Source: an uncultured Candidatus Saccharibacteria bacterium | GTDB lineage: Bacteria; Patescibacteriota; Doudnabacteria; UBA920 | Length of the DNA stretch: 64,000 nt | Assembly: GCA_964436545.1 (NCBI GenBank) | Contig: CAYTCJ010000005.1 | Coordinates: 12,713-76,712 of the forward strand | Direction: 5' to 3' | Made by a program: the position numbers and the translations under genes | Shown: piece by piece, positions 1 to 64,000 of the stretch | Numbering within the stretch: position 1 is the stretch's first letter | How the letters are laid out: each line of letters begins with the position of its first letter | Notes under the pieces: model-generated | What the model was told of the DNA's origin: nothing | Databases searched by the model: none | What the model saw: the letters and a program-made list of their open reading frames with translations, nothing else

Positions 1-686
1 TAACGGTTAAAGCCGATACCAATGATTGGGCTTCCGGTGGTGCTTCTAACGCTCAATTTACAGTTGGTTTGAACGCGGCCGCTAACGCTACTCTTCGTGG
101 CGCTCAAAGCCAAGCTTCTATTACCCCAACTGTAACCACTTTTGCTCAGTCTTCTACTACTACAGTGGTAAGATCTACAATTACCGTAACCTCTGTTGAT
201 TCCATCACCAGTCCGGTTGGGGTAAGCGTACAAGCCACTGGCGTGCCAGCGACTGACGAAATTATGGGCATCTTTAAGGTCACTGCTTCCTCTGCAGGCG
301 ATGTAAAGCTTAACAGCATTACTTTGCAACAAGGCGGTACAGCCCCAACTGCGGTTGCCGTGCCTTACACCGTTTACGATGCTAACCAGTACTCCACTGC
401 TAATGGTACAGTCAACTTGACTGGTACCACAGCCGGTGCTCTTACTTTGACCACTGCAAGCGAAATTACAGCCGGTCAAAGCAAGTACTTCGTAGTTAAA
501 GCTTCTACCTCTGCCTTCAACACTGCTGGCACTGGTGCTGCTAAGACCTACGATTTGAAGATTACTGCCTTTAGCTTTACCGATGGCGTAACCACTCCAA
601 GCACTGTTGTTGCCAACTCATCTGATTTCATCAACGTGAGCCACGACACCACTGCTTCCGGTTCCACTGGCGGTAGAACTTACTAA
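1..686 (+). CDS. Partial Ser/Thr/Ala/Gly-rich surface protein; the 5' end lies upstream of the window. Candidate glycosylation substrate.
   Basis: The frame is open from base 3 with no stop, and the track M at 69 is a TTG. The protein is almost devoid of K/R/E/D and has long T/S/A/G/V tracts such as TPTVTTFAQSSTTTVV and TGTTAGALTLTTAS, typical of a cell-surface or pilin-like C-terminal region. A terminator follows. Confidence 0.5.
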   Translation, partial: TVKADTNDWASGGASNAQFTVGLNAAANATLRGAQSQASITPTVTTFAQSSTTTVVRSTITVTSVDSITSPVGVSVQATGVPATDEIMGIFKVTASSAGDVKLNSITLQQGGTAPTAVAVPYTVYDANQYSTANGTVNLTGTTAGALTLTTASEITAGQSKYFVVKASTSAFNTAGTGAAKTYDLKITAFSFTDGVTTPSTVVANSSDFINVSHDTTASGSTGGRTY

Positions 687-746
687 TCTTACAGAGTTTA
701 AATTAAGAGCAATCTTAATTTAATTACTAAGATGGTATAACAAATA

Positions 747-790
747 CCCCCGTTTCTCCTTTTGGAGAAGCGGGGGATTTGTTTTGCTTG
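747..790 (+). terminator. Rho-independent terminator
   Basis: cccccgtttctcc / ggagaagcggggg stem with one G-U pair, followed by tttgttttg. Confidence 0.6.
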
Positions 791-819
791 AAGATCACTT
801 TGGGCATTTTAAAGCATCC

Positions 820-848
820 TTGAAAAGAACAGCTTAATCAAGTATAAT
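820..848 (+). promoter_or_regulatory. Sigma70-like promoter
   Basis: TTGAAA, 17-nt spacer, TATAAT, ending 7 nt before the ATG at 855. Confidence 0.4.
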
Positions 849-854
849 CCCCAT

Positions 855-3083
855 ATGAAAATTACAACAGCTAAAAAATTATTTTTTGCTTTATTGGTCT
901 TGGCTTTGCTTTCGGTTTTTGGGTTGTTTAGGGATTTGGCTTATCCGTTTATTACCAGTAAAGTGTTGTGGTTTCGAAGCGCCGTGCTGTTGGCGTTGCC
1001 GATTTATTTTTATCTGCTCAGTTTGGAAAAATCCATTCGGCCCAATTTAAAACATCCTTTGCATTGGGTAGTGTTGGCTTTTTTTGCCATTAACCTTATT
1101 AGCTCCGTATGGGGGGTAAATTTTCATCGAAGCGTGTGGGGTAATTATGAACGTATGGGGGGAGTGTGGTATTTGGGGCATTTAACGTTGCTGTATTTTT
1201 ATTTGGATGCTTTGGCCAAATACAGTAATTTTAAGTTTCAACAAATTTTAAAACTCTTGGCTCTCTTGGGCGCTTTAGGCGGGTTATATGCGGTACTTAC
1301 CAAACTGGGTTTTCCTGCTTGGCCGTTTCCGGACGATTCTTTGCCGGCTCGGGCTTCCGGGTTTTTTGGAAACCCGATTTTCTTTGCCAGTTTTTTAATT
1401 TTTCCTTTTACTTTAAGTTTATTTTTTCTTAAACAAGCTGAGGACAAAAGAGCGTTTCGGTTTTGGCTTTTGGCATCGGCTTTCAATTTTTTAGGTATTT
1501 ATTTCAGCGCGACTCGGGGAGCGCTTTTGGGGTTATTGGTGGGTTTGGGTTTAGGGTTGTTAGTTTGGGCCTTAATGATTGAAGAAAAAAAATACAAGCT
1601 TTATGGCTTATTAGCCATTGCCGGGAGTTTATTAGTGGTATTAATGTTGTTTGTGTTTAGTGGTGCTTTTGCACCCGGTTCAGTGGTGCGGAGGCTTACG
1701 GATTTTGGCGATTCCAACACTCGGGCGCGTATTTTACAATGGGAGGCGGGACTGAAAGGTTTTAAAGACCATCCGGTGCTGGGGGTGGGGCCGGAAAATT
1801 ATTATGTTATTGGGAATAAATATTTTAACCCCAATATCTACCAATACGACAGAAGCTGGTTCGATAAACCACACAACTATCCTTTAGAAGTTTTACTTAC
1901 TTCCGGATTGTTAGGGTTTCTTGCCTATGTAATCTTAATTGGTATGTCCGTGGGCGGAGCGTATCGGGCTTTAAAGCACCAAATTCTTAGCCGGCTGGAA
2001 TTTGCAATTTTATTAGGCGGAATTACGGCCTACCAAGTTCAAAATTTATTTGTGTTCGATACTGTAAGTGCCAGTATGGCCTTTTATGTATTTTTGGCGT
2101 TTACCGCCTTTTTATGGCAAGCCGACAGAGTGGAGAATAAATCGGGAGAGGTTAAAGCGAGTTCCGAAATGGCCACCTACGGACTTATCCTGTGTGGCTT
2201 AGTGGTGGTTTGGGTTTGGTACATCACCAATTTTTTACCGGCCCAAGCCATGGCTAAATTAAACACCGGGGTATCTATTGGGCTAAGAAATCCGGTAGAA
2301 GCCAGAGAAGGTTTTAAAAATGCTTATCGAGCGGATATGAATTTAGATTTAACCGAAACTGCATCTAAATATGAAGAATTTGCCAGTGAGTTAGCCATTG
2401 TTAATCAAAAACCGGAAGACAGAGCTTTTGTTTTAGAGACTGTAAAAGATGTAATTGCGGTCTTGGAATCGGCATTAAAACAGAATTCCAACGATCCTAT
2501 TTTATGGTTTAAGCTCACAAATATGAAATCGACTTTAAAGCACATTACGCAAGCCGAATACTCTAAGGAGATTGAGGAAGTGGCGTTAAAGTCTGTAAGT
2601 TTGGCGCCGAATCGGGTAGAGCCCAGATATTATTTAGTGCAAGCTTTGCAAGTAAAGCGGGATTTGGACCAGGCGGTTAGGGCCCAAATTGAAGTAATTA
2701 AAATTGACTATGCCAACCCCTTTAATTTTTGGCGCATGGCCTTACTGTATAGAGATTTTGGCGATTTGCCGAGGGCATATAATTTGGCAAGGTTTGCCAG
2801 ACAAAACGGGTATGAGTTTAGAAATTTAGCCGAGGCTCAATGGATGGCCAAATATTATTCCGATTTGAACCAATTTAACGAATTACAAAAAGCTTACGAA
2901 GAGTTAATTAAAAACAATTTGGCGGATTTTCAGACTTATGCCAATTTAGCGACTGTGTATGCTAAGTTAGGGGATAAAGACAAAGCTCGCGCCACGGCGC
3001 TTAAAGTTTTGGAATTGGAACCCAAAGCCAAAGCCGATGTGGAATTGTTCTTGAAAAAACTCAACCTCGGCGAACAGTTTTAA
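855..3083 (+). CDS. Polytopic membrane protein with a Wzy_C (O-antigen ligase/PglL/TfpO-type) domain and a C-terminal TPR region; candidate O-oligosaccharyltransferase
   Basis: There are 10-12 predicted TM helices. The Wzy_C-like core is GNPIFFASF...SATRGALLGLLVGLGLG, with a periplasmic loop FKDHPVLGVGPENYYVIGNKYFNPNIYQYDRSWFDKPHNYPLEVL. The roughly 300-aa C-terminus has TPR-like repeats (LAPNRVEPRYYLVQAL..., ANLATVYAKLGDKDKA). It is a paralogue of the gene at 6337-8475. Confidence 0.7.
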   Translation: MKITTAKKLFFALLVLALLSVFGLFRDLAYPFITSKVLWFRSAVLLALPIYFYLLSLEKSIRPNLKHPLHWVVLAFFAINLISSVWGVNFHRSVWGNYERMGGVWYLGHLTLLYFYLDALAKYSNFKFQQILKLLALLGALGGLYAVLTKLGFPAWPFPDDSLPARASGFFGNPIFFASFLIFPFTLSLFFLKQAEDKRAFRFWLLASAFNFLGIYFSATRGALLGLLVGLGLGLLVWALMIEEKKYKLYGLLAIAGSLLVVLMLFVFSGAFAPGSVVRRLTDFGDSNTRARILQWEAGLKGFKDHPVLGVGPENYYVIGNKYFNPNIYQYDRSWFDKPHNYPLEVLLTSGLLGFLAYVILIGMSVGGAYRALKHQILSRLEFAILLGGITAYQVQNLFVFDTVSASMAFYVFLAFTAFLWQADRVENKSGEVKASSEMATYGLILCGLVVVWVWYITNFLPAQAMAKLNTGVSIGLRNPVEAREGFKNAYRADMNLDLTETASKYEEFASELAIVNQKPEDRAFVLETVKDVIAVLESALKQNSNDPILWFKLTNMKSTLKHITQAEYSKEIEEVALKSVSLAPNRVEPRYYLVQALQVKRDLDQAVRAQIEVIKIDYANPFNFWRMALLYRDFGDLPRAYNLARFARQNGYEFRNLAEAQWMAKYYSDLNQFNELQKAYEELIKNNLADFQTYANLATVYAKLGDKDKARATALKVLELEPKAKADVELFLKKLNLGEQF

Positions 3084-3090
3084 ACCCAAT

Positions 3091-3132
3091 AATCATTCTT
3101 ATATTCTGCAGAATATAAGAATGATTTTGTAT
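3091..3132 (+). terminator. Rho-independent terminator: 17-bp perfect palindrome followed by a T tract
   Basis: aatcattcttatattctg|cagaatataagaatgatt, then ttgtatat. Confidence 0.6.
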
Positions 3133-3206
3133 ATAAGTAACTAGAGTTGATAAAAATTTTCGGTTTGATATACTAATAAAAATTACTAAAATTTAACGAA
3201 ATAAAT

Positions 3207-3515
3207 ATGACAAAGAAACAAAAAATTTGGCTAGGGAATTTTTCAGTATTATTTTTTACTTATCTATTTCCATTATTTATATTTAATAAATATCAAAATA
3301 AAATAAATGATACGAACTTTGTAAAATATTCTGTATTTTTTATTCTATTATGTGGCTCAATATTTTTATTATATTTTAATATAAAAAATTATAACAAAGA
3401 AAAAATTAATAAGTCATTATATATATTTTTTGGACTGTTTGGGGTGTTAGGATTTTTATACTCAATCTCAATATTATTTTTGTTATTTTCATTTAGACAT
3501 GGGATTGGCTTTTAA
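3207..3515 (+). CDS. Small hypothetical three-TM membrane protein lying in an extremely AT-rich islet
   Basis: A 102-aa ORF with three hydrophobic segments. The surrounding 3084-3533 region is over 78% AT, lower in GC than its flanks. Confidence 0.35.
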   Translation: MTKKQKIWLGNFSVLFFTYLFPLFIFNKYQNKINDTNFVKYSVFFILLCGSIFLLYFNIKNYNKEKINKSLYIFFGLFGVLGFLYSISILFLLFSFRHGIGF

Positions 3516-3533
3516 TTTGTTAAGCAAAAATTT

Positions 3534-6332
3534 ATGAAACTAAAAATTGTCAAATTATTAATCTTCCTACTGCTAGTTATCGGTTTTCCTATTCAATCTT
3601 TAGCTCAAACCGCAGACCCGAATGTTTGTAGGGCAATAGATAATCATTCTCCCGTAACTAGTATTACTTACGATTATGGACTTAATGGTTTAGTAAGGTT
3701 TCACTACACTATTCCTTACGATTGGCGAAATTTAGATACTGCTGTTTTGTTAGCTACAGAAAACTGTGATATTTTAGGTGGTAGTTACATTAGTAATTCT
3801 ACTAGTTTTATTGGAGTTAGAAAATTATTAATTCAAGTAGTGGATCACGCTCCGGGCTGGTATGAATTTAGAACTTACGATGAAGATACTGGCTTGCCAT
3901 ACCCAGTCGGGGGCTTAACTCCGTTTTGGCGACCAGTGGTGGGTATTAGTTTTGGCGAAACCGGTTCAGGTCCGGGTAGGGCCTGGGTAGACAGTCCTTT
4001 AGTAAGAGTGAAAGATATTACTCAAGTCGACAAACCTCCGGTTTTAATTGTGCCTGGGGTTTTAGGCACAGAGATGTTTAAAGGAAATGAAAAATTATGG
4101 TTGGATATTAATAGAAATTTAACTGATGTAGGTGATCAATTTATGGATGGAATGCTATTTAATAGCAATTTAATACCAATTAACAATTTGAATTTAGGTG
4201 AAGTTATAAAAAAGAAAACTAAAAATATAGGGGTTGGTGATATAGTATTATTTGATTATACCGACGGTTTAATTAATGAATTTACCTCTCAAGGCTACAC
4301 TGAAGGCAAAGATTTATTTACTTTTCCTTATGACTGGCGGTATGGGGTAAATCAAATCAATATAGAAGCTCTGAAGGCAAAAATTCAAGCTATTGGTAAC
4401 GGTGGTAAAGTAAATGTCGTGGCTCATTCCACTGGAGGACTATTAGTGAAGAAGTATGTAAGGGATAACCCCACCACCCATAACATTAACAAAGCTGTGT
4501 TTGTGGGAGTGCCAAATACGGGCGCGCCTAAAGCGATTAAAGTTTTACTGCAAGGTGATAATTTTGGTGTATTAGGTTTGTCCGATGCAGAAATGAAAAA
4601 ATTGGCACAAAATTTACCCGTAGTTTATGACTTAGCCCCAAGTCAAAAGTACTTTACTAATAAAGGCAGTTTTTATAGGGTCATTGAAACATTATTAAAT
4701 CAGCCCATACAAGACAGAGGCTTAAATTATTCTGAAGCCCGGGCTCGAATGTTAACTCAAAAAGGTGCAAATTTATTAGCGTTTAATAACGCGGAAGCTT
4801 TGCATACTTTAGAGTTTGATAATTACGATTTAAGAACCGCTGGTGTGGATGTATATAATATTGTGGGTTGTAAAGCTTACACCTTAAGCCAAGTGATAGA
4901 ACGTACTTGGCAAAATCTTTCCGGAAATTATTATAGTGAATATTTAATACCAGAAATGCTTCCCGGTGATGGCACTGTACCTTTAGAAAGTGCCACCAAC
5001 TTGCCGGTGGATGAATATAAAAAATATTACTCGTTAAGTTCTGAGCATAGTAAAATGTTGAGTCAGTCCGGGACTAGGCAAAAAATTGTTAATATTATAA
5101 CCGGTTCAAATTTGTCAGTAGGGGATACTATTACTCAAGATGTCTCTAAATGTAAGTTAAATGGCAAAGCTTACAGTGTGTATAGTCCCTTGGACATTTC
5201 AGTTAAGGATAATTTAGGCAATGTGTTAGGTTTTTCTGAAGATGGTAGCTTAGAGAATCAGATTCCAAATGCCAGCTTTGAAGTTTTTGAACATAATAAA
5301 TTTGTATTTTTGCCAGAAGATGAAGGTCAAACTTACCAAATTAACCTGAAAGGCACTGGCGAGGGGACTTTTACTTTCAAAGTAGAGAACGTGGAAAATA
5401 ATCAGACTACCGAGACCCAAGTGTTTAGTAATATTCCAGTTAGTACTAGTTTGCAAGGAACAGTTAATGAAAGTAGTCATCAGGCTATATTAAACTTAGA
5501 TATTAATGGGGACAATACAATTGACCAAGTTGTTCAGCCATCTACAATATTAAACTCAGATGAGTCAAAAGATTTATTACCCCCCATTACCACTCTTGAT
5601 GTAACTGGACAAATGGGTGATAAGGGTTTTTATCGTTCTAATATAACTATCACTTTAAGTTCTCTGGACCCGATTACCTTAGGGCAGGAAATGCAAACTT
5701 CCGGGGTACTAAAAACGCAGTATAATTTAAATCAGCAAGGCTGGGTAGATTATAGTTCTCCATTTGTGTTGGAGAATGAGGGTGATTATACTTTAGAATT
5801 TTTTAGTACCGATAAAGCGGGAAATAATGAATCCGTTCAAACCTTACACTTCATAATTGATAAAACCGCTCCGGAATTGGGAATTAAGTTTAATCCTCAA
5901 ACTAAAGATTTAAGTTTTGTTGGAAAAGATAACCTTACTACTACTTCTAAACTCACTTTACTGGATTTAGATGATAATATTACTGTAAAAGATCAAGCTG
6001 GAAATATTACTGAACTAAAGTTAAAAGAAAAAGGTAGAAAAAAAACTTTGAAAGCGGAAATTAAGGCTTTAAGCTATAATGGAGTTAATCAAGATATAAA
6101 TCCCAATAGTTTAAAAGTTAATTGGCAGACCGATAAACAAGGGCAGTTAAAGGAGTTGCATCAAGCAATTCGTTCTAAAAAAGAATATAATGTAAAAGCA
6201 GAGTATAATAGTAAAATCAACAAAACTAAATTAGAAGGTAAGGATGCCTTGGGGAGAATTAATAAGACTTTAGCGGGGTTAGTATTGCTTAATACCTTTA
6301 CAGATAAAGGAGATTTAAAGTGGGAGTATTAA
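3534..6332 (+). CDS. Secreted 932-aa protein with an LCAT-like alpha/beta-hydrolase (lipase/acyltransferase) domain and a C-terminal Ig-like/adhesin-like region
   Basis: Signal peptide MKLKIVKLLIFLLLVIGFPIQSLAQT. The motif FTFPYDWRYG followed by the nucleophile elbow VVAHSTGGLL (AxSxG, as in LCAT and Bacillus LipA families). The C-terminal half is beta-rich and contains the motif YTLEFFSTDKAGNNES, as seen in bacterial Ig-like surface domains. Confidence 0.6.
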   Translation: MKLKIVKLLIFLLLVIGFPIQSLAQTADPNVCRAIDNHSPVTSITYDYGLNGLVRFHYTIPYDWRNLDTAVLLATENCDILGGSYISNSTSFIGVRKLLIQVVDHAPGWYEFRTYDEDTGLPYPVGGLTPFWRPVVGISFGETGSGPGRAWVDSPLVRVKDITQVDKPPVLIVPGVLGTEMFKGNEKLWLDINRNLTDVGDQFMDGMLFNSNLIPINNLNLGEVIKKKTKNIGVGDIVLFDYTDGLINEFTSQGYTEGKDLFTFPYDWRYGVNQINIEALKAKIQAIGNGGKVNVVAHSTGGLLVKKYVRDNPTTHNINKAVFVGVPNTGAPKAIKVLLQGDNFGVLGLSDAEMKKLAQNLPVVYDLAPSQKYFTNKGSFYRVIETLLNQPIQDRGLNYSEARARMLTQKGANLLAFNNAEALHTLEFDNYDLRTAGVDVYNIVGCKAYTLSQVIERTWQNLSGNYYSEYLIPEMLPGDGTVPLESATNLPVDEYKKYYSLSSEHSKMLSQSGTRQKIVNIITGSNLSVGDTITQDVSKCKLNGKAYSVYSPLDISVKDNLGNVLGFSEDGSLENQIPNASFEVFEHNKFVFLPEDEGQTYQINLKGTGEGTFTFKVENVENNQTTETQVFSNIPVSTSLQGTVNESSHQAILNLDINGDNTIDQVVQPSTILNSDESKDLLPPITTLDVTGQMGDKGFYRSNITITLSSLDPITLGQEMQTSGVLKTQYNLNQQGWVDYSSPFVLENEGDYTLEFFSTDKAGNNESVQTLHFIIDKTAPELGIKFNPQTKDLSFVGKDNLTTTSKLTLLDLDDNITVKDQAGNITELKLKEKGRKKTLKAEIKALSYNGVNQDINPNSLKVNWQTDKQGQLKELHQAIRSKKEYNVKAEYNSKINKTKLEGKDALGRINKTLAGLVLLNTFTDKGDLKWEY

Positions 6333-6336
6333 ATAT

Positions 6337-8475
6337 ATGTTAGATAATAAAAATAAATTGAGGTTTAATGTTTTTTTCGGTTTGGTGTGTTTGGCGTTAA
6401 CTTCACCTTTGTGGGTGAGTAAACAATTATTATTCCCTTATGTCACCACCAAGGCATTTGTTTTGCGTTTGGCCATAGAGTTGGCTTTGCCATTTTATGC
6501 GTATTTTCTACTTACTCATCCTCAGAGTCGACCGAACCTTAAAAGTCCGCTAAATTTTGCTGTGGTTGGATTTGTGTTAACCACTTGGCTTTCTGCATTT
6601 TTTGGAGAAAATCTAATTAAGAGTGTTTTTGGTAATTTTGAAAGAATGGGGGGAGCCTTGTATGTGACTCATTTAGCCTTATTGTATTTTTATATTATTT
6701 TTTTGGGTCAAACGGCCTCCAAATATTTATTTCGCATACTGCAATTTTTTATTTTGGTTAGTTTTGTAATTTGTACCAATGGCGTGGTGGGATGGCTAGG
6801 CGGACCAACTTTGGTGTTGGATCCCAGCTTACCGGGGAGGGCTTCTTCCACTTTGGGCAACCCAATTTATTTAGGGGCTTTTGCCATTGTGCCCATGTTT
6901 TTGTGTTTATATTTTTTGTTAAACCAGTCTAAACTTTCCAGTAAAATTATTTATGGAGTGTTAGCGGTTATCTTTTTTTTAGCTATGATGCAAAGTGGAA
7001 CCAGAGGGGCTTTGGTTGGTGTGTTATTGGGTTTGGCGGTAGGAGTAATTTTATATATATTTTTAAACACCAGTAAAGCATTAAAGCAAAAGGGGATTAT
7101 TTTTATTGTAATTTGTGGTGGATTTTTTGGTTATTTGTTTTGGCAACCGCAAGTTTTACCCACAGGTAGCACGGTGCGGAGGATTTTTGAGTTGCGCGAT
7201 ACCAATACCAGCTCCAGAATTATTCAATGGCAAACGGCTTTGCGCGGGTTTAAAGATTATCCGTTCTTGGGAGTCGGACCGGAAAATTATTACGTGATTT
7301 CCAACAAATATTACAATCCCGAAAGCTACCAATACGACAGAAGCTGGTTTGATAAGCCTCATAACTATCCTTTAGAAATTTTAGTTACCGGCGGAATCAT
7401 TAACTTTATTTTTTATGTCGGGATAATTCTTTTTACCCTGAAGATTTTATTGGCGTCTTATAAACAAGAGTTTTTATCTTTATTGGAATTTTGTGTTTTG
7501 GTCGCCGGGTTGGTAGCTTATTTGGGGCAAAATATGTTTGTTTTTGATACCGTACCAACCAGTGTGGCCTTTTATGTGGTAATTGGCTTGGCCGGGGTTT
7601 TGGATATTTTAATGCAGAAAAAACAAAAATCAACTGTTGTTATTCCGGATTTACCTAAAATTTTTCGGTTCTCCATGGTAGGCCTAGTATTTTTGGTAGT
7701 CGTATATAGCGGTTATTATTTAAATTGGCTACCCATTTGGGCCTCTAAAAATACGAATTATGGATTAGCTTACGCTTCGATAAATTTAGAAAAATCGGTT
7801 GGGTATTTTAACGATGTGATTAATAATCAATTTAATTTTGATGTATCTGAATCTGCATCAAAATATGCCGATGCCTTATTGCCAGCTTTAACTCCAGAAG
7901 TGCTAGCTAAATTAGATAAAAGTAAACTGCTCCAGTATTTGCAATCTTTGGAAGAATATTTAGCTTTGGCGAGTTATAAATCGCCTTTGGATCCGATTTT
8001 ATTACAAAAATTAGCCAGTGTGAGATTTCAACTGGCCTATTATTCCAATTCTTTGAATTTATTCAATAGCGCAATTACAGATTTAGAACAAGCGGTGGCT
8101 TTGGCTCCTACCCGAGTGGAGGCCAGAGAAGCTTTGGCGCAAATTCGTATTTTTCAGGGTCAAGATGCAGAAGCCTTAAAGTTAGTGGAAAAAAACGTAG
8201 AATACGATAAAGCTTATTTTAAAACACGTTGGTTGTATGCCACCTTATTAAATAAAAATAAGCAAATAGAAAAAAGTATAGAACAAGCTTCGGTAGCTTT
8301 AGCATTAGGTTATGAGCCACATACTTTAGGTGAAGTAAAATGGCTAATTGACGCGTTGGTACAAAAACAAAATTTTAAACAAGTGGTAGCTGTGTATGAA
8401 TTGGTTAATAAGGCAAATAAATTAAGTTTAGAAGACCAACAGCAGTTGTTGAAATATCGAGCTAGGGAGCAGTAG
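6337..8475 (+). CDS. Second Wzy_C (O-antigen-ligase-like) membrane protein with a C-terminal TPR region; paralogue of 855-3083
   Basis: The same architecture and near-identical loop FKDYPFLGVGPENYYVISNKYYNPESYQYDRSWFDKPHNYPLEIL. It carries the SGTRGALVGVLLGL motif and a TPR-like C-terminus (LAPTRVEAREALAQIRIFQG...). Confidence 0.7.
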   Translation: MLDNKNKLRFNVFFGLVCLALTSPLWVSKQLLFPYVTTKAFVLRLAIELALPFYAYFLLTHPQSRPNLKSPLNFAVVGFVLTTWLSAFFGENLIKSVFGNFERMGGALYVTHLALLYFYIIFLGQTASKYLFRILQFFILVSFVICTNGVVGWLGGPTLVLDPSLPGRASSTLGNPIYLGAFAIVPMFLCLYFLLNQSKLSSKIIYGVLAVIFFLAMMQSGTRGALVGVLLGLAVGVILYIFLNTSKALKQKGIIFIVICGGFFGYLFWQPQVLPTGSTVRRIFELRDTNTSSRIIQWQTALRGFKDYPFLGVGPENYYVISNKYYNPESYQYDRSWFDKPHNYPLEILVTGGIINFIFYVGIILFTLKILLASYKQEFLSLLEFCVLVAGLVAYLGQNMFVFDTVPTSVAFYVVIGLAGVLDILMQKKQKSTVVIPDLPKIFRFSMVGLVFLVVVYSGYYLNWLPIWASKNTNYGLAYASINLEKSVGYFNDVINNQFNFDVSESASKYADALLPALTPEVLAKLDKSKLLQYLQSLEEYLALASYKSPLDPILLQKLASVRFQLAYYSNSLNLFNSAITDLEQAVALAPTRVEAREALAQIRIFQGQDAEALKLVEKNVEYDKAYFKTRWLYATLLNKNKQIEKSIEQASVALALGYEPHTLGEVKWLIDALVQKQNFKQVVAVYELVNKANKLSLEDQQQLLKYRAREQ

Positions 8476-9616
8476 TGGTTAGTTGAGAATAAATTTTTTG
8501 GGTTTCAGTTAGCATTTGGGTTTGGGAAAAATTCTGGGCTCTTTGCTCAGCTAAGTTAGCCAATTTTAGTTGCTCATTGGGGTTATTTATTAAATACTTT
8601 AGGGCCTCTGCTAAGGCTGGGGGTTGGTTAGCTTCTACTAGGATTCCCGCATTGTCCACAGCTTCAGGTATGCCCCCAACTTTAGTGGTAATTATAGGCA
8701 AGCCGGCTTGCATGGCTTCCAAGAGAGTATAGGGGAAACCCTCTTTTCTGGAAGGTAGAATAAAGATATCAAAAGCTTTTAGATAAACAGAAGCGTTATC
8801 AATGCTTCCCGGAGTGAGGACGATGCCTTCCAGTTTTAAATTTTTAATTTTTAATTTTAAATTTTTAAACTCTGGTCCATTGCCAATGAGGACGATTTGC
8901 ATTTTAGATTTTATTTCATTTGGCATTAAAGCCATGGCCTGCATTAGCGTATCTAAACCTTTGGTTTTGTAAAAACCAGCTATGGTGCCAATAATAAGTT
9001 TATTGGCGGGTAATTTTAAAAAACTTTGTGCCTCAGACTTTGGCAGAAAATTAATTGGTTCAATGCCATTGTAAATGGTGGAAATTTGATGTGGGGAAAT
9101 TAGTCGGTACTTTTGGGCAGAATGTTTATCGGCATTGGATACGCAAATTATGTAATCACGAAAGTGACTGGCCAGTTTTTCCGCAATTATGTAAAATATT
9201 TTTTTAATTAAACTCATCGGTTCGTTAAAAACAAATCCGTGTGCAGTAAAAATTGTTTTAGTTTTAAGCCCAATGCTGGCAAAACTGCCGAGAATGCCGG
9301 CTTTAGAAGAGTTTAGGTGAAGAATGTCGGGATTATAATTTTTAATTAGTTGGCGGATTTCCCCAATGGCCAAAATATCATGCCAAGGATTTAGGTTTCG
9401 TTTAAGATGCTTGATTGGGAAGGTGGTGATTTCTATTTTTTTTGCATCATCAAAAAGTGTTTGGGTGTCTATGCTCTTCGAGTCTGAGCCTGAGGGTTCG
9501 TTCCTCAGAGTCGCATGACCGGAAGCAATTGCACCTTTAAAATGTTTGGCTAAAGCGAGCGTGTATTTTTGCGCTCCACCTCTGTCCGCTTGAGTAATTA
9601 AATATAAAATTTTCAT
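8462..9616 (-). CDS. GT4 family (GT-B fold) glycosyltransferase
   Basis: It has the EGFPYTLLEAMQAGLPIITTKVGGIPE motif (the EX7E region of GT4) and an N-terminal MKILYLITQADRGGAQ. Confidence 0.7.
   Translation of the reverse strand: MKILYLITQADRGGAQKYTLALAKHFKGAIASGHATLRNEPSGSDSKSIDTQTLFDDAKKIEITTFPIKHLKRNLNPWHDILAIGEIRQLIKNYNPDILHLNSSKAGILGSFASIGLKTKTIFTAHGFVFNEPMSLIKKIFYIIAEKLASHFRDYIICVSNADKHSAQKYRLISPHQISTIYNGIEPINFLPKSEAQSFLKLPANKLIIGTIAGFYKTKGLDTLMQAMALMPNEIKSKMQIVLIGNGPEFKNLKLKIKNLKLEGIVLTPGSIDNASVYLKAFDIFILPSRKEGFPYTLLEAMQAGLPIITTKVGGIPEAVDNAGILVEANQPPALAEALKYLINNPNEQLKLANLAEQRAQNFSQTQMLTETQKIYSQLTTTAP
8834..8869. repeat. Imperfect tandem heptanucleotide repeat (ttttaaa/tttttaa, five units) inside the GT4 CDS
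   Basis: ttttaaatttttaatttttaattttaaatttttaaa, which encodes KNLKLKIKNLKLE on the minus strand. Confidence 0.5.
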
Positions 9617-9692
9617 TTTTTAGGCTTTACTAAGCCGGTTAATTTATGGTATTTTATATAGTATAAAGTATTAAGCGTAAAGTATAAAGAGC

Positions 9693-10703
9693 ATGAAAAA
9701 AGCTTTAATTACTGGGATTACCGGACAAGATGGCAGTTTTCTCGCGGAATTATTACTTCATAAAGGTTACGAAGTCCATGGTGTAATTCGCCGAAGTAGC
9801 GTATTTAATACTGAACGGATAGAGAGTATTTATCAAGACCCGCATGAGCTACACAGGCGGTTGTTTTTGCATTATGGGGATTTGTCGGATGCTTCTAATT
9901 TAAATCAAATTCTGAAAACGGTTAAGCCTAATGAGATATATAATTTGGGCGCACAAAGCCACGTGCGAGTAAGTTTTGAAATTCCTGAATACACTGCCAA
10001 TGTAGACGCTTTGGGGACTTTAAGACTGCTAGATGCCGTAAGAGAAAATGGACTTACCACTAAAATTTATCAGGCAGGGAGCAGTGAAATGTTTGGTAAA
10101 GTTTTAGAAACCCCGCAAAGCGAAACCACGCCGTTTAATCCGGCTTCGCCGTATGGGGCAGCCAAAGTTTTTTCTCATCATTTATGTAAAGTTTACCGCG
10201 AAGGTTACAATATGTTTATTTGCAATGGGATCTTGTTTAACCACGAATCGCCAAGGCGGGGGAAAACTTTTGTCACGCGAAAAATTACCACCGGCATTGC
10301 GAGTATTTTAGCCGAAAAAACTGATAAGATTTATTTAGGTAATTTGGAAGCCAAGCGCGATTGGGGTTATGCTCCGGAATATGTGGAAGCTATGTGGTTA
10401 ATGCTTCAGCAAGACAAGCCTGATGATTTTGTAATTGCCACGGGCGAAACGCATACCATTAAAGAATTTTTAGAGACAGCGTTTGCGTTAGTTGGCATTA
10501 AAGATTGGGAAAAGTATATTGGGATTGACCCCAAGTACTACAGGCCGGTGGAAGTGGATATTTTGCAAGGCGATTACACCAAAGCCAAACAAATTTTAAA
10601 CTGGCAACCCAAAACCACTTTTAAGGAACTAGTAAAAATTATGCTGGAAGCCGACTTAAAAGAAGCCGGAGTTGGTGCGCATATGTTAAATTCTAAAAAT
10701 TAA
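9693..10703 (+). CDS. gmd: GDP-mannose 4,6-dehydratase
   Basis: N-terminal [30 protein letters not shown], plus [18 protein letters not shown] and [11 protein letters not shown], canonical Gmd signatures in an extended SDR. Confidence 0.85.
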
Positions 10704-10770
10704 ACCCTAAATAAGAATTGAATTATAAAAATAAACCATTTGTTTATAAAGTTTAGGGTTTATTTTTGTT
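10702..10770 (+). terminator. Putative terminator: aaaccctaaa...tttagggttt stem with a large loop, then T-run
   Basis: Inverted repeat at 10702-10711 / 10752-10761, followed by tatttttgttt. Confidence 0.3.
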
Positions 10771-10808
10771 TAGTTGTATAGAGTTTAGTCTTTAGAATTT
10801 ATATTACT

Positions 10809-11582
10809 ATGAAACTAATCTCATTAAATACCTGGGGCGCTACACAGGGGCAAATTTTTTTTGATTATGTAAAAGAACAGGCCAAAACTACGGATATTTT
10901 TTGTTTTCAAGAAATTTTTTCTGCTCAGGAGCCGTCACCGAAACTTTCATCTGGCGCTCGTTGTTTTTTATTTCAGGAGCTGGTAACGCTTTTACCCGGT
11001 TTTAAAGGTTATTTTGCCCCCCGTAGTCAAGGTTGTGACTTTACCGGTAAAGTTGATTTTGCTTTAGAGTATGGGCTCGCAGTCTTTGTTAAAGACCACT
11101 TGGAGCAACCCGAGCATTTTATAACTAATTTGCTGGAAGATGATCAAGAACCTACCATAGAAAGAAAAGTTATCGCTCAAATAATTAAGTTTAAAATCCA
11201 CAATAATTCTTTGAGTGTTATTAATTATCACGGGCCGGCTCAGCCGGGCCATAAATTGGATACACCATTAAGACTGGCTTGCTCTAAGTTTTTAAAAGGG
11301 GTATGGGAAAAAGCCAATTCCAATCATAAAATTCTTTGTGGAGATTTTAACTTAATGCCAGCTACTGAAAGTATAAAAATCTTGGAAGGTTGTGGAAAAA
11401 ATTTAATTTCCGTTTTTAATATCCAAAATACTCGGAATGAAATCTCTTGGGCCAAATACCAGAATCGGCAAAGTTTTGCGGATTTTACTTTTGTATCTTC
11501 CTTAGTTAAGGTAAAGGATTTTACCGTGCCATATAATTTAGTTTCCGACCATTTACCCATGGAGTTGGAGTTTGCAATATGA
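10809..11582 (+). CDS. Endonuclease/exonuclease/phosphatase (EEP) family protein
   Basis: ISLNTWG...IFCFQEI...CGDFNLMP...VSDHLPMELEF, the typical EEP catalytic motifs. Confidence 0.5.
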   Translation: MKLISLNTWGATQGQIFFDYVKEQAKTTDIFCFQEIFSAQEPSPKLSSGARCFLFQELVTLLPGFKGYFAPRSQGCDFTGKVDFALEYGLAVFVKDHLEQPEHFITNLLEDDQEPTIERKVIAQIIKFKIHNNSLSVINYHGPAQPGHKLDTPLRLACSKFLKGVWEKANSNHKILCGDFNLMPATESIKILEGCGKNLISVFNIQNTRNEISWAKYQNRQSFADFTFVSSLVKVKDFTVPYNLVSDHLPMELEFAI

Positions 11583-12652
11583 TTAACGTACTTTTTTGTG
11601 GCCTGAAAAATGAATATGGTAAATTAGAGGCGGGGTTGTCTTTTGAGTACCAAAATTTTTACTCAGTGCTTAAAAATATGGCCGGAGTAAATTGTGAGTT
11701 ATTTGCCATAGATGAGGTTATGCGAGAAAAGGGGAGAGAAGCCATGAATCATGCTTTAATCCGGCAAGTTGAGGACAAGCAGTATGATTTATTGTTTTGT
11801 TTTTTGTTTACCGAGGAGCTGAAAAAAAGCACGATTCGGTTTATTACCGAAAAAACCAAAACTTTAACTTTTAATTGGTTTGCCGATGATCATTGGCGGT
11901 TTCCCATTTATTCTAAGTATTGGGCGCCGTTTTTTACCAAAGTTTCCACCACCGATTCTTTAGCTGTGGCTAAATATAAAGCCATGGGTGTGGAGGTAAT
12001 TAAAACTCAGTGGGGAGCCAATACCCATTTATATAAACCCTTCAGTAATCAGCAGTCAGTAAATCAGCCAGCAGGCGATAATTACCACATTACTTTTGTG
12101 GGAAAAAATTATGGCAATCGTTCACAATATATTAACAGTTTAAAATTAGCGAATTTGCCAGCCGAAGGTTACGGGGGAGGGTGGCCTTCGGGCAGGGTGA
12201 ATTTTGAACAAATGCTGGAGATTTTTTCCCATTCCAAAATCAATTTAAATTTTACCGAAAGCTCGTTAGAATGGAAAAAAGAATTGGTAAAGTTGTTGGT
12301 TAAGAAAGAACTGGGTCGCTATAAATTCAGCGGGCATAATATTATTCAAAATTTACAAGCTTTAACCGGAAAATTAAGAAGGCAAATTAAGGGGCGAACT
12401 TTTGAGGTGCCCGCTTGTGGCGGGTTTTTATTAACCGGTCATGCGGACAATTTGTCAGAGTATTATGTAGCGGGTAAGGAAATTGTCAGTTTTACCAATA
12501 CCAGTGATTTAATTGAGAAGTGCCAATATTATTTAGCCCATGAAGCAGAACGTCAGAAAATTGCTCAAGCCGGTTATGAGCGGACTGTAAAAGAGCATAG
12601 TTATGAACACAGATTCAAACAAATTTTTTCGGCTTTGGGACTAAAAATCTAA
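11579..12652 (+). CDS. CgeB-like (Glyco_trans_1_2 / DUF3880-type) glycosyltransferase-like protein
   Basis: The C-terminal RTFEVPACGGFLLTGHADNLSEYY...ERQKIAQAGYERTVKEHSYEHRFKQI resembles the spore-maturation CgeB C-terminal domain. Confidence 0.45.
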   Translation: MINVLFCGLKNEYGKLEAGLSFEYQNFYSVLKNMAGVNCELFAIDEVMREKGREAMNHALIRQVEDKQYDLLFCFLFTEELKKSTIRFITEKTKTLTFNWFADDHWRFPIYSKYWAPFFTKVSTTDSLAVAKYKAMGVEVIKTQWGANTHLYKPFSNQQSVNQPAGDNYHITFVGKNYGNRSQYINSLKLANLPAEGYGGGWPSGRVNFEQMLEIFSHSKINLNFTESSLEWKKELVKLLVKKELGRYKFSGHNIIQNLQALTGKLRRQIKGRTFEVPACGGFLLTGHADNLSEYYVAGKEIVSFTNTSDLIEKCQYYLAHEAERQKIAQAGYERTVKEHSYEHRFKQIFSALGLKI

Positions 12653-12718
12653 TTTGGAATTTTGCGTCGATAATGTTATAATCAAGTGATAAAAATTATT
12701 TAACCATTAAAATTTTCT

Positions 12719-13690
12719 ATGAAAAAAGCCATTATAAGTGGAATTACCGGACAGGACGGGTCGTATTTGGCGGAACTACTTCTCTCTAAGGGGTACGAAG
12801 TGCATGGGATTATGCGCCGACTATCTTCGTTTGCCTCTACTCGGATTGACCATTTAATTAATCATAATTCTAATTTGCATACTTACCACGGAGATTTAAC
12901 CGATAACGCCTCCATTGCCGGTTTGATTGCCGATGTCAAGCCCGATGAATTTTATAATTTGGGCGCCATGTCGCATGTTAAAGTGTCTTTTGAGATTCCT
13001 CAATATACTTTGGAAACCAATGCAGTGGGAGTTTTAAATGTTTTGGAAGCGATTAGAAAGTTTTCGCCACACACTAAATTTTATCAAGCTTCCAGCTCGG
13101 AAATGTTTGGCGTGCCGGGCGTGCCGGCGCCTTTTAATGAAACCACACCCATGATGCCTCAAAGTCCCTATGGGGTGGCAAAATTAGCCGCCTATCATTT
13201 AACAAGGCAATACCGAGATGGGTATGGTCTTTTTGCGACTACCGGGATTTTGTTTAATCACGAAAGTCCCAGACGGGGAGGCACTTTTGTAACTAAAAAA
13301 GTTTCAAAAGCAGTGGCCAGAATTAAACAAGGATTACAAAAAGAATTGGTGTTGGGTAATTTAGATGCCAAACGCGATTGGGGTTGGTCTCCGGAATTTG
13401 TGGAGGCGATTTATTTAATTATGCAACATTCTAAGCCCGATGTCTTTGTTGTCGCCACCGGAGAAACGCACACGATTAAAGAGTTTGTGGAAGAAGCGTT
13501 TAAGTATGTAGGCCTTAATTGGCAAGATTATATTAAGATCGATGAAAAATATAAAAGGCCCAACGAAGTGCCTTTGCTACTCGGCGATGCTACTAAAACC
13601 AAGCAAGTTTTAGGTTGGGAACCCAAAATGAAATTTAATGAGATTGTCCACGCCATGGTGGATTATGATTTACAACACTTAAATGATTAG
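12719..13690 (+). CDS. gmd: GDP-mannose 4,6-dehydratase, second paralogue
   Basis: [59 protein letters not shown]. Confidence 0.8.
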   Translation: MKKAIISGITGQDGSYLAELLLSKGYEVHGIMRRLSSFASTRIDHLINHNSNLHTYHGDLTDNASIAGLIADVKPDEFYNLGAMSHVKVSFEIPQYTLETNAVGVLNVLEAIRKFSPHTKFYQASSSEMFGVPGVPAPFNETTPMMPQSPYGVAKLAAYHLTRQYRDGYGLFATTGILFNHESPRRGGTFVTKKVSKAVARIKQGLQKELVLGNLDAKRDWGWSPEFVEAIYLIMQHSKPDVFVVATGETHTIKEFVEEAFKYVGLNWQDYIKIDEKYKRPNEVPLLLGDATKTKQVLGWEPKMKFNEIVHAMVDYDLQHLND

Positions 13691-14072
13691 TCAAGTTAAA
13701 TTTGGTAAACAGGTTTTGGCGCGGGTGTATGATTTTGCCGATTTGTCGTTTGGAACTTTTCCTGTTACGTCTCCTCAGGAGTCTTTGCAGGTGTTACTCA
13801 TGAAAAGGCAAAAAGGGCATGTAGTAACTAAACACATGCACAAAAAAATTAAGAAGTTTACTGAGCAACCCGCAGAGGCTTTAGTGGTAATTAAAGGTTT
13901 ATTAACCGCTAAACTTTTTAATCGACAAGGAAAATTTGTAAAACAGGTTAAAGTTAAGCCCGGGCAATGTTTGTTAATTATCGACGGAGCCCATGAGGTG
14001 ACTATTTCCCAAACAGCATGCGTGTTTGCCTTTAAGGATGGCCCTTTTGTGGAAGATAAAATTATTTTTTAA
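13683..14072 (+). CDS. Hypothetical small protein, possibly cupin-like
   Basis: A 129-aa ORF running from the gmd stop to the methyltransferase start. It has no clear motif, although the H-x-H (KHMHKK) is cupin-like. Coding is supported only by its length and context. Confidence 0.3.
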   Translation: MISQVKFGKQVLARVYDFADLSFGTFPVTSPQESLQVLLMKRQKGHVVTKHMHKKIKKFTEQPAEALVVIKGLLTAKLFNRQGKFVKQVKVKPGQCLLIIDGAHEVTISQTACVFAFKDGPFVEDKIIF

Positions 14073-14079
14073 TAATTCT

Positions 14080-15291
14080 ATGGTAGTGAATGCTTGTCAT
14101 TTATGCGGTTCGTCACAGCTAAAGGAAGTCCTAGATTTAGGCTTTCATCCTTTGGCGGATTTTTTTATGAAGCCTGAGCAATTGGTGGCCATGGAACGCC
14201 GTTATCCTTTGTCGGTTTTATTATGCGAGGTATGCGGACATGGGATGAATAGTTTTATTGTGCCGGCTAAAGAGCGGTATCAGGAAAACGATTATTCTTA
14301 CGATTCGGGGAATTCCAAAGTTTCCATCCAGCATTTTAATGACATGGCAAAAGAGGTATGGGCCAGAGCGGGTTTAAAACCAGGGGGTTTAGTGGTTGAT
14401 ATTGGCAGTAATATTGGTACGTTGTTAAGTGCTTTTAAAAATTTGGGAGCTGAGGTGCAAGGAGTTGATCCGGCGCATAATATTGCGGTGTTAGCTGAGC
14501 AAAAAGGGATTCCGACGATTAATGATTTTTTTAATAAAGTCTCAGTTGATAAAATTTTAAAAAAAGGACAGGCAAAAGTTATTACAATAACTAACGCTTT
14601 TAACCATATTTCGCCTTTACACGAATTTATGAGCAATGTCGTGGCGCTCTTAGATAAAGAGGGTACTTTTGTGATTGAATTGCCGTATTTCTTGGAGATT
14701 ATTCGTAAAAAGCATTTTGATGTAATTTATTTGGAGCATGTGTCTTATGTTGCCATTAAACCCTTAGTCTCATTCTTTAAAAAGTACGGGCTACAGATTA
14801 CTCATGTTGAAGAAAATAATTACATGAGCGGATCCATAAGAATTTTTGTGGGCTTTGGTCAGGAAAGCGATTTGGTCAAAAAACAAATTATTTTGGAAGA
14901 AGCATTGGGACTATATGATTTTTCAGTTTGGAAAAAATTTGCCGAGGAGGTAAGAAATTGCAAAATTAATTTGTTGAACGAACTGGTGAAAGCTCGTCAG
15001 GCAAAGGGTAAAATTGTGGCAATTGGCGCCGCAGCTAAAGGGAATACCCTGTTAAATTATTGTGGGATAGATAGGACTTTAATAGATTTTGCCACCGACG
15101 CTTCACCGTTAAAAATTGGTAAATTTACGCCTGGGTCGCATTTGCCCATTTTGGCCGACGAAGCCATAGACGAGAGTGTAACTCACGCCCTCATTCTGGC
15201 TTGGAATATTGCTGAATTGTTAAAAAGTAAAATTTCTCCCAAACATCCCAATTTAAAATTTATTACCCCGCATGTGGTGGAATCCCGTTAG
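14080..15291 (+). CDS. Zn-ribbon plus class I SAM-dependent C-methyltransferase (TylCIII/NovU-like NDP-hexose C- or O-methyltransferase family)
   Basis: N-terminal CHLCGSS...LLCEVCGH (the Methyltransf_13-type putative Zn-binding domain), a Rossmann VVDIGSNIGTL, and a C-terminal C-methyltransferase-type domain. The start was moved to the ATG at 14080 in the same frame as the track ORF, removing the overlap with the upstream gene. Confidence 0.6.
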   Translation: MVVNACHLCGSSQLKEVLDLGFHPLADFFMKPEQLVAMERRYPLSVLLCEVCGHGMNSFIVPAKERYQENDYSYDSGNSKVSIQHFNDMAKEVWARAGLKPGGLVVDIGSNIGTLLSAFKNLGAEVQGVDPAHNIAVLAEQKGIPTINDFFNKVSVDKILKKGQAKVITITNAFNHISPLHEFMSNVVALLDKEGTFVIELPYFLEIIRKKHFDVIYLEHVSYVAIKPLVSFFKKYGLQITHVEENNYMSGSIRIFVGFGQESDLVKKQIILEEALGLYDFSVWKKFAEEVRNCKINLLNELVKARQAKGKIVAIGAAAKGNTLLNYCGIDRTLIDFATDASPLKIGKFTPGSHLPILADEAIDESVTHALILAWNIAELLKSKISPKHPNLKFITPHVVESR

Positions 15292-15397
15292 AAGCCGAGA
15301 TCGTGGATTTATTTATGAAACTTATTAATTTATTAAAATTTTATAATCATTAATTTTAAAGCAATCGTGATTTCGATCGCGATCTGCTTCTAACAGG

Positions 15398-15847
15398 ATG
15401 AAAAGAACCAAGCGTAAAATTAATTTTAAAGATCGCCGTGGGACCATAACGGATATTTTTGTGAATGAACCTTATGAGCATTGTGTGATTATTTTTTCTA
15501 ATAAAGGGGCGGTAAGAGGCAGTCATTATCATAAAAAATCAGTGCAGGCCGATTTTATGCTGTTTGGAAAAATGATGGCTTATTCCAGAAAAGCCGGCAG
15601 TAAAAAAATTATTAAGACTTTACTTACCCCGAACGATGTGACACATTGGGAAAAAGGAGAAGCACACCAGTTTATTGCTTTAGAGAAGTGTGCATTTTTA
15701 AGTTTTGTGAATGGTCCTAGGGGGGGAGATAAGTACGAAACCGACACTTACCGGTTAAAAATTCCGCTTCACGAACAGTTAAAACAAGGTATTACAGATT
15801 GGACTTTGTTGGCAGAGGGAAAATTTCACCAAACCGTAATTAAATAA
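15398..15847 (+). CDS. WxcM/FdtA-like cupin (candidate NDP-4-keto-6-deoxyhexose 3,4-ketoisomerase)
   Basis: GTITDIFVNEPYEHCVIIFSNKGAVRGSHYHKKSVQADFMLFGKM carries the RGxHYHxxxxQ core of the FdtA/QdtA/WxcM C-terminal domain. Confidence 0.45.
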   Translation: MKRTKRKINFKDRRGTITDIFVNEPYEHCVIIFSNKGAVRGSHYHKKSVQADFMLFGKMMAYSRKAGSKKIIKTLLTPNDVTHWEKGEAHQFIALEKCAFLSFVNGPRGGDKYETDTYRLKIPLHEQLKQGITDWTLLAEGKFHQTVIK

Positions 15848-15856
15848 AGTTGTTGT

Positions 15857-16546
15857 ATGAAAATTGCTATAATTGGGGCTAAAGGTTATGTGGGAACCGC
15901 TTTATGCAAAGCTGTTAATGCTTTAAAAACGCATCAAGTTTTGGAAATAACTCGGGATAATTATTTAGCTCACCAAAATGAAGATTACGATATAGTAATA
16001 AATTCAGCTATGCCCTCGGGTAGGTTTTGGGCAAAAAATCACCCCCAAAAAGATTTTGTGGAAACCGTACAAAAAACCGCGGATTTGGTGTATGGTTGGA
16101 AGTATAAAAAATTTATTCAGATTAGCACGGTTTCGGCTCGTTGCCAATTAGATACAGTGTATGGTCGGCACAAGCTGTCTGCGGAAAAACTTTGCGAGTT
16201 TGGAGAAAATTTAATTGTTCGGTTGGGTGCCTTATATAGTAGCAATATGCAAAAAGGGGCCCTGGCCGATATGTTAGCCGGCAAAACTATTTATATGTCA
16301 GGGGAGAGTCGTTATTCTTTTATTGCTATAGAAGTTTGTTGTCAATGGATTGCTACTCATTTGGACAGAACCGGCATAGTAGAGTTAGGCGGAAAGCACG
16401 CTATAACCTTAAAGGCTGTGGCGGATTATTTAGGCAAGCCGGTAAAGTTTGAAGGTCCCGTGAGTCATTTTGATATTGAAACCACCGAAGCAGACTTGCC
16501 AGAAGCCAAAACAGTATTAAATTTTTTAAAAGCTAATTATGTTTAA
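15857..16546 (+). CDS. Short NAD(P)-binding SDR-like sugar reductase or epimerase
   Basis: [17 protein letters not shown] Rossmann and YGRHK (YxxxK). At 229 aa it is shorter than canonical RmlD. Confidence 0.45.
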
Positions 16547-17483
16547 TTTGAAAACAGCCAAAATTTTATTAACTGGCGGACACGGGTTTTTAGGTGAGAA
16601 GGTTTACCAAGAGTTATTGTCTCATGGGGCTAAAGCAAAAAATATTATTCGTCCCAGATCAAAAGAACTAGATTTACGAGTGGTTGCCAATTGTCAAAAA
16701 GCGGTTAAAGGTAAAGATTTAGTTATTCATTTAGCAGCTAATGTCGGGGGAATTGGGTATAATCAAGCCCATCCGGGCAAATTATTTTACGATAATGCCA
16801 TAATGGGCATTCAGTTAATTGAAGAAGCTCGGAAAGCAAAAGTTAAAAAATTTGTGCAAGTGGGTACGGTTTGCGCCTATCCTAAATTTCCTCCGCATAT
16901 TCCGTTTAAAGAAGCCGATTTATGGGCAGGCTATCCGGAAGAAACCAATGCGCCTTATGGGCTCGCAAAAAAAATGTTATTAGCTCAACTCCAAGCTTAT
17001 AGACAAGAGTATAACTTTAATGGAATTTATTTGTTGCCGGTTAATTTATACGGACCGGGCGATAATTTTAATCCCCAGTCTTCTCATGTTATTCCGGCTT
17101 TAATCAAAAAATTTGTTGATGCGGTAAAATTAGGAAAATCCACAGTAGAGGTATGGGGAACTGGTAAGCCGACTCGAGAATTTTTATACGTTGATGATGC
17201 AGCTCAAGGAATAGTTTTAGCGACTTTAAAATATAATAAACCAGAACCGGTAAATTTGGGTACAAATTTTGAAATCAGCATTAAAGACTTGGTTGGAATG
17301 ATTGCAAAATTAACAGGTTTTCAAGGCAAAATAGTTTGGGATAAAACTAAACCTAACGGCCAGCCTCGAAGAAAATTAGATGTAAGCAGAGCTAAGAAAG
17401 AGTTTGGTTTTGTGGCTCAAGTAGGTTTTCAGCAAGGACTTAAGCAAACCATTGAATGGTATAAGCAAATGAACAAAAGTTAA
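16539..17483 (+). CDS. fcl: GDP-L-fucose synthase (GDP-4-keto-6-deoxy-D-mannose 3,5-epimerase/4-reductase)
   Basis: [83 protein letters not shown], the classic Fcl/WcaG motifs. Confidence 0.8.
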
Positions 17484-17566
17484 AGTAATGACAAAATTGA
17501 AAAAAATGAACTGGAAAATTAATTTTTGTTCATTTCCGTCGCTTTTGTCATTTATGTCAATTTTTT

Positions 17567-18361
17567 ATGGTGAGTATTATTACCTCTTTATATAGAACAG
17601 ATAAATATTTACAGCAGTTTGAACAACGCTTAAAGGTTTTTGCGCATGCTATGCAATCCCACCACATTGATTTTGAGTTTATTGCGATTGCCAATGATGC
17701 GACGGAAAAAGAACAAGCTTTTGGTAAAAGGCTGGCGAGTGAGCCTTGGTTTAAGTTTGAAAATGTTGGTCGGGAATCCGTTTTCGCCACATTTAACCGT
17801 GCGTTTGCAATGGCCAAAGGGGATATTTTAGGTTGGTGGAACGATGATGATGTAAGGTATCCCGAGGCAATAGTGGAAGCTGTAGAGCATTTTAAGCAGG
17901 GAGCGGATTTAGTGTATTTTCCTTTTATAATTAAAAGGTATGTTTTTGGTTTGCCAATTTGGAGTCAAAAGATCGACAAGCAAATACCGGAATTTAATAA
18001 GGAAACTCAAACACAGTTTAAAACCGGAATGTTATGCGGGCCGTTTTTTTTGTTTACTAAGGCCTTTTATAAAAAGGTGGGTCCGTTTGACGAGCAATTT
18101 AAAATTTCCGGAGATTTGGATTTTTGCATTCGATCAGCTCAGGCTGGGGGCAAGTTTATTAAAGCCAAAAATTTGGGGGGTGAGTTTCGGGTAGATGGTA
18201 CGGGTTTGTCTGCGGGTGCCAATCCCAGACGCACAGCGGAGAATAATGTAATTTATACTCGGCATCATGTATGGAAAAAGCTTGAACTTGCGGAAGATTT
18301 AATTATTATGCATTACCGAGTACATCATTTATTACACCAAGGTAAATATACGAAAATATAA
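17567..18361 (+). CDS. GT-A fold (GT2-like) glycosyltransferase
   Basis: MVSIITSLYRTDKYL...FEFIAIANDATEK...GWWNDDDVRYP, with a DxD-like acidic motif. Confidence 0.5.
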   Translation: MVSIITSLYRTDKYLQQFEQRLKVFAHAMQSHHIDFEFIAIANDATEKEQAFGKRLASEPWFKFENVGRESVFATFNRAFAMAKGDILGWWNDDDVRYPEAIVEAVEHFKQGADLVYFPFIIKRYVFGLPIWSQKIDKQIPEFNKETQTQFKTGMLCGPFFLFTKAFYKKVGPFDEQFKISGDLDFCIRSAQAGGKFIKAKNLGGEFRVDGTGLSAGANPRRTAENNVIYTRHHVWKKLELAEDLIIMHYRVHHLLHQGKYTKI

Positions 18362-18363
18362 TT

Positions 18364-19923
18364 ATGGAAAATAATTCATTATCTTACAAAACTTTTAAAA
18401 ATGTGAGTTATAGTTTTATAGGTTTTGCTGTGCCGATAATTTTTTCCGTGTTCATTACTCCGGTGATTGTGCACAAATTGGGGGTGGCGGAATACGGGGT
18501 GCTGATTTTAACCAACACCATTATGGGATTTTTGGGCTTATTGGATTTAGGTTTAACCTCCGGCGTGATAAAAAAAATTTGTGAGTATCAAGTCTTAAAG
18601 AAAATGGAAAATTTGCAACTCATGCTGAGTACTGCCAATAGTTTATTTTGGCTGATTGGCATAATTAATTTTACCGTATTTTTTATACTAGGTAAGTTTT
18701 TTTTAAGCCGGTTTAATATTATTGCCAACGAAAATTTATTTTTAGTTTTTATTCTGGTAGGTTTGACTTCCTTTTTAACCGCCATAAATTCCATTTATAC
18801 CAGCATTCCACAAGCTTTGCAAAGGTTTGATATTGTCAATAAAATCAATTTAATTCAATTGTTAGTTTATAATCTTGGCGCCTTAATTTTAGCTTTACTC
18901 GGGTTTCAGTTAAAAGCCATTTTAGGCTTAAATTTAATTACCATAATTGGGTTGAGCTTGGCTTACCGGTTTTTTAGCTATAAAATTTTACCGGAGGTAA
19001 AGCTAAAATTAGCTTGGAGTTTTTTAGAATTAAAGGAGCTTTATGGATTTGGTCTGTTTACCGCCATTGCAAATATTGGTATGGGCGCGGTTAATCAATT
19101 TGACCGATTATTAATTCCAATTTTTTTAGGACCCACTCAACTTACTTATTACAGCTTACCCGGTAACGTAGCCCAAAAAACCACCACAGTGGTAGGGAGT
19201 TTAGGCGGAACTTTTTTTCCTTTAGCCAATGAGTTAGCCACTAAAGGGGAGGTGGTTAGGTTAGGAATAATTTTTCGAAGAGTTATTGGGAATCTAGCTG
19301 TATTGGCAATGGCCACAACAGTGAGTATTATTTTGTTTGGTAAAAAGATTTTGTGGTTTTGGCTGGGTAAAGATTTTGCCTTATTGGGTACCAATATTTT
19401 ATATCTTTTAGCCATTACTTATTTTTTACTTTCTTTGTTTGGCGTAATATACAATTTTTTAATTGGCCTTAGCAGGCAAAAAGCCGTAGCCAAATGGTCG
19501 CTGTTAATGGCTGGTATTAATTTACTGTTTTTGTTAATATTATTAAAGCCTTTGGGGATTTTGGGTGCAGCCATTGCTTATTTGGCTTCCGCTTTACCCA
19601 TTGTTATTCTGTTTTATTGGTTGGAAAAAACGGTTTTTTTGGCCAAAAATATTGGGAGTTTTTATGGGCGGTTATTGCTAAGATTGGGTTTTACCAGCAT
19701 AGTTTATGGATTGATAGTAGGGTCAACTTTATGGCAATGGACTAATAGTTTTACAGAGTTGGTAATTTTTGGCCCTCTGGCAGTTGGAAGTTTTATAGTT
19801 ATCTATTGGGCGTTAGGGTATATGGATACGGAAGATGAAAAATTGTTTAGAAGTTTTAGTTTGAAAATTTTACAAAAATTTAAATTAGCCAAAATCAGTA
19901 CCAATGAAGATTTTAGAAATTAA
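18364..19923 (+). CDS. wzx: Wzx-like MOP-superfamily oligosaccharide flippase
   Basis: 519 aa with about 12-14 TM helices, the polysaccharide-biosynthesis-protein topology, and its position inside a glycan locus. Confidence 0.6.
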   Translation: MENNSLSYKTFKNVSYSFIGFAVPIIFSVFITPVIVHKLGVAEYGVLILTNTIMGFLGLLDLGLTSGVIKKICEYQVLKKMENLQLMLSTANSLFWLIGIINFTVFFILGKFFLSRFNIIANENLFLVFILVGLTSFLTAINSIYTSIPQALQRFDIVNKINLIQLLVYNLGALILALLGFQLKAILGLNLITIIGLSLAYRFFSYKILPEVKLKLAWSFLELKELYGFGLFTAIANIGMGAVNQFDRLLIPIFLGPTQLTYYSLPGNVAQKTTTVVGSLGGTFFPLANELATKGEVVRLGIIFRRVIGNLAVLAMATTVSIILFGKKILWFWLGKDFALLGTNILYLLAITYFLLSLFGVIYNFLIGLSRQKAVAKWSLLMAGINLLFLLILLKPLGILGAAIAYLASALPIVILFYWLEKTVFLAKNIGSFYGRLLLRLGFTSIVYGLIVGSTLWQWTNSFTELVIFGPLAVGSFIVIYWALGYMDTEDEKLFRSFSLKILQKFKLAKISTNEDFRN

Positions 19924-20530
19924 AAATTTAGCCCTTCCGGGCGTTAAAGTCATAAAATTTGCCAGATTTGCGGATGATCGTGGGTATTTTACGGAAACTT
20001 TCAGGCAAAGTGATGTCGTAAATAATTCGCAATGGGATTTTTTACAAGCATACAACTTCGTGCAAACCAACGAAAGTTTTTCTAAAAAAAATGTAGTGAA
20101 AGGGTTGCACTTTCAATGGGAGCCTCCACTTGGCAAGTTGCTGAGAACTATAAACGGTCATATGGTGGATATGATCTTAGATATCCGGAAGCAATCTTCC
20201 ACTTTTGGTAAAATAATTTTGTACGACTTGCCCTCCAGTAAGACCCAAGATTATGGTGAATGGATTTGGTTGCCTCCCGGTGTGGCGCATGGTAGCTTCT
20301 TTTTAGAAGATAGTTTTAATGAATATTTTTTTACTGCCGATTATAACCCAAAAGGGGAAGCGGGGATATCGCCTTTAACTGAAGATTTAGATTGGTCTTT
20401 AGCCGACGTTAAGTTAAAAGAACAGTTTGAGCAATTGAAACAAGGTTCAATATTAATTAGTGGTAAAGATAGAGCCGGAATGTCTTTGACTGATTGGCAA
20501 AAAGACGAAAGAGCAGAAAATTTCCAATAA
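19904..20530 (+). CDS. RmlC-like NDP-4-keto-6-deoxyhexose 3,5-epimerase (cupin)
   Basis: KFARFADDRGYFTETFRQ, GLHFQWEPPLGKLLRTINGHMVDMILDIRKQSSTFGKI, WLPPGVAHGSF, the RmlC family motifs. Confidence 0.65.
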   Translation: MKILEIKNLALPGVKVIKFARFADDRGYFTETFRQSDVVNNSQWDFLQAYNFVQTNESFSKKNVVKGLHFQWEPPLGKLLRTINGHMVDMILDIRKQSSTFGKIILYDLPSSKTQDYGEWIWLPPGVAHGSFFLEDSFNEYFFTADYNPKGEAGISPLTEDLDWSLADVKLKEQFEQLKQGSILISGKDRAGMSLTDWQKDERAENFQ

Positions 20531-20556
20531 TTATTAAAGCGGTAAATTTTAACGGG

Positions 20557-21786
20557 ATGTATAAACACAATACTTATTGTCGGATTTGCAAATCTCAAAA
20601 TTTGGTAAAATTTTTAGATTTGGGCAATCAACCTTTAGCCAATTCATTTTTAAAAACTAAGAGTCAATTCGCCCATGAACCAAAGTATCCTTTGGCGGTT
20701 TATTTTTGCGAGGATTGTAATTTGGCTCAACTGTTAGATGTGGTGAGCAAGGAAGAAATGTTTTCCGATTATATTTATTTTACTTCCGGGATGCCTAAAA
20801 TTTCCAACCATTTTAAAGCTTACGCCGAGGATATTATGGCTCGTTTTTTAAAGGCCGGAGAATTGGTGGTGGAAATCGCCAGTAACGATGGTATCTTGTT
20901 GAAATTTTTTCAGGATGCGGGTTTCAGAGCCTTGGGTGTGGACCCGGCAGTAAACGTGGTAAAGACTGCGGAAAAATTGGGTGTTAAGACGATTGTGGAT
21001 TTTTTTAGCGAACAGGTAGCAGAATCCATTGTGCAGACACAGGGTAAAGCTAAGGCAATTTTAGCTAACAACGTTGTAGCTCATATAGACGATCATCATG
21101 ACCTGGCCCTCGGAGTGGCAAAGCTTTTGGCAGAGGATGGGGTTTTTGTTTTGGAAGCGCCTTATTTGGTGGATATGTTTGAAAATTTAACTTATGACAC
21201 GATTTACCACGAGCATTTGTCTTTTTTGGCAGTCAGGCCCTTAAAAAAATTATTTGCACAGTTTGGTTTAGAAATTTTTGATGTTGAGGTAAATGCGGTT
21301 CAAGGACAATCTTTACGAGTTTTTATTGGACATTCAGGCAAGCACAGTCTTTCGCCCAATGTACAAAAATATATGGAGTTAGAGCAGTCCATGGGCCTTG
21401 ATCAATTTGCAACCTATCAAAAATTAGCATTAAGAGTGGAGTCGCAAAAACAACAATTGGTTAAATTACTGAACGATTTAAAAGCACAAGGAAAAAAAAT
21501 TTCAGCTTATGGGGCGCCAGCGAAAGGCAATACCATGCTTAATTATTGCCAAATCGGTACAGAAATTTTAGAGTATGTTTTGGAAGATTTACCCGCTAAG
21601 CAAGGTTTGTATACCCCCGGCATGCATATCCCGACTGTTGATGCCGGATATGCGCATAGTCATGAGCCGGATTATTACTTAATGCTTGCTTGGAATTATG
21701 AGAAAGCAATTTTAGAAAAAGAAAAAACATATTTAAGTAAGGGCGGAAAGTTTATTATTCCAGTGGAGGGTATAAGATTAATTTAA
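20557..21786 (+). CDS. Zn-ribbon plus class I SAM C-methyltransferase, second paralogue
   Basis: YCRICKSQ...YFCEDCNLAQL Zn ribbon, VVEIASNDGILL Rossmann, and a C-terminal C-methyltransferase-type domain. The start was set at the ATG at 20557, downstream of the upstream stop. Confidence 0.6.
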   Translation: MYKHNTYCRICKSQNLVKFLDLGNQPLANSFLKTKSQFAHEPKYPLAVYFCEDCNLAQLLDVVSKEEMFSDYIYFTSGMPKISNHFKAYAEDIMARFLKAGELVVEIASNDGILLKFFQDAGFRALGVDPAVNVVKTAEKLGVKTIVDFFSEQVAESIVQTQGKAKAILANNVVAHIDDHHDLALGVAKLLAEDGVFVLEAPYLVDMFENLTYDTIYHEHLSFLAVRPLKKLFAQFGLEIFDVEVNAVQGQSLRVFIGHSGKHSLSPNVQKYMELEQSMGLDQFATYQKLALRVESQKQQLVKLLNDLKAQGKKISAYGAPAKGNTMLNYCQIGTEILEYVLEDLPAKQGLYTPGMHIPTVDAGYAHSHEPDYYLMLAWNYEKAILEKEKTYLSKGGKFIIPVEGIRLI

Positions 21787-21790
21787 AAAA

Positions 21791-22873
21791 ATGACAAAGC
21801 TTGCAAAACTTAAAACCCAAAAAATCCCCGCAAAAAATATTTTAGTAACCGGTGGCGCAGGTTTTATTGGCTCAAATTTTATTCGGTATTTATATCACCG
21901 TTACCCCACGTATCGAATTTTTAATTATGATTTGCTAACCTATGCAGGCAATTTAGATAATTTGCGTGATGTGGTTAAATTAGAATCGAATAAAACTAAG
22001 GCTAATAAACGATATTTTTTTATTCAGGGTGATATTGGAGACGAAAAGCTTTTGGATAAATTATTTGCTATGTATAAGTTCGATATTGTAGTAAATTTTG
22101 CTGCCGAAAGTCACGTGGACCGTTCCATTATTAGCTCGCAAAATTTTATTAAGGTTAATGTAATGGGTGTGCATATTTTGATTGACTTAGCCAAAAAATA
22201 TCAGACACCACGGTTTGTTCATATTTCTACCGATGAAATTTACGGGGATATTGGCAAAGGTCAAAGCACAGAAAAATCACATTTAAAGCCTTCTAATCCT
22301 TATGCTGCTTCTAAAGCGGCGGCTGATTTTTTAGTTCAGTCTTATATTCGTACGCACAATTTTCCCGCGGTTATTATGCGGGGGTCAAATAATTTTGGTT
22401 TTTTTCAATATCCTGAAAAGTTGATTCCGCTTGCGATTACTAATCTTTTGGAAGGCCGGTTAGTACCGATTCATGGCGGGGGACATCATGTAAGAACGTG
22501 GCTTCATGTGGAAGATTTTTGCAGTGCTATAGATTTAGCAATGCATCGGGCTAAAAATGGAAGCATTTATAATGTTGCGGGATTGCCAAAAAAGAACCGA
22601 GATATTATTAAGGAAATTTGTCGTATGCTTGGTAAAGATTTTAATACTCACGTTCGGTTTGTATCCGATCGTCCGGGTGCGGATTTCCGCTATGCCCCCA
22701 CGGCTTCAAAATTAGAAAAAGAATTAGGTTGGCAACCCGTAAAGAGTATTAACACTAATTTGCAGGAAATTGTAAAATGGTATAGAGAGAATCATACTTG
22801 GTGGGAAAAAATAAAAAAGCAAAAAGAATTTTTGGACCATTATCATAAACAGTCACGCGCTTTGTATTATTAG
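21791..22873 (+). CDS. rfbB: dTDP-glucose 4,6-dehydratase
   Basis: ILVTGGAGFIGSNFIRYL, NFAAESHVDRSI, YAASKAAADFLVQSY (YxxxK). Confidence 0.75.
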   Translation: MTKLAKLKTQKIPAKNILVTGGAGFIGSNFIRYLYHRYPTYRIFNYDLLTYAGNLDNLRDVVKLESNKTKANKRYFFIQGDIGDEKLLDKLFAMYKFDIVVNFAAESHVDRSIISSQNFIKVNVMGVHILIDLAKKYQTPRFVHISTDEIYGDIGKGQSTEKSHLKPSNPYAASKAAADFLVQSYIRTHNFPAVIMRGSNNFGFFQYPEKLIPLAITNLLEGRLVPIHGGGHHVRTWLHVEDFCSAIDLAMHRAKNGSIYNVAGLPKKNRDIIKEICRMLGKDFNTHVRFVSDRPGADFRYAPTASKLEKELGWQPVKSINTNLQEIVKWYRENHTWWEKIKKQKEFLDHYHKQSRALYY

Positions 22874-22891
22874 CTTCATAAATCGGGTTTT

Positions 22892-23992
22892 ATGGTTGTA
22901 TCAAAAAAATTTTGGAAAAATCGAAAAGTTTTAATAACCGGCGCCAGTGGTTTTGTGGGTTCTAAATTAAGTTTGGCTCTATTTAATTTAGGTGCTCAAG
23001 TAATTGCGGTAGTCCGCCCAGGCACGCAGAAAAGTTCTTTATCCGGCATAAGTGCCAAAATTAAAATTACTGCTTGCAATCTTTCAGATATGGAGCAGGT
23101 TAAAAAACTTTTTCTAAATCAGACTATAGACACTGTCTTTCATCTCGCCGCTTCTCCCATAGTAAGTCAAGTAGCCATGCAACCTCATTTGAGTGTGGAA
23201 AATAACGTATTAAGTACTTTAAATATCTTGGAGGTTTGTCGGCTGAATAAAGTTAAACGAGTGCTGTTAGCATCTTCGGACAAGGTTTATGGTGAACATG
23301 CCAAAACAGAATTAGAATCTTTACCGTTTAAAGAAAGTTATGCTTTAAGAGGTTTAGATATATATAGCGCCTCTAAAGTTTGCGCTGATACTTTAGCACA
23401 AGCTTACGCCTATCAGTATAGAATGTTAGTGGCGGTTTTAAGGTGTGGTAATATTTATGGACCCGGGGATGTGAATTTTACTAGGCTGATTCCCAGAACC
23501 ATTATGCTCCTTTTGTCGGGACGCGCACCGGTAATTAAAGCCGGTCATGAGAAAGTTTTGCGGGAATATTTGTACATAGATGATGCCGTCAGCGCCTATA
23601 TTTTTTTAGCGGAAAAATTAGAAACTTATTACGGATTGAATTTACAGAATATGCCTAAGGTCGGCAAACAAACTTATGGTTGGTTGGCGTTTAATGTGGG
23701 CTCTTACAATCGAAGCCAAACGAAAAAGTTATCAAGTTGTACTAACATTCAAAACGTTACACAAATTATAAAGCTTTTATCTAAGAAAATTAGGTTTATT
23801 CAGCCGGTTGTAGTTTTAAAACCCCCCAAGTATATTGAAATACCCAATGAATATTTAGATTCCACAAAAATATTACAACTGGGTTTTAAAACCAGAGTTA
23901 CTTTGGAGCAGGGGATTGAAAATTCGGTGGTTTGGTATAAAGATAATTTTCAATCATTAAAATCGAAATTTTTGAAACAGGTTTCAGCCTAA
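22892..23992 (+). CDS. CDP-glucose 4,6-dehydratase-like extended SDR (RfbG-like)
   Basis: The N-terminus KKFWKNRKVLITGASGFVGSKLSLALFNLGAQV mirrors the RfbG N-terminus (FWKGKRVFVTGHTGFKGSWLSLWL). YSASK catalytic dyad. Confidence 0.5.
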   Translation: MVVSKKFWKNRKVLITGASGFVGSKLSLALFNLGAQVIAVVRPGTQKSSLSGISAKIKITACNLSDMEQVKKLFLNQTIDTVFHLAASPIVSQVAMQPHLSVENNVLSTLNILEVCRLNKVKRVLLASSDKVYGEHAKTELESLPFKESYALRGLDIYSASKVCADTLAQAYAYQYRMLVAVLRCGNIYGPGDVNFTRLIPRTIMLLLSGRAPVIKAGHEKVLREYLYIDDAVSAYIFLAEKLETYYGLNLQNMPKVGKQTYGWLAFNVGSYNRSQTKKLSSCTNIQNVTQIIKLLSKKIRFIQPVVVLKPPKYIEIPNEYLDSTKILQLGFKTRVTLEQGIENSVVWYKDNFQSLKSKFLKQVSA

Positions 23993-24007
23993 AGTTTTTT
24001 AAAGTAT

Positions 24008-24868
24008 ATGAAAAAGGTTTTAATTTTGGGAAGTGAAGGTCAGTTAGGGTTCGATAGTGCCCAGCTTTTTAAAAATGAGTATCTTGTTGCTCAGTATAAT
24101 CATAGAGAAGCGGATATTACCAATTGGCAAAATTTAAATAGTATAGTTAGCCTCGAAAAGCCGGATTTTATAATTAACGCCACAGCCTATAATAAAGTGG
24201 AAGTGGCGGAAACCGATAGCGATACGGCTTTTGCGGTGAATGCGAAAGGTGTGGAAAATTTAGTCAACGTCAGTAAAGCGGTCGGTGCTATTTTGGTACA
24301 TGTAAGTACAGACTATGTATTTGATGGGAGTAAAGATTTTTTTGTGGAAAATGATATACCCCATCCTTTAAACGTTTATGGCAAATCCAAATTAGATGGG
24401 GAGAAGTATGTTCAAGAAAGCGGTTTAAATTATTACCTCATTAGGACGAGTTCGGTGTTTGGTGCCAAACCAAGCAGTCAGAAACAAAATTTTGTAGATA
24501 AAATGATTAGCTTGGCGAAAGCCGGACAGACATTAAAAGTAGTAGATGATCAAATTATGAGTCCCACTTATTCTTTAGACTTAGCTTTTAAAATTAAAGA
24601 ATTGATAGCAAAGCCTGCGCCGTTTGGGTTATACCATATCACAAATCAGGGGAGCTGTAGTTGGTATGAGTTGGCAAAAAAAAGTTTGGAAATAATGCAG
24701 ATTAATGCTACAATAGAGCCAATTAATTCTAAAGATTCAGGGAGTAAAGTGAACAGACCTAAAAGAAGCGTGCTAAAGAATTTAGCTTTAGAGCAGGTAG
24801 GTATTAAACCTATGCCTTTATGGCAAGACGCCCTCTTAAGGTATTTAAAAGAAAAGTATAATGTATGA
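24008..24868 (+). CDS. rfbD: dTDP-4-dehydrorhamnose reductase
   Basis: MKKVLILGSEGQLG, HVSTDYVFDG, YGKSKLDGE, RTSSVFG, the RmlD motifs. Confidence 0.75.
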   Translation: MKKVLILGSEGQLGFDSAQLFKNEYLVAQYNHREADITNWQNLNSIVSLEKPDFIINATAYNKVEVAETDSDTAFAVNAKGVENLVNVSKAVGAILVHVSTDYVFDGSKDFFVENDIPHPLNVYGKSKLDGEKYVQESGLNYYLIRTSSVFGAKPSSQKQNFVDKMISLAKAGQTLKVVDDQIMSPTYSLDLAFKIKELIAKPAPFGLYHITNQGSCSWYELAKKSLEIMQINATIEPINSKDSGSKVNRPKRSVLKNLALEQVGIKPMPLWQDALLRYLKEKYNV

Positions 24869-25674
24869 TTTATCCTTTACTAAAAGCAATGGGGAGTGAT
24901 TATTCCATTGGTGTGGTGACTTACGTAAAACGGTTTGAAACTTATTTCAAACCGTTGGTTTTATCTTTGGAAAAATATTTTCCCGGAGTAGAAAAGAATT
25001 ATGTATTAAACGGATTTTATGATCCGGTTATTCAAGAGCAGTATGTAAAAGAGGCTAAGGAATTTTTAAAAGGCACTTCGGCTTCTAATGTTATAGCGTA
25101 TAACGAAAGCCAACCTTTGGCACGCTGTTTTAATCAGTTAATTTTACATTCCTCCGGAAAAAAAGTTTTAATTTTAAATGACGATTTGTTGGTTAGGGCT
25201 TGGTTTCGTCCGTGTTTGGAGATGCAAATGTGGCCGTTTGAGAATGGGGTGGTGAATAATACTTGGAGCATTAGTTGGCTTTCCAAGGAAACGGTTAGAA
25301 AAGTGGGCTGGTTTGACGAAAGATTTCCAGCCATTGGTAATGAAGACGGCGATTATGGGATGCGAATTGCTTTACAAAAAGGTCAAAAAGCAATGCAAGT
25401 TTTGCACCAACATAATATTTACTGCTTCGGCATTACCAATGTAGTTGCGGGCAATACGGATCCGGGTTGGAAAAAAGATTCTGCTATAATTGGCAGTGGT
25501 TATGCGCAAGCCAATAAAGATTATTTTGATAAGAAATGGGAAACGAGTAAAAATTTTTTAGAAAACTCAGTTTGTTTACAAGGAGTGTATTATCGAATCC
25601 GTCCCGGTTTTGAAACCCCGCAATTTTACGAATACAAGTTATTAGATAATCCTTTAAAATCCCCGGTAAAATAG
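24865..25674 (+). CDS. Putative GT-A-like glycosyltransferase; function uncertain
   Basis: KKVLILNDDLLV and GNEDGDYGMR acidic motifs; no other recognisable signature. Confidence 0.35.
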   Translation: MIYPLLKAMGSDYSIGVVTYVKRFETYFKPLVLSLEKYFPGVEKNYVLNGFYDPVIQEQYVKEAKEFLKGTSASNVIAYNESQPLARCFNQLILHSSGKKVLILNDDLLVRAWFRPCLEMQMWPFENGVVNNTWSISWLSKETVRKVGWFDERFPAIGNEDGDYGMRIALQKGQKAMQVLHQHNIYCFGITNVVAGNTDPGWKKDSAIIGSGYAQANKDYFDKKWETSKNFLENSVCLQGVYYRIRPGFETPQFYEYKLLDNPLKSPVK

Positions 25675-25680
25675 TTGAAA

Positions 25681-25716
25681 GCCCCGCCCTTTGCTGACAA
25701 AGAGCGGGGCTTTAAA
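25681..25716 (+). terminator. Rho-independent terminator
   Basis: gccccgccctttg / caaagagcggggc stem followed by tttaaatttt. Confidence 0.55.
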
Positions 25717-25745
25717 TTTTCAGTTAGAAATGGTATTATGGGATT

Positions 25746-26894
25746 ATGTCAAAAACGTTTATTTACCCAAGAACACAGTGTCCGGTTTGTGAAACCACCC
25801 AGCTTCCAGGAGCGATTTTACCCCATAAACATTTACCTTTTCCGCTTTTGCCGGTGTGCGTAGACACGCCTCAAAGCCAAGATGAATTTGCACCTTTTAG
25901 TATTACCATTTGCGAAAAGTGTGGACTGATTCAATTAGTGGATGTGGCTGATCCGGTAGTTTTATATAAAATTTTTCATTCCGATGGTATTGGTAAAGTT
26001 TGGGAAGAGCATTATGAAAAATTTTCTCGTCTTATATTCAAACATCATACTGGGGGAAGTCTGCTTGAGATTGGCTCCGGTCAGGGTAAGTTGATGAAAA
26101 AGTTATTAGAGCATTACCAGACCGGTATGGAAGTGATTGATCCGCAATACGAAGGCCCGAAAGAAAACGTGGTAGTGCATCCTACTTTGCTCAATGCTGA
26201 ATTTGCGTTACAGAATAAAAATAAGTTTTCTGCCGTGGTTTCTTCTCATACATTAGAACATTTTATAGACTTCAATGATTATTTTAGAGATGCTTGGCAG
26301 GTGTTAACCGCCGGCGGATTGCTGTTTACTTCGGTGCCAAATCAGGAGTCAAATTTTGCCAAAGGTTATGGTAATCAATTGAATTTTGAACATCCATCTA
26401 TTTGTACCAATGCCCATTGGCAATATTTACATTATAAAAATGGGTTTGAAATCAAGGAGCTTAGTTTTTTTAAAGATCATTCTGTGCAAATTGTAGCCAA
26501 AAAAGTGGAAAAAGCTATGGAGTTTAATTTAGATGTCAAAGAATTGTCCTTTGCTATTTTAAAACAGTATGAACATAGCATTCAGAATCGGATAAAAATT
26601 ATTTTAGATCAGGCAAAGCCTAACAAGCAGAATTGGATTTTTGGTGCCAGTAATTTTACTCAGCCTTTGTTTGTGTATGGGCTTGATGAAAAAATTTTTA
26701 CCGGGGTTATGGATAACAGTCCACTCAAACACAACAAGCGTCTTTACGGTACATCGTTAATCTGCCGAAAACCCGAAGAGGTGCTTAAAGAGTCGGAAAA
26801 TCTGAGAATATTTTTAAATATCGGACAATATAACATTGAAGTTCAAGAGCAACTATTGGCCATAAATAAAACTCTCGAATTAATTATGCTGTAA
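25746..26894 (+). CDS. Zn-ribbon plus class I SAM methyltransferase, third paralogue of the 14080 and 20557 family
   Basis: CPVCETTQL...CEKCGLIQL Zn ribbon, LLEIGSGQGKL Rossmann, and a C-terminal domain. Confidence 0.55.
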   Translation: MSKTFIYPRTQCPVCETTQLPGAILPHKHLPFPLLPVCVDTPQSQDEFAPFSITICEKCGLIQLVDVADPVVLYKIFHSDGIGKVWEEHYEKFSRLIFKHHTGGSLLEIGSGQGKLMKKLLEHYQTGMEVIDPQYEGPKENVVVHPTLLNAEFALQNKNKFSAVVSSHTLEHFIDFNDYFRDAWQVLTAGGLLFTSVPNQESNFAKGYGNQLNFEHPSICTNAHWQYLHYKNGFEIKELSFFKDHSVQIVAKKVEKAMEFNLDVKELSFAILKQYEHSIQNRIKIILDQAKPNKQNWIFGASNFTQPLFVYGLDEKIFTGVMDNSPLKHNKRLYGTSLICRKPEEVLKESENLRIFLNIGQYNIEVQEQLLAINKTLELIML

Positions 26895-26895
26895 T

Positions 26896-27624
26896 ATGGT
26901 TAACTTTAAAGTTTTAATTACCACTTCTGGGATAGGTTCTCGTTTAGGGGAACTAACTAAGCATACAAATAAGGCATTAATAAAAGTCGCGGGCAAACCG
27001 GCGATTGATTATATTATAGAAAGTTATCCAAAAGATGTGGAGTTTGTGGTCACTATTGGCTATTTAAAAGAACAGGTTAGGGATTATTTAAAAAGTCGAT
27101 TTCCCAGTCATAAATTTACTTTTGCTGAAGTAGATAAGTTTGATGGACTCGGCACGAGTATGGGTTATTCTATACTTCAAGCCAGACAATATTTAACTTG
27201 CCCGTTTATTATTCAATGTAATGATACTTTGGTGTTTGAACCGATTTTAGATCCCAATCTGGAAAATTGGAATGCCGGCACCTTTGGTTCATCTGCTGTA
27301 TCTTATACTTCTTTTAAAATAGTTGGAGATCGCATTTCCAAAATAGCGGATAAAGGCGCCGTGGATTATGATTTGTTGCATATTGGCTTTGTCGGGATAA
27401 AAGATCATGAATTGTTTTGGGAATGTTTGGCAGAACTCTATCATAAAAATCCTAATGATAGCGTGTTAAACGATACCCGCACTATGAATGTTATGATGGA
27501 CAGGGGTGCTACTTTTAAACCCGTGGAATATAAGTTATGGTTGGATATCGGCAATCCGCATGCTCTCAAAGAGACAGAAAAATATTTACTTGCCCATCCT
27601 AATTTACTAACACCTAACACCTAA
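26896..27624 (+). CDS. Stand-alone sugar-phosphate nucleotidyltransferase (MurU/LicC-like, non-RmlA type)
   Basis: KVLITTSGIGSRLGELTKHTNKALIKVAGKPAIDYIIE is an NTP_transferase fold with a noncanonical G-loop. It is paralogous to the N-terminal domain of the next gene. Confidence 0.6.
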   Translation: MVNFKVLITTSGIGSRLGELTKHTNKALIKVAGKPAIDYIIESYPKDVEFVVTIGYLKEQVRDYLKSRFPSHKFTFAEVDKFDGLGTSMGYSILQARQYLTCPFIIQCNDTLVFEPILDPNLENWNAGTFGSSAVSYTSFKIVGDRISKIADKGAVDYDLLHIGFVGIKDHELFWECLAELYHKNPNDSVLNDTRTMNVMMDRGATFKPVEYKLWLDIGNPHALKETEKYLLAHPNLLTPNT

Positions 27625-27642
27625 TCACTAATACCTATTCTT

Positions 27643-29229
27643 ATGACAGAACAAACTTATAAAGTTTTAATCACCACTTCCGGAGTAGGCAGGGATTTGG
27701 GTGAATTTACTAAACACGCTAACCAGAGTTTAGTTAGGTTGGCGCATAAGCCGATTTTGGCGCACATTGTTGAGCTTTACCCCAAAGAGGTGGAAATCGT
27801 TGTGACTTTAGGTTATTTTGGAAGTTTGGTAAAAGAATTTTTAACTTTGGTTTATCCCGAGAGAAGGTTTACTTTTGTGGAAGTGGATAAATACGAAGGC
27901 TTGGGTGCCAGCCAAGGTTATTCTATGCTCTGTGCAAAAGAGCATTTGCACTGCCCGTTTATTTTTCATGCCGGAGATACCATAATTAGAGAGCCGGTAC
28001 CTACGCCTTTAATTCGGAATTGGTGCGGGGGTGCTAAGGGGGAAATGAGCGCCAACTACGCTTCCTTTATTGAGTTGGATGAAAAAATTATGGCTTTTAA
28101 TGGTAAGGGTTATCCCGATTTCGATTATTTGTATATTGGATTAGCCGGAATAAAAGATTACGAAAAATTTTGGCAAATTTTGGAAAACTTGTCTCAGCAA
28201 AAACTTAGTAAGCCGTTAAATGATTTGGTGGTTTACAGTGAAATGATTAAGCAAGGGAGTGAATTTTTTTCTGAGCATTTTAAAACTTGGATAGATATTG
28301 GAAATATTGAAAGCTTAAACACAGCTAGAAAAATTTTAGGCGATGAGTTAATTAATCTGGATAAAGCCGAGGAAGCGACTTACATTTTTGAAAATAGCGT
28401 GGTTAAATTTATGGCCCAGCCTCAGGTGGTTAAAGATCGGGTGAGTCGGGCCACCGAGGTTTTATTGGGTTTGGTACCCAAAATTGAGGGGGTAACTGAA
28501 CATTTTTACAAATATAAATTTTCCGTCGGACGTTTATTTTCCAGAGTTGTCACCCCTAACGATTTTGACAGTTTTTTAGCTTGGGCTAATACGCATTTAT
28601 GGCAATTTTCTACCGAAGTTTCCGAAAATAAATTTAAGGAAGTCTGTATGGATTTTTATAAAACCAAGACTTTAAAGCGTTTAGAGGAATTTTATAATTT
28701 GACCGGAATTAAAGATTCGGCACTGGTAATTAATGGGGAAGAGGTTCCGGCTCTAAGTGAAGTTTTGAGCCAATTAGATTTTACTTGGCTCTCTATGGGT
28801 AAACAAACCGGTTTTCACGGCGATTTGATTTTAGATAATATTATTCGCACTCAGGATTCCTATGTATTGTTAGATTGGCGACAAAATTTTGGCGGACTGC
28901 TTAGAAGTGGAGATATGTATTATGATTTAGCCAAATTGAACCATAATTTATCGGTCAGTCACGATATTATTTTTAATAATAATTTTTTAGTGAAAGTTAG
29001 AGGTAAAATTATCCGGTGCGACATTTTAAGAAGTGCCAATTTAGTGGAATGTGAACGGGTGCTACATGAGTTTGTTTTAAAGCAAGGCATGGATTTGCGC
29101 AAAGTTAAAGTTTTAACGGCGATTGCTTGGCTGAATATGTCACCCTTGCATCACCATCCTTATAATTTCTTTTTGTATTATTATGGCAGATTAGCTTTAT
29201 GGCGAGCTTTAAATAATCCATCAACTTGA
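27643..29229 (+). CDS. Fusion protein: an N-terminal sugar-phosphate nucleotidyltransferase joined to a C-terminal APH/choline-kinase-fold kinase
   Basis: N-terminal YKVLITTSGVGRDLGEFTKHANQSLVRLAHKPILAHIVE. C-terminal HGDLILDNIIRTQDSYVLLDWRQNFGG, the Brenner-motif HGDxxxxN...D of APH, LicA, AmgK and NahK-type kinases. Confidence 0.55.
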   Translation: MTEQTYKVLITTSGVGRDLGEFTKHANQSLVRLAHKPILAHIVELYPKEVEIVVTLGYFGSLVKEFLTLVYPERRFTFVEVDKYEGLGASQGYSMLCAKEHLHCPFIFHAGDTIIREPVPTPLIRNWCGGAKGEMSANYASFIELDEKIMAFNGKGYPDFDYLYIGLAGIKDYEKFWQILENLSQQKLSKPLNDLVVYSEMIKQGSEFFSEHFKTWIDIGNIESLNTARKILGDELINLDKAEEATYIFENSVVKFMAQPQVVKDRVSRATEVLLGLVPKIEGVTEHFYKYKFSVGRLFSRVVTPNDFDSFLAWANTHLWQFSTEVSENKFKEVCMDFYKTKTLKRLEEFYNLTGIKDSALVINGEEVPALSEVLSQLDFTWLSMGKQTGFHGDLILDNIIRTQDSYVLLDWRQNFGGLLRSGDMYYDLAKLNHNLSVSHDIIFNNNFLVKVRGKIIRCDILRSANLVECERVLHEFVLKQGMDLRKVKVLTAIAWLNMSPLHHHPYNFFLYYYGRLALWRALNNPST

Positions 29230-29230
29230 T

Positions 29231-30226
29231 ATGCAACACATTAGTAAATTAGGAATTGGGCCTATGAGCCCGGAGATTGTAGAAGGGGTTTTTTCCCATG
29301 CGCAAAATAGCGGAGCACCCTTAATGCTAATTGCGTCAAAAAATCAAATTGATTTTGATGGCGGTTATTGTGGTAATTGGAATACAGCTCAATATGCGGA
29401 ATATCTTAGTAAAATGAAACAGAAGTATCCTAAAGCGCGTGTATTTATTTGCCGAGATCACTGTGGTCCGGGATTTAAGAATGATTCTTTAGCCGATGTG
29501 TATAAAACTATTGATGCCGATATTGAAAATCATTTTGATTTAATTCACGTAGATTTTTGTCATTTTAAGGGTGCCCGGAAAGAATTATTAGAAGAATCCA
29601 AGAAAGCAATTTTGCATATCAAACAACAAAATCCCAAAATTTTGTTGGAAGTTGGTACCGATGAAAATACCGGAGTTTTTTTAGAAGATGTTTCTGCGAT
29701 TGAAAAGGATATGGCGTATTTCTCAAATATTGCCCCGTTAGAATTTTTTGTAGTCCAAACGGGCAGTTTGGTTAAAGAACAAAATCAAGTGGGAGGTTTT
29801 AACCGTGAGTTTATTGAAAAAATAAAACTTATTTCTCAAAAATATCATGTGGGACTTAAGGAGCATAATTGTGATTACATGGAAGGTGATAAGATAAAAC
29901 ACAGGCAAGGTATAATTGACGCAGTCAATGTAGCGCCACAATTCGGAGTATTACAAACCACTTTAACTTTGCAGAAATGTATAACTTACGGCATAGATTT
30001 TACGGACTTTTTAAACGATGCCTACTTGAGCGGAAAATGGAAAAAGTGGATGTATAAACATACGGACAGTAATAAGTACTTATGTTCAGTTTTAGCCGGA
30101 CACTATATTTTTTCTAATTTAAGTTATCGAAAGCTGGTGGAAAAAATTCATCAACACGAAGATTTTAAATTGAGTTTAATGCAGGAATTAGGCAAAAATT
30201 TTGATTTATATTTAAATAATTTATAG
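29231..30226 (+). CDS. Hypothetical protein, possibly a class II aldolase or GatZ/KbaZ-like TIM-barrel
   Basis: APLMLIASKNQID...CRDHCGPG...IHVDFCH is a weak resemblance to Zn-dependent class II FBP/tagatose-BP aldolase motifs (the DHG region). Confidence 0.3.
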   Translation: MQHISKLGIGPMSPEIVEGVFSHAQNSGAPLMLIASKNQIDFDGGYCGNWNTAQYAEYLSKMKQKYPKARVFICRDHCGPGFKNDSLADVYKTIDADIENHFDLIHVDFCHFKGARKELLEESKKAILHIKQQNPKILLEVGTDENTGVFLEDVSAIEKDMAYFSNIAPLEFFVVQTGSLVKEQNQVGGFNREFIEKIKLISQKYHVGLKEHNCDYMEGDKIKHRQGIIDAVNVAPQFGVLQTTLTLQKCITYGIDFTDFLNDAYLSGKWKKWMYKHTDSNKYLCSVLAGHYIFSNLSYRKLVEKIHQHEDFKLSLMQELGKNFDLYLNNL

Positions 30227-30260
30227 TAGAGTATATCGCAAATTTGTTGGCGAGTTGATA

Positions 30261-30297
30261 AGGACGGTCTTCTGGGACTTTCCCAGAAGACCGTCCT
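30261..30297. promoter_or_regulatory. 17-bp perfect palindrome with a 4-nt loop and no flanking U-tract
   Basis: aggacggtcttctggg-actt-cccagaagaccgtcct, GC-richer than the surrounding sequence. Confidence 0.4.
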
Positions 30298-30325
30298 CAT
30301 CTAAAAGAGTCAAAGGTTTAAAATT

Positions 30326-31570
30326 ATGAACGTTAAACCAAAAGCTATTGCATTTGTAAGCCCCTTCGAAGGAGCCAGAGGGTATTTTTTAGCCGGTTTG
30401 TCGCACTATTATAATTTAACCGTTTATTACTCGGTGAGTAAACGGTTTCGTTTTTTATGGCAAATTTTTCATAAATGGGCATACAGTAACGATGTTCGAT
30501 TTGTGCAATATGCGAGCTTAGAAGCGTTATTAAAAGTTCCGGCTGGCCAAGATGCGATTTTTATTCACCCCAATAGCTTAACGCCTTTTTTTGGGTGGTA
30601 TGAAAATCAAGAAGAAATTACCGAATTTGTTTTAAAAATCAAAGAAAAAACCAAAAAACTTTATTGGATAGATAATGGTGAAAATCAGTATCATTACACG
30701 TCCAAGCCTCAGTTTTGGGATAACATAGATTTGTGTTTTAAAGGGCAAGTATTTAAACCAGAGTATGAACATATTTTTTTCGATCCAAAAAAAGTTGGGT
30801 TATTTCAAGGTAAGGATGTGATGGAAAATCCGAGGATTATTGAAGAAAATATGCGGATGGATTTTAATAAGTATCGGCATAAAATTTTGCCTGTGCCTTA
30901 TGTCCCATGTATAACCAAACCTCAAGATTTGAATTTTTCCTCACATAATAAGGTGTATGATTTGGTGGCAAACACCCGAACCTTTGGTAATGGTACTCTG
31001 CGTTATGGTTTAATAAAACAAGTTCAGAAGCAACTTAAGTCCAAATTTATTTATTCGTTTGATTATGATAATCAAGGATGGGAAACCAATTTGCCCAAAA
31101 ATCAACAGGTTTTTGATTCTTATTTAATTAAGACGGGAAAATTGGGTAAATTTTTGTTTAAATTAAAGTATGGAAAATATTTTTATCCTCAAGAATTATA
31201 TGTGCATAATTTAGCTCGGGCTAAGTGTTTTTTGGCCTTATCTTGGGTGTTATTGTCTTTCCGTACCGCCGACTGTTTTGGGGCGGGAGTGGTAATGATT
31301 AATTTTAGTCATAAAAAATTTGAATATGGAATTCCTATGGAAGACGGGGTAAACTACATCTCTCTGGGGGAGAGAGATGAAATGACCGATGATAATGAAC
31401 AAATTAAGCCGGAGTTTATTCCCGGGATTATAGATAAAATTGAACAGATCTTATCTGATACCCAAAAGCAAGCGGAAATAATAAAAAATGGCAAGGAAAT
31501 TTTTAATCAGTATTACTCTTCCCCAAAACAGTTTGTTGGAAAAGTATTTATGAGTAAAATCGGCTTATGA
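30326..31570 (+). CDS. Hypothetical protein, possibly a glycosyltransferase-like cluster protein
   Basis: A 414-aa ORF with the same codon and composition bias as its neighbours. No recognisable motif. Confidence 0.4.
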   Translation: MNVKPKAIAFVSPFEGARGYFLAGLSHYYNLTVYYSVSKRFRFLWQIFHKWAYSNDVRFVQYASLEALLKVPAGQDAIFIHPNSLTPFFGWYENQEEITEFVLKIKEKTKKLYWIDNGENQYHYTSKPQFWDNIDLCFKGQVFKPEYEHIFFDPKKVGLFQGKDVMENPRIIEENMRMDFNKYRHKILPVPYVPCITKPQDLNFSSHNKVYDLVANTRTFGNGTLRYGLIKQVQKQLKSKFIYSFDYDNQGWETNLPKNQQVFDSYLIKTGKLGKFLFKLKYGKYFYPQELYVHNLARAKCFLALSWVLLSFRTADCFGAGVVMINFSHKKFEYGIPMEDGVNYISLGERDEMTDDNEQIKPEFIPGIIDKIEQILSDTQKQAEIIKNGKEIFNQYYSSPKQFVGKVFMSKIGL

Positions 31571-32442
31571 AAATATTAGTTACGGGTGCCAGTGGCTTTT
31601 TGGGTAGAAATTTAGCGGAATCTTTATCCGCTAACTTTGATTTACTTATGCCGACTCATAAAGATTTGGACTTGCTGGATGCTCAAGCGGTAAAAAAGTT
31701 TTTAAATAAATATTTGCCGGAAGTAGTCATTCATACCGCAGGCGTGGGTTTAACTCGTGAGCAAAATAACACCTCAGAGGTAACAGAAAAAAATTTAAAA
31801 ATGTTTTATAATTTGACTGATTGCCAGGGTTTGTTTAAAAAAATGATTTTCACCGGATCGGGTGCCATTTATGATAAGTCACATTCTTTAGTTAAGGTTC
31901 CGGAAGAAGCTTTTGGTCAGAGTTTGCCTAAGGATCCTTACGGAGCATATAAATACGAGTGTTCCGAATATATTTTAGAGAGGAAAGATATTCTTGATTT
32001 AAGACTTTTTGGGGTATTTGGCAAATACGAAGATTACAAAACTCGTTTCATTTCCAATGCGATTTGTAAATCCATTCTGAATTTACCGGTCAAGATTTAT
32101 AAAAATGTGAATTTTGAATATTTATTTGTGGAAGATTTTGTGAAAATTGTGGAATGGTTCGTGCTTCATGAAGCCCATTACAATAATTACAATGTGGGTA
32201 ATGGTCAGCCAGTTAGTCTGTTACAGATTGCAGAAAAAATTCAAGCTTTATTTAATCCGGATTTGGAAATTAAAGTGCTTTCAGCTGATGGGGGTAATGA
32301 GTATTCTTGCGATCCTTCCCGACTGAAAAACGAGTTAAAAAATTTTAAATTTACCAGCATAGACGAAAGTTTAAAACAGCTTTATAATTGGTATAGTCAA
32401 AATTTATCACTTATAGATAAGGCAACATTAACCCAACAATGA
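31567..32442 (+). CDS. NAD-dependent epimerase/dehydratase family (extended SDR) sugar reductase or epimerase
   Basis: MKILVTGASGFLGRNL and YGAYKYECSEY (YxxxK). Confidence 0.55.
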   Translation: MKILVTGASGFLGRNLAESLSANFDLLMPTHKDLDLLDAQAVKKFLNKYLPEVVIHTAGVGLTREQNNTSEVTEKNLKMFYNLTDCQGLFKKMIFTGSGAIYDKSHSLVKVPEEAFGQSLPKDPYGAYKYECSEYILERKDILDLRLFGVFGKYEDYKTRFISNAICKSILNLPVKIYKNVNFEYLFVEDFVKIVEWFVLHEAHYNNYNVGNGQPVSLLQIAEKIQALFNPDLEIKVLSADGGNEYSCDPSRLKNELKNFKFTSIDESLKQLYNWYSQNLSLIDKATLTQQ

Positions 32443-33248
32443 AAATAACGGAATTGGAAAAAATAGCCAAACAAGCCAGAGGCTTGTTACTTAAAACCGC
32501 GTTTTCGGCAAAATCCGGACATATTGGCAGTGCACTTTCCACTGTGGATGTAATTACCGCTTTGTATTTTGAGTGGTTAAAAATTAACCCCCAAAAGCCT
32601 TTGGCCAAGACCCGTGATTATTTTATTTTAAGCAAAGGTCATGGTTGTTTAGGGCTTTATTCGGTATTGGCTTTAAGAGGTTTTTTTTCGCAGAATCATT
32701 TGGAAACTTATTTTCAAGATAATACGGTATTAACCGGCCATCCGGTTTTAGGTTCCTTGCCAGGCATCGAAGCTTCTACCGGTTCGTTAGGACATGGTTT
32801 TCCAACTGCAGTCGGTTTGGCTTACGGCTTGAAAAACCAAAATCTGCCCAATCGAGTAGTGGTCATGATTAGTGATGGAGAGTGCGACGAAGGCTCCACT
32901 TGGGAAGCCGTGTTGTCTGCGCCGAATTTTAAACTTAATAATTTAACTGTGATTGTGGATAATAATAAAATTCAAAGTTTTGGCACTGTGAAAGAAGTGA
33001 TGAATTTAGAACCTTTTGCGCAGAAGTGGCAGGCATTTGGTTGGCGAGTGTTAGAAATTAATGGGCATAATTTTAAGGAAATTTTGACAGCTTTTAAAAA
33101 AGCAGAAAATAATAAAATAGGACCCAGCGTGATAATCGCTCATACTGTTAAAGGTAAAGGTGTGGATTTTATGGAAAATCGAGTCGATTGGCACTATTTT
33201 AATATGAATGAGGAGCAATATCAACTAGCTATAAAACAATGCGAATAA
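32439..33248 (+). CDS. Transketolase, N-terminal (TPP-binding) subunit of a split transketolase
   Basis: GHIGSALSTVDVITALYF, GHPVLGSLPGIEASTGSLGHGFPTAVGLA, ISDGECDEGSTWEA, NLTVIVDNNKIQ. Confidence 0.8.
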   Translation: MKITELEKIAKQARGLLLKTAFSAKSGHIGSALSTVDVITALYFEWLKINPQKPLAKTRDYFILSKGHGCLGLYSVLALRGFFSQNHLETYFQDNTVLTGHPVLGSLPGIEASTGSLGHGFPTAVGLAYGLKNQNLPNRVVVMISDGECDEGSTWEAVLSAPNFKLNNLTVIVDNNKIQSFGTVKEVMNLEPFAQKWQAFGWRVLEINGHNFKEILTAFKKAENNKIGPSVIIAHTVKGKGVDFMENRVDWHYFNMNEEQYQLAIKQCE

Positions 33249-34168
33249 CTTTTGTTAAAACTTTACTCAAGCTAGCCAAAAAAGATCCTGACATTTTTTT
33301 AATTACCGGAGATTTGGGGTTTATGGCTTTGGAAGAGTTCCGCGACCAATTGCCTAAGCAGTATTTGAATGTGGGTGTAGCTGAGCAAAACATGCTAGCT
33401 ATGGCAGCCGGTTTAGCCTTGTCCGGCAAAAAAGTTTATGCCTATTCCATAATTCCTTTTGCGACCATGCGTCCGTTTGAATTTGTCAGAAATGATATTT
33501 GCTATCAAAATTTAAATGTAAAAATTATTGGCATCGGTGCCGGATTTTCTTATTCACTTTATGGTTCCACCCATCATGGGATAGAAGATATTTCCATTAT
33601 GCGTAGTCTGCCCAATATGACCGTAGTCTGTCCGGGGGATCCTTTGGAAGTGGAAAAAACTACTTTAGCTTCAGTTAAGCATGTGGGGCCAATGTATATT
33701 CGGCTGGGAAAAGCCGGCGAGCCGGTGTTGCATCAAAATTTAAATAATTTTCAAATTGGCCAGGCAGTGGAAATGGGTAAGGGCAAAGATGTGTGTATTA
33801 TAGCCACAAGTAATATTTTAGGGGAAGCGGTTGAAGCATCTAAGCTTTTAAAAGCAAACAAAATTCAGGCATCAGTCTTAAGTATGCACACCATAAAACC
33901 TATAGATACACAGGCCATAATTAAGTCGGCTAAAAAAGCAAAATTGATTGTAACTTTAGAGGAACATAATGTGATTGGGGGCCTCGGCAGTGCTGTGGCT
34001 GAAGTGTTAGCCGATAATCAACTACAGGTAAAGTTTATCCGCTTAGGTATCCCAGACGAATACCCACATAGGATTGGGAGTCAAAAATTTTTTAGAGAAA
34101 AATATAATTTATCCGCCGGTAAGGTTACGGAAATAATACTTAATGCTTCCAAAAAAGGATTTAAATAG
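33239..34168 (+). CDS. Transketolase, C-terminal (pyrimidine-binding) subunit
   Basis: ITGDLGFMALEEFRDQLPKQYLNVGVAEQNMLAMAAGLA plus the C-terminal transketolase domain. It overlaps the N-subunit gene by 10 nt. Confidence 0.8.
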   Translation: MRITFVKTLLKLAKKDPDIFLITGDLGFMALEEFRDQLPKQYLNVGVAEQNMLAMAAGLALSGKKVYAYSIIPFATMRPFEFVRNDICYQNLNVKIIGIGAGFSYSLYGSTHHGIEDISIMRSLPNMTVVCPGDPLEVEKTTLASVKHVGPMYIRLGKAGEPVLHQNLNNFQIGQAVEMGKGKDVCIIATSNILGEAVEASKLLKANKIQASVLSMHTIKPIDTQAIIKSAKKAKLIVTLEEHNVIGGLGSAVAEVLADNQLQVKFIRLGIPDEYPHRIGSQKFFREKYNLSAGKVTEIILNASKKGFK

Positions 34169-34607
34169 TTTAAAAAACATTATTAGTAAAATTAAAAATC
34201 CTGAAAGAGGTATTGAGCAGGAAGTTTTTGATATTTTATGTAAAATTATCACTCACTTGGCTTGTGAGCTAATTGTAATTAATCGACGCAAAGAAATACT
34301 GTTAACTTTTCGTCAAGATAAAATTTGGCAGGGTTGGCATTTTCCCGGAGGTCTTTTAAGATATAGAGAAGCTTTTAAAAGTAGGTTAGAGCAGGTAGCT
34401 AAGCTTGAACTGCAGACCAAATTGAAAACTGCAAAATTTTTGTTTCCCATTAATTACGTAAAAAGCCAAAGAGGTCACGATGTCTCTTTGGTGTTTTTAT
34501 GTGAGTTAAAAGGGGAACCTAAAACCGGTCAATGGTTTAAACAGATGCCCAAAAACATTATTCCGGAACATCGAGCGCTTTGGAAAAAAGTTAAATATAT
34601 GGTCTAA
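34143..34607 (+). CDS. Nudix-like hydrolase with a degenerate Nudix box
   Basis: GWHFPGGLLRYREAFKSRLEQVAKLELQ approximates Gx5Ex7REUxEExGU. Confidence 0.35.
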   Translation: MLPKKDLNSLKNIISKIKNPERGIEQEVFDILCKIITHLACELIVINRRKEILLTFRQDKIWQGWHFPGGLLRYREAFKSRLEQVAKLELQTKLKTAKFLFPINYVKSQRGHDVSLVFLCELKGEPKTGQWFKQMPKNIIPEHRALWKKVKYMV

Positions 34608-34675
34608 TATTAAGTAGACAATTTGTAATTTATCCATTATGATTTATTAATAATCAAGCTAAAAAATCCACACAT

Positions 34676-35929
34676 ATGAACATTTTATTAAACCCAGATT
34701 GGAAATTTAAACCAGGCGAAGATTGGATTTATTACACTAAGGCAGTTTATGGGCAAGAGGAGATTGATGCCGTAGTCAAGTGTTTAAAAGAAGATTGGCT
34801 TGGAAATGGTAAATATACAGATGAATTTGAAGAAAAAATGTCCGCTGAGTTTGGGAAAAAGTATGGGTTGTTTGTAAACTCGGGTTCTTCGGCAAATTTA
34901 TTGGCTTTAGAAATTTGTGATTTTAAACCGGGGAGTGAAATTATTACTCCGGCTTGTACTTTTGGTACCACCATGGGTCCCATTATTATGAAAGGCTTGG
35001 TCCCAGTGGTGGTAGATTCACAGGTAGGAACTTACAACATTGACATCGACTTAATTGAGAAGGCCATTACATCTAAAACCGTGGCGATTATGGTGCCTCA
35101 TGCGGTGGGGAGTTTAAACGATATGCCACGTTTAAGAGAAATTTGTAATAAACACAAATTAAAATTAATTGAAGACAGTTGCGATACTCATGGCTCCAGA
35201 CTGGATGGAAAACCAACGGGAATTTGGTCTGATATTACGACAACGAGTTTTTATGCGTCTCATAACATGACAGCAGGTGGTGGTGGAGGAATGGTAATGG
35301 TAGATGATCCGGAATTAAAACGCCGGGCCAAGATGTTTCGGGATTGGGGGAGAGCTTTGCCAGAAAGGTATGAGCACTATGAAGGAGCGTTTGAAGAGCG
35401 TTATAATTTTAAATTGGACAATATAGATTACGATGGTAAGTTTGTGTTCATGGAACTGGGTTACAATATGAAAGCGGTAGAAATGCAAGCGGCATTTGCT
35501 CTGGTTCAGCTGGGGAGGCTAAAGGAGTTTAATAAAATTCGTATGGCTAATTTTAATAAGATTTACGAATTTTTTAAAAGATACGAAAAATATTTTATTT
35601 TACCCGAAAGTCTGCCCAAGGCGGAAATTTATTGGTTGTCTTTTCCGGTTACACTGCGGGAAGAAGCCGGCATAGAAAGAAAAGCGATGCTTAAATTTTT
35701 TGAGACCAATAAAATTCAGACTCGGCTCTTATTTGCCGGAAATTTATTAAGACACCCGGCTTACAAAACCCTACAAGAGAAAGTGCGGGTAGTGGGGGAC
35801 TTAAAGAATGCCGATTATATAATGAAAAATACTTTTTTAATTGCTTGTCACCATGGTTTGAATGACGAGATGATTAATTATTTAACCGGCAAAATTGAAG
35901 AGTTCTTAAAAGTTAAAAATTTAATTTAG
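34676..35929 (+). CDS. DegT/DnrJ/EryC1 fold sugar 3-dehydratase (ColD/E1-like, PMP-dependent) in which His replaces the Schiff-base Lys
   Basis: YGLFVNSGSSANLLALE. At the conserved SFHxxKxxxxGEGG position the sequence reads SFYASHNMTAGGGGG (Lys to His), the hallmark of GDP-4-keto-6-deoxymannose 3-dehydratase ColD and CDP-4-keto-6-deoxyglucose 3-dehydrase E1. There is no clustered-Cys [2Fe-2S] motif, which favours the ColD type. Confidence 0.6.
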   Translation: MNILLNPDWKFKPGEDWIYYTKAVYGQEEIDAVVKCLKEDWLGNGKYTDEFEEKMSAEFGKKYGLFVNSGSSANLLALEICDFKPGSEIITPACTFGTTMGPIIMKGLVPVVVDSQVGTYNIDIDLIEKAITSKTVAIMVPHAVGSLNDMPRLREICNKHKLKLIEDSCDTHGSRLDGKPTGIWSDITTTSFYASHNMTAGGGGGMVMVDDPELKRRAKMFRDWGRALPERYEHYEGAFEERYNFKLDNIDYDGKFVFMELGYNMKAVEMQAAFALVQLGRLKEFNKIRMANFNKIYEFFKRYEKYFILPESLPKAEIYWLSFPVTLREEAGIERKAMLKFFETNKIQTRLLFAGNLLRHPAYKTLQEKVRVVGDLKNADYIMKNTFLIACHHGLNDEMINYLTGKIEEFLKVKNLI

Positions 35930-35933
35930 CTTC

Positions 35934-36779
35934 ATGACATCCAATATATCTTTTATTCTGTTTACTTATAACGATGCTTATCGTTTAGAATATATTATTC
36001 GTAATTTAAAACCTTTTGGGGAAGTAATTATTTCCGACCAAGAAAGCACGGACAATAGTAAAGCCATTGCAGAAAAATTGGGAGCTAAATTCACTACGCG
36101 GAAAGCCACCGGTCAACCGTTTATTGAAAGACAAGAACTGTTAGATACAGTAACCGCCCTAGCCTCTCACGATTGGATTTATTGGGGTTACGTGGATAAT
36201 TTTTTACCCAAATCGCTGTGTGAAAAATTAGTAGAAATTTCTTTGCAAGACAAAATAAAATATGTTTATCTTCCCGTGCATACTTATTTGTGGGGCGATA
36301 TCGAGCATGTAATTGCTAAGGCGGAGTATCCTTGTTTTTTTAAAAAAGGCATGGTGGATTTTACCAATAATCGGATTCACGGCATGGGTAAATTTTTAGG
36401 CACAGAAGCGGAAAAGTTACATTTGCCCCAAACTGAGGCTATGGCCATGAAGCACTTTAGTTTGTACGATTTAAATAAATTTATCCCGGCGCATTTGAAA
36501 TATGCCAATGCGGAAGCCGAACAAAAATTTCAAGAGGGTAAAAGGGTGTCTTTAGTTTATTTGTTGGGGAGTATGGGTAGATATTTTTATTTATTTTACT
36601 TAAAGGGTGGCCTTCGGGCGGGGATGCGCGGACTTATGATTGGTTTTTTGTATTCCGCTTTTCGAGTAATGCTCTCCATGAGACTGTATGAACTGGAACA
36701 CGGTTTGAATTTGGAAACCATTGAAGCGGAGTATGTAAAAGCTAAGCAAAAAATTGTTGCAGACATAGAAAAACCATAG
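35934..36779 (+). CDS. GT2 family glycosyltransferase
   Basis: ISFILFTYNDAYRLEYIIRNL...ISDQESTDNSKAIAE. Confidence 0.5.
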   Translation: MTSNISFILFTYNDAYRLEYIIRNLKPFGEVIISDQESTDNSKAIAEKLGAKFTTRKATGQPFIERQELLDTVTALASHDWIYWGYVDNFLPKSLCEKLVEISLQDKIKYVYLPVHTYLWGDIEHVIAKAEYPCFFKKGMVDFTNNRIHGMGKFLGTEAEKLHLPQTEAMAMKHFSLYDLNKFIPAHLKYANAEAEQKFQEGKRVSLVYLLGSMGRYFYLFYLKGGLRAGMRGLMIGFLYSAFRVMLSMRLYELEHGLNLETIEAEYVKAKQKIVADIEKP

Positions 36780-36783
36780 TTAT

Positions 36784-38010
36784 ATGAGTTTTCATGAAAA
36801 ATTAAAACAAGACAGTAAACTGTATTGGCACATACGAGAATGGTATGTGGTTTTTATTTTGTTTTGGAAAAAGTTTTTTGATCGTCCTCAGAAACAAAAA
36901 AAGCGGATTTTATTTTACTATGTCTACGCCTTAGCTTACGGCGGAACTTCCTCTTTAATGCAGATTTTGGCTAAATATTTGAATAAAGATGAATATGAAG
37001 TGTTTGTGATGTATTCAAGTAAGGTGGAGTCTACAGTGGGTCAAAGTATTCCCGGAAACAGTAGGTTACAATATGTTTTAGAGAGTGGGGTATTTCCCAT
37101 ACCTTTTGATTATGCCTATATAGATAAACGTTTGCCATATTTTATTCACAATACTTCGCCGAGGGTAGAAGAGGTTATTAAGGCGTTTCAGATTGATTTA
37201 TTAGTGGTAACCGGAGCTGGTCATGCTGAGTATCCGTTTAGTCAAATAAAAAATATTCCCATTATACTTTTAAATATTTTTGGTCAAGCCAATGTACAGA
37301 GCAATATTAAGTATCACTTATGTATCTCGGAAGAGGTGGCCAATAAATTGGAGCCTATTGTACCTAAGGAAAAAGTCAAGGTAATTTATGTCCCCAGTGA
37401 AGGCCCTATGAATATGGCTCTGCGAGGACAACAAATTAGAGAGCGTTTTGGCATTAAACCAGAGGATTTGGTATTTGGGAGAATTGGACGTGGGTCAGAT
37501 TGGATTTTTGACCCAATTGGAATTTTGGCTTTTGAAAAAATAGTAAAAAAATATCCCCATACGCATTATTTAATCGTTTGTCCGCCACCAGCTCTGGTAA
37601 AATTACAAACAGAAAAAAATATTCCCAATGTGCATTTTATGGAAGAATTAGGGAAGAAAGAAGAATTATGGGCTTTTTACTACGCTTTGGATGTCTATGC
37701 GCATTTTCGGCACGATGGAGAATCGTTCGGCTTAAATATTGTAGAGGCAATGTTTAAAGGTATGCCAATTATTTCTCATAAATCTAAAATTTGGAATGCG
37801 CATTTGGAATATTTAGATCCTAGTTTTGCTTTTGTGGCAGATATTGATAACGTCAGTCAATACGAACAATTTATGGAGTTTTTTGCTAAAGACACTCAGC
37901 GAGTTCATATTCAAGCAATGAGTGAAAAAGCCAAAGCAAAAGCACAAAAATTTCATATTCATAATCATATTGGAGCTTTTGAAAGCTATATTGAGGAGGC
38001 ACTGAAATGA
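36784..38010 (+). CDS. GT4-like (GT-B fold) glycosyltransferase
   Basis: GESFGLNIVEAMFKGMPIISHKSKIW, an EX7E-like motif. Confidence 0.55.
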   Translation: MSFHEKLKQDSKLYWHIREWYVVFILFWKKFFDRPQKQKKRILFYYVYALAYGGTSSLMQILAKYLNKDEYEVFVMYSSKVESTVGQSIPGNSRLQYVLESGVFPIPFDYAYIDKRLPYFIHNTSPRVEEVIKAFQIDLLVVTGAGHAEYPFSQIKNIPIILLNIFGQANVQSNIKYHLCISEEVANKLEPIVPKEKVKVIYVPSEGPMNMALRGQQIRERFGIKPEDLVFGRIGRGSDWIFDPIGILAFEKIVKKYPHTHYLIVCPPPALVKLQTEKNIPNVHFMEELGKKEELWAFYYALDVYAHFRHDGESFGLNIVEAMFKGMPIISHKSKIWNAHLEYLDPSFAFVADIDNVSQYEQFMEFFAKDTQRVHIQAMSEKAKAKAQKFHIHNHIGAFESYIEEALK

Positions 38011-38834
38011 AAATTGGGATTATCGGGTTAGGTTTTGTGGGGGGAGCTATGCGGAAATTTTTTTTAAATAAAAAAGTCAACGCATTAGTCTTTGATAAAT
38101 ATAAAAATATTGGTTCGGTAACTGAAGTAAACGAAGCGGATGTGGTTTTTATTTGCGTGCCAACTCCGTATCGCACCCAGCATGGGTTTGATATATCGGC
38201 GGTAGTGGATGCCATTAGTATCTTAGTTAAGCCAAAAATTATTGTAATCAAATCCTCAATTATTCCCGGTACTACGGAGAAATTACAGAAACAATTTTCT
38301 CAGCATAAGTTTTTATTCAACCCGGAGTTTTTAACTGAAAAAAAAGCTTATTATGATTTAACTCATCCCGATAGGCAAATTTTGGGCTGGACTCAAAAGA
38401 GTAAATCAGTAGCTAAAAAAGTTTTAAATATTTTGCCAAAGTCCCATCAGAGTTTAATTATACCCAGTCAAGAAGCGGAAATGATAAAGTATATGGCCAA
38501 TACCTTTTTGGCATTAAAGGTGGTGTATGCTAACCAGTTTGCGGATTTGTGTAAAAAATTAAAGATCAATTACTCCGTAGTGGCAAACGGAGTGGGTTTA
38601 GATAAGCGAATTGGATTATCTCACCTGAATGTTTTAGACGGCGGTTATAAAGGTTATGGGGGAAGTTGTTTTCCCAAAGATGTTAATGCCATTATTGAAT
38701 TAGCGCAAGCCAAAAAATTACCTTTCGATTTATTGGTGACCATGCGTACAATTAACCAAAAATATTTACAGCAAAGTGGTTTGACCGAAGAGTATTTTTT
38801 AAACAATTTACACAAAAGTAATGAGAAAAAGTAA
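38007..38834 (+). CDS. Nucleotide-sugar dehydrogenase (UDP-glucose 6-dehydrogenase family), a short form lacking the C-terminal UDP-binding domain
   Basis: MKIGIIGLGFVGGAM, VVFICVPTP, and the catalytic GYGGSCFPKD. At only 275 aa it compares with about 390-440 aa for canonical Ugd. Confidence 0.6.
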   Translation: MKIGIIGLGFVGGAMRKFFLNKKVNALVFDKYKNIGSVTEVNEADVVFICVPTPYRTQHGFDISAVVDAISILVKPKIIVIKSSIIPGTTEKLQKQFSQHKFLFNPEFLTEKKAYYDLTHPDRQILGWTQKSKSVAKKVLNILPKSHQSLIIPSQEAEMIKYMANTFLALKVVYANQFADLCKKLKINYSVVANGVGLDKRIGLSHLNVLDGGYKGYGGSCFPKDVNAIIELAQAKKLPFDLLVTMRTINQKYLQQSGLTEEYFLNNLHKSNEKK

Positions 38835-39780
38835 TCAGAAAACAGTTTTAGTGGCTGGGGGAGCGGGGTTTGTGGGGAGTAATTTATGCGAATATTTAAT
38901 TTCGCGGGGTGATTGGGTAATTGCTCTAGATAATTTGAGCACCGGAAATAAAAGTAATATTAAGCATTTATTGGAGCATCCGAGATTTGGGTTTATAAAA
39001 TGTGATGTAACTCACCCCTCCCTTGCCCTCCCCCTCAAGGGGAGGGAACTATATCAGATTTACCATTTGGCCTCTCCGGCCAGTCCACCACATTATCAAA
39101 AAGAACCAATTGCCACTTGGCAGGCAAATACTTTAGGTACTTTAAATTTGTTGGAGTTGGCCAAACAGCATAAGGCGAAGTTTTTATTTGCTTCCACCAG
39201 TGAGGTTTACGGTGATCCTAAAGTGCATCCGCAAACAGAAAGTTATTGGGGAAATGTTAATCCGGTTGGTATAAGAGCGTGTTATGATGAAAGTAAAAGA
39301 GCCGGGGAAAGTTTGGTAATGAGTTATGTAAGGCAATTTAAGCTAGAAGCCAAAGTGGTACGGATTTTTAACACTTATGGTCCTAAAATGGATAGTAATG
39401 ATGGACGAGTAGTGTCTAATTTCATTAATCAAGCTTTAGAGAATCAGCCTATAACCATTTACGGTAAGGGGAAGCAAACCCGCAGTTTTATGTATATAGA
39501 TGATCTGGTGTTAGGGTTAACCAAAATGATGCAAGCCAAATTTTCCGGCCCGATAAATTTAGGTAATCCGGAAGAATTTACGATTCTAGAGTTGGCAAAA
39601 AAAGTTCTTGTATTGACCAAATCATCATCAAAACTGGTTTATAAACCTTTGCCCCAAGACGACCCCAAGCAAAGAAAACCCGAGATTACTTTAGCCAAAA
39701 CCAAATTAATGTGGGCTCCAAAAGTTAAATTAGAGGCAGGTTTAATTAAGACAATCAATTATTTTAAAAATGTTAGATAG
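38821..39780 (+). CDS. uxs: UDP-glucuronate decarboxylase (UDP-xylose synthase)
   Basis: VLVAGGAGFVGSNLCEYL, IYHLASPASPPHY, YDESKRAGESL, the UXS/ArnA-decarboxylase motifs. Confidence 0.7.
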   Translation: MRKSNQKTVLVAGGAGFVGSNLCEYLISRGDWVIALDNLSTGNKSNIKHLLEHPRFGFIKCDVTHPSLALPLKGRELYQIYHLASPASPPHYQKEPIATWQANTLGTLNLLELAKQHKAKFLFASTSEVYGDPKVHPQTESYWGNVNPVGIRACYDESKRAGESLVMSYVRQFKLEAKVVRIFNTYGPKMDSNDGRVVSNFINQALENQPITIYGKGKQTRSFMYIDDLVLGLTKMMQAKFSGPINLGNPEEFTILELAKKVLVLTKSSSKLVYKPLPQDDPKQRKPEITLAKTKLMWAPKVKLEAGLIKTINYFKNVR

Positions 39781-40555
39781 TGAAATTAAAATTCATCCAT
39801 ATCCCAAAATCCCACTTTTGCCCGAAGAGCGAGAGGTCATGGTTAGCCAAGGGGAAGAAAAATTACCCGGGACTCCCAAAAGTGCCGAAGCCTCATTATT
39901 ATTAGACAGAGAAATAAATAAGGTTTTGAGATTTGATGGAAAAAATTCTCAAGATATAAAAAATTTTTGCAGAAGTCTTTTAGAAGACTGGGTAAACAAT
40001 CCGGACAACATGGTGGGATTTTTTAGTAGAGCTTATGAGCAATCTCAGAATAGCCAAGATTTTGCAACAAGAGTTAAAACATTGGAAACATGTCTAACTC
40101 AAAATTTAGCAGATTTGCTGAAGCGAGTGGAAAGTCCAAAGGCGAATGCCATTGGCAAATTTATGAAATTAGCCGTGACAAATCCAATATACGGAGATCG
40201 TGCCCGGGCGATTTTAAGAGGATTTTTTGAAAATGCTCACACCCCGGCTCAATTTATTGATTTATTATATGAGTTTGGTATTGCTTTTATGAAAGAAAGC
40301 GATAGGCAGATGTCAGATGAGTTGTGTAAAATTTTATTGTGGGATTCTGATATTTGTCCTAGATCGCGCGAAAGGGCAATGCGATATCTCTTAGCATTAT
40401 ATATGCAAGGTGGTGAAGTAGTATTTAAGAAATGGACGGAAATAGATGCAGTAATTGCCATGTTTTGTAAAAAGCAACTGCCAGAATCTTCCCAATTATT
40501 TATTGAACAAATAAATGATATCGGTGATGATCGTGAGCTATGGATGTGGGATTGA
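39770..40555 (+). CDS. Hypothetical cytoplasmic protein with no recognisable domain
   Basis: A 261-aa ORF. Its composition (R/E/D/C/W-rich) differs from the neighbouring glycan enzymes. Confidence 0.35.
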   Translation: MLDSEIKIHPYPKIPLLPEEREVMVSQGEEKLPGTPKSAEASLLLDREINKVLRFDGKNSQDIKNFCRSLLEDWVNNPDNMVGFFSRAYEQSQNSQDFATRVKTLETCLTQNLADLLKRVESPKANAIGKFMKLAVTNPIYGDRARAILRGFFENAHTPAQFIDLLYEFGIAFMKESDRQMSDELCKILLWDSDICPRSRERAMRYLLALYMQGGEVVFKKWTEIDAVIAMFCKKQLPESSQLFIEQINDIGDDRELWMWD

Positions 40556-41568
40556 AATTTTGTAGAGATAATCCAGACAAAAAGGATGGCTATATAACAT
40601 ACCGTAGCTTAACAATAGAAGCAGAAAAAAAATTTGGTTTAGTTAAAGTAAGTGGTGAGACATTAGGAAATGTATGGCCATTTACTTTATTTTCCAACCC
40701 TGGGCCTTTAAAAGTTTTGTATAATAAACGATTGGAGCAAGAAAATCCCAACATTGTTCGCATTAGAGTTCCAAATTCACAGACGGGTGAGAGTTTATTA
40801 AAAGTTAAATCACAAAATGAAATAAATAGATATATAATTGAGAATTTAGCTTCTGCTAGAGAACTGACCTTAATTGGCAGAGCTGATGTGGAATTTTTGT
40901 TTTATTTAAGGCCAGAGATTACAAGTGATAAATTAGATGAATTAGCTTTGACAAATTCAAATATCAAACAAAAAATTGTTGTAAGTAAGATTTACGGAAT
41001 TAGTCCAAGGGGCGATAGGGTGTTAGTGACGGCAGATGAAGCTAAGAAGTTAAAATATCATAATGTTTGTTATGAGTTGAGTCCGTCTAACGTGGAAGTA
41101 CCTATAAAATGCACGGTTTTAGTGGATAGAACACAAGTTGTCTTTGGTATAAATAAAAATTATGATGTTGTAGAATTTCCTACTGGAGCAGAGTTGGAGG
41201 TTGAGGCAAAAAAAAGAGCTTTTTTAGATTATTTTATTTTAAGTCATTTATATGAACTACAGTGTTCCGAAAGAATACAACATGGATCAGATCGGCAAGG
41301 AGTTAGTAGAGAAAGTGAATTTAGAGATCGTAGAGCCCATTTACGGCGTTTACCTCAAGGCCAAAAGCCATCAGCTGATGCAATCGGACGAGCAAATCAA
41401 GATCCAAATAGGTTTAATTTAATTGAAATAAACCGAATGAATGACATAGCTGGTAACTCTTCACAAACTTATGTCAGTCCTGTTCATAAGCCAGCACCAG
41501 GGGATCAGCCACTATTATCTTATGCGCCAAACGCATTTGATACTTTTAGAAGTATTATTACTAAGTAG
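40540..41568 (+). CDS. Hypothetical protein with no recognisable domain
   Basis: A 342-aa ORF overlapping the previous gene by 16 nt. Its C-terminal third is R/Q/D-rich and low-complexity. Confidence 0.35.
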   Translation: MDVGLKFCRDNPDKKDGYITYRSLTIEAEKKFGLVKVSGETLGNVWPFTLFSNPGPLKVLYNKRLEQENPNIVRIRVPNSQTGESLLKVKSQNEINRYIIENLASARELTLIGRADVEFLFYLRPEITSDKLDELALTNSNIKQKIVVSKIYGISPRGDRVLVTADEAKKLKYHNVCYELSPSNVEVPIKCTVLVDRTQVVFGINKNYDVVEFPTGAELEVEAKKRAFLDYFILSHLYELQCSERIQHGSDRQGVSRESEFRDRRAHLRRLPQGQKPSADAIGRANQDPNRFNLIEINRMNDIAGNSSQTYVSPVHKPAPGDQPLLSYAPNAFDTFRSIITK

Positions 41569-41571
41569 TTT

Positions 41572-42465
41572 ATGCTTTATTTATATAACGAATATTTTTC
41601 TTTTTTGCCAAAGCTAAAGCGGTTTTTGGGTAAACCTTCTCGGGGCCCGGAAGCGGTTTTTAATAATTTAATTTTAGGACTTAAGGAAATTGGCCAGGAG
41701 TTTTTAGTTAATCAGCCTTTTTCTGAAAGAATGGACAAGGTTTGTGTTTTAAGCGGAATAGAAGTTTTAAAAAAGGCCATAAAACAAAAAAAATTGGGAA
41801 AAATTAACACACTCATTGCCGGGCCAAATATTGTGGTGCATCCTAACGAAGCCGAAGGGATTTTAAAATCATCGGAAATTGATTGTCTGATAGTACCCAG
41901 TCTTTGGGTAAAAGATTTTTATATTTCACTTGCTCCGGAATTAAAAAATAAAATTCAAATTTGGGCATCCGGAGTTGCCGACCAGGGTAGTAAATTAGCG
42001 ACTACCGAGGAAGTTTTTGTTTATGATAAATCACCTAATGGGTGCTTGCCGGAAAAAATCAATCAATTTTTACAAGCTCAAGGACAGCGGGTAAATTATC
42101 AGGTGTACGGCAAAATCAATCATGAGGCATATTTGGCTAAGCTCAAAAAGACTGCGTTTATGGTATATTTAAGTGGAAGCGAAAGCCAAGGGTTAACCTT
42201 GTTTGAAGCATGGATGGCTAATGTGCCGACTTTGGTTTGGGATAGGGGGTATATGCAGTATAAGAACTTAACCTGGCAAGGCAATACTTCTGCTCCATAT
42301 TTAAGTAAAGAAACCGGGTTATTTTTTAGAGATCTGGAAGATTTTAAAGAAAAATATCAATATATGTTGGCGCATTATGCTGAGTTTAATCCCCGAGTAT
42401 ATATGCTGAAAAATTTTACTAATAAAATTACCACTGAAAATTTTTTAAAACTTATTAGTCTTTAA
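41572..42465 (+). CDS. GT-B-like glycosyltransferase fragment or short form
   Basis: SESQGLTLFEAWMANVPTLVWDRG resembles the GT4 EX7E region. Confidence 0.35.
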   Translation: MLYLYNEYFSFLPKLKRFLGKPSRGPEAVFNNLILGLKEIGQEFLVNQPFSERMDKVCVLSGIEVLKKAIKQKKLGKINTLIAGPNIVVHPNEAEGILKSSEIDCLIVPSLWVKDFYISLAPELKNKIQIWASGVADQGSKLATTEEVFVYDKSPNGCLPEKINQFLQAQGQRVNYQVYGKINHEAYLAKLKKTAFMVYLSGSESQGLTLFEAWMANVPTLVWDRGYMQYKNLTWQGNTSAPYLSKETGLFFRDLEDFKEKYQYMLAHYAEFNPRVYMLKNFTNKITTENFLKLISL

Positions 42466-42510
42466 TTTTAGTAGACTTTAATACTTTGGGGTATCGAAGT
42501 CTAAACCTAC

Positions 42511-43248
42511 ATGCTACGAAAAATAATCAAAAAACTTTATAGGATAATTATCGCCTTAATTAGCAGTTTATTTTGGTATACGAGGGATTGGTTTAAATAT
42601 AAAAATTTGTTAAATCAAGGGGGTAAAGAAGAAAATTTAAAGGTATTTCCGCAAATTTTTGACAGTGCTCCGGGAAGTCATACTTTTGATAAACATTATG
42701 TATATATGGACAGGTGGGCATTTAAACAAATTTTAAAACATAAGCCCTCGGTCCATATTGATGTGGGATCTTCCATTCGGTTTTTATCTATGGTATCGGC
42801 CATTACTCAGCTTAAGTTTGTAGATATTCGTCCCATTAAAACCGATTTTGATAATTTTGAATGCATTACCGGAAGTATTTTAAAGATGCCTTTTGAGAGC
42901 GAATCAGTAGTGTCTTTGTCGTGTTTGCATGTGGCTGAACATATTGGTTTGGGCAGATACGGGGATCCTTTAGATATTTTAGGTACGCAAAAAGCTTGTA
43001 GTGAATTGGCCAGAGTTTTAGCCCCGGGTGGACGTTTATATTTTGCTTTACCGATTGGGAAATCGGCAATATATTTTAATGCTCATCGGGTGCATAGTCC
43101 GGAGATAATTTTAACATATTTTAAAGATTTGCAACTCCAGAGTTTTTCGGTAATTACTGATCAAGGTCATTTTATGGAAAGAGCTAATATTGAAGATTAC
43201 AAGGACGCCACTTATGCTTGCGAGTGTTTTGAATTTACAAAAGATTAG
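42511..43248 (+). CDS. Class I SAM-dependent methyltransferase-like protein (DUF268-like)
   Basis: HIDVGSSIRFL...GSILKMPFESESVVSLSCLHVAEHIGLGRYGDPLD...LAPGGRLYFALPIG. Confidence 0.4.
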   Translation: MLRKIIKKLYRIIIALISSLFWYTRDWFKYKNLLNQGGKEENLKVFPQIFDSAPGSHTFDKHYVYMDRWAFKQILKHKPSVHIDVGSSIRFLSMVSAITQLKFVDIRPIKTDFDNFECITGSILKMPFESESVVSLSCLHVAEHIGLGRYGDPLDILGTQKACSELARVLAPGGRLYFALPIGKSAIYFNAHRVHSPEIILTYFKDLQLQSFSVITDQGHFMERANIEDYKDATYACECFEFTKD

Positions 43249-43289
43249 ATCTATTTTTTAATACCTTACTCTGCTTGTAGACAAAAATT

Positions 43290-44054
43290 ATGAAAAATTT
43301 TTTAAAGTTTTTTTTAGGCAAAAGATTTGGACAAAAGTTTTTTAGACTGCTTTATGTTTTGAGTTTAAAAGGTATGAACTATGGTGGGGGGAGTAATTAT
43401 CAAGAGAGCGGGGAAGAGTGGGTGTTAAAATATATCGCCAAACAGACACCGGTTGCATCAATGGTGGTTTTTGATGTGGGTGGAAATGTAGGTAATTATG
43501 CAACTCAAGTGGCTAAAATTTTACCTTTGGCTAAAATTTTTAGTTTTGAGCCGGCTAAAAAAACCTTTGAAAGGTTACAGAAACACACTCAGGGCTACAA
43601 AAGTATTACCGCTTACAATTTGGCATTAGGTAATCAAACCGGCAAGGCGGTTTTATATTCTCACACTCACGAGTCAGGTTTGGCATCGGTGTATGACCGA
43701 GTCGGTTTAGATTTAAATTATCGGGAAGAAATTCAAATTAGTACTATTGATAATTTTTGTGAAGAACATAACCTAACCCGAATAGATTTTTTAAAGTTAG
43801 ATATTGAAGGGAATGAATATCGAGCATTAGAGGGGGCTCTTAAGATGCTAAAGGGGAATAAAATAAAATATATTCAATTTGAGTTTGGCGGAACCGATAT
43901 TGACGCCAGGATATTTTTTAGAGATTTTTATAAGTTACTCGCGCCTCAATACCAGCTGTTCAGGATTTTAAAAAATGGTTTGCACCCCATAGTTACTTAT
44001 CAAGAGACGGAAGAAATTTTTATTACCACTAATTATTTTGCAGAATTGAAATAA
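43290..44054 (+). CDS. FkbM-family methyltransferase
   Basis: MVVFDVGGNVGNYA, FSFEPAKKTFERL, KLDIEGNEYRALEGA. Confidence 0.6.
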   Translation: MKNFLKFFLGKRFGQKFFRLLYVLSLKGMNYGGGSNYQESGEEWVLKYIAKQTPVASMVVFDVGGNVGNYATQVAKILPLAKIFSFEPAKKTFERLQKHTQGYKSITAYNLALGNQTGKAVLYSHTHESGLASVYDRVGLDLNYREEIQISTIDNFCEEHNLTRIDFLKLDIEGNEYRALEGALKMLKGNKIKYIQFEFGGTDIDARIFFRDFYKLLAPQYQLFRILKNGLHPIVTYQETEEIFITTNYFAELK

Positions 44055-44055
44055 T

Positions 44056-44829
44056 ATGCCCAAGGTCTCTGTAAATATTTTAACCAAGAATCGAGCCCGG
44101 CTGATACAGCGGTGCTTGGCCAGTGTGCAAAAACAGAGCTTTGCGGATTTTGAGATTGTGGTGGTAAATGATGGTTCTAACGATGAGACTGAGAAAATTT
44201 TAGAAGATTTTAAGGCCTCCGGCTCAAATTATAAAATTATTCAACATAAAATATCTTTGGGGATTACGCAAAGTCGACAAGAGGCTTTAGTAGCTTCGCA
44301 GGGCGAGTATATTGCCTTATTGGATGATGATGATGAATGGTTGGATATTGATAAATTAACAAAACAAGTAAATTTTTTAGACGAGCATCAAGAGTATGTT
44401 TTGGTGGGAGGAGGAATAAAAATAGAGTTAGGCATTAAGTCCACCAGAGGTGGATCCTCCTTTGGTGGAAATTATGAATTAAGAATGAGACCAGAGACAG
44501 ATGAGCAAATAAGAAAAACAATGTTGTTGAAAAATAACTTTTTTACTTCCACGGTTATGTTTAGAAGGGCAGAGGCAATAAAAGCGGGGGGATTCATAAA
44601 AGATGAACTGGATTTGGTAGAAGATTACGATTTGTGGCTTAGACTCGGCAAAGTGGGTAAGTTGTATAATTTTTCGGATGTATTTACCAAATATGCACAA
44701 AATGGTTATAATAAAGACAGGTTTAAAAGGTTTTTAATCAAACAGGGTTGGTTGGTTAAGCGATATAGTAAGGCTTACCCGTATGCCACAGTATCCCAAT
44801 TAATAATTAAGTTACGGCAATTAATGTGA
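44056..44829 (+). CDS. GT2 family glycosyltransferase
   Basis: VSVNILTKNRARLIQRCLASVQKQSFADFEIVVVNDGSNDET...LLDDDDEW. Confidence 0.6.
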   Translation: MPKVSVNILTKNRARLIQRCLASVQKQSFADFEIVVVNDGSNDETEKILEDFKASGSNYKIIQHKISLGITQSRQEALVASQGEYIALLDDDDEWLDIDKLTKQVNFLDEHQEYVLVGGGIKIELGIKSTRGGSSFGGNYELRMRPETDEQIRKTMLLKNNFFTSTVMFRRAEAIKAGGFIKDELDLVEDYDLWLRLGKVGKLYNFSDVFTKYAQNGYNKDRFKRFLIKQGWLVKRYSKAYPYATVSQLIIKLRQLM

Positions 44830-44841
44830 TGGAGTTGGATT

Positions 44842-46152
44842 ATGTTAAATAAAAGAAATTCCATTGGCTTTTGGTTAATTTTTATCCCGGACGTATGTTT
44901 ATTGTATCTAAGCTTGTTTTTAGCTTTGCGGATTCGCTATGGGCAAGGTTTGACTCCGGAAATTCAAGATACGCATATTAAGGCTTTTTCATTAGTTTTT
45001 ATTTTTTGGCTAGTCGTGTTATTTAGTCATGGCTTGTTTGATTTTTCGGTTTTAAGGCGATATACCAAATTGTTTTTTAGTCTGCTTTCCGCCAGTGTGG
45101 TTAATATTGTTATTGCCATAATTATTTTTTATTTACAATCTAATTGGCTCCTAAGACCGGGCAGATTTTTAATTTTGCAAGTTGCTTTGGCCTTTGGGCT
45201 GTTATTTTTATGGTATTTGCTGATTAAATATATTTTTAAAAACCGATTAACTCAGGGTTTGTATCTGTTTTCATTCAACAACGAACTGCGGGAGTTAGAA
45301 CAGGAGATTTTAGCTAATAGCTTTTTAGGCTTTAAAGTTTTAGGTCATTTAAATGCCGAGACGTTAGGTAGTATTAAATTTAATTCTTCCGTAGGGATTA
45401 TTTTGCCCGACAATTTACAAGCTAATCCGGAAATATTAAAAAAGTTTTACGAATTAAGGACTTTAGGGGTGAATTTTTATAACCATAAAAATTTTTACGA
45501 ACAGTTGTTACGCCGAGTGTACTTATCGCAAATAAATGAAATTTGGTTTTTGGAAAATATTGAATATAGAGAAAAACGCATCTATAATTTGGTTAAACGT
45601 TTGGTAGATATATTTTTAGGTTTGGTGGGTGTGATTTTGTTTTTTATTTCTTTGCCTTTTGTGTCGCTGGTGATTTTATTAAATTCTCGGGGCGGGGTAT
45701 TCTTTGCTCAAGAAAGAATCGGTCAGCATGGTAAGAAATTTAAGGTATATAAATATCGTTCTATGAAGCAGGGTACCGCAACCAATACTTGGACTTCGGT
45801 TAATGACCCGCGAATTACCTCGGTGGGAAAATTTTTAAGAATGTCTCGGATTGATGAACTGCCCCAGTTTATTAATTTAATTTTGGGGAATATGAGTTTA
45901 GTCGGCCCTAGGCCGGAGCAACCGCATTTGGTGGAAGACTTAAAACGCACGGTGCCGTTTTATGACGAAAGGCATTTGGTTAAACCCGGACTTACCGGTT
46001 GGGCCCAATTGAATATTTACGCTTCCACTTTGGAGGAAACCAAATTAAAACTTCAGTATGATTTATATTACATTAAACATAGAAGCATTTTGTTTGATTT
46101 GGAAATCATTATTAAGACCATTTATTATATTTTTACTTGGCAAGGGAGATAA
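44842..46152 (+). CDS. Initiating polyprenyl-phosphate sugar-1-phosphate transferase (bacterial sugar transferase, WbaP/PglC family)
   Basis: N-terminal TM helices. The C-terminal domain carries KYRSM, DELPQFINLILGNMSLVGPRPE and GLTGWAQ, the PF02397 signature. Confidence 0.75.
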   Translation: MLNKRNSIGFWLIFIPDVCLLYLSLFLALRIRYGQGLTPEIQDTHIKAFSLVFIFWLVVLFSHGLFDFSVLRRYTKLFFSLLSASVVNIVIAIIIFYLQSNWLLRPGRFLILQVALAFGLLFLWYLLIKYIFKNRLTQGLYLFSFNNELRELEQEILANSFLGFKVLGHLNAETLGSIKFNSSVGIILPDNLQANPEILKKFYELRTLGVNFYNHKNFYEQLLRRVYLSQINEIWFLENIEYREKRIYNLVKRLVDIFLGLVGVILFFISLPFVSLVILLNSRGGVFFAQERIGQHGKKFKVYKYRSMKQGTATNTWTSVNDPRITSVGKFLRMSRIDELPQFINLILGNMSLVGPRPEQPHLVEDLKRTVPFYDERHLVKPGLTGWAQLNIYASTLEETKLKLQYDLYYIKHRSILFDLEIIIKTIYYIFTWQGR

Positions 46153-46252
46153 CGGAGTTTAATTAAACTGATTAAATTTCTCATTTTTTGTAAAATTTGG
46201 TATAATAATGAAGTATTTTTAGCATTATTAAATTGATGAAACTAAAACAAAA

Positions 46253-48010
46253 ATGGATGCTAAACAGCTTAATGAGGCTCTAGTTAAACAAAAACTTTTA
46301 AATTTAGAGCAAATTACAGCCTTGGAACAGGAAAAATTTCAAGCCAAAGGAGTGGTGGCTTGGGAAGATTTTTTAGTTGATAAGAAAATTATTCAGGAAA
46401 AAGATTTGTTGAGCGTGAAGTCTGAATTGTTAAAGGTGCCTGTTGTAGATTTGCAAAGCTTAGAAATTAAACAAGACGTCCTAAATTTAGTTCCCGAACC
46501 CATTGCGCACCGACATAAAGTAATTAGTTTTCAAAAGGATAGCGAAAACTTGTCTTTAGCCATGGTGGATCCGGAGGATTTACAGACACGGGAATTTATA
46601 AAAAAGAAAACCGGTTTAAATATAAAGACTTTTCTAATTGGGCGTGTGAGTTTAGATTTTGGTTTGTCTAAGTACCATACTTCTCTGGAAAAAGAAATCA
46701 ATCATTTATTCAAACCCACTGACAAACCGTTAACTGAAGGAGCTAAAGCTACCGGGGAGAGTGCGGATGATTCGTTAAAGAAGATGGCGGAAGAAATTCC
46801 GGTCATTCGGGTAGTGGATACACTTTTGGAATATGCCATTTTTGAAAAAGCTTCCGATATTCATATTGAACCTCAGGAAAATTCTGTGGTAGTACGTTAT
46901 AGAATCGATGGAGTACTCCACGATGTGATGACTCTGCCAAAAGTGATTCAAGCGGCAATTGTAGCCAGAATTAAAGTTTTATCTAATTTAAAAATTGACG
47001 AGCATAGATTACCGCAAGACGGGAGATTTAAAGTGGAAAAAGAAGGTTTAAAATTTTCTTTACGTATTTCCACTATCCCGATTTTTGATGGAGAAAAAGT
47101 GGTGATTCGTTTATTGCAAGAATCCAGCAAAGTGGCCAGCTTGGACGATTTAGGGTTTCGAACTGTAAATGCCGAAGTGATATTAAGAAGTATCAAAAAA
47201 CCCCACGGAATGTTATTGGTTACCGGCCCTACGGGAAGTGGTAAATCCACTACTTTATATACGGTGTTATCGATTTTAAATACTAAATCCGTAAATATTT
47301 CCACCATTGAAGATCCGGTAGAATACCGGGTGGTGGGAGCCAATCAAATGCAAGTTAACCCGAAAATCGGGCTTACCTTTGCAATGGGTTTAAGAGCACT
47401 GTTAAGACAAGATCCGAATGTAATTATGATTGGAGAAATTCGCGATAAGGAAACCGCGGAAGAAGCAGTGCACGCGGCGATGACTGGGCATGTAGTTTTT
47501 AGTACTTTGCATACCAATAATTCTGCCGGAGCTTTACCGAGACTTTTGGATATTGGAGTAGAACCTTACTTGATTGCTTCCACTGTAAATGCGGTTTTGG
47601 CTCAAAGATTAGTGAGGTCAATTTGTCCTGAATGCAAGACGGAATATAAGTTAGATACCGCTAACATTGAAGCTTTAAGCAAGGAATTTCATATAGAAAA
47701 GTTAATTGCAGTTTTGATTAAAGAAAAAATAATTCCGGCCAAAACTAAAGATATTAAAGAAATTAAGTTTTTCAAAGGCAAGGGGTGCGATAAGTGCGGT
47801 CACACCGGTTATAAAGGTAGGTTGGGTATTCATGAGATTTTAGAAATGACACCCAAAATCGGAGAAATGATAATGTCCCACAAATCTTCGGGCGAAATTC
47901 AAGATGAGGCGGAAAAGAATGGCATGACACTAATGTGGGAGGATGGCTTTATTAAAGCAGTCAAAGGGATTACCACAGTAGATGAAATTTTAAGAGTAAG
48001 CAAAGAATAA
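46253..48010 (+). CDS. pilB: Type IV pilus/T2SS assembly ATPase (PilB/GspE family)
   Basis: MshEN-like N-terminal domain, Walker A LVTGPTGSGKSTTLY, Asp and His boxes, and the tetracysteine CPECK...CDKCGHTGYKGR. Confidence 0.8.
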   Translation: MDAKQLNEALVKQKLLNLEQITALEQEKFQAKGVVAWEDFLVDKKIIQEKDLLSVKSELLKVPVVDLQSLEIKQDVLNLVPEPIAHRHKVISFQKDSENLSLAMVDPEDLQTREFIKKKTGLNIKTFLIGRVSLDFGLSKYHTSLEKEINHLFKPTDKPLTEGAKATGESADDSLKKMAEEIPVIRVVDTLLEYAIFEKASDIHIEPQENSVVVRYRIDGVLHDVMTLPKVIQAAIVARIKVLSNLKIDEHRLPQDGRFKVEKEGLKFSLRISTIPIFDGEKVVIRLLQESSKVASLDDLGFRTVNAEVILRSIKKPHGMLLVTGPTGSGKSTTLYTVLSILNTKSVNISTIEDPVEYRVVGANQMQVNPKIGLTFAMGLRALLRQDPNVIMIGEIRDKETAEEAVHAAMTGHVVFSTLHTNNSAGALPRLLDIGVEPYLIASTVNAVLAQRLVRSICPECKTEYKLDTANIEALSKEFHIEKLIAVLIKEKIIPAKTKDIKEIKFFKGKGCDKCGHTGYKGRLGIHEILEMTPKIGEMIMSHKSSGEIQDEAEKNGMTLMWEDGFIKAVKGITTVDEILRVSKE

Positions 48011-48016
48011 CATTAA

Positions 48017-49246
48017 TTGAATATAGTTGTGTTTGATTTTGTTTACAACGCCATCACCAAGACCGGACAAAGGGTTTCGGGGAATATTCAAGCTCTAAAC
48101 CCCGAATCTGCCGGACATATGCTTAAAGAGCAAGGACTTTTACCTATAGAAATTTCTTTGGCTAAAAGCAATGCTTCGGTTTTTAGTTTTTTTAAAAATA
48201 TTACCACCATTTCTTTAGAAGAAAAAATTGTGTTTGTGGATAATTTGGCCATTATGCTTAAAAGTGGCATTGCGATCACCCGAGCTTTACAAATTCAGGT
48301 TAAACAAACGCAAAATCCAAGATTTAAAACTATCCTGTCGGATATTGCCAGCTTGGTTGAAGCTGGAAAATCTTTGGGTGAAAGTTTAGAAAAACACAAC
48401 AATATTTTCTCCAATATTTTTATTAGCATGGTCAAAGTGGGGGAGTTATCGGGAAATTTAGATAAATCCTTAGAGTATTTAACTATCCAGCTTCACCGGG
48501 AAGCGGATTTAAAATCTAAAGTCCGGGGCGCCATGATTTATCCCGCAGTCATTATTAGTGCTATGGTGATTATTGGAATCCTGATGTCGATTTTTGTTTT
48601 ACCTAAGCTTACCAGTATTTTTAAAGATTTTGGTTCGGCTAAACTACCAGTGATGACCAGAGTGGTTATAACCATTGCAGATTTTATGAGTGCTAACGGA
48701 GTGTTGATGATTGGTTTATTAGTCGCCAGTATTTTTGGCATAATTTTTGCAAATCGGACTTATCAAGGAAAAAAGTTTTTTGATTGGTTATTTATTAAAA
48801 TGTTGGTAATCGGTCCGATTGTTAAAAAAATTAATTTAGCCGTTTTTGCCAGAGTTTTAAGTTCCTTGCTTAAAAGTGGAATTTCGGTGGTTGAGGCCTT
48901 GGAGGTATCGGCTAATTCCATAGACAGTTTACCGTATAGGGAGTTGGTTTTGGAGAGTTCTAACCAGGTCCGATTGGGAAAAAATTTAACTCAAGTGTTA
49001 AGTCAAGATGAGCAATTATTTCCGGTATTAGTGGTGCAAATGCTTCAAGTTGGAGAAGAATCGGGTACGGTGGAGGAAATTTTAGGCCAGTTAGCCGTGC
49101 ATTATGAGGAAGAAGTTGATACAATAATGAAGAACCTCTCTTCAATTATTGAACCTTTGTTATTGTTAGTAATTGGTGGGGTAGTGGGGATTCTAGCCGT
49201 AGCTTTAATTTCCCCCATATATAATATTAGTCAATCGATTAAATAA
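48017..49246 (+). CDS. pilC: Type IV pilus platform protein (PilC/GspF family)
   Basis: Two GspF repeats and three TM segments, N-terminal VYNAITKTGQRVSGNIQALNPESAGHMLKEQGLLPIEI. Confidence 0.75.
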   Translation: MNIVVFDFVYNAITKTGQRVSGNIQALNPESAGHMLKEQGLLPIEISLAKSNASVFSFFKNITTISLEEKIVFVDNLAIMLKSGIAITRALQIQVKQTQNPRFKTILSDIASLVEAGKSLGESLEKHNNIFSNIFISMVKVGELSGNLDKSLEYLTIQLHREADLKSKVRGAMIYPAVIISAMVIIGILMSIFVLPKLTSIFKDFGSAKLPVMTRVVITIADFMSANGVLMIGLLVASIFGIIFANRTYQGKKFFDWLFIKMLVIGPIVKKINLAVFARVLSSLLKSGISVVEALEVSANSIDSLPYRELVLESSNQVRLGKNLTQVLSQDEQLFPVLVVQMLQVGEESGTVEEILGQLAVHYEEEVDTIMKNLSSIIEPLLLLVIGGVVGILAVALISPIYNISQSIK

Positions 49247-50296
49247 ATGAAGTTTTTTAATTCCATACAAAAAGGTTTTGGATTAGACATTGGCGGAAAT
49301 TCCATAAAATTTTTGGAAATTCAGGCAACGCAGAATGCAACTAAAATTATGGGGATGAGCGATGTGGCTTTACCTAAGGGTTTAATAGTGAACGATACCA
49401 TATCTGATCCCAAAACTTTAATTTATTTGTTGCACTCGGCGTTACAAAAGCCAGAGTTTGGCAAGTTCAGTAATTTACCAGTCTGTGTTTCTTTGCCAGA
49501 GTCAAAATCTTTTGTGCGGGTTATACAATTACCTTTAATGCGTGAGAGTGAAATTGAAACCGCAGTACCAGTTGAGGCGGAGAGTTTTATTCCGTTACCG
49601 ATTAATCAAGTGTATTTAGATTGGCAAGTGTTGGCTACTAAGGAAGATAAGCTGGAAATTTTAATTATTGCTTCACCTAGGAGTTTTGTTGATGGGTATT
49701 TGAGCATTTTTGATGAAGCCAAATTAGATGTTTGTGCTATGGAAGTGGAATCACAAAGTTGTCATCGAGCTTTGATTCCGCGCAAGTCCCAGACCACCAG
49801 CCTGATAGTGGATATAGATAGCTTTCGAACCAGTTTAATAATGATAGAAAAGGGCAGTTTACAATTTACTTCCTCAATTCCCATAGCCGGAAGCAGTTTT
49901 ACCGATTCCATTGCTAAAACTTTGGGCGTGTCAGGACAAAAGGCGGAATTAATTAAACGGACAGTCGGTTTGGCCAATACTCCTGAGTATCCTAATTTAA
50001 GATCTTCGCTGGATAATTTAATTAAGAGTTTGTCTGCGGAAATTAAAAATATATTAAAATTTCATGCCGAACACTCCAATAATAAGATTGAAAGTTTAAT
50101 TTTAGCCGGTGGGGGAGCCAAAGCTAAAAATCTTGCCGAAATTTTAAAAAATGAATTTTTGAACGAACAAATTAATGTAGAATTAGGCGACCCGTTTATT
50201 AATTTATCCAATTTGGTTTCTCCGCCTTTAGCTAAATTTGAAGCTTTAAATTTTACAACAGCCGTCGGTTTGGCTTTAAGAAACTTACATTTATAA
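49247..50296 (+). CDS. pilM: PilM (actin-like ATPase-fold pilus assembly protein)
   Basis: GLDIGGNSIKFLEI at the N-terminus, about 350 aa, in position after pilC. Confidence 0.7.
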   Translation: MKFFNSIQKGFGLDIGGNSIKFLEIQATQNATKIMGMSDVALPKGLIVNDTISDPKTLIYLLHSALQKPEFGKFSNLPVCVSLPESKSFVRVIQLPLMRESEIETAVPVEAESFIPLPINQVYLDWQVLATKEDKLEILIIASPRSFVDGYLSIFDEAKLDVCAMEVESQSCHRALIPRKSQTTSLIVDIDSFRTSLIMIEKGSLQFTSSIPIAGSSFTDSIAKTLGVSGQKAELIKRTVGLANTPEYPNLRSSLDNLIKSLSAEIKNILKFHAEHSNNKIESLILAGGGAKAKNLAEILKNEFLNEQINVELGDPFINLSNLVSPPLAKFEALNFTTAVGLALRNLHL

Positions 50297-50328
50297 TCAA
50301 CTAATGAACCCAGTAATACAACCCCCAT

Positions 50329-50609
50329 ATGTTCTTTTGGATTTATGTTTTAGAAAGTATAAAGAATGGAGAAAGATATATTGGTTATACAAATAATCTG
50401 AAAAGAAGATTAGAAGAACATAACAAGGGATGGCTCTAAGCACAAAATTTATGATACCATTTAAATTAATATATTTTGAAGGATGTACTAATTCCGAAGA
50501 TGCCCAGCGTCGGGAAAGATATTTAAAAACCCATCAAGGTCGCAAATTTTTGGGATTAAGATTAATCAAATATAAATATTCCAGACAACCGTTTGGAATG
50601 GGAGGTTGA
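50329..50609 (+). pseudogene. GIY-YIG nuclease (UPF0213-like small endonuclease) gene disrupted by a 1-nt frameshift, inserted between pilM and the pilN-like gene
   Basis: Frame 1: MFFWIYVLESIKNGERYIGYTNNLKRRLEEHNKGWL*, a textbook GIY...YIG motif. The continuation is in the -1 frame: ...LSTKFMIPFKLIYFEGCTNSEDAQRRERYLKTHQGRKFL, matching the C-terminal half of the domain. A one-base insertion near 50433 would restore a ~93-aa ORF. Confidence 0.6.
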
Positions 50610-51172
50610 TATACTGGGTGAAAATTATTAATTTATTACCAAAAAGCCGTCAAGTTGAATTTTTTTATAGCAAGCTTTTTGTATTGGTATTAAAATTGTT
50701 TTGGATTACCGGATTCGCTTTTGCTTTAGTGTTAATTGGGCAGTTTGGCGTTAAAATCGCTTTACAGTCTAAAATTAAGCACGTGGAAGCTAACATTAGT
50801 GAATTACAAGCCTTTTCCAATTTGGCAGATAATGCCAAGGTTAAAAATCTACTTACTGAAAAAAACGCCTTAATTTTGGATTATAAAACTTTAAGCCAAA
50901 ATATACCCAAGAATTCTAAAGTAATTAGAGCTTTTGCTCCTTTAGTTCCGGAAGGTGTGAAAATTAAACAAATGAAGATTAATGCAACGAGTAAACAAAT
51001 AGAAATTTACGGTTTTGCTTTAACCAGAGAATTAGTAATTAAACTTTACGACAATGTGGTTGAACAAAGTAAATTGTTCCCCAATATAGACTACCCCTTA
51101 GAAAACGTGGCTAAACCGGCTGAAATTAATTTTCATTTTACTTTTAACATTAGTCCGGAATTATTGCAATGA
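50606..51172 (+). CDS. PilN-like bitopic membrane protein
   Basis: TTG start. Single N-terminal TM helix (LFVLVLKLFWITGFAFALVLIGQF) followed by about 140 aa extracytoplasmic, in position after pilM. Confidence 0.45.
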   Translation: MIYWVKIINLLPKSRQVEFFYSKLFVLVLKLFWITGFAFALVLIGQFGVKIALQSKIKHVEANISELQAFSNLADNAKVKNLLTEKNALILDYKTLSQNIPKNSKVIRAFAPLVPEGVKIKQMKINATSKQIEIYGFALTRELVIKLYDNVVEQSKLFPNIDYPLENVAKPAEINFHFTFNISPELLQ

Positions 51173-51723
51173 ATAAGCATTTCACCAAAAAACAAAAATT
51201 CTTTGTCGGTATGAGCGTTTGGCTCGCGTTTACTTTTTTGGTATTTGTTTATTTTTTACCCATTGAGCATAAAAGCAATTTGGAAGTCATTGAAACCATT
51301 AAGACTTTAAGCACGAAAGAACAAGGTTTATTAGCCGAAAAAAATTCCTACTTACAGGCCAAGCAGGCGTTGGATGATTTGGCCAAATTAGAAATTCAAC
51401 CAGAGAATTTTTTTAGTAAAAATATTACCTTAGTAAAAGAAATAAAAAAGTTAGAGAGTATGGCGAGAGATTTAACTGTGGAATTTACTTTGTCCGGGAT
51501 TTCCGGAAATTTACAATCTGCCACCAAGGCCCCAACTGTTTCCAATATTTTTTTGGTGCCTTATTCCATTCATTTAGAAGGAAGTCTGGATAAATTAGTT
51601 ACCTATATTGAATATTTGGAAAACTTGGAATACATAAATACAGTAAGCAGTTTGGACATTAGTGCCACCAATGATAATTCGGTAAGTGTAAATTTATCCG
51701 CTAATTTTTACGTAATCAAATGA
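51169..51723 (+). CDS. PilO-like bitopic membrane protein
   Basis: N-terminal TM helix, a coiled-coil segment, about 184 aa, overlaps the previous gene by 4 nt. Confidence 0.4.
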   Translation: MNKHFTKKQKFFVGMSVWLAFTFLVFVYFLPIEHKSNLEVIETIKTLSTKEQGLLAEKNSYLQAKQALDDLAKLEIQPENFFSKNITLVKEIKKLESMARDLTVEFTLSGISGNLQSATKAPTVSNIFLVPYSIHLEGSLDKLVTYIEYLENLEYINTVSSLDISATNDNSVSVNLSANFYVIK

Positions 51724-52010
51724 CGTTAAAAGGATTAAAAATTCAAATAATAAATCAAGTTTCCGTTATTAAAAATAATGTTTATATTTTGTTGTATTTA
51801 GTCTTGGGCGGAATATTATGTTTTATGGTTTTGGCTTTTTATACTTCTATAAAAGTTTTATGGTTACCTATGCAAACAACTCCGGAGGTTTCCGGTGCGA
51901 ATAAGGCCATTAGCTTACGGCTTGAGGATTACGAGTTCTCGGTTAAACGAATAAAGGCGGGAATTAATTTTTTACCTCCTGCACCTTTGTTTCAAAATCC
52001 TTTTAAATAA
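51720..52010 (+). CDS. Small membrane protein, possibly a pilus-associated accessory protein
   Basis: 96 aa, one TM helix, translationally coupled to the PilO-like gene. Confidence 0.3.
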   Translation: MTLKGLKIQIINQVSVIKNNVYILLYLVLGGILCFMVLAFYTSIKVLWLPMQTTPEVSGANKAISLRLEDYEFSVKRIKAGINFLPPAPLFQNPFK

Positions 52011-52099
52011 CATCTATTGAATTGCGATTTAGGCCCAAACCAAGCTTTTATTGTCCTTAGACTCGGGAAGTCATATAAAACAGAATAAGCAGTTATTCC

Positions 52100-52129
52100 T
52101 TGCATTAATTACCTGTTTTTTAGTATAAT
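52100..52129 (+). promoter_or_regulatory. Putative promoter for the tRNA pair
   Basis: TTGCAT, 18-nt spacer, TATAAT, about 54 nt upstream of tRNA-Arg. Confidence 0.3.
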
Positions 52130-52182
52130 ATGCAAAGTGTTTTAATATTGATCCTTTGCTCCTAGGTTTATAGTATTTGTAT

Positions 52183-52259
52183 GCACTCGTAGCTCATTTG
52201 GATAGAGCGCTTGGCTTCGAACCAAGAGGTAGTAGGTTCAAATCCTACCGAGTGCACCA
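52183..52259 (+). tRNA. tRNA-Arg (anticodon TCG)
   Basis: Cloverleaf with acceptor gcactcg/cgagtgc, D-arm agctcatttggatagagc, anticodon loop cuUCGaa, T-arm ggttcaaatcc, and 3' CCA. Confidence 0.85.
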
Positions 52260-52396
52260 TTTTTTGGGTCAATAGCTCCCTCCTTCCACCGTCGCCAAGG
52301 CTATAGTGGACAAATTGCCGAGGCTACAGAGGGCGAGACGTTAAAATATCATTTTTAATTTGAGTAGTCTTGTCTCGCGAAGTATTTACGAAGTAG

Positions 52397-52472
52397 GGGT
52401 CGGTAGCTCAGTTGGTAGAGCAGCGGACTCTTAATCCGCTTGTCGTGGGTTCGATCCCCACCCGACCCACCA
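52397..52472 (+). tRNA. tRNA-Lys (anticodon CTT)
   Basis: Acceptor gggtcgg/ccgaccc, D-arm tagctcagttggtagagc, anticodon loop cuCUUaa, T-arm gtgggttcgatccccac, CCA. Confidence 0.85.
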
Positions 52473-52647
52473 CTTCTTCGCTCCTTTGGAGCTATGAAGT
52501 GCAAGCACTTATTGATTGTTGACAAAAAATTTATATTTGATAAGCTATAGGTAATATGTTGAATTTACAAGCACAATCTACTAAGAAGACACTCATTGAC
52601 CCGTTTTCGAGTCAGTAGTGTTTAAGTTGTAACTAAACTAAACTTTA

Positions 52648-52676
52648 CTGCCCCAAAACGGGGCAGTTTTTTTATT
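52648..52676 (+). terminator. Rho-independent terminator
   Basis: ctgcccc-aaaac-ggggcag followed by ttttttt. Confidence 0.55.
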
Positions 52677-52831
52677 TTTTTATGGGACAAATTACCATTC
52701 AAATTACCAAAAACAAACAAAAGGCATCTGTAAAGATGCGTTTTGGTTTTGGTAATAGATGGTTTTGGATTTTAGATAAATCTTTCTCCACCTGCTGCCA
52801 AAACAGCAAGGACAATTTAAAGGAGAAATCA

Positions 52832-53818
52832 ATGAATATTGCTATCGTAGGTGCGACTGGCGCCGTTGGGCAGGAGATGCTCAAGGTGTTAGAAGTCAGG
52901 CGTTTTCCTGTGTGGCGCTTGTCGCTTCTGGCATCCGCGCGTTCCGTGGGCAAGAAGTTAAATTTCTGTGGGCAGGACATCGCCATCACCGAGCTGACTC
53001 AGGATTCGTTCAAGGGCATTGACATAGCGCTCTTTAGCGCTGGTGGGAGGGTTTCCAAGGAGTTTGCTTCGCACGCGGTGCGGGCAGGCTCTATAGTGAT
53101 TGACAACTCCAGCGCGTTTCGGCAGGACCCCGAGGTGCCACTCGTGGTGCCGGAAATCAACGCCAAGGACATGAAGTGGCACAAAGGAATCATCGCCAAC
53201 CCGAACTGCACCACGGCCATCACACTCATGGCACTTTGGCCACTGCACCAGTCGTTCGGCGTGAAGCGCATCTTTGCCTCCAGCTACCAAGCCGTCTCCG
53301 GTACGGGCGCCAAGGCAATTGAGGAACTGAAGCGTCAGGTCGGCCAGATCGCCAATGGCCAGCCGGTGACGAAGGAAGTTTATCCGCACCAGATCGCCTT
53401 CAACGTCCTGCCCCACGTGGACTCGTTTCTCGACACCGGCTATACGAGGGAGGAGATAAAGATGCAGAACGAAGGGCGAAAGATTATGCACCACGCGACG
53501 TTCCGCGCGAGCGTGACATGCGTGCGCGTGCCCGTATATCGGGCGCATTCGGTCGCAGTGAGCGCGGAGTTTGAAAGGCCGGTGACGGTGGAGGAGGCGC
53601 GCGCGGTGTTGGCAAGAGCGTCGGGGTTGGATGTTCTCGATGACCCGGCGAACAACATTTATCCAATGCCACTGGATGTGGCAGGTCGGGACAACTGCGC
53701 CGTGGGTCGGCTCCGTCTTGATTGCGCACTGGACAACGGTCTCACCTTCTGGGTCTGTGGAGACCAGCTCCTCAAAGGCGCGGCGCTCAATGCCGTGCAG
53801 ATTGCCGAATTGCTGTAG
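52832..53818 (+). CDS. asd: Aspartate-semialdehyde dehydrogenase
   Basis: MNIAIVGATGAVGQEM and the active-site IIANPNCTTAI, with RBS aaaggag 7 nt upstream. The start was set at the ATG at 52832, since the 5' extension in the track is low-GC non-coding leader. The CDS is about 65% GC against about 35% in the flanks. Confidence 0.85.
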   Translation: MNIAIVGATGAVGQEMLKVLEVRRFPVWRLSLLASARSVGKKLNFCGQDIAITELTQDSFKGIDIALFSAGGRVSKEFASHAVRAGSIVIDNSSAFRQDPEVPLVVPEINAKDMKWHKGIIANPNCTTAITLMALWPLHQSFGVKRIFASSYQAVSGTGAKAIEELKRQVGQIANGQPVTKEVYPHQIAFNVLPHVDSFLDTGYTREEIKMQNEGRKIMHHATFRASVTCVRVPVYRAHSVAVSAEFERPVTVEEARAVLARASGLDVLDDPANNIYPMPLDVAGRDNCAVGRLRLDCALDNGLTFWVCGDQLLKGAALNAVQIAELL

Positions 53819-53828
53819 AGCAATCAAC

Positions 53829-53861
53829 CCGTAAGCTTGAGTTCCACCCTCAAGCTTACGG
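53829..53861 (+). terminator. 13-bp perfect hairpin followed by a U-rich stretch
   Basis: ccgtaagcttgag-ttccacc-ctcaagcttacgg, then caaatctttt. Confidence 0.4.
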
Positions 53862-53967
53862 CAAATCTTTTGAGTTATGGGAGAGATGTTTATTTCTCCC
53901 ATGCCCCAAAGGCAGTAGATTTCAAAAAGAAAAGGAGGTCCTCATCTACAAGGGTGGGGGCAAAAAT

Positions 53968-55296
53968 ATGATAGTTATGAAATTCGGCGGTAGCTCGGTC
54001 GCCAACGCGGAAAAGATCCGTCAGGTCTTCGAGATCGTCAAGGGCCGGCTTCCGCGGAAACCGCTGGTGATTGCCAGCGCGTTCCGCGGCGTGACGGACG
54101 ACCTCTTCAAGCTGGGCGAGGAGGCGGTCCGGGGTGTCGCCCCCTCCATCGACCCCATCCGCAAACGCCACCGGGACTGCCTGAAGGAGATGGGGCTTGA
54201 CCTCGACCTGCTCAAGAGGGAGCTGGACGAGCTTGATGTCCTGCTCAAGGGCATCTCTCTGGTCAAGGAGCTCAGTCCCCGGTCGCTGGACTACGTCGTC
54301 TCGTTCGGCGAACGGTTCTCGACCCGCATCATCGCGGCCTACTTCACGAAGCTCGGTATCGCGGCCGAGCAGCACGACGCGTTCGACCTGGGCCTTCTCA
54401 CGTCGGACGACTTCGGCGGCGCGCAGCCCCTGCCCGAGGCCGACTCCGAGATCAAGAAGAACGTCCTGAAGCTGACGAAGCTCCCTATCGTGACTGGCTA
54501 CATCGGCAAGACGAAGAGCGGGAGCATCACGACGCTGGGCCGGAACGGCTCGGACTACTCCGCCACGACCTTCGGCGCCGCGATCGACGCCGAGGAGATC
54601 GAGATCTGGAGCGACGTGGATGGCATCATGACCGCCGATCCGCGCCTCGCCCCCAGCGCGAAACCGCTCGAGGCACTCACGTTCGACGAGGCCAGCGAGC
54701 TCGCGTACTACGGCGGGAAGGTGCTCCATCCGGCCACCATCGGGCCGGCGATCCGTAAGGGTATCACGGTGCGGTGCCTCAACACGTTCAAGCCCGACCA
54801 CCCCGGCACGGTGATCGTCTCCAGGATCAAGCAGGGCGGGCCAGCGATCAAATCGATCGCCCACAACCTGAATAACCTGATCATCACGATCTCGTCGGCG
54901 CGGATGCTCCAGGGTCACGGCTTCCTGGCCCGCATCTTCGAGGTCTTCGGTCGCCACAGGATCTCGATCGACATGATCGCCACCAGCGAGGTGTCGGTCT
55001 CGGTGACGCTCGACTCCAACCGTAACCTCGAGCTGGCCGTCGAGGAGCTTAAGAGGTTCGCTGACGTATCGATCGAGAAGGATAAGTGCATCATCTGCCT
55101 GGTCGGCGAGGGGATCCGCACCACGCCGGGGATCGCGGGCGATGTGTTCCAGGCGCTGAAGGACGCGCAGGTAAATATCTTGATGATATCCCATGGCGCC
55201 TCTAAGATTAACATCGCCTTCGTGGTGGATGACGCCGACTGCGGCCGGGCCGTTCAGGCGCTCCACCGCAAGTTTTTCGAGCGGGCTGGGGGGTAG
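53968..55296 (+). CDS. lysC: Aspartate kinase
   Basis: MIVMKFGGSSVANAEKI, the amino-acid kinase fold and C-terminal ACT domains. The start was set at the ATG at 53968 (in frame with the track ORF), removing 82 non-homologous residues. High GC. Confidence 0.85.
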   Translation: MIVMKFGGSSVANAEKIRQVFEIVKGRLPRKPLVIASAFRGVTDDLFKLGEEAVRGVAPSIDPIRKRHRDCLKEMGLDLDLLKRELDELDVLLKGISLVKELSPRSLDYVVSFGERFSTRIIAAYFTKLGIAAEQHDAFDLGLLTSDDFGGAQPLPEADSEIKKNVLKLTKLPIVTGYIGKTKSGSITTLGRNGSDYSATTFGAAIDAEEIEIWSDVDGIMTADPRLAPSAKPLEALTFDEASELAYYGGKVLHPATIGPAIRKGITVRCLNTFKPDHPGTVIVSRIKQGGPAIKSIAHNLNNLIITISSARMLQGHGFLARIFEVFGRHRISIDMIATSEVSVSVTLDSNRNLELAVEELKRFADVSIEKDKCIICLVGEGIRTTPGIAGDVFQALKDAQVNILMISHGASKINIAFVVDDADCGRAVQALHRKFFERAGG

Positions 55297-55354
55297 CCCC
55301 CGGCTCGCTCCACACACCAAAGGAGGTGATTATATAGAGTTAGGTTAAGCGAAG

Positions 55355-55414
55355 GGCGGTCATTGGTCGGAAAGCTCACAAGAGCCTACTGGGAAAGCCA
55401 TGACCGCCTTTTCC
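55355..55414 (+). terminator. Terminator-like structure: 9-bp GC stem with a large loop, followed by a T tract
   Basis: ggcggtcat ... atgaccgcc, then ttttcc. Confidence 0.4.
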
Positions 55415-55539
55415 ATTGGTAATATTTTGTGTGTATGTTAGTATATTTAGGCATAGAAGTAGGGAAAAAATTAACTCCCCCTAACCCTCTCCCATTCGGC
55501 AAGCTCAGGACATGCTTTGGAAAAGAGGGGAAGATAATT

Positions 55540-56514
55540 ATGTTATATATTTTTTTAGGTCCGGATGATTATACCAAAAAACAACACATTAAAACTCTGG
55601 TCAAAGACCTGAGTGCGGATTTGATAGTCTACGAAAAACCGGAAACTTTGCCTTACTTTTCCGAGTTGTTGGAGACTGATTTATTTAATAAACCCAAAGT
55701 TTTGGTTGTGGAGTTTTTTTTACCCGAAGTTTTAGAACATTTGGAAACATTGACTAAATCCGCCAACATCATTATTTTTTCTTTAACCGCTTTAGATAAA
55801 CGTAAAAAAGACAGCAAGGAACTACTGAGCCAGCCATTGGTTACGGTTAAAGAATTTAATTTGCCTCACGGACTGGAATTAAATAAGTGGATAATTTCGC
55901 GAGTGGCAGAACTTAGAGGGAAGATAGCTAAGCCGGCAGTAGAGGAATTAGCCATTAGACTAGGCAGGGATAATTTTAAAGAAACCAAATTTGGCGGTAA
56001 GGTGGTAGAATGGGTAGAAGCTTATAATTTGTGGCAGGTAGAGAATGAAATTAATAAGTTGCTTGCTTTTGCTCATGGAAGAGAAATCACCGAAGCCGAC
56101 GTAAAATTATTAGTGGAAAATAATTTAGAGATTGATGTTTTTTTAATTACCAATGCCATTGGGGAAGGGGATAAAGCCTTAGCTTGGCAATTAATGGAAA
56201 AATTTATTATTTTAGAAAATGAGAGTGAAGAAAAAGGCGGGATTATTCATTTAAACGCTTTATTGTCTGAACAAATGAGGAATCTTTTAGTTATTCAAAA
56301 TAGTTTAGAGCAAAAAGCTTCTGACGCGGAAATTTTAAGTTTAACAGGTTGGAAGCCGGGAAGGTTATTTATTTTAAAAAAGTTAGCACAGAAAATTAAA
56401 TCGGCCAAAATTTTAGAAATTTTACCCAAACTGGAAGCGCTCGATGAAGAATTAAAAACCTCTCAAACGCCTCCTAGGGTGCTGTGGGATTTAATTATGG
56501 CTCAGATTTTTTAA
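55540..56514 (+). CDS. holA: DNA polymerase III delta subunit-like protein
   Basis: MLYIFLGPDDYTKKQHIKTLVK resembles the HolA N-terminus (xIYLLYGEDxFL). It is about 325 aa with an RBS-like aaagagggga upstream. The start was set at 55540 in the same frame as the track ORF. Confidence 0.55.
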   Translation: MLYIFLGPDDYTKKQHIKTLVKDLSADLIVYEKPETLPYFSELLETDLFNKPKVLVVEFFLPEVLEHLETLTKSANIIIFSLTALDKRKKDSKELLSQPLVTVKEFNLPHGLELNKWIISRVAELRGKIAKPAVEELAIRLGRDNFKETKFGGKVVEWVEAYNLWQVENEINKLLAFAHGREITEADVKLLVENNLEIDVFLITNAIGEGDKALAWQLMEKFIILENESEEKGGIIHLNALLSEQMRNLLVIQNSLEQKASDAEILSLTGWKPGRLFILKKLAQKIKSAKILEILPKLEALDEELKTSQTPPRVLWDLIMAQIF

Positions 56515-56531
56515 AGTACTTAAATATTTAG

Positions 56532-56560
56532 TTGTCAGATTGCTTTAAATATGCTATAAT
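56532..56560 (+). promoter_or_regulatory. Near-consensus sigma70 promoter
   Basis: TTGTCA, 17-nt spacer, TATAAT. A 7-1-7 palindrome ataacct-t-aggttat at 56630-56644 lies in the 5' UTR. Confidence 0.45.
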
Positions 56561-56657
56561 ATTAGAAATGAGTCCAAAATTGGGCTTTTCTTTTGTCCAA
56601 GCATTTGGCAGAAACAAAAATTAATTACTATAACCTTAGGTTATAGCGGAGAATTAT

Positions 56658-57377
56658 ATGACCCCAAAACAACAAAAGCTTACCAAAATCGCTACTGCGG
56701 TAGCTATTATGGCTTCGATAGTTTTTCCCGGAGCTGCGGCTTTAGCTCAAAATCGTCCACCTTTAGAAAGAAAGCAAGAAATGGAAAATAAAAAGCAAGA
56801 GTTTAAACAGCAGTTAGAGCAAAAGAAGACAGAAGTAAAGAATCAAATAGAACAGAGAAAGCAAGAGATGGAAAAAAAGAAAGAAGAAATGAAGGCTAAG
56901 GCTGAAGAAAAGAAACAGCAAATGCAAGATAGAGCAAAAAATATTAAAGAGTGTTTAAAAGCCAATCAAACTTTGAGGGATACCTACCGAACTTCGGTTA
57001 AGGGTAATGATAAAGATTATGTGAGTGGTTTAAAAGAAGCAGAAAAAACCCACCGAGAAGCCCAAAAAAAGGCTAACGAAGACTTTAAAGCCAGTCTTAA
57101 AACCGCAGAAGAGAAATTGAAAACCGATTTAGCCACGGCAACCGATGAAGCTGGTAAGAAAACCGCAAGAGAAACTTTTAAAAATGCAAAAAAGACGGCT
57201 ATGGAAACCAGGCAGAATGCCCTGAAGCAAGCTAACGAAGCTTTTAAGAGCGCTCGAGAAGCTTTGCTCAAAGATAGAAAATCGGACAATGAAGAGGCGC
57301 AAAAAACTCGTGATGGGGCAATAAAAAAATGTTATGAAGCCACTGCTACCTCAACTCCTACTACAACCAGCAATTAA
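56658..57377 (+). CDS. Secreted Lys/Glu-rich coiled-coil protein
   Basis: Signal peptide MTPKQQKLTKIATAVAIMASIVFPGAAALAQ, then repetitive KQE/EKK heptad-like segments, and a C-terminus TATSTPTTTSN. Confidence 0.55.
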   Translation: MTPKQQKLTKIATAVAIMASIVFPGAAALAQNRPPLERKQEMENKKQEFKQQLEQKKTEVKNQIEQRKQEMEKKKEEMKAKAEEKKQQMQDRAKNIKECLKANQTLRDTYRTSVKGNDKDYVSGLKEAEKTHREAQKKANEDFKASLKTAEEKLKTDLATATDEAGKKTARETFKNAKKTAMETRQNALKQANEAFKSAREALLKDRKSDNEEAQKTRDGAIKKCYEATATSTPTTTSN

Positions 57378-57380
57378 GTT

Positions 57381-57415
57381 AAAAAAACCCTCCGAAGTTT
57401 TGGAGGGTTTTTTAA
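57381..57415. terminator. Bidirectional rho-independent terminator between convergent genes
   Basis: aaaaaaaccctccgaagttttggagggttttttaa, flanked by an A-run and a T-run. Confidence 0.6.
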
Positions 57416-57798
57416 TTGAAGTTGATGGTAAAGTTATACATACCCATAGAACATACTCCGGTAAGACTGGTGCCGGGTTTTTGCGGAGGAATATTTATTT
57501 CAGTTGTGCCTTGTGGGGGTAAAAATTGTTTATAGCCCAAATCGGGAATTAATAAACTGGCGCTACAATCAAAAGTGCCTTGAGTATTAACCTTTAACAC
57601 AGCGGGTGTGTTGGCTTTGGCATTGGTATTTTTGGGTACGTAACCACCTTTGGCATTAATGGAAATGGTTTGTTGGTTACCCGTTATAACAACATTTTCT
57701 GTGCTGGGTGAAAGTTGAGTAGAGTCGGTTTTAAGTAGTAAGAATAAAACTGCACCTAAAAAAAATAGAGTAAAAATAATCGCGTGAGTTTTTGACAT
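57412..57798 (-). CDS. Small membrane-anchored protein, the last gene of the copper operon; possible extracytoplasmic metal-binding protein
   Basis: N-terminal TM helix (AIIFTLFFLGAVLFLLL) and a beta-rich C-terminus ending TGVCSMGMYNFTINFN (Cys/Met-rich). Confidence 0.4.
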   Translation of the reverse strand: MSKTHAIIFTLFFLGAVLFLLLKTDSTQLSPSTENVVITGNQQTISINAKGGYVPKNTNAKANTPAVLKVNTQGTFDCSASLLIPDLGYKQFLPPQGTTEINIPPQKPGTSLTGVCSMGMYNFTINFN

Positions 57799-57799
57799 A

Positions 57800-58816
57800 T
57801 TAAAAAGTAAATAGGGGTTTTATTAAACCAATAAGGCTGAAGCTGTTGAATAAATTAATTATACCAAAAATGAGTACAATTAAGCCAGCGGTTTTAAAAA
57901 AGAGATTTTTTGAATTTGGCGAGTGCAGTAATTTAACTCCAAAGCTAAGCAGTAAAAGCATAGGTAGGGTGCCGAGAGCAAAAAAGAACATAAGTTTTGC
58001 GCCCGAATAAAAATTTCTGGTAGAAATTGCATAAATTTGCATAGATTGCGTAAAACCACAAGGCAAAAAGAAAGTTAAAATCCCGGCTAGGACAGGCATC
58101 AAATTATGGTTTAGGTTTTTTAGCCAATAAAACGGTTTGGCAAAACTACGAGGTAAGGTAATTTGCAAATGTTTGGACCACACAAACACATCAATCAAAT
58201 TTAAGCCTAAAATAATTAAGACAAAAGCTAACACTAAATTGATTATAAAAGTTCCCGTAATATTCAGATTGAAAATGGCACCTAAGGCTCCAATACTGCC
58301 ACCCAATACAAAGAAGGCAATTAACCGGGAAAGATGAAAGAGCAAGTGCGGTTTTATGGTTTTTTCGGTTTTGGCCAAATTTGCCGAAAGTGATAGGACT
58401 AATCCGCCGACTACTGCCATACAAGTGGAAAGCGAGGCAATAATGCCAAGAATTAAAGCTGAGAGAGGGTTGATTTTGCTAGCATTCACTAAATTAACCA
58501 AGCCTAATTTTTGCAGAATAATAAAAATTAAAAAAAAGCCAATGGTTAATAAGCCGGCGTAAAAAAAATCTGCGTTGTTTGACTTGGAGGGAGTGTCTGT
58601 AGTGGCATGGTAGCCATAGGGCTTTAATAGCAGATTAATTTGCTCGAGTAATTTTGTGGCCGGAAGATTTTCAAAATTACCGGTTAATTCCATAAGATGA
58701 TTAGCCAGCGAGACATTGACTCGGGTTACTTCCGGCAGAGTTTTTAGTTGACTTTCGGTCAAAACCACACAGGCTTTACAGTGCATGCCTTGAATATGGA
58801 AAGTGTAGGTTTGCAT
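57800..58816 (-). CDS. HMA (heavy-metal-associated) domain fused to a polytopic CcdA/DsbD- or TauE-like membrane domain
   Basis: N-terminal MQTYTFHIQGMHCKACVVLTES (GMxCxxC). About 7 TM helices with intramembrane Cys (LSTCMAVVGG, FFLPCGFTQS). Confidence 0.5.
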   Translation of the reverse strand: MQTYTFHIQGMHCKACVVLTESQLKTLPEVTRVNVSLANHLMELTGNFENLPATKLLEQINLLLKPYGYHATTDTPSKSNNADFFYAGLLTIGFFLIFIILQKLGLVNLVNASKINPLSALILGIIASLSTCMAVVGGLVLSLSANLAKTEKTIKPHLLFHLSRLIAFFVLGGSIGALGAIFNLNITGTFIINLVLAFVLIILGLNLIDVFVWSKHLQITLPRSFAKPFYWLKNLNHNLMPVLAGILTFFLPCGFTQSMQIYAISTRNFYSGAKLMFFFALGTLPMLLLLSFGVKLLHSPNSKNLFFKTAGLIVLIFGIINLFNSFSLIGLIKPLFTF

Positions 58817-58819
58817 AAA

Positions 58820-61054
58820 TTAGAGTTTAAAACTTTTTAATCTTAAAGCATTGGCGACTACCGAGACGCTGGAAAAGGCCATAGCCAGTCCGGCAAAAAC
58901 AGGGGAGAGTGTCCAGCCTAACAGCGGGTAAAGTAAACCACTGGCAATTGGTATCCCAATAATATTATAAATAAACGCCCAAAACAAGTTTTGCTTAACT
59001 ATTCGCAAAGTAAGTTTAGATAGCTTAAAAGCTTTTAAGAGTTTGGTTAAATCCCCATGGAGTAAAGTTATACCCGCAGACTCTATGGCAATATCTGAAC
59101 CGGTGGCCATGGCAATACCCACATCGGCTTGGGTGAGCGCGGGGGCGTCATTAATACCATCTCCCAGCATGGCTACTTTTTTGCCTTGGTGTTGCAAGGC
59201 CTTAATTTTTTCCGCTTTGTCTTGAGGTAAGATTTCCGCAATTACATTTTTTACGCCGACTTCACTGGCCATGGCCTGAGCGGTTAAATGGTTATCGCCG
59301 GTTAAAATAATGGTTTCAATATTCAAATTTTTTAATTGAGCAATTACAGTTTTGGCTGTGGGTTTTAATTCGTCGCTTACAGTCAATAGCCCGATAATTT
59401 GGCTATCTGCTTCTAAGATCATTACAGTCTTGCCTTGGTGTTGCAGAGCTTGAATTCTATCGTTATGGTCAGAGGCTGTCGGCTTACGAACGTGCACGGT
59501 ATGCTCATTAATTTTACCGGTTACTCCAATGCCCGGAATTTGTTTAAAGTCAGTTACCTTTAATAAAGTCAGTTCTTGAGCTTGAGCCTGTTTAACTATT
59601 GGTTCTGCTAACGGATGATTAGATAAATTTTCTAAACTGGCGGAGTATTGTAAAATTTTTTCTTGAGTCCAAGCCGGGTTGATAATTACAATTTCTTTAA
59701 ATTGGGGTTTGCCCAGTGTGAGGGTGCCGGTTTTATCCAAGACCACGGTATCAATCCCGTTTAATTTTTGTAGGGTTTCAGCATTTTTTATTAGAATACC
59801 ATTTTGCGCACCTTTACCCACGCCGGCAATAATTGCCGTAGGGGTGGCTAAGCCCAAAGCGCATGGACAAGCAATAATTAAGACACTCACAAACGCAACT
59901 AAACCCAAAGCAAACGCTTGGTTAAGGCTTAGCCATTGACTGCCAATTATTAACCACAGGGCAAATGTCACAAATGCGATAATCAATACCGTGGGCACAA
60001 AATAATAAGAAATTTTATCTGCCAAATGTTGAATGGGGGCTTTGGAATTTTGGGCAGTTTCGACCAGTTGAATGATTTTAGATAGGAGAGTATCTTTTCC
60101 AACTTTACTGGCGATAAATTTAATGTAGCCATTTAAGTTAATGGTTCCGCCAATAACATTTTGATGAATGGTTTTGTCCACGGGTATGGCTTCGCCGGTA
60201 ATCATAGATTCGTCTATTGAGGTAAAGCCTTCAATAATTTTGCCGTCCACGGGGATTTTATCTCCGGGTTTTACAATTAAAATATTGCCCGGTTGAATAG
60301 TTTCTATGGCAACAATGTGTTCTTGTCCGTTGTGCCACAAGCTTGCGGTTTTGGCTTGTAAGCCTAAAAGTTTTTTAATAGCTTCCGAGGTTTTGGCTTT
60401 AGAAGTGCTTTCCAAGTATTTGCCAAATAAGACAAAACCAATCACTACAATGGTTACATCGAAATAAGTATAAACGGGTAAATTAAGAGTTAGAGGAATT
60501 TGTGGAAATAGAGTAATAGTTAAGCTGTATACATACGCGGTTACAGTTCCCAGTCCCACTAAGGAATCCATGTTAGCGTTACCGGAACGGACAAACAGTA
60601 CTAAGCCTTTAATAAACCGTTGACCTGAGCCAAAGAGAATTAAGCTGGCTAAAATAAGATTGATTCGGTTCCATGCTTCCATGCCTAAGGGGGGATTGGG
60701 AATTGACCAAACTAATTTGGCTAAAATTTCCCAGAGCATAGTTAAAAAAATAAACAAGGCTAAAGGAAAAGCAAATAAACTCCACCGGTCTATGTGGGAG
60801 TCGGTTGAATCGTCGGGTGTTGAGGGTGAGTTTTGGGTTTCGGAGTGAGCGCTTAGTTCATAACCCAAAGGTTTTAGTGCTTGGTTAATTTCGGGTGTAG
60901 GCAGAGTTTGGCCATTGAATTCTATATTGGCAGTTTCAGTGGCAAAATTTACTGAGGCGGTTTTTATGCTCTTAAATTTGGCCAATTGCTTTTCAATAAG
61001 ATTGGCGCAGCTTACACAGTGCATCCCGATGATTTTATAGTTTTGGTTAGACAT
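58820..61054 (-). CDS. copA: Copper-translocating P1B-type ATPase
   Basis: N-terminal HMA domain YKIIGMHCVSCANLIEKQ, the CPC motif (IACPCALGLATP), DKTGTLT phosphorylation site, GDGINDAPAL hinge. Confidence 0.9.
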   Translation of the reverse strand: MSNQNYKIIGMHCVSCANLIEKQLAKFKSIKTASVNFATETANIEFNGQTLPTPEINQALKPLGYELSAHSETQNSPSTPDDSTDSHIDRWSLFAFPLALFIFLTMLWEILAKLVWSIPNPPLGMEAWNRINLILASLILFGSGQRFIKGLVLFVRSGNANMDSLVGLGTVTAYVYSLTITLFPQIPLTLNLPVYTYFDVTIVVIGFVLFGKYLESTSKAKTSEAIKKLLGLQAKTASLWHNGQEHIVAIETIQPGNILIVKPGDKIPVDGKIIEGFTSIDESMITGEAIPVDKTIHQNVIGGTINLNGYIKFIASKVGKDTLLSKIIQLVETAQNSKAPIQHLADKISYYFVPTVLIIAFVTFALWLIIGSQWLSLNQAFALGLVAFVSVLIIACPCALGLATPTAIIAGVGKGAQNGILIKNAETLQKLNGIDTVVLDKTGTLTLGKPQFKEIVIINPAWTQEKILQYSASLENLSNHPLAEPIVKQAQAQELTLLKVTDFKQIPGIGVTGKINEHTVHVRKPTASDHNDRIQALQHQGKTVMILEADSQIIGLLTVSDELKPTAKTVIAQLKNLNIETIILTGDNHLTAQAMASEVGVKNVIAEILPQDKAEKIKALQHQGKKVAMLGDGINDAPALTQADVGIAMATGSDIAIESAGITLLHGDLTKLLKAFKLSKLTLRIVKQNLFWAFIYNIIGIPIASGLLYPLLGWTLSPVFAGLAMAFSSVSVVANALRLKSFKL

Positions 61055-61082
61055 AAGTTAAGTAAGGTTTAAAAATTCAAGT

Positions 61083-61646
61083 TTAGATTCCATACCATTC
61101 GCTTCGCCAAGTTTGGAGAATTTTTAAAGTCGTTTTTAAAAAAATGTCCACCGCATTGGCATTATTTAAAGTCTCGGTTCGGGTACTTTTTAATAAGGTT
61201 TCTTTAGTCATTCGCAAACCTTCTTCGTGGTGGGTAATAAGCGCGTTTAAAAATCTTAAATCAAATTTTTCGTCAGCTGTACCCAAATTGGCCACTTGAG
61301 GTTTTTTAACTTGCCTTTTGTCTTTGTACCAAGTTTGTTTGTAATCATAAAGTTCTTTTATGGCCGTAGGTTCGTCGGCTAAAATCTTATTAGCCAATTC
61401 CCGAATTTCCACCCGCGTGGTTTGTGTTTGGGCTTGCTCTGCTAATAACATTGCCGCCGTGTGGTGGCTAATCATGGCATTTAGGTAATTCAAATCAAAT
61501 AATTTACCCGCATTACCCAAGCTCATGGGAGTTTTATTAAACATTTCGGTGCGGTATTCCGCAGTTTGGGAAAAGCCCAGCATATAGCCGGCAATACCGG
61601 CAATAATCATAAACGCCAAAGCCAAAGGAGTGGAGATTTTATGCAT
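61083..61646 (-). CDS. DUF305-family protein, copper-resistance associated
   Basis: N-terminal TM/signal, then FDLNYLNAMISHHTAAMLLAE and FDLRFLNALITHHEEGLRMTKE, the duplicated DUF305 HH motifs. Confidence 0.7.
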   Translation of the reverse strand: MHKISTPLALAFMIIAGIAGYMLGFSQTAEYRTEMFNKTPMSLGNAGKLFDLNYLNAMISHHTAAMLLAEQAQTQTTRVEIRELANKILADEPTAIKELYDYKQTWYKDKRQVKKPQVANLGTADEKFDLRFLNALITHHEEGLRMTKETLLKSTRTETLNNANAVDIFLKTTLKILQTWRSEWYGI

Positions 61647-61650
61647 AGAA

Positions 61651-61920
61651 TTAGGTTCTTTTTAATTTATAAACTTTTAATATTTCATTTTTTGCCTTTT
61701 TTTCCTGTCCGGATTGTATTTGCTTTAGAATGCAACTGCTTAAATGGTTTTCCATAAGCAAGTTTTCCACAGTGGATAACGCTTGTTTAACTGCGGAAGT
61801 CTGCGTGATAATATCTATGCAGTAAACGTCGTTTTCCAGCATTTTCTGAAGCCCTCTCACTTGACCCTCAATTAACTTTAGGCGGTTTATAAGTTTATGT
61901 TTTGGATTGATATGGTTCAT
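61651..61920 (-). CDS. csoR: CsoR/RcnR-family copper-sensing transcriptional repressor
   Basis: LIEGQVRGLQKMLENDVYCIDIITQTSAV...MENHLSSC, the CsoR x-C-H-C metal-ligand pattern in a DUF156 fold. Confidence 0.75.
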   Translation of the reverse strand: MNHINPKHKLINRLKLIEGQVRGLQKMLENDVYCIDIITQTSAVKQALSTVENLLMENHLSSCILKQIQSGQEKKAKNEILKVYKLKRT

Positions 61921-61928
61921 ATATTTCT

Positions 61929-61957
61929 AGTATATACCCCCTAGGGGTATTTGTCAA
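61929..61957 (-). promoter_or_regulatory. Copper-operon promoter with a CsoR-type operator in the spacer
   Basis: On the minus strand: TTGACA, then aatACCCCtagGGGGTAta (a GC-rich inverted repeat of CsoR-box type) as the 17-nt spacer, then TATACT. It lies 9 nt upstream of the csoR start. Confidence 0.55.
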
Positions 61958-61966
61958 GAAAAATAA

Positions 61967-61990
61967 AATCTAGTTATAAAACTAGATTTT
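61967..61990 (-). terminator. typA terminator on the minus strand
   Basis: aaatctagtt-ataaa-actagattt, a 10-bp perfect stem followed on the minus strand by tattttt. Confidence 0.5.
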
Positions 61991-62006
61991 ATTAGTCGCA
62001 AGATAG

Positions 62007-63845
62007 TTATCTTTTGGCGCGTTTTCTTTCCGTGGCGCTTAAGATTTTTTTACGGATTCTAAGGTTTTGCGGAGTAACTTCTAAGAGTTCGTCTTTCCCA
62101 ATATATTCCATAGCGAAATCGAGTTCTATTGGATGAGGCGGGGTAAGGATAATGGCTTCGTCAGCTCCGGAAGAACGCATATTGGTAAGTTTTTTGGTTT
62201 TACAAACATTGAGTTCCAAATCGTCGTTTAAAGCATTTTTACCCACCACCATACCTTCGTAGACTTCGGTAGCCGGACCAATAAACAAAGTCCCGCGTTC
62301 TTGAGCATTATTCAAGCCGTAAGCGTTGGAAGTGCCGGATTCGCTGGCAATCAGACTCCCATGATCATTAGCATGTTCATCAACTTCGTGAATGGGTTTG
62401 TAGCTATCAAATAAGTTATTAAGAATAATGGTGCCTCGGGTGCGGGTGAGTAAGAGGTTTTTCAGGCCAATGAGCCCGCGAGTGGGAATAAGATATTCGG
62501 CATGGATTTCGCCACTGGGGCTCATATCCATTACTTGCATTTCACCTCCGCGTCTGCCCAGTTCCTCAATCATGGCGCCTTGGTATTCCGCCGGCACATC
62601 TATGGTGACGATTTCATAAGGTTCATGTTTGACGCCATCAACTTCGTGATAAATTACTTGAGGTTGGCTTACTTGCAGTTCAAAACCTTCGCGTCGCATG
62701 GTTTCAATTAAAACGCCTAAATGCAGTTCGCCCCGCCCGCTCACCAAAAAGCTTTCCGCGCCTTCTTCCGAGGGTTCCACTTTTAAGGCCACGTTAGTTT
62801 CTAATTCTTTTTCCAAACGGTCGCGGATGTTGCGGGAGGTGACAAATTTACCTTCGCGTCCGGCAAAGGGACTGGTGTTAACCCCAAAAGTCATTTTAAT
62901 GGTGGGGGGTTCAATTTCCACCGGAGGTAAGACAACCGGGCTCGTGGGATCGGTAAGAGTGTCGCCAATATGGACATCATTAAAACCGGCAATGGAAACA
63001 ATGTCTCCGGCCACGGCTTCTTCTACATCGGTGGGTTTTAAGCCTTGGTACATTTGCAAACCGGAAATTTTACCGGAAATTTTTTCACCGTTTACTTTAA
63101 CCAGTAGAGCGTTTTGAGATTTTTTTATGGCTCCGGAAATAATTTTTCCAATCCCCATTTTACCTTTGTAATTGTCGTAAAATAAAGCCAAGACTAAAAG
63201 CGCAAAGGGTTCTTCGGGTTTTACGTCGGGCGCTGGGATATGGGTAATAATGGTTTCAAATAGGGGAGAAACGTCTGCCGGGGCGGAATTTTTAATTTTC
63301 AATTTTAAATTTTCAATTTCGGTATCGGCCAGACCCAGTTTGCCCGCGGAGTAAATAATCGGGAAATCTAACTGAGTATCGTTAGCGTTTAATTTAACAA
63401 ATAAATCAAAAGTTTTGTTAATGGTGTGTTCCGGATCCGCTCCTTCTTTATCGACTTTATTAATTACCACGATCGCCTTAAGTCCAAGTTCTAAAGCTTT
63501 TTTAAGCACAAATTTGGTTTGGGGCATAGGGCCTTCTTTGGCATCCACCAATAATAAAACTCCATCGGCCATTCTTAAAGTGCGTTCGACTTCACCACCA
63601 AAATCTGCGTGGCCTGGCGTGTCCACAATATTAATTTTGGTGCCCTTATAAACCAAACTGGCATTTTTGGCACGAATGGTAATGCCTCGTTCGCGTTCTA
63701 AATCCATACTGTCCATAATTAAGTCCTTCGTTTCCGGATTGTCCTTAACGGTTTGGGTTTGCTTGAGCATGGCATCCACTAACGTGGTTTTGCCATGGTC
63801 CACGTGAGCTATAATGGCAATATTTCTAATGTTATCTCTTTTCAT
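62007..63845 (-). CDS. typA: Translational GTPase TypA/BipA
   Basis: MKRDNIRNIAIIAHVDHGKTTLVDAMLKQ, G-domain motifs DTPGHADF and NKVD, and EF-G-like domains. Confidence 0.9.
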   Translation of the reverse strand: MKRDNIRNIAIIAHVDHGKTTLVDAMLKQTQTVKDNPETKDLIMDSMDLERERGITIRAKNASLVYKGTKINIVDTPGHADFGGEVERTLRMADGVLLLVDAKEGPMPQTKFVLKKALELGLKAIVVINKVDKEGADPEHTINKTFDLFVKLNANDTQLDFPIIYSAGKLGLADTEIENLKLKIKNSAPADVSPLFETIITHIPAPDVKPEEPFALLVLALFYDNYKGKMGIGKIISGAIKKSQNALLVKVNGEKISGKISGLQMYQGLKPTDVEEAVAGDIVSIAGFNDVHIGDTLTDPTSPVVLPPVEIEPPTIKMTFGVNTSPFAGREGKFVTSRNIRDRLEKELETNVALKVEPSEEGAESFLVSGRGELHLGVLIETMRREGFELQVSQPQVIYHEVDGVKHEPYEIVTIDVPAEYQGAMIEELGRRGGEMQVMDMSPSGEIHAEYLIPTRGLIGLKNLLLTRTRGTIILNNLFDSYKPIHEVDEHANDHGSLIASESGTSNAYGLNNAQERGTLFIGPATEVYEGMVVGKNALNDDLELNVCKTKKLTNMRSSGADEAIILTPPHPIELDFAMEYIGKDELLEVTPQNLRIRKKILSATERKRAKR

Positions 63846-64000
63846 AAAAGCTGATCTTCTCGCGGATTTTTACTGCAACGCTGATCTAAATACAGATCTG
63901 CGTGGTTTACCGTGATTAATAAAAAAGTGCCCAAAACTGCGCGGGCAATTGCCTAAAACATAACAGAAACTTTATTATTTGTCAATTATCTGTTATACTT

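Follow-up and report, generated by a model that had tools for sequence, protein, structure and literature searches.

On the textbook view, making CDP-linked 3,6-dideoxyhexoses requires E1/E3, an oxygen-sensitive Fe-S system of two proteins, and only the GDP-linked colitose route through ColD dispenses with E1/E3. Yersinia pseudotuberculosis E1 (DdhC/RfbH/AscC; CDP-6-deoxy-L-threo-D-glycero-4-hexulose 3-dehydrase; PDB 3bcx) has a DegT fold. A [2Fe-2S] motif, C-X57-C-X1-C-X7-C, was reportedly described by Agnihotri et al. 2004; it fits C193, C251, C253 and C261 of the 3bcx sequence, which we take to be the ligands. ColD (GDP-4-keto-6-deoxy-D-mannose 3-dehydratase) is exemplified by E. coli O55 WbdK (2gms) and by the heptose C3-dehydratases of Campylobacter jejuni HS:5/HS:11. 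It has a His for the Schiff-base Lys, a Ser-His pair, no Fe-S cluster and no reductase, and its gene stands in Gmd/ColC (GDP-mannose) contexts. SpnQ, the dTDP-4-keto-2,6-dideoxyglucose 3-dehydrase of the spinosyn forosamine pathway, is homologous to E1, has the catalytic His and lacks a dedicated E3 gene; it retains the [2Fe-2S] motif and works with general ferredoxin or flavodoxin reductases (PMC8987622). The characterised 3-dehydratases listed in that 2022 review are only E1 and SpnQ (both Fe-S) and ColD (PMC8987622), and we found no characterised Fe-S-free (Cys-less) E1 homolog in the searchable literature.

In the pathways of yersiniose A (YerE/YerF) and erwiniose (ErwE/ErwF), the 3-dehydratase delivers CDP-4-keto-3,6-dideoxyglucose, whose C4 receives a carbon branch from a ThDP enzyme before an NAD(P)H-dependent reductase completes the sugar. 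These published pathways use a canonical Fe-S E1 with E3. The acceptor of YerE is CDP-4-keto-3,6-dideoxy-D-glucose, and reduction by YerF comes next (PMC9306805).

Here we analysed a 3-dehydratase-like gene (the target) in the window, that is, the whole stretch of 64,000 nucleotides. Fold, lineage, the His and Ser-His residues, loss of Cys ligands, clade size, gene neighbourhoods and fusions were computed. We consider it rather probable that the target is an Fe-S-free, PMP-dependent nucleotide-sugar 3-dehydratase of the E1 lineage, whose product would then be C2-branched in this locus.

Fold, catalytic residues and lineage of the target

The target ORF (34676..35929, + strand, ATG start, coordinates checked) encodes 417 aa. 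Pfam DegT_DnrJ_EryC1 matched residues 26-407 with 291 bits, and the AlphaFold model had a pLDDT of 90.5. Residues 191-205 read SFYASHNMTAGGGGG, in which the His is residue 196. In alignments, His196 fell on His220 of Yersinia E1 and on His188 of E. coli ColD, with no Lys at the catalytic position. The E1 alignment was made to both 3bcx (wild type) and 3bb8 (the H220K mutant), and the two differed at that residue only. The preliminary description of a DegT-fold enzyme with His for the Schiff-base Lys was thus borne out. The His was kept in 120/120 close homologs, 80/80 genome loci and 123/124 full-length family representatives, so it is not a chance substitution.

E1 residues D194 and Y217 are both conserved, as D170 and Y193. 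At the fourth specificity position the target has Leu321 for E1 F345, and in its GEGG motif Gly stands where Glu is expected. Ser195-His196 corresponds to Ser187-His188 of ColD, whereas E1 has Ala-His. Ser preceded the His in 46 of 64 Cys-less representatives versus 4 of 60 Fe-S representatives (raw counts that ignore kinship). Taken together, the target is most likely a His-type, PMP-dependent NDP-4-keto-6-deoxyhexose 3-dehydratase, as a candidate assigned from its sequence.

The closest characterised relative was E1 (40% identity, 303-312 bits; TM 0.89 to 3bcx by Foldseek). For ColD, the values were 29%, 149-155 bits and TM 0.82-0.83, and ColD, with 390 aa, lacks the loop insertion region and sits on another DegT family branch. 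Characterised ColD orthologs share 62-67% identity among themselves (PMC10440746). The target scored 406.8 bits against the NCBIfam RfbH equivalog NF011936, just under its cutoff of 423. In a family tree rooted on ColD, it fell inside a pure Cys-less clade of 39, and E1 inside a pure Fe-S clade of 28. These comparisons place the target in the E1 (RfbH/DdhC/AscC) lineage with its Fe-S site lost, and not in ColD by descent. The earlier label "ColD/E1-type" therefore stands as far as a His-type 3-dehydratase candidate is meant, but not for descent from ColD.

Cys ligands, redox partners and the predicted reaction

The three E1 ligands C251, C253 and C261 (CYCAPGCDNTC) align with LPERYEHYEGAF in the target, and all three positions are non-Cys. 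Only the equivalent of C193 (C169) is left of the four ligands. ColD also has Cys in this column, so the retained C169 is uninformative on a cluster. The three loop positions were non-Cys in all 200 close relatives (120/120 homologs and 80/80 genome loci), and C169 was the sole invariant Cys across the clade. The 124 family representatives included 61 with His and no loop Cys, and 60 with His and at least three loop Cys. From these sequences, a coherent Cys-less clade makes up about half of the diversity of the E1-like family. SpnQ, by its published description, is set apart from the target by its [2Fe-2S] motif. PDB 9wvy, deposited as a "putative NDP-4-keto-6-deoxyglucose-3-dehydratase", is a His-type DegT protein (SFYAGHH) without Cys in the aligned loop region. 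It is distant from the target (153 bits, aligned over residues 20-289 only) and we found no paper on it; the entry shows that non-ColD, Cys-less 3-dehydratase candidates are already under study.

The first reading of the sequence had also noticed no four-Cys cluster and no E3 reductase, and both observations hold. Pfam detected no ferredoxin/FNR-type (Fer2) domain in window ORFs of at least 120 aa, and a motif scan, run without a positive control, gave no plant-type [2Fe-2S] motif in window ORFs of at least 90 aa. The same kind of scan found no plant-type ferredoxin motif in the ORFs of 87 loci. A missing nearby E3 is weak evidence, because the Fe-S-type relatives L090 and L091 have no adjacent E3 either and the scan is unvalidated. 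When Fe-S-type relatives (P0157, P0149, P0217, P0226) were sought as a positive control for the scan, their contigs were short or likewise had no E3.

Some Cys-less members are fused to 4,6-dehydratase-like, RmlC-like or RmlD-like domains, one being a triple fusion. We considered whether the extensions of about 320 aa in long family members were a fused E3, and a Pfam scan of ten Cys-less fusions contradicted this for all of them. None of the ten had a redox-partner domain; nine carried SDR, RmlC-like, RmlD-like or GT2 domains, and P0146 had no recognisable extra domain. The ferredoxin motif was found in 0 of 22 long representatives (fusion proteins; motif scan without positive control). Such Cys-less fusions may point to a self-contained pathway.

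Without a [2Fe-2S] site, the two-electron reduction by the E1/E3 electron-transfer route is closed to the target. Since the Cys ligands are missing and the window has no E3, a ColD-style, glutamate-recycled mechanism is the best inference, as the preliminary description had already preferred. By analogy to ColD and E1 chemistry, an NDP-4-keto-6-deoxyhexose would react with PMP at its C4 carbonyl to give a ketimine. His196 would then take the C4' proton and the 3-OH would depart, giving a delta-3,4-hexoseen intermediate. With no cluster to supply electrons, hydrolysis would free an enamine, which would tautomerise and lose ammonia. The expected outcome, which E1 shares, is an NDP-4-keto-3,6-dideoxyhexose, together with PLP that L-glutamate would turn back into PMP. 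For these last steps (hydrolysis, ammonia release and PMP regeneration), ColD is the likely model.

The target could instead be an incomplete deoxygenase, acting as a His-based 4-aminotransferase, stalling at the hexoseen intermediate or depending on a so far unrecognised redox partner. SpnQ without reductase is an aminotransferase with PLP and glutamate (PMC8987622), and the target has Leu for F345, which is among four E1 positions that on mutation push the enzyme toward transamination. We regard this as very improbable, as the His is invariant across the clade, E1 D194 and Y217 are retained, and ColD is a precedent for hydrolytic completion without a reductase. Moreover, fusions and operons put it between 4,6-dehydratases on one hand and epimerase/reductase, C-methyltransferase or ThDP enzymes on the other; what all these partners require is a keto sugar rather than an amino sugar, which argues against the aminotransferase reading.

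Gene neighbourhood and the nucleotide sugar

The following genes of the window are considered together with the target:

22892..23992, + strand: SDR of 366 aa with SSDKVYG, 10.7 kb from the target (best NCBIfam match CDP-glucose 4,6-dehydratase TIGR02622, 155 bits, below the cutoff of 278)
31567..32442, + strand: short SDR of 291 aa, SDR13 (Pfam Epimerase 93 bits)
32439..33248, + strand: N-terminal, ThDP-binding subunit of a split transketolase, TK-N (Transketolase_N 156 bits; 266 bits and 49% identity to 6yak)
33239..34168, + strand: C-terminal subunit of the split transketolase, TK-C (Pfam Transket_pyr and Transketolase_C; 217 bits to 6yaj)
34143..34607, + strand: small Nudix-fold protein of 154 aa, directly upstream of the target (Pfam NUDIX 30 bits)
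35934..36779, + strand: GT2-family glycosyltransferase, directly downstream of the target (Pfam Glycos_transf_2)
36784..38010, + strand: GT1/GT4-family glycosyltransferase of the conserved module (Pfam Glycos_transf_1)

The genes from 25746 to 31570 code for a methyltransferase, a nucleotidyltransferase, a nucleotidyltransferase-kinase fusion, a GatZ-like protein and one protein without assignment; only the syntenic locus L008 shares them, and they were left out of the dehydratase module. A GC-rich part at 52.6-55.3 kb beside two tRNAs was checked for 23S rRNA, and Rfam gave none at either threshold; it encodes aspartate-semialdehyde dehydrogenase and aspartokinase.

The wider clade of the target is found in rfbF-rfbG contexts. 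RfbF and RfbG orthologs each occurred in 26 of 79 related loci, versus 4 for Gmd, 5 for RmlB and 1 for an Fcl-like protein. In Ruegeria sp. HKCCD8929 (L026), the genes directly upstream of the dehydratase gene encode verified RfbF (315 bits against a cutoff of 300) and RfbG (447 bits against 278). No CDP-glucose synthase (RfbF) was recognisable within the window, and the window nucleotidyltransferases (26896-27624 and the fusion at 27643-29229) gave generic matches only. In the motif alignment, verified RfbG reads TSDKCY, window RmlB TDEIYG and window Gmd SSEMFG; SSDKVYG of the 22892 SDR is the Asp-Lys signature of CDP-glucose-type 4,6-dehydratases. This SDR is 60% identical to the product of L009 5766-6866, which lies within the dehydratase module of L009. 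It is the window's best candidate for making the 4-keto-6-deoxy substrate of the dehydratase. Most likely, the target acts on CDP-4-keto-6-deoxy-D-glucose or on some other compound made by an Asp-Lys-type 4,6-dehydratase (e.g. by the 22892 SDR), and the NDP-4-keto-3,6-dideoxyhexose product would probably be CDP-linked.

The preliminary description had predicted GDP-colitose from two Gmd copies and an Fcl/ColC-like epimerase-reductase. Both Gmd copies are genuine (TIGR01472 531 and 431 bits, cutoff 415). There is also an Fcl-like SDR (16539-17483), which reached 264 bits against a cutoff of 500. On this reading, the target would be a functional analogue of ColD on GDP-4-keto-6-deoxy-D-mannose and the Fcl-like SDR would serve as ColC, giving GDP-L-colitose. 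The missing Fe-S ligands and the Ser-His pair of ColD would suit it, and so would the presence of these genes in the same locus. The adjacent Nudix protein weakly resembles GDP-mannose mannosyl hydrolase (25.7 bits against a cutoff of 146), and GT10 (GDP-fucose-type) glycosyltransferases come after the dehydratase gene in L001 and L006. However, no GT10 was detected in the window, where the ORF at 40540-41568 has no Pfam match. The two Gmd genes and the Fcl-like gene are 17-25 kb upstream of the target, from which a flippase gene and a set of dTDP-sugar genes separate them. A C-methyltransferase gene is interspersed among them, which suggests that another GDP-6-deoxy sugar is the one they supply. 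In the nearest relatives (L001, L008, L009, L004, L010), the module is present and Gmd is missing within 10 kb. With identity to ColD at 29% versus 40% to E1, well below that among ColD orthologs, and with Gmd and Fcl-like proteins such rare companions of the clade, we judge colitose quite unlikely; a Gmd product is probably not the substrate of the target.

The branching step and the end product

Of the 79 related loci, 26 encode a ThDP enzyme within 10 kb of the dehydratase gene, often as its immediate neighbour; among the 16 with an identity of 50% or more, 12 do so. In the window, the genes of the split transketolase are found 0.5-1.4 kb upstream of the target. The order SDR13, TK-N, TK-C, (Nudix), dehydratase was kept in L001, L008 and L009 (55-89% protein identity). 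An ALS/YerE-like ThDP enzyme takes the place of the transketolase in L010-L017, and ALS/YerE-like genes directly adjoin relatives of the target in 15 loci. TK-C, with its pyrimidine-binding and C-terminal domains, accompanied the dehydratase gene in 11 further loci, which belong to several lineages. Operons of alphaproteobacterial MAGs contain RfbG, the dehydratase, an SDR, RfbF and both transketolase subunits; the housekeeping transketolase of alphaproteobacteria is normally one full-length protein.

The other partners were also conserved. SDR13 orthologs (41-82% identity) are near the dehydratase gene in eight loci (L008, L009, L001, L010, L052, L074, L065, L058), with a ThDP enzyme within 10 kb in the first five; L065 and L074 sequences end directly after the SDR13 gene, and the SDR of L058 is 9.3 kb off, at a contig edge. 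Nudix homologs adjoin the 3-dehydratase gene in L008, L009, L010, L048, L049, L016, L046, L041, L063 and L014. GT2 orthologs hold the same position in L009 (69%), L008 (86%), L004 (51%) and L042 (46%). The GT1/GT4 protein has orthologs in L008 and L009 (64%), and weaker ones in L004 and L001. Together with the split transketolase or YerE-like ThDP enzyme, these conserved partners (short SDR, Nudix protein, two glycosyltransferases) favour a branched 3,6-dideoxy sugar over colitose.

The logic would be that of YerE/YerF and ErwE/ErwF. The adjacent split transketolase would most likely act as a ThDP-dependent carboligase and place a two-carbon ketol unit onto C4 of the keto-sugar. SDR13 would then reduce the branched product, as a candidate reductase that works either on the branch carbonyl like YerF or as a 4-ketoreductase, and a yersiniose-like 4-C-branched 3,6-dideoxyhexose would be obtained. 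The two downstream glycosyltransferases, of which the GT2 protein is the candidate transferase for the product sugar, would put it into a surface glycan of this CPR/Saccharibacteria-like bacterium. Unlike YerE, an ALS-like flavoenzyme, the ThDP enzyme of the window is a two-subunit transketolase; therefore the donor and the branch could differ (ketol/glycolyl versus acetyl). What we infer is the chemistry of the reaction, its nucleotide, its dependence on glutamate and the addition of the branch.

The window subunits match the N- and C-terminal chains of the Carboxydothermus hydrogenoformans split-chain enzyme (6yak/6yaj). That enzyme was deposited as a transketolase, whereas the window pair is embedded in a glycan locus beside a 3-dehydratase. 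TK-N was 62-89% identical to proteins of its own sub-clade, 41-50% to other transketolases of glycan loci and 49% to the housekeeping-type Carboxydothermus enzyme, and this comparison gave no support for a separate lineage of locus-associated (sugar-branching) transketolases. Literature searches gave nothing relevant on a transketolase in O-antigen branched-sugar synthesis, and we are not aware of any glycan pathway whose sugar is built by a transketolase. The window transketolase might be the housekeeping enzyme of a small CPR genome.

An alternative that keeps the Fe-S-free 3-dehydratase is that SDR13 merely reduces C4, giving an ordinary 3,6-dideoxyhexose (abequose/paratose type, or ascarylose-like with an epimerase), and that the transketolase is unrelated. 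Its similarity to housekeeping split transketolases, as high as to locus-associated ones, would fit this. SDR13 (291 aa) has the size of CDP-abequose and CDP-paratose synthases, and other clade members are beside or fused to RmlC-like/RmlD-like proteins, the classic 3,6-dideoxy-L-hexose route. In L065 and L074, SDR13 neighbours RfbF and the dehydratase, and the available sequence has no ThDP gene; as these sequences stop directly after SDR13, however, a ThDP gene could lie further on. The conserved gene order, the substitution of an ALS/YerE-like enzyme for the transketolase, and the split transketolase genes within rfbF/rfbG/dehydratase operons of alphaproteobacterial MAGs all speak against the plain sugar, which we consider unlikely. 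We therefore keep the branched product as the preferred reading for this locus. A wider proposal is more tentative, and we would call it possible rather than probable: that the Cys-less E1 branch deoxygenates CDP-hexoses at C-3 without Fe-S/E3, and that a two-subunit transketolase adds a C4 ketol branch in CPR and several alphaproteobacterial lineages.

If the Cys-less E1 clade does work in this way, about half of the genes annotated "RfbH / CDP-...-3-dehydrase" run on a different chemistry, and a simple PLP/glutamate enzyme would be on hand for making CDP-3,6-dideoxy sugars. One group was unable to reconstitute E1/E3 for this purpose and suspected a dysfunctional cluster (PMC7851689). A transketolase-built C4 branch would be a route to branched 3,6-dideoxy sugars not yet described. 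Ruegeria, Ensifer (E. adhaerens), Novosphingobium (N. lindaniclasticum) and Halorhabdus are cultured carriers of clade genes, which opens the reading to direct testing. The repeated pairing with ThDP enzymes, transketolase included, suggests that branched 3,6-dideoxy sugars are far commoner than the few known examples (yersiniose, erwiniose and caryophyllose), and they may adorn the surfaces of uncultured CPR bacteria.

Catalytic histidine and descent of the dehydratase

The candidate 3-dehydratase gene lies at:
34676-35929, + strand, 3-dehydratase candidate, 417 aa, ATG start

Pfam identifies its product as a DegT/DnrJ/EryC1 protein of full length (291 bits). The preliminary description located this ORF exactly and read a His in place of the usual Lys; the His reading was borne out by HMMER alignment to solved structures. 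His196, within SFYASHNMTAGGGGG (residues 191-205), aligned with His220 of the Yersinia Fe-S 3-dehydrase E1 and with His188 of E. coli ColD, the Fe-S-free GDP-sugar 3-dehydratase. The printed alignments to 3bcx (wild-type E1) and 3bb8 (its H220K mutant) were identical except at residue 220. When 1.84 billion cluster representatives were searched exhaustively, 1088 reached E <= 1e-30, and the 124 full-length sequences among the best 150 of them served as the wider-family sample. The His was kept in all 120 close homologs, in all 80 genome loci and in 123 of these 124 representatives. It is fixed across the family.

The enzyme is clearly E1-like by descent. It scored 312 bits against E1 versus 149 bits against ColD (HMMER), with identities of 40% and 29% (BLASTP). 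Its AlphaFold model (pLDDT 90.5) matched 3bcx with a TM of 0.89 and ColD with 0.82-0.83, the latter about as high as for ordinary sugar aminotransferases. The best NCBIfam model was RfbH, at 406.8 bits slightly short of its curated 423-bit cutoff. Identity among characterised ColD orthologs, the Campylobacter heptose C3-dehydratases among them, is 62-67% (PMC10440746), and ColD orthology was rejected at 29%; the proposed membership in ColD was thus not upheld.

Iron-sulfur site and the Cys-less clade

C193, C251, C253 and C261 of the 3bcx sequence match the [2Fe-2S] motif C-X57-C-X1-C-X7-C, reportedly described by Agnihotri et al. in 2004. A four-Cys [2Fe-2S] motif is present in E1 and SpnQ and absent from ColD (PMC8987622, a 2022 review). 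In our protein, the stretch aligned with CYCAPGCDNTC of E1 reads LPERYEHYEGAF. Three of the four E1 cysteines (the loop triad C251, C253 and C261) are missing, and C169, equivalent to C193, is the sole Fe-S Cys position retained. ColD also has a Cys in this column, so C169 is no evidence for a cluster. No Cys other than C169 is invariant in the clade alignment, so there is no conserved alternative Cys site. The missing ligands, which the preliminary description had noted correctly, are a strong argument for a cluster-free mechanism. Its other observation, that the E1 reductase E3 is missing, also stood: no ferredoxin or FNR-type domain was found in window ORFs of at least 120 aa. This is weak support for an Fe-S-free mechanism, because no adjacent E3 was found for two Fe-S-type relatives, the Fe-S enzyme SpnQ lacks one as well, and the motif scan for E3 had no positive control.

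None of the 120 database homologs closest to our protein (identity 51-98%; mostly from metagenomes or CPR) had the triad, nor did any of the 80 genome loci (identity 45-97%) that were recovered with a search pattern favouring the Cys-less clade. Cultured carriers among these loci included Ruegeria, Ensifer/Sinorhizobium, Novosphingobium, Sphingobium, Qipengyuania and the archaeon Halorhabdus. Among the 124 wider-family representatives, 61 had the His but lacked any loop Cys, and 60 had the His plus at least three loop Cys. With ColD as root, a neighbour-joining tree placed our protein in a pure Cys-less clade (n=39); E1 fell in a clade (n=28) of pure Fe-S type, and a few small mixed groups lay near the base. 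The Cys-less group is therefore a large clade and no oddity.

The residue preceding the His was Ser in 46/64 Cys-less representatives versus 4/60 Fe-S ones, and Ala in 52/60 Fe-S representatives (Fisher p = 1.5e-14 for the Ser/Cys covariation, phylogeny ignored). The corresponding ColD residue is Ser187, which is among the residues whose mutation helps turn the dehydratase into an aminotransferase (bioRxiv 2021.09.04.459008; title of PDB 3gr9). The clade thus joins ColD-like features of active site and cofactor to an E1 scaffold.

ColD chemistry (PMC8987622), here on an E1 scaffold, is a plausible mechanism. PMP would form a ketimine at C4 of the 4-keto-6-deoxy sugar, and His196 would take the C4' proton with expulsion of the 3-OH, giving a delta-3,4-hexoseen. 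Because there is no cluster to deliver electrons, this intermediate would be released by hydrolysis to PLP and an enamine, which would tautomerise and lose ammonia to give the 4-keto-3,6-dideoxy sugar; L-glutamate would restore PMP. The enzyme shares ancestry with E1 but fails its defining Fe-S/E3 features, and probably resembles ColD in mechanism but is not a ColD. Of the original ColD-type reading, the dehydratase assignment and the lack of Fe-S held and the chemistry is plausible, but neither ColD membership nor GDP-colitose was supported.

Second DegT-family paralogs lie near the dehydratase gene in four related loci: L028 (14151-15518), L077 (12141-13355, a further Cys-less His-type copy), L022 (14156-15370, His position not conserved, SFFISV) and L020 (9520-10776). 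Locus L091, the contig of the Fe-S-type relative P0217, carries genes for an Fe-S-type E1 homolog, an NTP-transferase and a 4,6-dehydratase with no adjacent E3, plus many small unannotated ORFs and an Acb5-family match; possibly this is a mobile element or phage that bears a dideoxy-sugar pathway.

Nucleotide sugar and gene module

ORFs of all loci were clustered and genes within 10 kb of the dehydratase were counted, with orthologs of RfbF (glucose-1-phosphate cytidylyltransferase) and RfbG (CDP-glucose 4,6-dehydratase) defined by at least 40% identity. Each was found near 26/79 related loci, versus 4 for Gmd, 1 for an Fcl-like gene and 5 for RmlB. In Ruegeria, both RfbF (TIGR02623, 315 bits, cutoff 300) and RfbG (TIGR02622, 447 bits, cutoff 278) are encoded directly upstream of the dehydratase. 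Cys-less dehydratases were also fused to a 4,6-dehydratase-like SDR, an RmlC-like epimerase or an RmlD-like reductase, with one triple fusion; no redox-partner domain occurred in these fusion proteins. No RfbF was recognisable in the window, which encodes:
22892-23992, SDR, best model CDP-glucose 4,6-dehydratase (155 bits, below cutoff)

This SDR carries SSDKVYG, with the Asp-Lys signature common to verified RfbG (TSDKCY); the motif is TDEIYG in the window RmlB and SSEMFG in the window Gmd. A 60%-identical ortholog lies within the dehydratase module of L009, a Doudnabacteria MAG locus. Both window Gmd genes, cited earlier together with an Fcl-like SDR as signs of GDP-colitose, proved genuine, scoring 531 and 431 bits against a cutoff of 415. 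They are located 21-25 kb upstream of the dehydratase gene, next to a C-methyltransferase and the Fcl-like SDR, and the nearest relatives (L001, L008, L009, L004, L010) have the module without Gmd within 10 kb. The colitose link is thus unsupported. Because of the neighbour counts, the fusions, the Asp-Lys SDR and the distant Gmd, a CDP-glucose-type substrate is most likely, and GDP-4-keto-6-deoxymannose is possible but unlikely.

The window has two TylC3-type sugar C-methyltransferase genes, at 14026-15291 and 20494-21786. One separates the Gmd from the Fcl-like genes, and the other is flanked by an RmlC-like gene and RmlB. Further products of the locus are probably 6-deoxy sugars with a C-methyl branch, both GDP- and dTDP-linked. 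In the Ruegeria, Ensifer, Novosphingobium and Sphingobium loci (L026, L060, L068, L087), a C-methyltransferase gene directly follows the Cys-less dehydratase gene.

Module around the dehydratase gene, in window order
31567, SDR
32439, transketolase N subunit
33239, transketolase C subunit
34143, Nudix
34676, dehydratase
35934, GT2
36784, GT1

This order is repeated in L008 (syntenic Candidatus Saccharibacteria MAG, 97% identity), in L009 (78%) and, with the Nudix gene missing, in L001 (81%). In L010-L017 (52-65% identity) a 600-aa acetolactate-synthase/YerE-like ThDP enzyme replaces the transketolase, and its distance to the dehydratase gene is often 0-170 bp. ThDP enzymes are encoded within 10 kb in 26/79 loci overall, and in 12/16 loci at identities of 50% or more. 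Four alphaproteobacterial MAG loci (L037, L080, L061, L083) and one Saccharibacteria MAG locus (L046) hold rfbF, rfbG, dehydratase, SDR and both transketolase subunits within a few kb, as one co-directional run in L037 and L080.

YerE transfers a C2 unit from pyruvate to the E1 product CDP-4-keto-3,6-dideoxy-D-glucose and YerF then reduces the branch, and ErwE and related enzymes catalyse the same reaction with longer donors (PMC9306805). On the simplest reading, the dehydratase would feed a keto-sugar acceptor to ThDP-dependent branching, followed by SDR reduction and glycosyl transfer. Alternatively, the module's short SDR may act as a simple 4-ketoreductase rather than a branch reductase. 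The window transketolase subunits match the Carboxydothermus split transketolase (266 and 217 bits), and locus-associated transketolases beyond their own sub-clade are no more similar to them than this housekeeping-type enzyme. We know of no transketolase shown to branch a nucleotide sugar.

L008 has an extra 213-aa ORF (9278-9919, - strand) between the Nudix and dehydratase genes, with a homolog detectable only in L010/L006 (42%). L001 and L004 have a similar-sized minus-strand ORF at this site with no BLAST match, and the window has no remnant of it in its 68-bp spacer (34608-34675).

Other window genes and standing of the clade

Two paralogous proteins of 742 and 712 aa (855-3083 and 6337-8475), each with a Wzy_C domain (O-antigen ligase/polymerase) and TPR repeats at the C terminus, lie on either side of a 932-aa LCAT-like lipase/acyltransferase that has Ig-like domains. 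At 26896-29229, a 242-aa nucleotidyltransferase precedes a 528-aa protein whose N-terminal half is its 44%-identical paralog and whose C-terminal domain is an APH-type kinase; the pair resembles a kinase/nucleotidyltransferase salvage system for a sugar (or a choline-type compound), and is shared only with L008. Apparent gene remnants at 15398-16546 and 38007-38834 encode 149 aa matching only the C-terminal part of a flippase-type polysaccharide-synthesis protein, a truncated 229-aa SDR, and a 275-aa nucleotide-sugar dehydrogenase without its C-terminal domain (186.7 bits, cutoff 189.8). A type IV pilus set (46253-51723; PilB-like ATPase, PilC, PilM, weak PilN and PilO) directly follows the glycan locus, which fits the Saccharibacteria/CPR-like origin to which L008 points. 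A copper/heavy-metal handling cluster (57412-61646, - strand) comprises an HMA-DsbD_2 membrane protein, an HMA-domain P-type ATPase and a DUF305 protein. Just downstream of tRNA-Arg(tcg) and tRNA-Lys(ctt), the stretch 52183-55296 has a GC content of 0.49-0.55 versus about 0.36. No rRNA lies there; the stretch encodes:
52682-53818, aspartate-semialdehyde dehydrogenase
53722-55296, aspartokinase with ACT domains

This gene pair looks horizontally acquired. Long antisense ORFs in the stretch had no Pfam match and are probably GC artefacts.

The 3-dehydratases named as characterised in the 2022 review are the Fe-S enzymes E1 and SpnQ, and ColD (PMC8987622). Our literature search found neither a characterised Cys-less E1 homolog nor a transketolase-linked branched-sugar pathway. 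PDB 9wvy ('putative NDP-4-keto-6-deoxyglucose-3-dehydratase'), for which no paper was found, also keeps the His and has no loop Cys, but is distant (153 bits). The gene studied here is itself an ordinary clade member. The Cys-less clade, large and so far unstudied, is linked to a sugar-branching route that may be new, and the clade would be of practical use if it works as proposed.

Follow-up and report, generated by a model that had tools for sequence, protein, structure and literature searches.

A 310-bp GIY-YIG cassette at the pilN start codon of a Patescibacteria genome, probably a recently inactivated mobile element

The seg (GIY-YIG) and mob (HNH) genes of T-even phages are selfish nuclease genes located between co-transcribed host genes. 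The seg genes are present or absent at a fixed site, and their nuclease ORFs decay. These free-standing endonuclease genes have no initiation region of their own, and hairpins and translational coupling limit their expression (PMC2988022). Insertion sequences (ISs) and MITEs, such as those of the IS630/Tc1 type and the Correia elements of Neisseria, have inverted ends, a short target duplication, multiple near-identical copies and ORF-less miniatures, and their ends are co-transcribed with the neighboring genes as hairpins. The UPF0213/COG2827 proteins (BH0048, 1ZG2; EF2693, 1YWL; E. coli YhbQ) and the Slx1 domain are small and of a single domain. The titles of its PDB entries describe Slx1 as a nuclease that is specific for branched DNA structures. 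The UPF0213/COG2827 proteins are encoded by single-copy cellular genes, and we know of no report in which these are placed on start codons or come with inverted repeats at their flanks or duplicated targets.

REP/REPIN sequences and their RAYTs combine a small nuclease-type gene with inverted hairpin repeats and many ORF-less copies between genes, as does the cassette described below. Unlike the cassette, RAYTs are HUH/Y1 enzymes of IS200/IS605 type and are generally present once in a genome, and REPs are located after genes, not on start codons, and have no target duplication. Precedents for ribosomes being carried past inserted or folded RNA come from phage T4. In brief, the mobA/gene 60 bypass cassette is mobile DNA with an RNA device that lets ribosomes cross, a precedent for hand-over, and in gene 38 a hairpin-bridged ribosome-binding site brings a distant initiation signal to the start codon.

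The locus described here lies in a 64,000-nt stretch of DNA, analysed as a whole and called the window below. We consider it likely that a 310-bp mobile cassette inserted here, at the pilN start codon, and that this copy lost its activity recently. It shares the features listed above with the seg and mob genes and with ISs and MITEs, and has its best sequence and fold matches among the UPF0213/COG2827 proteins and the Slx1 domain. Seg proteins, however, have at least 200 aa with a DNA-binding domain, whereas the cassette encodes a bare catalytic domain of 93 aa, and seg genes are without terminal inverted repeats, target duplication, miniatures and start-codon placement. Unlike ISs, the cassette has no DDE, HUH, serine or tyrosine transposase, is far below any autonomous IS in size, and has a functional site, the start codon, as its target rather than a sequence motif, with arms that covary freely. 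The T4 cases are single and concern one phage gene, whereas the cassette occurs in hundreds of copies at many genes, with a stop-N9-10-start arrangement and a helix closing 300 nt. The features of the locus are the following.

49247-50296, + strand: pilM, the host gene on the upstream side, ending in TAA (50294-50296); match to Pfam PilM_2 with E 3e-43; NCBIfam TIGR01175, 164 bits (cut-off 133).
50304-50396, + strand: 30-codon out-of-frame ORF (MNPVIQPPYVLL...) entering the element, headed by the former pilN start ATG (50304-50306), now cut off from pilN.
50305-50308, + strand: 5' copy of the target-site duplication TGAA, found on both sides of the element and single in the empty site of locus L087 (GGTGAAAATT).
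50309-50618, + strand: putative mobile cassette, 310 bp, made up of 5' arm, nuclease ORF and 3' arm; conserved block with the same bounds in ~77 loci.
50309-50328, + strand: 5' arm of helix H1, CCCAGTA / ATA / CAACC-CCCAT, with one T fewer than its 3' partner and the relatives have.
50328-50340, + strand: 5' strand of helix H2 (TATGTTCTTTTGG), holding the nuclease start codon; pairs with 50410-50422 in the MFE fold.
50329-50439, + strand: ORF A, N-terminal nuclease half with the GIY and YIG motifs, R27 and E30-H31; ends at a premature TAA; PF01541 positions 2-33, E 2.7e-10.
50410-50422, + strand: 3' strand of H2 (TTAGAAGAACATA), codons of the conserved L-E-E-H motif.
50425-50433, + strand: site of the frameshift, where AAGGGA-TGG lacks one base; alignment gap of a single column relative to L003, L007, L002 and L008.
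50430-50609, + strand: ORF B, C-terminal nuclease half in the -1 frame, with its TGA (50607-50609) within the 3' arm; PF01541 positions 46-74.
50506-50510, + strand: 5' strand of helix H3, AGCGT, A-Q-R-R codons; RNAalifold and pair counts, 66 elements.
50589-50593, + strand: 3' strand of H3, CCGTT; RNAalifold and pair counts, 66 elements.
50598-50618, + strand: 3' arm of H1, ATGGGAGGTTG / ATA / TACTGGG, with reverse complement CCCAGTA-TAT-CAACCTCCCAT; assigned by covariation.
50618-51172, + strand: pilN-like gene, start GTG 50618, 184 aa (MKIINLLPKSRQ...); weak Pfam PilN match, 19.2 bits.
50619-50622, + strand: 3' copy of the target-site duplication TGAA, from comparison of occupied and empty sites.
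51169-51723, + strand: pilO-like gene, the downstream host gene; weak Pfam PilO match; syntenic in L003, L007 and L087.

ORF A encodes 36 aa (MFFWIYVLES...HNKGWL*) and ORF B 59 aa (MALSTKFMIPFKLIYFEGC...FGMGG*), read in the -1 frame with respect to ORF A, with an overlap at 50422-50439. The preliminary description read these two short frames as one split UPF0213-type GIY-YIG gene with a base missing near 50433. Sequence comparison confirms that they are two halves of one 93-aa GIY-YIG nuclease. The joined protein matches positions 2-74 of 78 of PF01541 (E 1.6e-17, 64 bits, cut-off 22.6), compared with 40.8 bits for the N-terminal half alone and E 9e-4 for ORF B in Pfam; tblastn gave 98% for ORF B against the joined protein, and relatives are uninterrupted. 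The closest intact relative, P0001, has the same length of 93 aa and is 90% identical. All 26 columns that are invariant in a 45-member family alignment, among them Y6, G19, R27, E30, H31 and E63, are kept in the window copy, spread over the two frames. The missing base was placed in 50425-50433, which reads AAGGGATGG in the window, because the DNA alignment with intact relatives has a single 1-nt gap there, in agreement with the earlier position.

Judged by sequence and model, the protein is a minimal GIY-YIG catalytic domain of the UPF0213/Slx1 type, and a predicted nuclease. The fold predicted by AlphaFold (pLDDT 81) has three strands and helices in the GIY-YIG alpha/beta arrangement. A PDB sequence search gave 1ZG2 (E 1.3e-8) and SLX1 (1e-3), and Foldseek gave 1ZG2 (7e-5), Slx1 (2e-3), I-TevI (0.35) and UvrC (1.1), with probability 1.00 for the top hits. 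Neither the PDB sequence search nor the AlphaFold model contained a DNA-binding domain in the 93 aa. In Pfam, NCBIfam and PHROGs no transposase of the DDE, DEDD, HUH, Ser or Tyr class was found, the GIY-YIG gene being the only ORF, and PHROGs gave only weak matches of the N-terminal motif to phage GIY-YIG homing endonucleases. The window protein, P0001 and P0026 had no PADLOC defence-system match at E<=1e-3.

A group I intron endonuclease was also considered and rejected; the match to TIGR01453 is 24 bits vs a cut-off of 56, and the sequence outside the ORF is too short to hold a ribozyme core. No Rfam family was found over the element at E<=1 in six full elements, and the group I intron and known-ribozyme readings were dropped.

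The flanking genes have a pilMNO context. PilM is above the NCBIfam cut-off, the Pfam matches of PilN and PilO are sub-threshold, and the pilN-like gene encodes MKIINLLP at GTG 50618. We take INLLP near the N-terminus of PilN to be the PilM-binding motif. A mobile insertion beside pilN had been suggested in the preliminary description, and this is borne out by the pilM-pilN junction in relatives, which is empty in L087, intact in L003 and independently broken, by a nonsense codon, in L007. The gap between the two genes is not the insertion site, however; the element lies within the pilN start codon region, where TGAA is duplicated.

In L087, pilM, pilN and pilO are 78% identical to the window at the nucleotide level, an 11-nt spacer follows pilM, and pilN starts GTGAAAATTATC. 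Its PilN has a GTG start (MKIINLLPKQRQ, 184 aa), and the N-terminus and length are shared with the window and with L003 and L007. A metagenome scan with PilN gave a single relative, which is this empty site. The pilN site is occupied and intact in L003-L005. The element is 89-90% identical to those of L003 and L007 at the nucleotide level vs 77-79% for the flanks, and is less diverged than these also at synonymous positions (21% vs 43-44% differences, p 1e-4). Using tblastn, blastn and an arm-motif search, we found no further copies or solo arms in the 64-kb window.

The codon GTG at 50618-50620 consists of the last G of the element and the TG of the duplication, and translation from it gives MKIINLLPK. 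The resulting N-terminus is identical to that of PilN in the empty-site relative. From this comparison, the pilN start is GTG 50618, rebuilt from the end of the element and the duplicated bases, and not the TTG at 50606, overlapping the nuclease stop, at which pilN was earlier thought to restart. The ATG that was formerly the pilN start heads an out-of-frame ORF in the window; in L002 (P0003) this ATG and the nuclease share one frame (MNPVIQPPIMFFY).

We found ~400 relatives with the same architecture in genomes of Patescibacteria, the ultra-small CPR bacteria. Without exception the cassettes sit at a host gene's start codon, in the same orientation as that gene, and the host ORF picks up at its native first codon in ~70 different housekeeping genes. 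A long host ORF is found downstream in ~73 of 77 loci, and the host Pfam matches start at profile position 1-3 (Fpg, NTP_transferase, Tmk, iPGM, transaldolase, dUTPase). Some genes are targeted repeatedly across genomes, namely fpg (three times), comM-like genes (twice) and pilN (twice). The target duplications are 3-5 bp long and contain the host start codon; TATG was found 36 times, ATG 18 times, ATGA five times and TGTG once, and TGAA, TGGA, TGC and TGCAA also occur. Of 38 loci in which the 3' junction has the T, 36 also have a T at -4 on the 5' side, vs 7 of 18 loci in which it does not. Among the family loci there is no target consensus past (T)ATG and an A/T-rich leader.

Two pairs of copies are nearly identical at unrelated genes. 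The identity is 100% over 309 nt between L068 and L071 and 97.7% between L012 and L016, with unrelated flanks in both cases. Such copies within one genome point to recent movement. ORF-less miniatures that retain only the arms are found in L021, L055, L058, L027 and L056. The nuclease ORF is intact in 58 of 72 copies.

The arms form helix H1, which closes the element and consists of 20-nt arms with 7 bp, an ATA/ATA internal loop and 10 bp. Across 70 loci, pairing is kept at 97.9% in its 17 pairs, of which 11 have changed on both sides; none of 500 shuffles reach the observed values, and slid controls are 18-46% paired. The mRNA has two further long-range helices, which also covary. In brief, H2 buries the nuclease start codon and codons 2-3 by pairing with the E-E-H codons, and H3 is located in the 3' half. 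Together the three helices have 34 pairs, 96.5% paired, of which 20 have changed on both sides (181 cells). In H2 the start codon and the His codon covary, with ATG/CAT in 39 loci and GTG/CAC in 17 (Fisher p 1e-13). In the window H3 has one wobble pair and one broken pair. RNA folds close the element both in the window (z -3.8) and in L035 (z -6.6). The G-U vs A-C counts are 3 vs 8 for H1, 18 vs 22 for H2 and 12 vs 4 for H3, and do not separate selection of H1 as RNA from selection as DNA. The free covariation of the arms suggests selection on pairing and not on a protein-binding sequence. The terminal complementary arms, the structured mRNA and the second 1-nt lesion, in the 5' arm, were not part of the preliminary description.

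The cassette appears to have no expression signals of its own, and would instead use the translation start of the captured host gene. The nuclease shares its frame with the upstream start codon in 60 of 75 copies. Shine-Dalgarno-like motifs before the captured start codons are rare (11 of 72), and that part of the translation model therefore stays weak. The nuclease stop codon lies 9-10 nt ahead of the displaced host start codon, so that ribosomes would pass by termination-reinitiation, or across the closed H1 hairpin; in the miniatures, stop-restart coupling is impossible. Such a hand-over of ribosomes would presumably allow expression of the host gene to continue, so that the insertion does almost no harm. 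Movement would take place at the DNA level and require the arms in cis; the probable catalyst is the nuclease, which would act on folded or paired arms and not on a long recognition sequence.

It is possible, and we suggest it only tentatively, that the family represents an undescribed class of prokaryotic mobile elements. A bare GIY-YIG protein of the Slx1/UPF0213 type would be the sole mobility protein, guided by structure on the folded terminal helix, which would add a transposase chemistry to those of DDE, HUH, Ser, Tyr and Cas1. Start-codon targeting, borrowed initiation and a built-in RNA that returns the ribosomes would be further characters of the class, and the locus at pilN would be a freshly dead copy. 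The cassettes have the inverted ends, target duplication, near-identical copies and non-autonomous derivatives of TIR transposons and MITEs, and encode no transposase of the established classes.

A conventional free-standing homing endonuclease gene, spreading to the same site by double-strand-break repair only and with arms that serve as an RNA limiter of translation, is in our view an unlikely alternative. It would account for a site that holds the element in some lineages but not in another at equal distance, for an element that is closer than its flanks, and for the recurrent insertion in the same genes of different genomes. Phage free-standing endonucleases likewise have no initiation regions and rely on coupling and RNA hairpins (PMC2988022), and the weak PHROGs matches are to GIY-YIG homing endonucleases. 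Homing, however, inserts without target duplication or inverted ends, yet duplications of 3-5 bp are the rule here, and a 93-aa protein has no DNA-binding domain with which to recognize a long site. Nor does homing explain near-identical copies at unrelated genes within one genome, or arms-only miniatures, which point to a role of the arms in cis in the movement.

Returning to the cassette as a mobile element, the window copy is predicted from its sequence to be unable to make the nuclease, with a premature TAA after 36 codons, and to have kept the RNA architecture. The second lesion is the missing T in the 5' arm, where 50319-50328 reads CAACCCCCAT; in the MFE fold of the window copy the lesioned arm still closes the element. 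It is improbable, to about the same degree as homing, that the missing base is a sequencing or assembly error and that the organism has an intact gene and a live element. In favor of an error, the 26 invariant residues are kept, the divergence from L003 is mostly synonymous and the indel adjoins a G run. The low Ka/Ks of the window copy vs L003 fits a very recent lesion, and equally an intact gene with a sequence error. Among the samples searched, the frameshifted allele was found in one Logan contig only, L001 (run SRR11567520, 2288 nt), which is 100% identical to the window at 48686-50973, frameshift included, and possibly derives from the same reads. The source organism is also present in SRR11567528, where the contig stops short of the element. 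Against an error, the Logan assembly is k-mer based and matches base for base over the 2288 nt, and the same copy has a second, independent 1-nt deletion in its 5' arm. Moreover, ~1 in 5 copies in other genomes are disrupted, as is the pilN copy of L007 by its nonsense codon, so that decay can be regarded as normal.

A programmed -1 ribosomal frameshift, which would join ORF A and ORF B and give the full nuclease at a low level, had been left as a possibility in the preliminary description. It should be noted that a dose limit on a toxic nuclease is biologically sensible, and that C AAG GGA in the overlap might let the Gly tRNA in the A site pair again after a -1 shift. This is not a canonical X XXY YYZ heptamer, however, and on CAA the Lys tRNA in the P site would be mispaired. 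Furthermore, L003, L002, L008 and ~58 others read straight through, and no copy-specific stimulatory structure was found. We regard a programmed frameshift as very unlikely. CPR bacteria take up DNA via type IV pili, and the position between pilM and pilN would suit a resident, non-mobile gene of a pilus or competence operon encoding a small nuclease for incoming DNA, but this is hardly credible, being contradicted by the same cassette ahead of ~70 unrelated housekeeping genes, its absence from the L087 junction and the broken copies in the window and in L007.

If the reading of the family as mobile elements is true, CPR/Patescibacteria genomes would contain hundreds of autonomous mobile elements of ~310 bp; we know of no smaller autonomous mobile element. 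The family would then show how a selfish gene can occupy the start codon, where a gene is most sensitive, without killing the host gene, provide a natural system for termination-reinitiation or hairpin-bridged initiation, and suggest a job for the enigmatic minimal GIY-YIG proteins of the UPF0213/YhbQ type. The yield of the window alone is modest: the copy is dead, the start of pilN has been corrected, and the insertion has been dated.

A full-text search of the searchable literature gave no description of a GIY-YIG cassette family riding on start codons. The nearest published remark concerns GIY-YIG ORFs in non-intron insertions of CPR rRNA genes (PMC11270868). Among 2.9 million viral contigs there were only 3 exact matches to the 5' arm. 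The cassettes also affect annotation. Gene callers misplace starts, as for pilN in the window and in L003, where a 154-aa pilN is called, and fuse 8 leader codons onto the nuclease (MPSNTTS... products), which is labelled 'excinuclease ABC subunit C'.

In the window, a 310-bp cassette (50309-50618) is located at the start of pilN, and consists of a 5' arm, a GIY-YIG nuclease ORF and a 3' arm. Alignment of the window with the loci of its closest relatives, which represent three upstream contexts (pilM, a deformylase gene and recF), showed that the conserved block begins approximately 20 nt 5' of the nuclease ORF and finishes just past its stop codon. A family scan restricted to a single genome for each species yielded 408 relatives, from which 80 loci were retrieved. 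In nearly all of these, the 5' end reads (T)ATG CCCAGTA ATA CAACTTCCAG followed by the nuclease ORF, and the 3' end reads CTGGAAGTTGA TATACTGGG (T)ATG followed directly by a long host ORF. The arms are mutually reverse-complementary, forming 7 bp, an ATA/ATA internal loop and 10 bp. Over these 17 pairs, 97.9% are paired (70 loci), with two-sided changes in 11 pairs (89 cells); none of 500 shuffles scored as high, and slid registers were 18-46% paired. The window copy is organized as follows.

50305-50308 and 50619-50622, TGAA target duplication
50309-50328, 5' arm
50329-50439, ORF A, first part of the nuclease (36 aa)
50430-50609, ORF B, second part of the nuclease (59 aa)
50598-50618, 3' arm

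Some sub-families (L067, L077, L079 at about 2980-3260, L084 and L086) have perfectly complementary 20-nt arms without the ATA/ATA loop, and here the stop codon within the arm is TAG or TAA. More distant sub-families have other arm sequences in an unchanged ATG-arm...arm-ATG layout. A copy directly after recF in a dnaA-dnaN-recF region (L002:5001-5334) has the 5' arm and the ORF, while the outer 3' arm (TATACTGGG) is absent; unrelated sequence follows its stop, and the contig ends 25 nt further on.

Short direct repeats adjoin the arms: TATG in 36 loci, ATG in 18, ATGA in five, TGTG in one, where the host start is GTG at both sides, and TGAA, TGGA, TGC or TGCAA in further loci. A T at position -4 on the 5' side is found in 36 of the 38 loci that have T at the 3' junction vs 7 of the 18 that lack it (p 1e-5). 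Since the two junctions track each other, we interpret the repeats as real target duplications of 3-5 bp, outside the element proper. Removal of the element and one TGAA from the window restores ...TAATCAACTA ATG AAA ATT ATT AAT TTA TTA CCA, encoding MKIINLLP, whereas the occupied start reads GTG AAA ATT, the first G being the last base of the element. The corresponding empty site is found in L087, a metagenome contig whose pilM, pilN and pilO are 78% identical in nucleotide sequence to those of the window. Here, a spacer of 11 nt separates the pilM stop from GTGAAAATTATC, TGAA occurs once, and the 184 aa PilN begins with MKIINLLPK. The past insertion event proposed in the preliminary description is thus supported: the site is empty in L087, holds an intact copy in L003-L005 and a stop-bearing copy in L007. 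The location is not simply intergenic, as the pilN start codon itself was hit, and the TTG at 50606 previously taken as the start of pilN is not the start.

L007, the closest GTDB species representative to the window, carries its cassette (L007:2294-2575) at the same pilN start with an in-frame TGA at codon 27 (…NNIKS*FEEH…), which is a second, independent inactivation at this site. In L006:190-680 the same element precedes pilN, with a peptide deformylase gene instead of pilM upstream, explained either by copies having recombined or by a chimeric assembly spanning the repeat. It should be noted that gene callers mis-set the pilN start 3' of the element (L003:1212-1676, 154 aa vs 184 aa; also L001:1933-2286), and that the nuclease is named 'excinuclease ABC subunit C' in database entries.

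The nuclease gene of the window is, as first described, a frameshifted GIY-YIG gene that has lost one base, and this observation is well beyond chance. ORF B lies in the -1 frame relative to ORF A. Against the Pfam GIY-YIG profile, ORF A matches the N-terminal part (positions 2-33, E 2.7e-10), ORF B the C-terminal part (positions 46-74, E 9e-4), and the two joined match positions 2-74 of 78 (E 1.6e-17). The joined protein has 93 aa and retains 26 of 26 invariant columns of a 45-member alignment; full-length relatives have 93-102 aa and 65-90% identity, and all come from Patescibacteria/CPR assemblies. DNA alignment with intact relatives places the single missing base in AAGGGA-TGG, 50425-50433. 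The sequence of window 48686-50973, frameshift included, recurs unchanged in a Logan assembly of run SRR11567520. We consider a sequencing error improbable. A programmed frameshift joining ORF A and ORF B, the other option raised earlier, is unlikely, since the shift site has no slippery heptamer and the shift is not conserved among relatives. A second 1-nt lesion, a missing T, is found in the 5' arm (CAACC-CCCAT vs CAACCTCCCAT in comparison with the 3' partner and relatives). As the copy has these two 1-nt deletions and otherwise few, mostly silent changes (85 of 94 nuclease residues identical to L003), we regard its inactivation as recent. The stop of ORF A lies at 50437-50439, while ORF B begins at 50430 and ends at the canonical TGA of the family ahead of pilN; we speculate that this arrangement could still preserve coupling to pilN.

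The 3'-junction ATG or GTG opens a long ORF in about 73 of 77 loci. For ten host ORFs of unrelated families (including Fpg N-terminal domain, nucleotidyl transferase, thymidylate kinase, phosphoglycerate mutase, transaldolase, dUTPase, and DnaX and RadA types) the Pfam match starts at profile positions 1-3, from which we conclude that the junction codon is where the host gene natively begins. Cassette and host gene always share the same orientation. The reading frame of the upstream start-codon copy runs without interruption into the nuclease ORF in 60 of 75 loci, which accounts for the MPSNTTS... extensions seen on many proteins in the databases. If insertion were random at TATG and then filtered by selection, many intergenic copies remote from start codons would be expected; none was found among about 77 loci. 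Comparison of the loci shows the anatomy of the cassette, its insertion with target duplication and its start-codon placement. Among the target sites of L007-L086, fpg recurs three times across genomes, and a comM-like gene, an EamA-like membrane protein gene and pilN twice each. The second codon is Pro (ATGCC...) in about 20% of targeted genes, resembling the 5' junction ATG|CCCAG of the element, and may reflect target preference.

Copy pairs within one genome are 100% (L068/L071), 97.7% (L012/L016), 94.6% and 92.7% identical over about 310 nt, with unrelated flanks. Tandem cassettes with one common start-codon repeat at the junction (...TATACCGGG TATG CCCGGTAATAC...) occur in L064:3001-3562 and L082:2960-3277. 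ORF-less miniatures, with 60-135 bp between the arms and a terminal helix of 7 bp, ATA/ATA and 9-11 bp, keep the TATG duplication and are located at the start of long host ORFs.

L021:2086-2215, miniature
L055:5694-5825, miniature
L058:4062-4186, miniature
L027:2920-2985, miniature
L056, positions 1232-1300 of the reverse complement, minus strand, miniature

The element moves, or did so recently. The nuclease ORF is intact in 58 of 72 copies and disrupted in about one in five. The window element is 89-90% identical to those of L003/L007, vs 77-79% for pilM, pilN and pilO, and synonymous third-position differences amount to 21% vs 43-44% in the flanks (p 1e-4), reflecting either arrival at the site once the lineages had separated or constraint of silent sites by RNA structure. 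The consensus 5' arm is matched exactly over 18 nt in three viral-collection contigs of IMG/VR (L088, L089 and L090). Some loci (L021, L024, L028, L037, L054, L066, L070 and L075) belong to MAGs whose titles name Gammaproteobacteria, Bathyarchaeia or Methylomirabilis; in view of how the other loci are distributed, such titles probably stem from submission naming or mis-binning and do not indicate the true hosts.

RNAalifold on 66 full elements recovered three helices. H1 is formed by the arms. In H2, (A/G)TG TTC TTC TA pairs with TA GAA GAA CA(T/C), the codons of the conserved L-E-E-H motif about 80 nt downstream; in H3, AAACGC pairs with GCGTTT. Compensatory changes in H2 couple silent Phe with Glu/Lys codons (TTCTTT/AAAGAA 15 times, CTCTTC/GAAGAG five, TTCTAC/GTAGAA four), and the start codon with the His codon (ATG/CAT 39, GTG/CAC 17, discordant about 10). 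Together, the helices comprise 34 pairs, 96.5% paired, with two-sided changes in 20 pairs (181 cells); none of 500 shuffles scored as high, and slid controls gave 36-45%. In single-sequence folds H1 closes the whole element, H2 included (z -3.8 for the window copy, -6.6 for L035), and an Rfam search of six full elements gave no family match at E<=1. As H2 and H3 both join coding segments, they are most simply read as mRNA structure, while wobble-pair counts favour neither an RNA nor a DNA helix for H1. Recent intragenomic spread, arms-only miniatures and covarying mRNA helices are likewise shown.

The family profile matches UPF0213 proteins BH0048 (E 1.3e-8) and EF2693, and also SLX1. The AlphaFold model (pLDDT 81) is matched better by BH0048 and several Slx1 nuclease domains than by I-TevI or UvrC, and the nuclease has no DNA-binding domain. 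Clustering at 50% reduces the family to essentially one representative, which lies in a broader cloud comprising 2127 clusters of small GIY-YIG proteins (E<=1e-10).

We propose that the cassette carries no expression signals and that translation of the nuclease would begin at the start codon captured from the host or, in ATGA/TGAA subtypes, after a short upstream ORF, with H2 keeping the internal nuclease start buried. Since the nuclease ORF ends within the 3' arm, 9-10 nt 5' of the host start codon, ribosomes terminating there could reinitiate on the host gene. In miniatures, which lack the nuclease ORF, a closed H1 hairpin may juxtapose the host leader and the displaced start codon. Movement would need the arms in cis, and, given the free covariation of the arms and a protein that consists solely of an Slx1-like catalytic domain, the most economical idea is that the ends are recognised as a paired or folded structure rather than as sequence.

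Free-standing homing endonuclease genes likewise borrow expression and are controlled by RNA hairpins and coupling (PMC2988022), and the element resembles them as a selfish nuclease with a cycle of invasion and decay. It fails as a member of that class on its target duplications, inverted ends and absent DNA-binding domain. It also resembles insertion sequences with terminal inverted repeats and their MITEs, but has no known transposase. A full-text literature search found no description of such an element architecture; the nearest published remark concerns GIY-YIG ORFs in CPR rRNA-gene insertions that are not introns (PMC11270868). We file the element as a variant of the homing-endonuclease-like and MITE-like kinds, and the chance that it forms a new mobile-element class is substantial.

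Elsewhere in the window, 52900-55400 forms an island of 55-67% GC in a genome of about 36% GC, either a recent horizontal transfer or a chimeric assembly. Its two long ORFs (52682-53818 and 53722-55296) are, judged by eye, aspartate-semialdehyde dehydrogenase- and aspartokinase-like, and it begins approximately 200 nt 3' of tRNA-Arg (52183-52259) and tRNA-Lys (52397-52472).

Follow-up and report, generated by a model that had tools for sequence, protein, structure and literature searches.

The analysed window, a stretch of 64,000 nucleotides whose host has Candidatus Doudnabacteria as its named relatives, carries an islet of ~2.5 kb with two intact genes, asd and lysC, located 3' of the genes for tRNA-Arg and tRNA-Lys (Table 1). 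In 1-kb bins, the GC content of the window is 0.30-0.46, mostly about 0.36; 57-67% GC is reached only at positions 52832-55330, the rest being at ~36%. In 200-nt windows, the GC content rises from 0.40 at 52700 to 0.51-0.63 over 52800-53800, dips to 0.445 at 53800-53999 in the asd-lysC spacer, stays at 0.60-0.675 over 54000-55300, and is again 0.36 by 55400. The sharp high-GC islet with asd and lysC in a low-GC window, central to the original prediction, is confirmed by the binned GC content and the gene calls, but the stretch is not continuous as had been described: it is broken by a 149-nt spacer (44% GC) with a terminator hairpin inside. The start codons, with coordinates corrected, are at 52832 (asd) and 53968 (lysC). 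The expected G/C-rich third codon positions are present (GC3 of 0.73 for asd and 0.89 for lysC vs 0.343 ± 0.035, maximum 0.424, for 26 host ORFs, a distance of more than 10 standard deviations), as are the long antisense ORFs noted before (52958-53902, 314 aa, and 53890-55320, 476 aa). The total GC content is likewise atypical, 0.59-0.63 for the islet genes vs 0.37 for the host.

Table 1. Features of the asd-lysC locus and its flanks (window coordinates).
Feature	Position	Strand	Remarks
tRNA-Arg(TCG)	52183..52259	+	ARAGORN; Rfam tRNA, 73 bits; left landmark of the locus
GC-richer inter-tRNA segment	52267..52360	+	read from the sequence; tRNA-Lys 5' end repeated in degenerate form at its start
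tRNA-Lys(CTT)	52397..52472	+	ARAGORN, Rfam; left anchor of the variable slot
Conserved small transcription unit	52519..52677	+	TTGACA-like -35 box, about 125-nt transcript, intrinsic terminator
AT-rich asd leader	52678..52831	+	nested inverted repeats at 52703-52756
asd, aspartate-semialdehyde dehydrogenase	52832..53818	+	328 aa, GC 0.587, GC3 0.73
asd terminator	53829..53871	+	intrinsic; perfect 13-bp hairpin and T-run
Element U	53870..53910	+	TTGAGTTATGGGAGAGATGnnTATTTCTCnCATGCCCCAAA, internal hairpin; host-lineage non-coding element
lysC body, putatively planctomycete-derived	53968..55279	+	aspartate kinase with ACT domains; GC3 0.89; whole lysC 53968-55296
Non-donor lysC tail	55280..55296	+	codons ERAGG and stop; not of planctomycete type
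GC-rich spacer with SD-like aaggaggtga	55297..55346	+	common to L012, the other lysC-bearing variant
Long conserved hairpin	55347..55419	+	arms AAGCGAAGGGCGGTCATTGGTCG / GCCATGACCGCCTTTTCCATTGG, variable apex
holA leader and holA (DNA polymerase III delta, 55540-56514)	55420..56514	+	TIGR01128, 1e-38; right anchor

Both genes apparently encode intact, full-length enzymes, as judged from profile and structure matches. Asd scores 462 bits with NF011456 (1.4e-138, cut-off 223) and 438 bits with TIGR01296 asd_B (cut-off 324), its residues 1-326 align to PDB 2yv3 (1e-106), and the active-site motif NPNCTT is conserved. LysC has the AA_kinase and ACT architecture, scores 380 bits with TIGR00657 (cut-off 209), and matches PDB 2cdq at full length (3e-104); with NF006570, the equivalog of the lysine-sensitive AK III, it stays below the cut-off (434 vs 455 bits), and its effector may be Lys, Thr, or SAM. 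As had been recognized, the products belong to the two opening steps of the aspartate pathway, and would convert aspartate via aspartyl-phosphate to aspartate semialdehyde, the precursor at which the routes to DAP/lysine, threonine, and methionine branch. The products would presumably feed the downstream DAP/Lys/Thr pathway; dapA, dapB, hom, thr, and lysA are absent from the 64-kb window. Each gene has a ribosome-binding region and a terminator hairpin of its own. The asd Shine-Dalgarno (SD) sequence aaaggag lies 7 nt before the ATG, in the AT-rich leader, for which no counterpart was found in relatives. In the case of lysC, the good SD is as far as 28 nt from the ATG on its upstream side, so that the expression signals are not ideal.

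The two tRNA genes reported for the left flank were found by both ARAGORN and Rfam, and tRNA-Arg is kept at the syntenic place in relatives L015 and L020. The small transcription unit, a candidate sRNA, encloses a 20-codon micro-ORF (52556-52618) and ends in an intrinsic terminator (stem 52647-52667 with a T-run). It has a consensus fold, occurs in a single copy in the window, and matched no Rfam family. The unit is 88-89% identical at the nucleotide level to those of L015 and L019, whereas holA is only 69-72% identical.

On the right flank, the orphan SD sequence aaggaggtga is present after lysC as described, although at 55320-55329 and not at 55318-55327. Its reading as the start of a cut-off donor gene is contradicted as regards the nearest donor, contig L009, which has no homology downstream of lysC. 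The SD sequence is common to relatives and may be a remnant of an earlier lysC donor. The last part of the spacer (AAAGGAGG..TATAGAG) aligns with the 3' coding end of a 91-aa ORF in L019/L013. The window, L012, L013, and L019 agree exactly in both arms of the long hairpin, the whole element is 86-88% identical, and it is present in a single copy; it is probably a terminator that also marks the right-hand boundary of the slot. The holA gene has host composition (GC3 0.335), and the HolA proteins of relatives show 70%, 65%, and 57% aa identity.

The region between tRNA-Lys and holA was compared with that of relatives, of which L015 is syntenic on both sides of the slot and L020 matches at the pilBCM side and at holA. 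The slot is empty in L020/L021 (Doudnabacteria GCA_016197215.1, holA 57%), where tRNA-Lys is separated from holA by 58 nt, so that a relative with the tRNA adjoining holA, a state that had been envisaged, does exist in this MAG. In L015/L017/L018 (holA 70%) the slot is occupied by the small unit, element U, a PurN-like (formyltransferase-like) gene with a GC content of 0.61, and a low-GC M23 peptidase. In L019/L013 the cargo is the 91-aa ORF (GC 0.54), and in L012 a different lysC 3' end (GC 0.65). Since the holA genes of L012 and L019 are 97.4% identical and their cargo is unlike, the cargo differs between strains. A gene of the lysC type is also found in the lineage with holA only 65% identical. 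The small unit is seen in every filled version of the slot and is missing from the empty one. The comparison indicates a strain-variable slot, flanked by tRNA-Lys and the small RNA unit on the left and by the conserved hairpin and holA on the right, with presence/absence polymorphism of the cargo. The suggestion that the tRNA-adjacent site is a hot spot holds in the sense that relatives carry other high-GC genes there or nothing.

The LysC protein is 88-91% identical to Planctomycetaceae/Planctomycetota sequences (91% to P0242), shares a 90% cluster with Planctomycetaceae MBV8879450.1, and is nested inside Planctomycetota in a neighbour-joining (NJ) tree; the taxon labels are those of the MAG annotations and all trees are NJ trees. 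Over the stretch that begins at the ATG and ends at ...AAGTTTTTCG, the lysC body and the planctomycete contig L009 are 88.6% identical in nucleotide sequence, with no identity beyond. Its GC3 of 0.89 compares with 0.97 in the closest donor contigs (L009, L008) and 0.91 in L004-L007. The third-position changes specific to the window lysC comprise 35 GC>AT, 0 AT>GC, and 29 neutral ones, vs 6, 1, and 32, respectively, in the sister planctomycete lineage (Fisher p = 7e-5). This window-specific excess of GC>AT changes indicates drift toward the host composition, and the ratio of 53 synonymous to 20 non-synonymous codon changes suggests that purifying selection on lysC continues. The gene thus appears to have come fairly recently from a Planctomycetaceae-like donor, with amelioration under way.

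The 3' end of lysC has a different history. Homology with the donor stops at ...CGCAAGTTTTTCG, and in place of the G[VAC]-stop found in all planctomycete homologues, the window gene ends with ERAGG-stop. This tail, together with the next 40 or so nt, is common to L012, the lysC body of which is only about 60% identical. The comparison indicates a chimeric 3' end, and lysC appears to have undergone allele replacement, because the donor homology ends early and the tail is shared with a gene of unlike body. On the other side of lysC, element U is identical to its L015 counterpart at 40 of 43 positions, a score reached by none of 500 shuffles. It is located directly 5' of the high-GC cargo, i.e. 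of lysC here and of the PurN-like gene in L015/L017, and a pattern search matched these slot sites only.

In the case of asd, the best matches are about 80% identical with a flat distribution (76-82%, nearest homologue 81%), and all the named ones belong to Verrucomicrobiota. The gene sits on a long branch with Verrucomicrobiota closest, in NJ or identity-based comparisons only. Its donor, assigned from the protein matches (amelioration and donor neighbourhood were compared for lysC), appears Verrucomicrobiota-like, and either the transfer is older or the donor lineage is unsampled. The donors are therefore not Actinobacteria, Chloroflexi, or Deinococcus-like bacteria, as first supposed, but point to the PVC superphylum, with Planctomycetota for lysC and Verrucomicrobiota for asd. 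The proposed recent date of transfer suits lysC (89% nucleotide identity to a planctomycete, partly ameliorated) and does not suit asd, which is far more diverged.

We consider the islet to be genuine foreign DNA, gained by a Patescibacteria (CPR) host in two single-gene acquisitions, with a probability of roughly 0.8. Two events are preferred because the two genes differ in GC3 (0.73 vs 0.89) and in identity to the nearest homologue (81% vs 91%), and because element U between them is common to L015. The earlier notion of a single islet is not retained for the same reasons, i.e. different nearest phyla, GC3, and divergence, with a host-lineage element in between. That an unsampled high-GC PVC bacterium was the sole donor and passed on an asd-lysC operon as one piece is unlikely. 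It would agree with the adjacency of the genes on the same strand, their consecutive steps, the affinity of both to PVC groups, and the flat asd matches at about 80%, which imply that the true asd donor is unsampled. However, asd is missing from the conserved neighbourhood, zincin-truD-(x)-lysC-302aa, of the genes most closely related to the window lysC (85-91%), the contrasts in GC3 and identity would be unexpected, the 44% GC spacer contains an element that precedes an unrelated gene in L015, and lysC alleles turn over independently, as seen in L012.

As to the mechanism, the foreign DNA may have been taken up from the environment or from a host and then joined in by illegitimate or microhomology recombination, with no integrase taking part. 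A crossover within the conserved ends of the gene would have replaced the resident lysC allele, donor flanks of no use would have been lost, and homologous recombination in the conserved flanks could swap cargo among relatives. Such a course would also account for both foreign segments ending almost exactly at the limits of their ORFs. Site-specific capture, by an integrase-driven tRNA-targeting island or an integron-like cassette array with the recombinase located elsewhere, is very unlikely, even though the slot adjoins a tRNA with partial tRNA 5'-end copies nearby, conserved structured elements (U, hairpins) stand at the cargo boundaries, and the cargo is single, ORF-exact, probably promoterless, and strain-variable. 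Against it, no integrase or transposase family was matched in the window ORFs scanned or in the called genes of L015 and L020, and the search of 51900-55700 revealed no flanking repeats around the islet and no attL/attR direct repeat of a tRNA 3' end; the absence of an integrase and of a duplicated tRNA 3' end had been noted before. Moreover, the asd leader does not repeat element U, the boundary elements are single-copy, and RYYYAAC/GTTRRRY cores are not conserved, by inspection, at the hairpins of the window, L012, and L019. An integrase-mediated tRNA-targeting island was rejected, since neither an integrase, among the ORFs scanned, nor a directly repeated tRNA 3' end, within 51900-55700, was found, and so was an integron cassette array, as IntI, attI, and attC with R''/R' cores were not found and the boundary elements are unrepeated.

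The islet shares with tRNA-adjacent HGT islands the foreign composition and phylogeny, the tRNA site, and the presence/absence polymorphism. It differs in its size of ~2.5 kb, the lack of integrase, att duplication, and mobility genes, the position of the cargo about 200-360 nt past the tRNA, beyond the conserved small RNA unit, and the cargo itself, which consists of single ORFs from different donors. Like integron gene cassettes, the islet genes are ORF-exact, apparently promoterless, and in tandem, with structured boundary elements, which, however, are not repeated units. Flexible (replacement) genomic islands of streamlined free-living bacteria, such as the hypervariable regions of Prochlorococcus and SAR11, exchange by homologous recombination in conserved flanks. 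The slot resembles them in having conserved flanks, no dedicated recombinase, and cargo that varies even where the flanking genes of two strains are 97% identical (L012 vs L019). Those islands carry surface-structure sets of native composition, whereas here one or two biosynthetic genes come from other phyla with very different GC content.

The islet appears physically continuous with the host chromosome. Window positions 52443-55516 are matched at 100% identity by the Logan contig SRR11567520_600966 (3074 bp), which covers both GC junctions and the inter-gene spacer; it ends inside tRNA-Lys and 24 nt before holA, and may stem from the MAG's own reads. Both of its flanks are low in GC and of the host lineage: the left one contains the 3' half of tRNA-Lys and the small RNA unit, the right one the hairpin and the holA leader, and the same flank sequences adjoin Patescibacteria genes in L015, L019, L012, and L013, which are from other datasets. 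Host contigs were found in the same run and in a second run. The linkage to host protein genes is based on flank homology with relatives and not on one continuous independent contig. A chimera of assembly or binning, with a planctomycete/verrucomicrobial fragment mis-joined into a Patescibacteria contig, had been offered as the alternative and would fit the extreme composition break and the frequent ends of short-read assemblies at tRNA-Lys and just before holA (L001, L019, L011), a hard region, but is extremely improbable: all three junctions recur unchanged in an independent k-mer assembly, the high-GC parts are whole coding sequences (beginning at the start codon and stopping no more than two codons short of the stop) without fragments of donor neighbour genes, two donor phyla joined by host-lineage spacers (element U) would need at least three mis-joins, relatives from other projects show high-GC cargo on the same flanks, and lysC combines a hybrid 3' tail with GC>AT drift specific to the window. 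The original proposal, horizontal transfer into a Patescibacteria host with a reduced, low-GC genome, is supported by composition, phylogeny, and relatives.

Patescibacteria have been reported to acquire both metabolic genes and islands across phylum borders in spite of streamlining (Gios et al. 2025, PMC12455944), and lysC/asd are enriched in a Saccharimonadia genus (bioRxiv 10.64898/2026.09.16.751625). The islet agrees with these reports in the gain of metabolic genes and in that some lineages possess lysC and asd, and goes beyond them in assigning probable donors to each gene, in defining the slot and its empty state, and in documenting allele replacement and amelioration. As a case of HGT it is clear but rather ordinary, and by itself leaves current views unchanged, both HGT and genomic islands having been described in Patescibacteria before. 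Its value is that of a well-bounded example of an ultra-small, streamlined CPR bacterium regaining metabolic steps, with single foreign ORFs, apparently from different phyla, side by side and one of them caught ameliorating and in allele replacement. A practical lesson is that an extreme GC break in a MAG can be shown to be real by comparative data alone.

More speculatively, and with considerable doubt, the slot could be a dedicated integrase-independent landing pad, by which a Doudnabacteria-like lineage repeatedly samples biosynthetic ORFs, one at a time, from PVC bacteria of high GC content. Expression and termination signals would then be supplied by conserved host elements (small RNA unit, element U, terminal hairpin), the two-step lysC and asd module would be built piecemeal from two phyla, and this episymbiont may live physically on its PVC donors. 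If Planctomycetaceae and Verrucomicrobiota, as the donors, are indeed the hosts, such islets could predict the host range of uncultivated Patescibacteria.

Upstream of tRNA-Lys, the inter-tRNA segment opens with the degenerate copy of the tRNA-Lys 5' end (gggtcaatagctcc, 52267-52280). The segment is present in L015 too (gggtcggtagctcc...), and is possibly a recombination scar or a pseudo-tRNA.

The GC profile, together with tRNA and family searches, confirms the high-GC stretch carrying asd and lysC that the original prediction placed next to two tRNA genes. The window is AT-rich throughout (0.30-0.46 GC per kb, mostly ~0.36, in 1-kb bins). In 200-nt windows, the GC content rises from 0.40 at 52700 to 0.51-0.63 over 52800-53800, dips to 0.445 at 53800-53999, reaches 0.60-0.675 over 54000-55300, and is again 0.36 by 55400. 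At third codon positions (GC3), asd has 0.73 and lysC 0.89 (26 host ORFs: 0.343 ± 0.035, maximum 0.424). Between asd and lysC lies a 149-nt spacer (44% GC) with a perfect 13-bp terminator hairpin. The antisense strand has two long ORFs (314 and 476 aa), as had been claimed. ARAGORN and Rfam detect no further tRNAs in the window besides the tRNA-Arg and tRNA-Lys.

Features of the window, with coordinates of the counterparts in related contigs
Feature	Position	Size	Support or content
Surface-polysaccharide cluster	855-46152	~45 kb	almost all on one strand
tRNA-Arg(TCG)	52183-52259		ARAGORN, Rfam
tRNA-Lys(CTT)	52397-52472		ARAGORN, Rfam
Small transcription unit, directly after tRNA-Lys	52519-52677		counterparts L015 8122-8275, L019 75-235
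asd	52832-53818	328 aa	NF011456 1.4e-138; TIGR01296 438 bits (cut-off 324)
Element U (host-lineage, non-coding)	53870-53910		
lysC	53968-55296	442 aa	TIGR00657 380 bits (cut-off 209); AA_kinase domain, ACT domains
Hairpin	55347-55419		
Copper-resistance cluster	57412-61646, - strand		cupredoxin, HMA-DsbD_2, CopA P-type ATPase, DUF305

The Asd protein aligns over its full length with PDB entry 2yv3 (1e-106) and retains the NPNCTT cysteine motif; the aspartokinase aligns over its full length with 2cdq (3e-104), and also with 2j0w. In the public annotation asd has 378 aa (ATG 52682), while the homologues and the Shine-Dalgarno (SD) sequence favour ATG 52832; holA is annotated with 359 aa, and its relatives have 324 aa (ATG 55540). 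The public annotation (52682-53818 and 55429-56514) thus appears to over-extend both starts. The motif AAAGGAGGT is found 28 nt before the ATG of lysC (53931-53948), beyond the normal reach of an SD, with an in-frame ATC (53944) at SD distance, and the start of lysC at ATG 53968 and the efficiency of its translation are uncertain.

The nearest relatives of the two genes belong to different phyla. The best matches of lysC are 85-91% identical, the protein falls into a cluster with 71 members at 90% identity, including MBV8879450.1 of Planctomycetaceae, and the named matches down to 59% are Planctomycetota. GCA_035309205.1 and GCA_037025745.1 are among the genomes with the closest lysC. In a neighbor-joining tree the LysC of the window is located deep within the Planctomycetota clade, on a somewhat longer branch. 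At the DNA level, lysC is 88.6% identical to the planctomycete contig L009, with the homology spanning from the ATG (53968) to ...CGCAAGTTTTTCG (55279) and none outside on either side. In four contexts of that clade the gene order is zincin-truD-(x)-lysC-302aa, and asd is absent from all of them. The best 120 matches of asd, besides an identical copy in a Logan assembly, show a flat 78-81% identity, and all the named ones among them are Verrucomicrobiota (Limisphaerales, Roseimicrobium). Asd averages 79% identity to this group, whose members are 86% identical to one another, and therefore it forms a long branch at or within the group. The donors proposed originally (Actinobacteria, Chloroflexi or Deinococcus) are not supported for either gene.

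Given the difference in phylum, in nearest-homologue identity (81% for asd, 91% for lysC) and in GC3, and the presence of element U between the genes, the single recent islet of the original prediction is better understood as two imports of one gene each into a strain-variable, tRNA-adjacent slot between tRNA-Lys and holA. Element U is identical at 40 of 43 positions to the element preceding the unrelated PurN-like cargo of L015, a contig of a relative, and none of 500 shuffles reaches this score. A cassette leader repeated before each gene was also considered and rejected: the asd leader is unlike element U, and 244 of 500 shuffles score equally well.

The alternative of an assembly chimera, in which the islet was mis-joined into a host contig, is wrong. 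A 3074-bp contig in the Logan assembly of SRR11567520 is 100% identical to 52443-55516 of the window; it extends from 389 nt before asd to 220 nt past lysC, includes the spacer between the genes, and ends inside tRNA-Lys and 24 nt short of holA, so that no host protein gene is reached. The identity of its left flank (the 3' half of tRNA-Lys and the small transcription unit) to the equivalents in L015 and L019 is 87-89%, and that of its right flank (the long hairpin and the holA leader) to L012 and L019 is 77-88%. In these three relatives' contigs, which come from other projects, the flank sequences adjoin Patescibacteria genes. On these alignments we regard the low-GC flanks as host-lineage sequence. 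Host contigs are present in SRR11567520 and in a second run. A chimera would require at least three mis-joins, placed at the edges of two complete coding sequences from two phyla and joined by host-type spacers. Horizontal transfer is instead borne out by the foreign nearest relatives, the host-lineage flanks and the GC>AT drift in lysC. Short-read assemblies made independently for the organism and its relatives break at the same points, inside tRNA-Lys and just upstream of holA (both ends of the Logan contig, at 52443 and 55516, and the starts of L019 and L011), which is consistent with co-occurring strains having common anchors and differing slot content.

The slot is hypervariable. It is empty in L020 (Doudnabacteria MAG GCA_016197215.1, holA 57% identical), where holA starts only 58 nt past tRNA-Lys and the order is pilB-pilC-pilM, three small ORFs, tRNA-Arg, a VTT-domain gene, tRNA-Lys and holA; of the tRNA pair that was to be sought next to holA in relatives, tRNA-Lys is found there and tRNA-Arg lies beyond the VTT-domain gene. 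L015 (holA 70%), syntenic with the window from the glycosyltransferases to typA, carries the small RNA unit, a hairpin, the 41-nt element U and a PurN-like formyltransferase gene, followed by a terminator and a low-GC M23 peptidase gene overlapping holA; this arrangement recurs in two more samples (L017, L018). The PurN-like gene (L015 8416-9243, also in L017 and L018; Pfam Formyl_trans_N, 2e-11) has a GC content of 0.61 in a relative of 33% GC. In L019/L013 (holA 65%) the small RNA unit is followed by a 91-aa ORF of 0.54 GC and the hairpin. The hairpin of L012 comes after the 3' end of another lysC (GC 0.65), whose product has ~60% amino acid identity to that of the window across the last 29 residues. 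The holA genes of L012 and L019 are 97.4% identical, and therefore the cargo varies among strains of one species. Between the tRNA genes, a GC-richer segment (52267-52360; L015 counterpart 7871-7960) starts with a degenerate copy of the tRNA-Lys 5' end. The tRNA-Arg of L015 has a 17-nt copy of its 5' end just upstream (7693-7709) and is flanked by the inverted repeat gccccgttactcatg / catgagtaacggggtg. The 5'-end copies, the inverted repeat and the VTT-domain gene of L020 may be scars of past rearrangements or mark a second variable slot.

The 3' end of lysC retains traces of allele turnover. The C-terminus of every planctomycete LysC is ...HRKFFG[VAC], and that of the window's LysC is ...HRKFF-ERAGG. 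The ERAGG tail and the next ~40 nt are common to the window and L012, in which CCGCAAGTTTTT-GAGCGGGCTGGGGGCTAA follows a different lysC body, with the frame shifted by a 1-nt difference. With a common tail and different bodies, the lysC alleles must have replaced each other at the slot; the crossover would lie at or beside the 11-nt motif CGCAAGTTTTT. If the replacement took place by recombination within the conserved ends of the gene, this would account for foreign DNA with a length of almost exactly one ORF.

The orphan SD (aaggaggtga) after lysC lies at 55320-55329, not at 55318-55327 as first given, within a second copy of the motif found upstream of lysC (55319-55336). It is located in a GC-rich stretch (55297-55346) that L012 has as well; the last part of this stretch (AAAGGAGG..TATAGAG) can also be aligned to the 3' end of the coding sequence of the 91-aa ORF (L019/L013). 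The sequence that follows lysC in the closest planctomycete is not similar to this stretch. The orphan SD is therefore inherited and belongs to the right edge of the slot. Its proposed origin from a cut-off gene downstream of lysC in the donor is ruled out for the nearest donors, where the homology does not extend past ...TTTTTCG; it may be left over from an earlier occupant, or from a previous donor of lysC. Both arms of the adjoining hairpin are identical in four lineages, with a variable apex, and the hairpin is the probable transcription terminator of the cargo.

The best-supported reading is that of a flexible islet which recombination maintains. As originally noted for integrases, scans of the window's ORFs found neither integrase nor transposase among those covered; the islet is not flanked by direct repeats or att sites, no conserved integron-type core sites were found, and the boundary elements of the slot are single-copy. 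The flank elements have no matches in IMG/VR viral contigs. Foreign DNA would enter via illegitimate or microhomology recombination, the non-useful flanks would then be lost, and relatives would exchange the cargo via the conserved flanks. DNA uptake is generally attributed to Patescibacteria, and the pilus genes next door are weak evidence of it. Islands and single-gene transfers have been documented in Patescibacteria (PMC12455944).

The third positions of lysC, polarised with a second planctomycete contig as the outgroup, show 35 GC>AT, 0 AT>GC and 29 neutral changes on the window branch, and 6, 1 and 32, respectively, in the sister planctomycete (Fisher's exact test for the GC>AT excess, p = 7e-5). 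The GC3 of the two closest donor contigs (L009, L008) is 0.97, and that of the more distant L004-L007 is 0.91. This substitution pattern indicates residence in an AT-rich genome, during which GC3 has fallen to 0.89. The window-specific codon changes (53 synonymous, 20 non-synonymous) show that purifying selection continues.

LysC and Asd are predicted to convert aspartate to aspartate semialdehyde. Pfam and NCBIfam scans of most window ORFs of at least 120 aa, with a few small ORFs left out, found no dapA, dapB, hom, thr or lysA within the 64 kb. A metabolic patch would be a plausible role for the pair. Both genes are reported to be enriched in one Saccharimonadia genus (bioRxiv 10.64898/2026.09.16.751625). 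The main value of the locus lies in the recurrent high-GC cargo and in a two-step module built piecemeal from two phyla; the donors are possibly usable as host-range clues.

An Rfam search of 51500-56000 (E<=1) gave only the two tRNAs and chance-level matches, and a riboswitch or leader RNA upstream of asd or lysC was rejected. The small transcription unit has no Rfam family match, and L020, with its empty slot, lacks it. It has a predicted TTGACA-type promoter, a ~125-nt transcript with a stable internal hairpin and an intrinsic terminator, and is 88-89% identical between lineages whose holA genes are 69-72% identical. A 20-codon micro-ORF lies inside it (52556-52618, MLNLQAQSTKKTLIDPFSSQ). 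Differences in the micro-ORF among three lineages, counted on the alignment, are ~2 synonymous and 7 non-synonymous, a pattern that suggests RNA rather than peptide as the product; an RNA-level element is more likely. A Thr/Lys leader peptide was rejected on the same counts, the unit also preceding unrelated cargo.

The nearest relatives of holA are Patescibacteria: it is 70% identical in a GTDB genome of an uncultured Candidatus Saccharibacteria bacterium, and 57% and 46-48% identical to proteins of Candidatus Doudnabacteria MAGs. A search of genome contigs gave one relative, its contig ending exactly at holA. The window is part of a 95,675-bp MAG contig at NCBI and also carries the type IV pilus genes pilB, pilC and pilM, typA and the copper-resistance cluster, which is conserved and syntenic in L015 and therefore was already present in the common ancestor of the two lineages; its GC content is slightly raised (0.40-0.50 locally). 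The polysaccharide cluster, large for a reduced genome, encodes two Wzy_C O-antigen-ligase-like proteins, many NDP-sugar epimerases/dehydratases, C-methyltransferases and glycosyltransferases, as well as split transketolase-like subunits, a DegT aminotransferase and a Bac_transf priming transferase.
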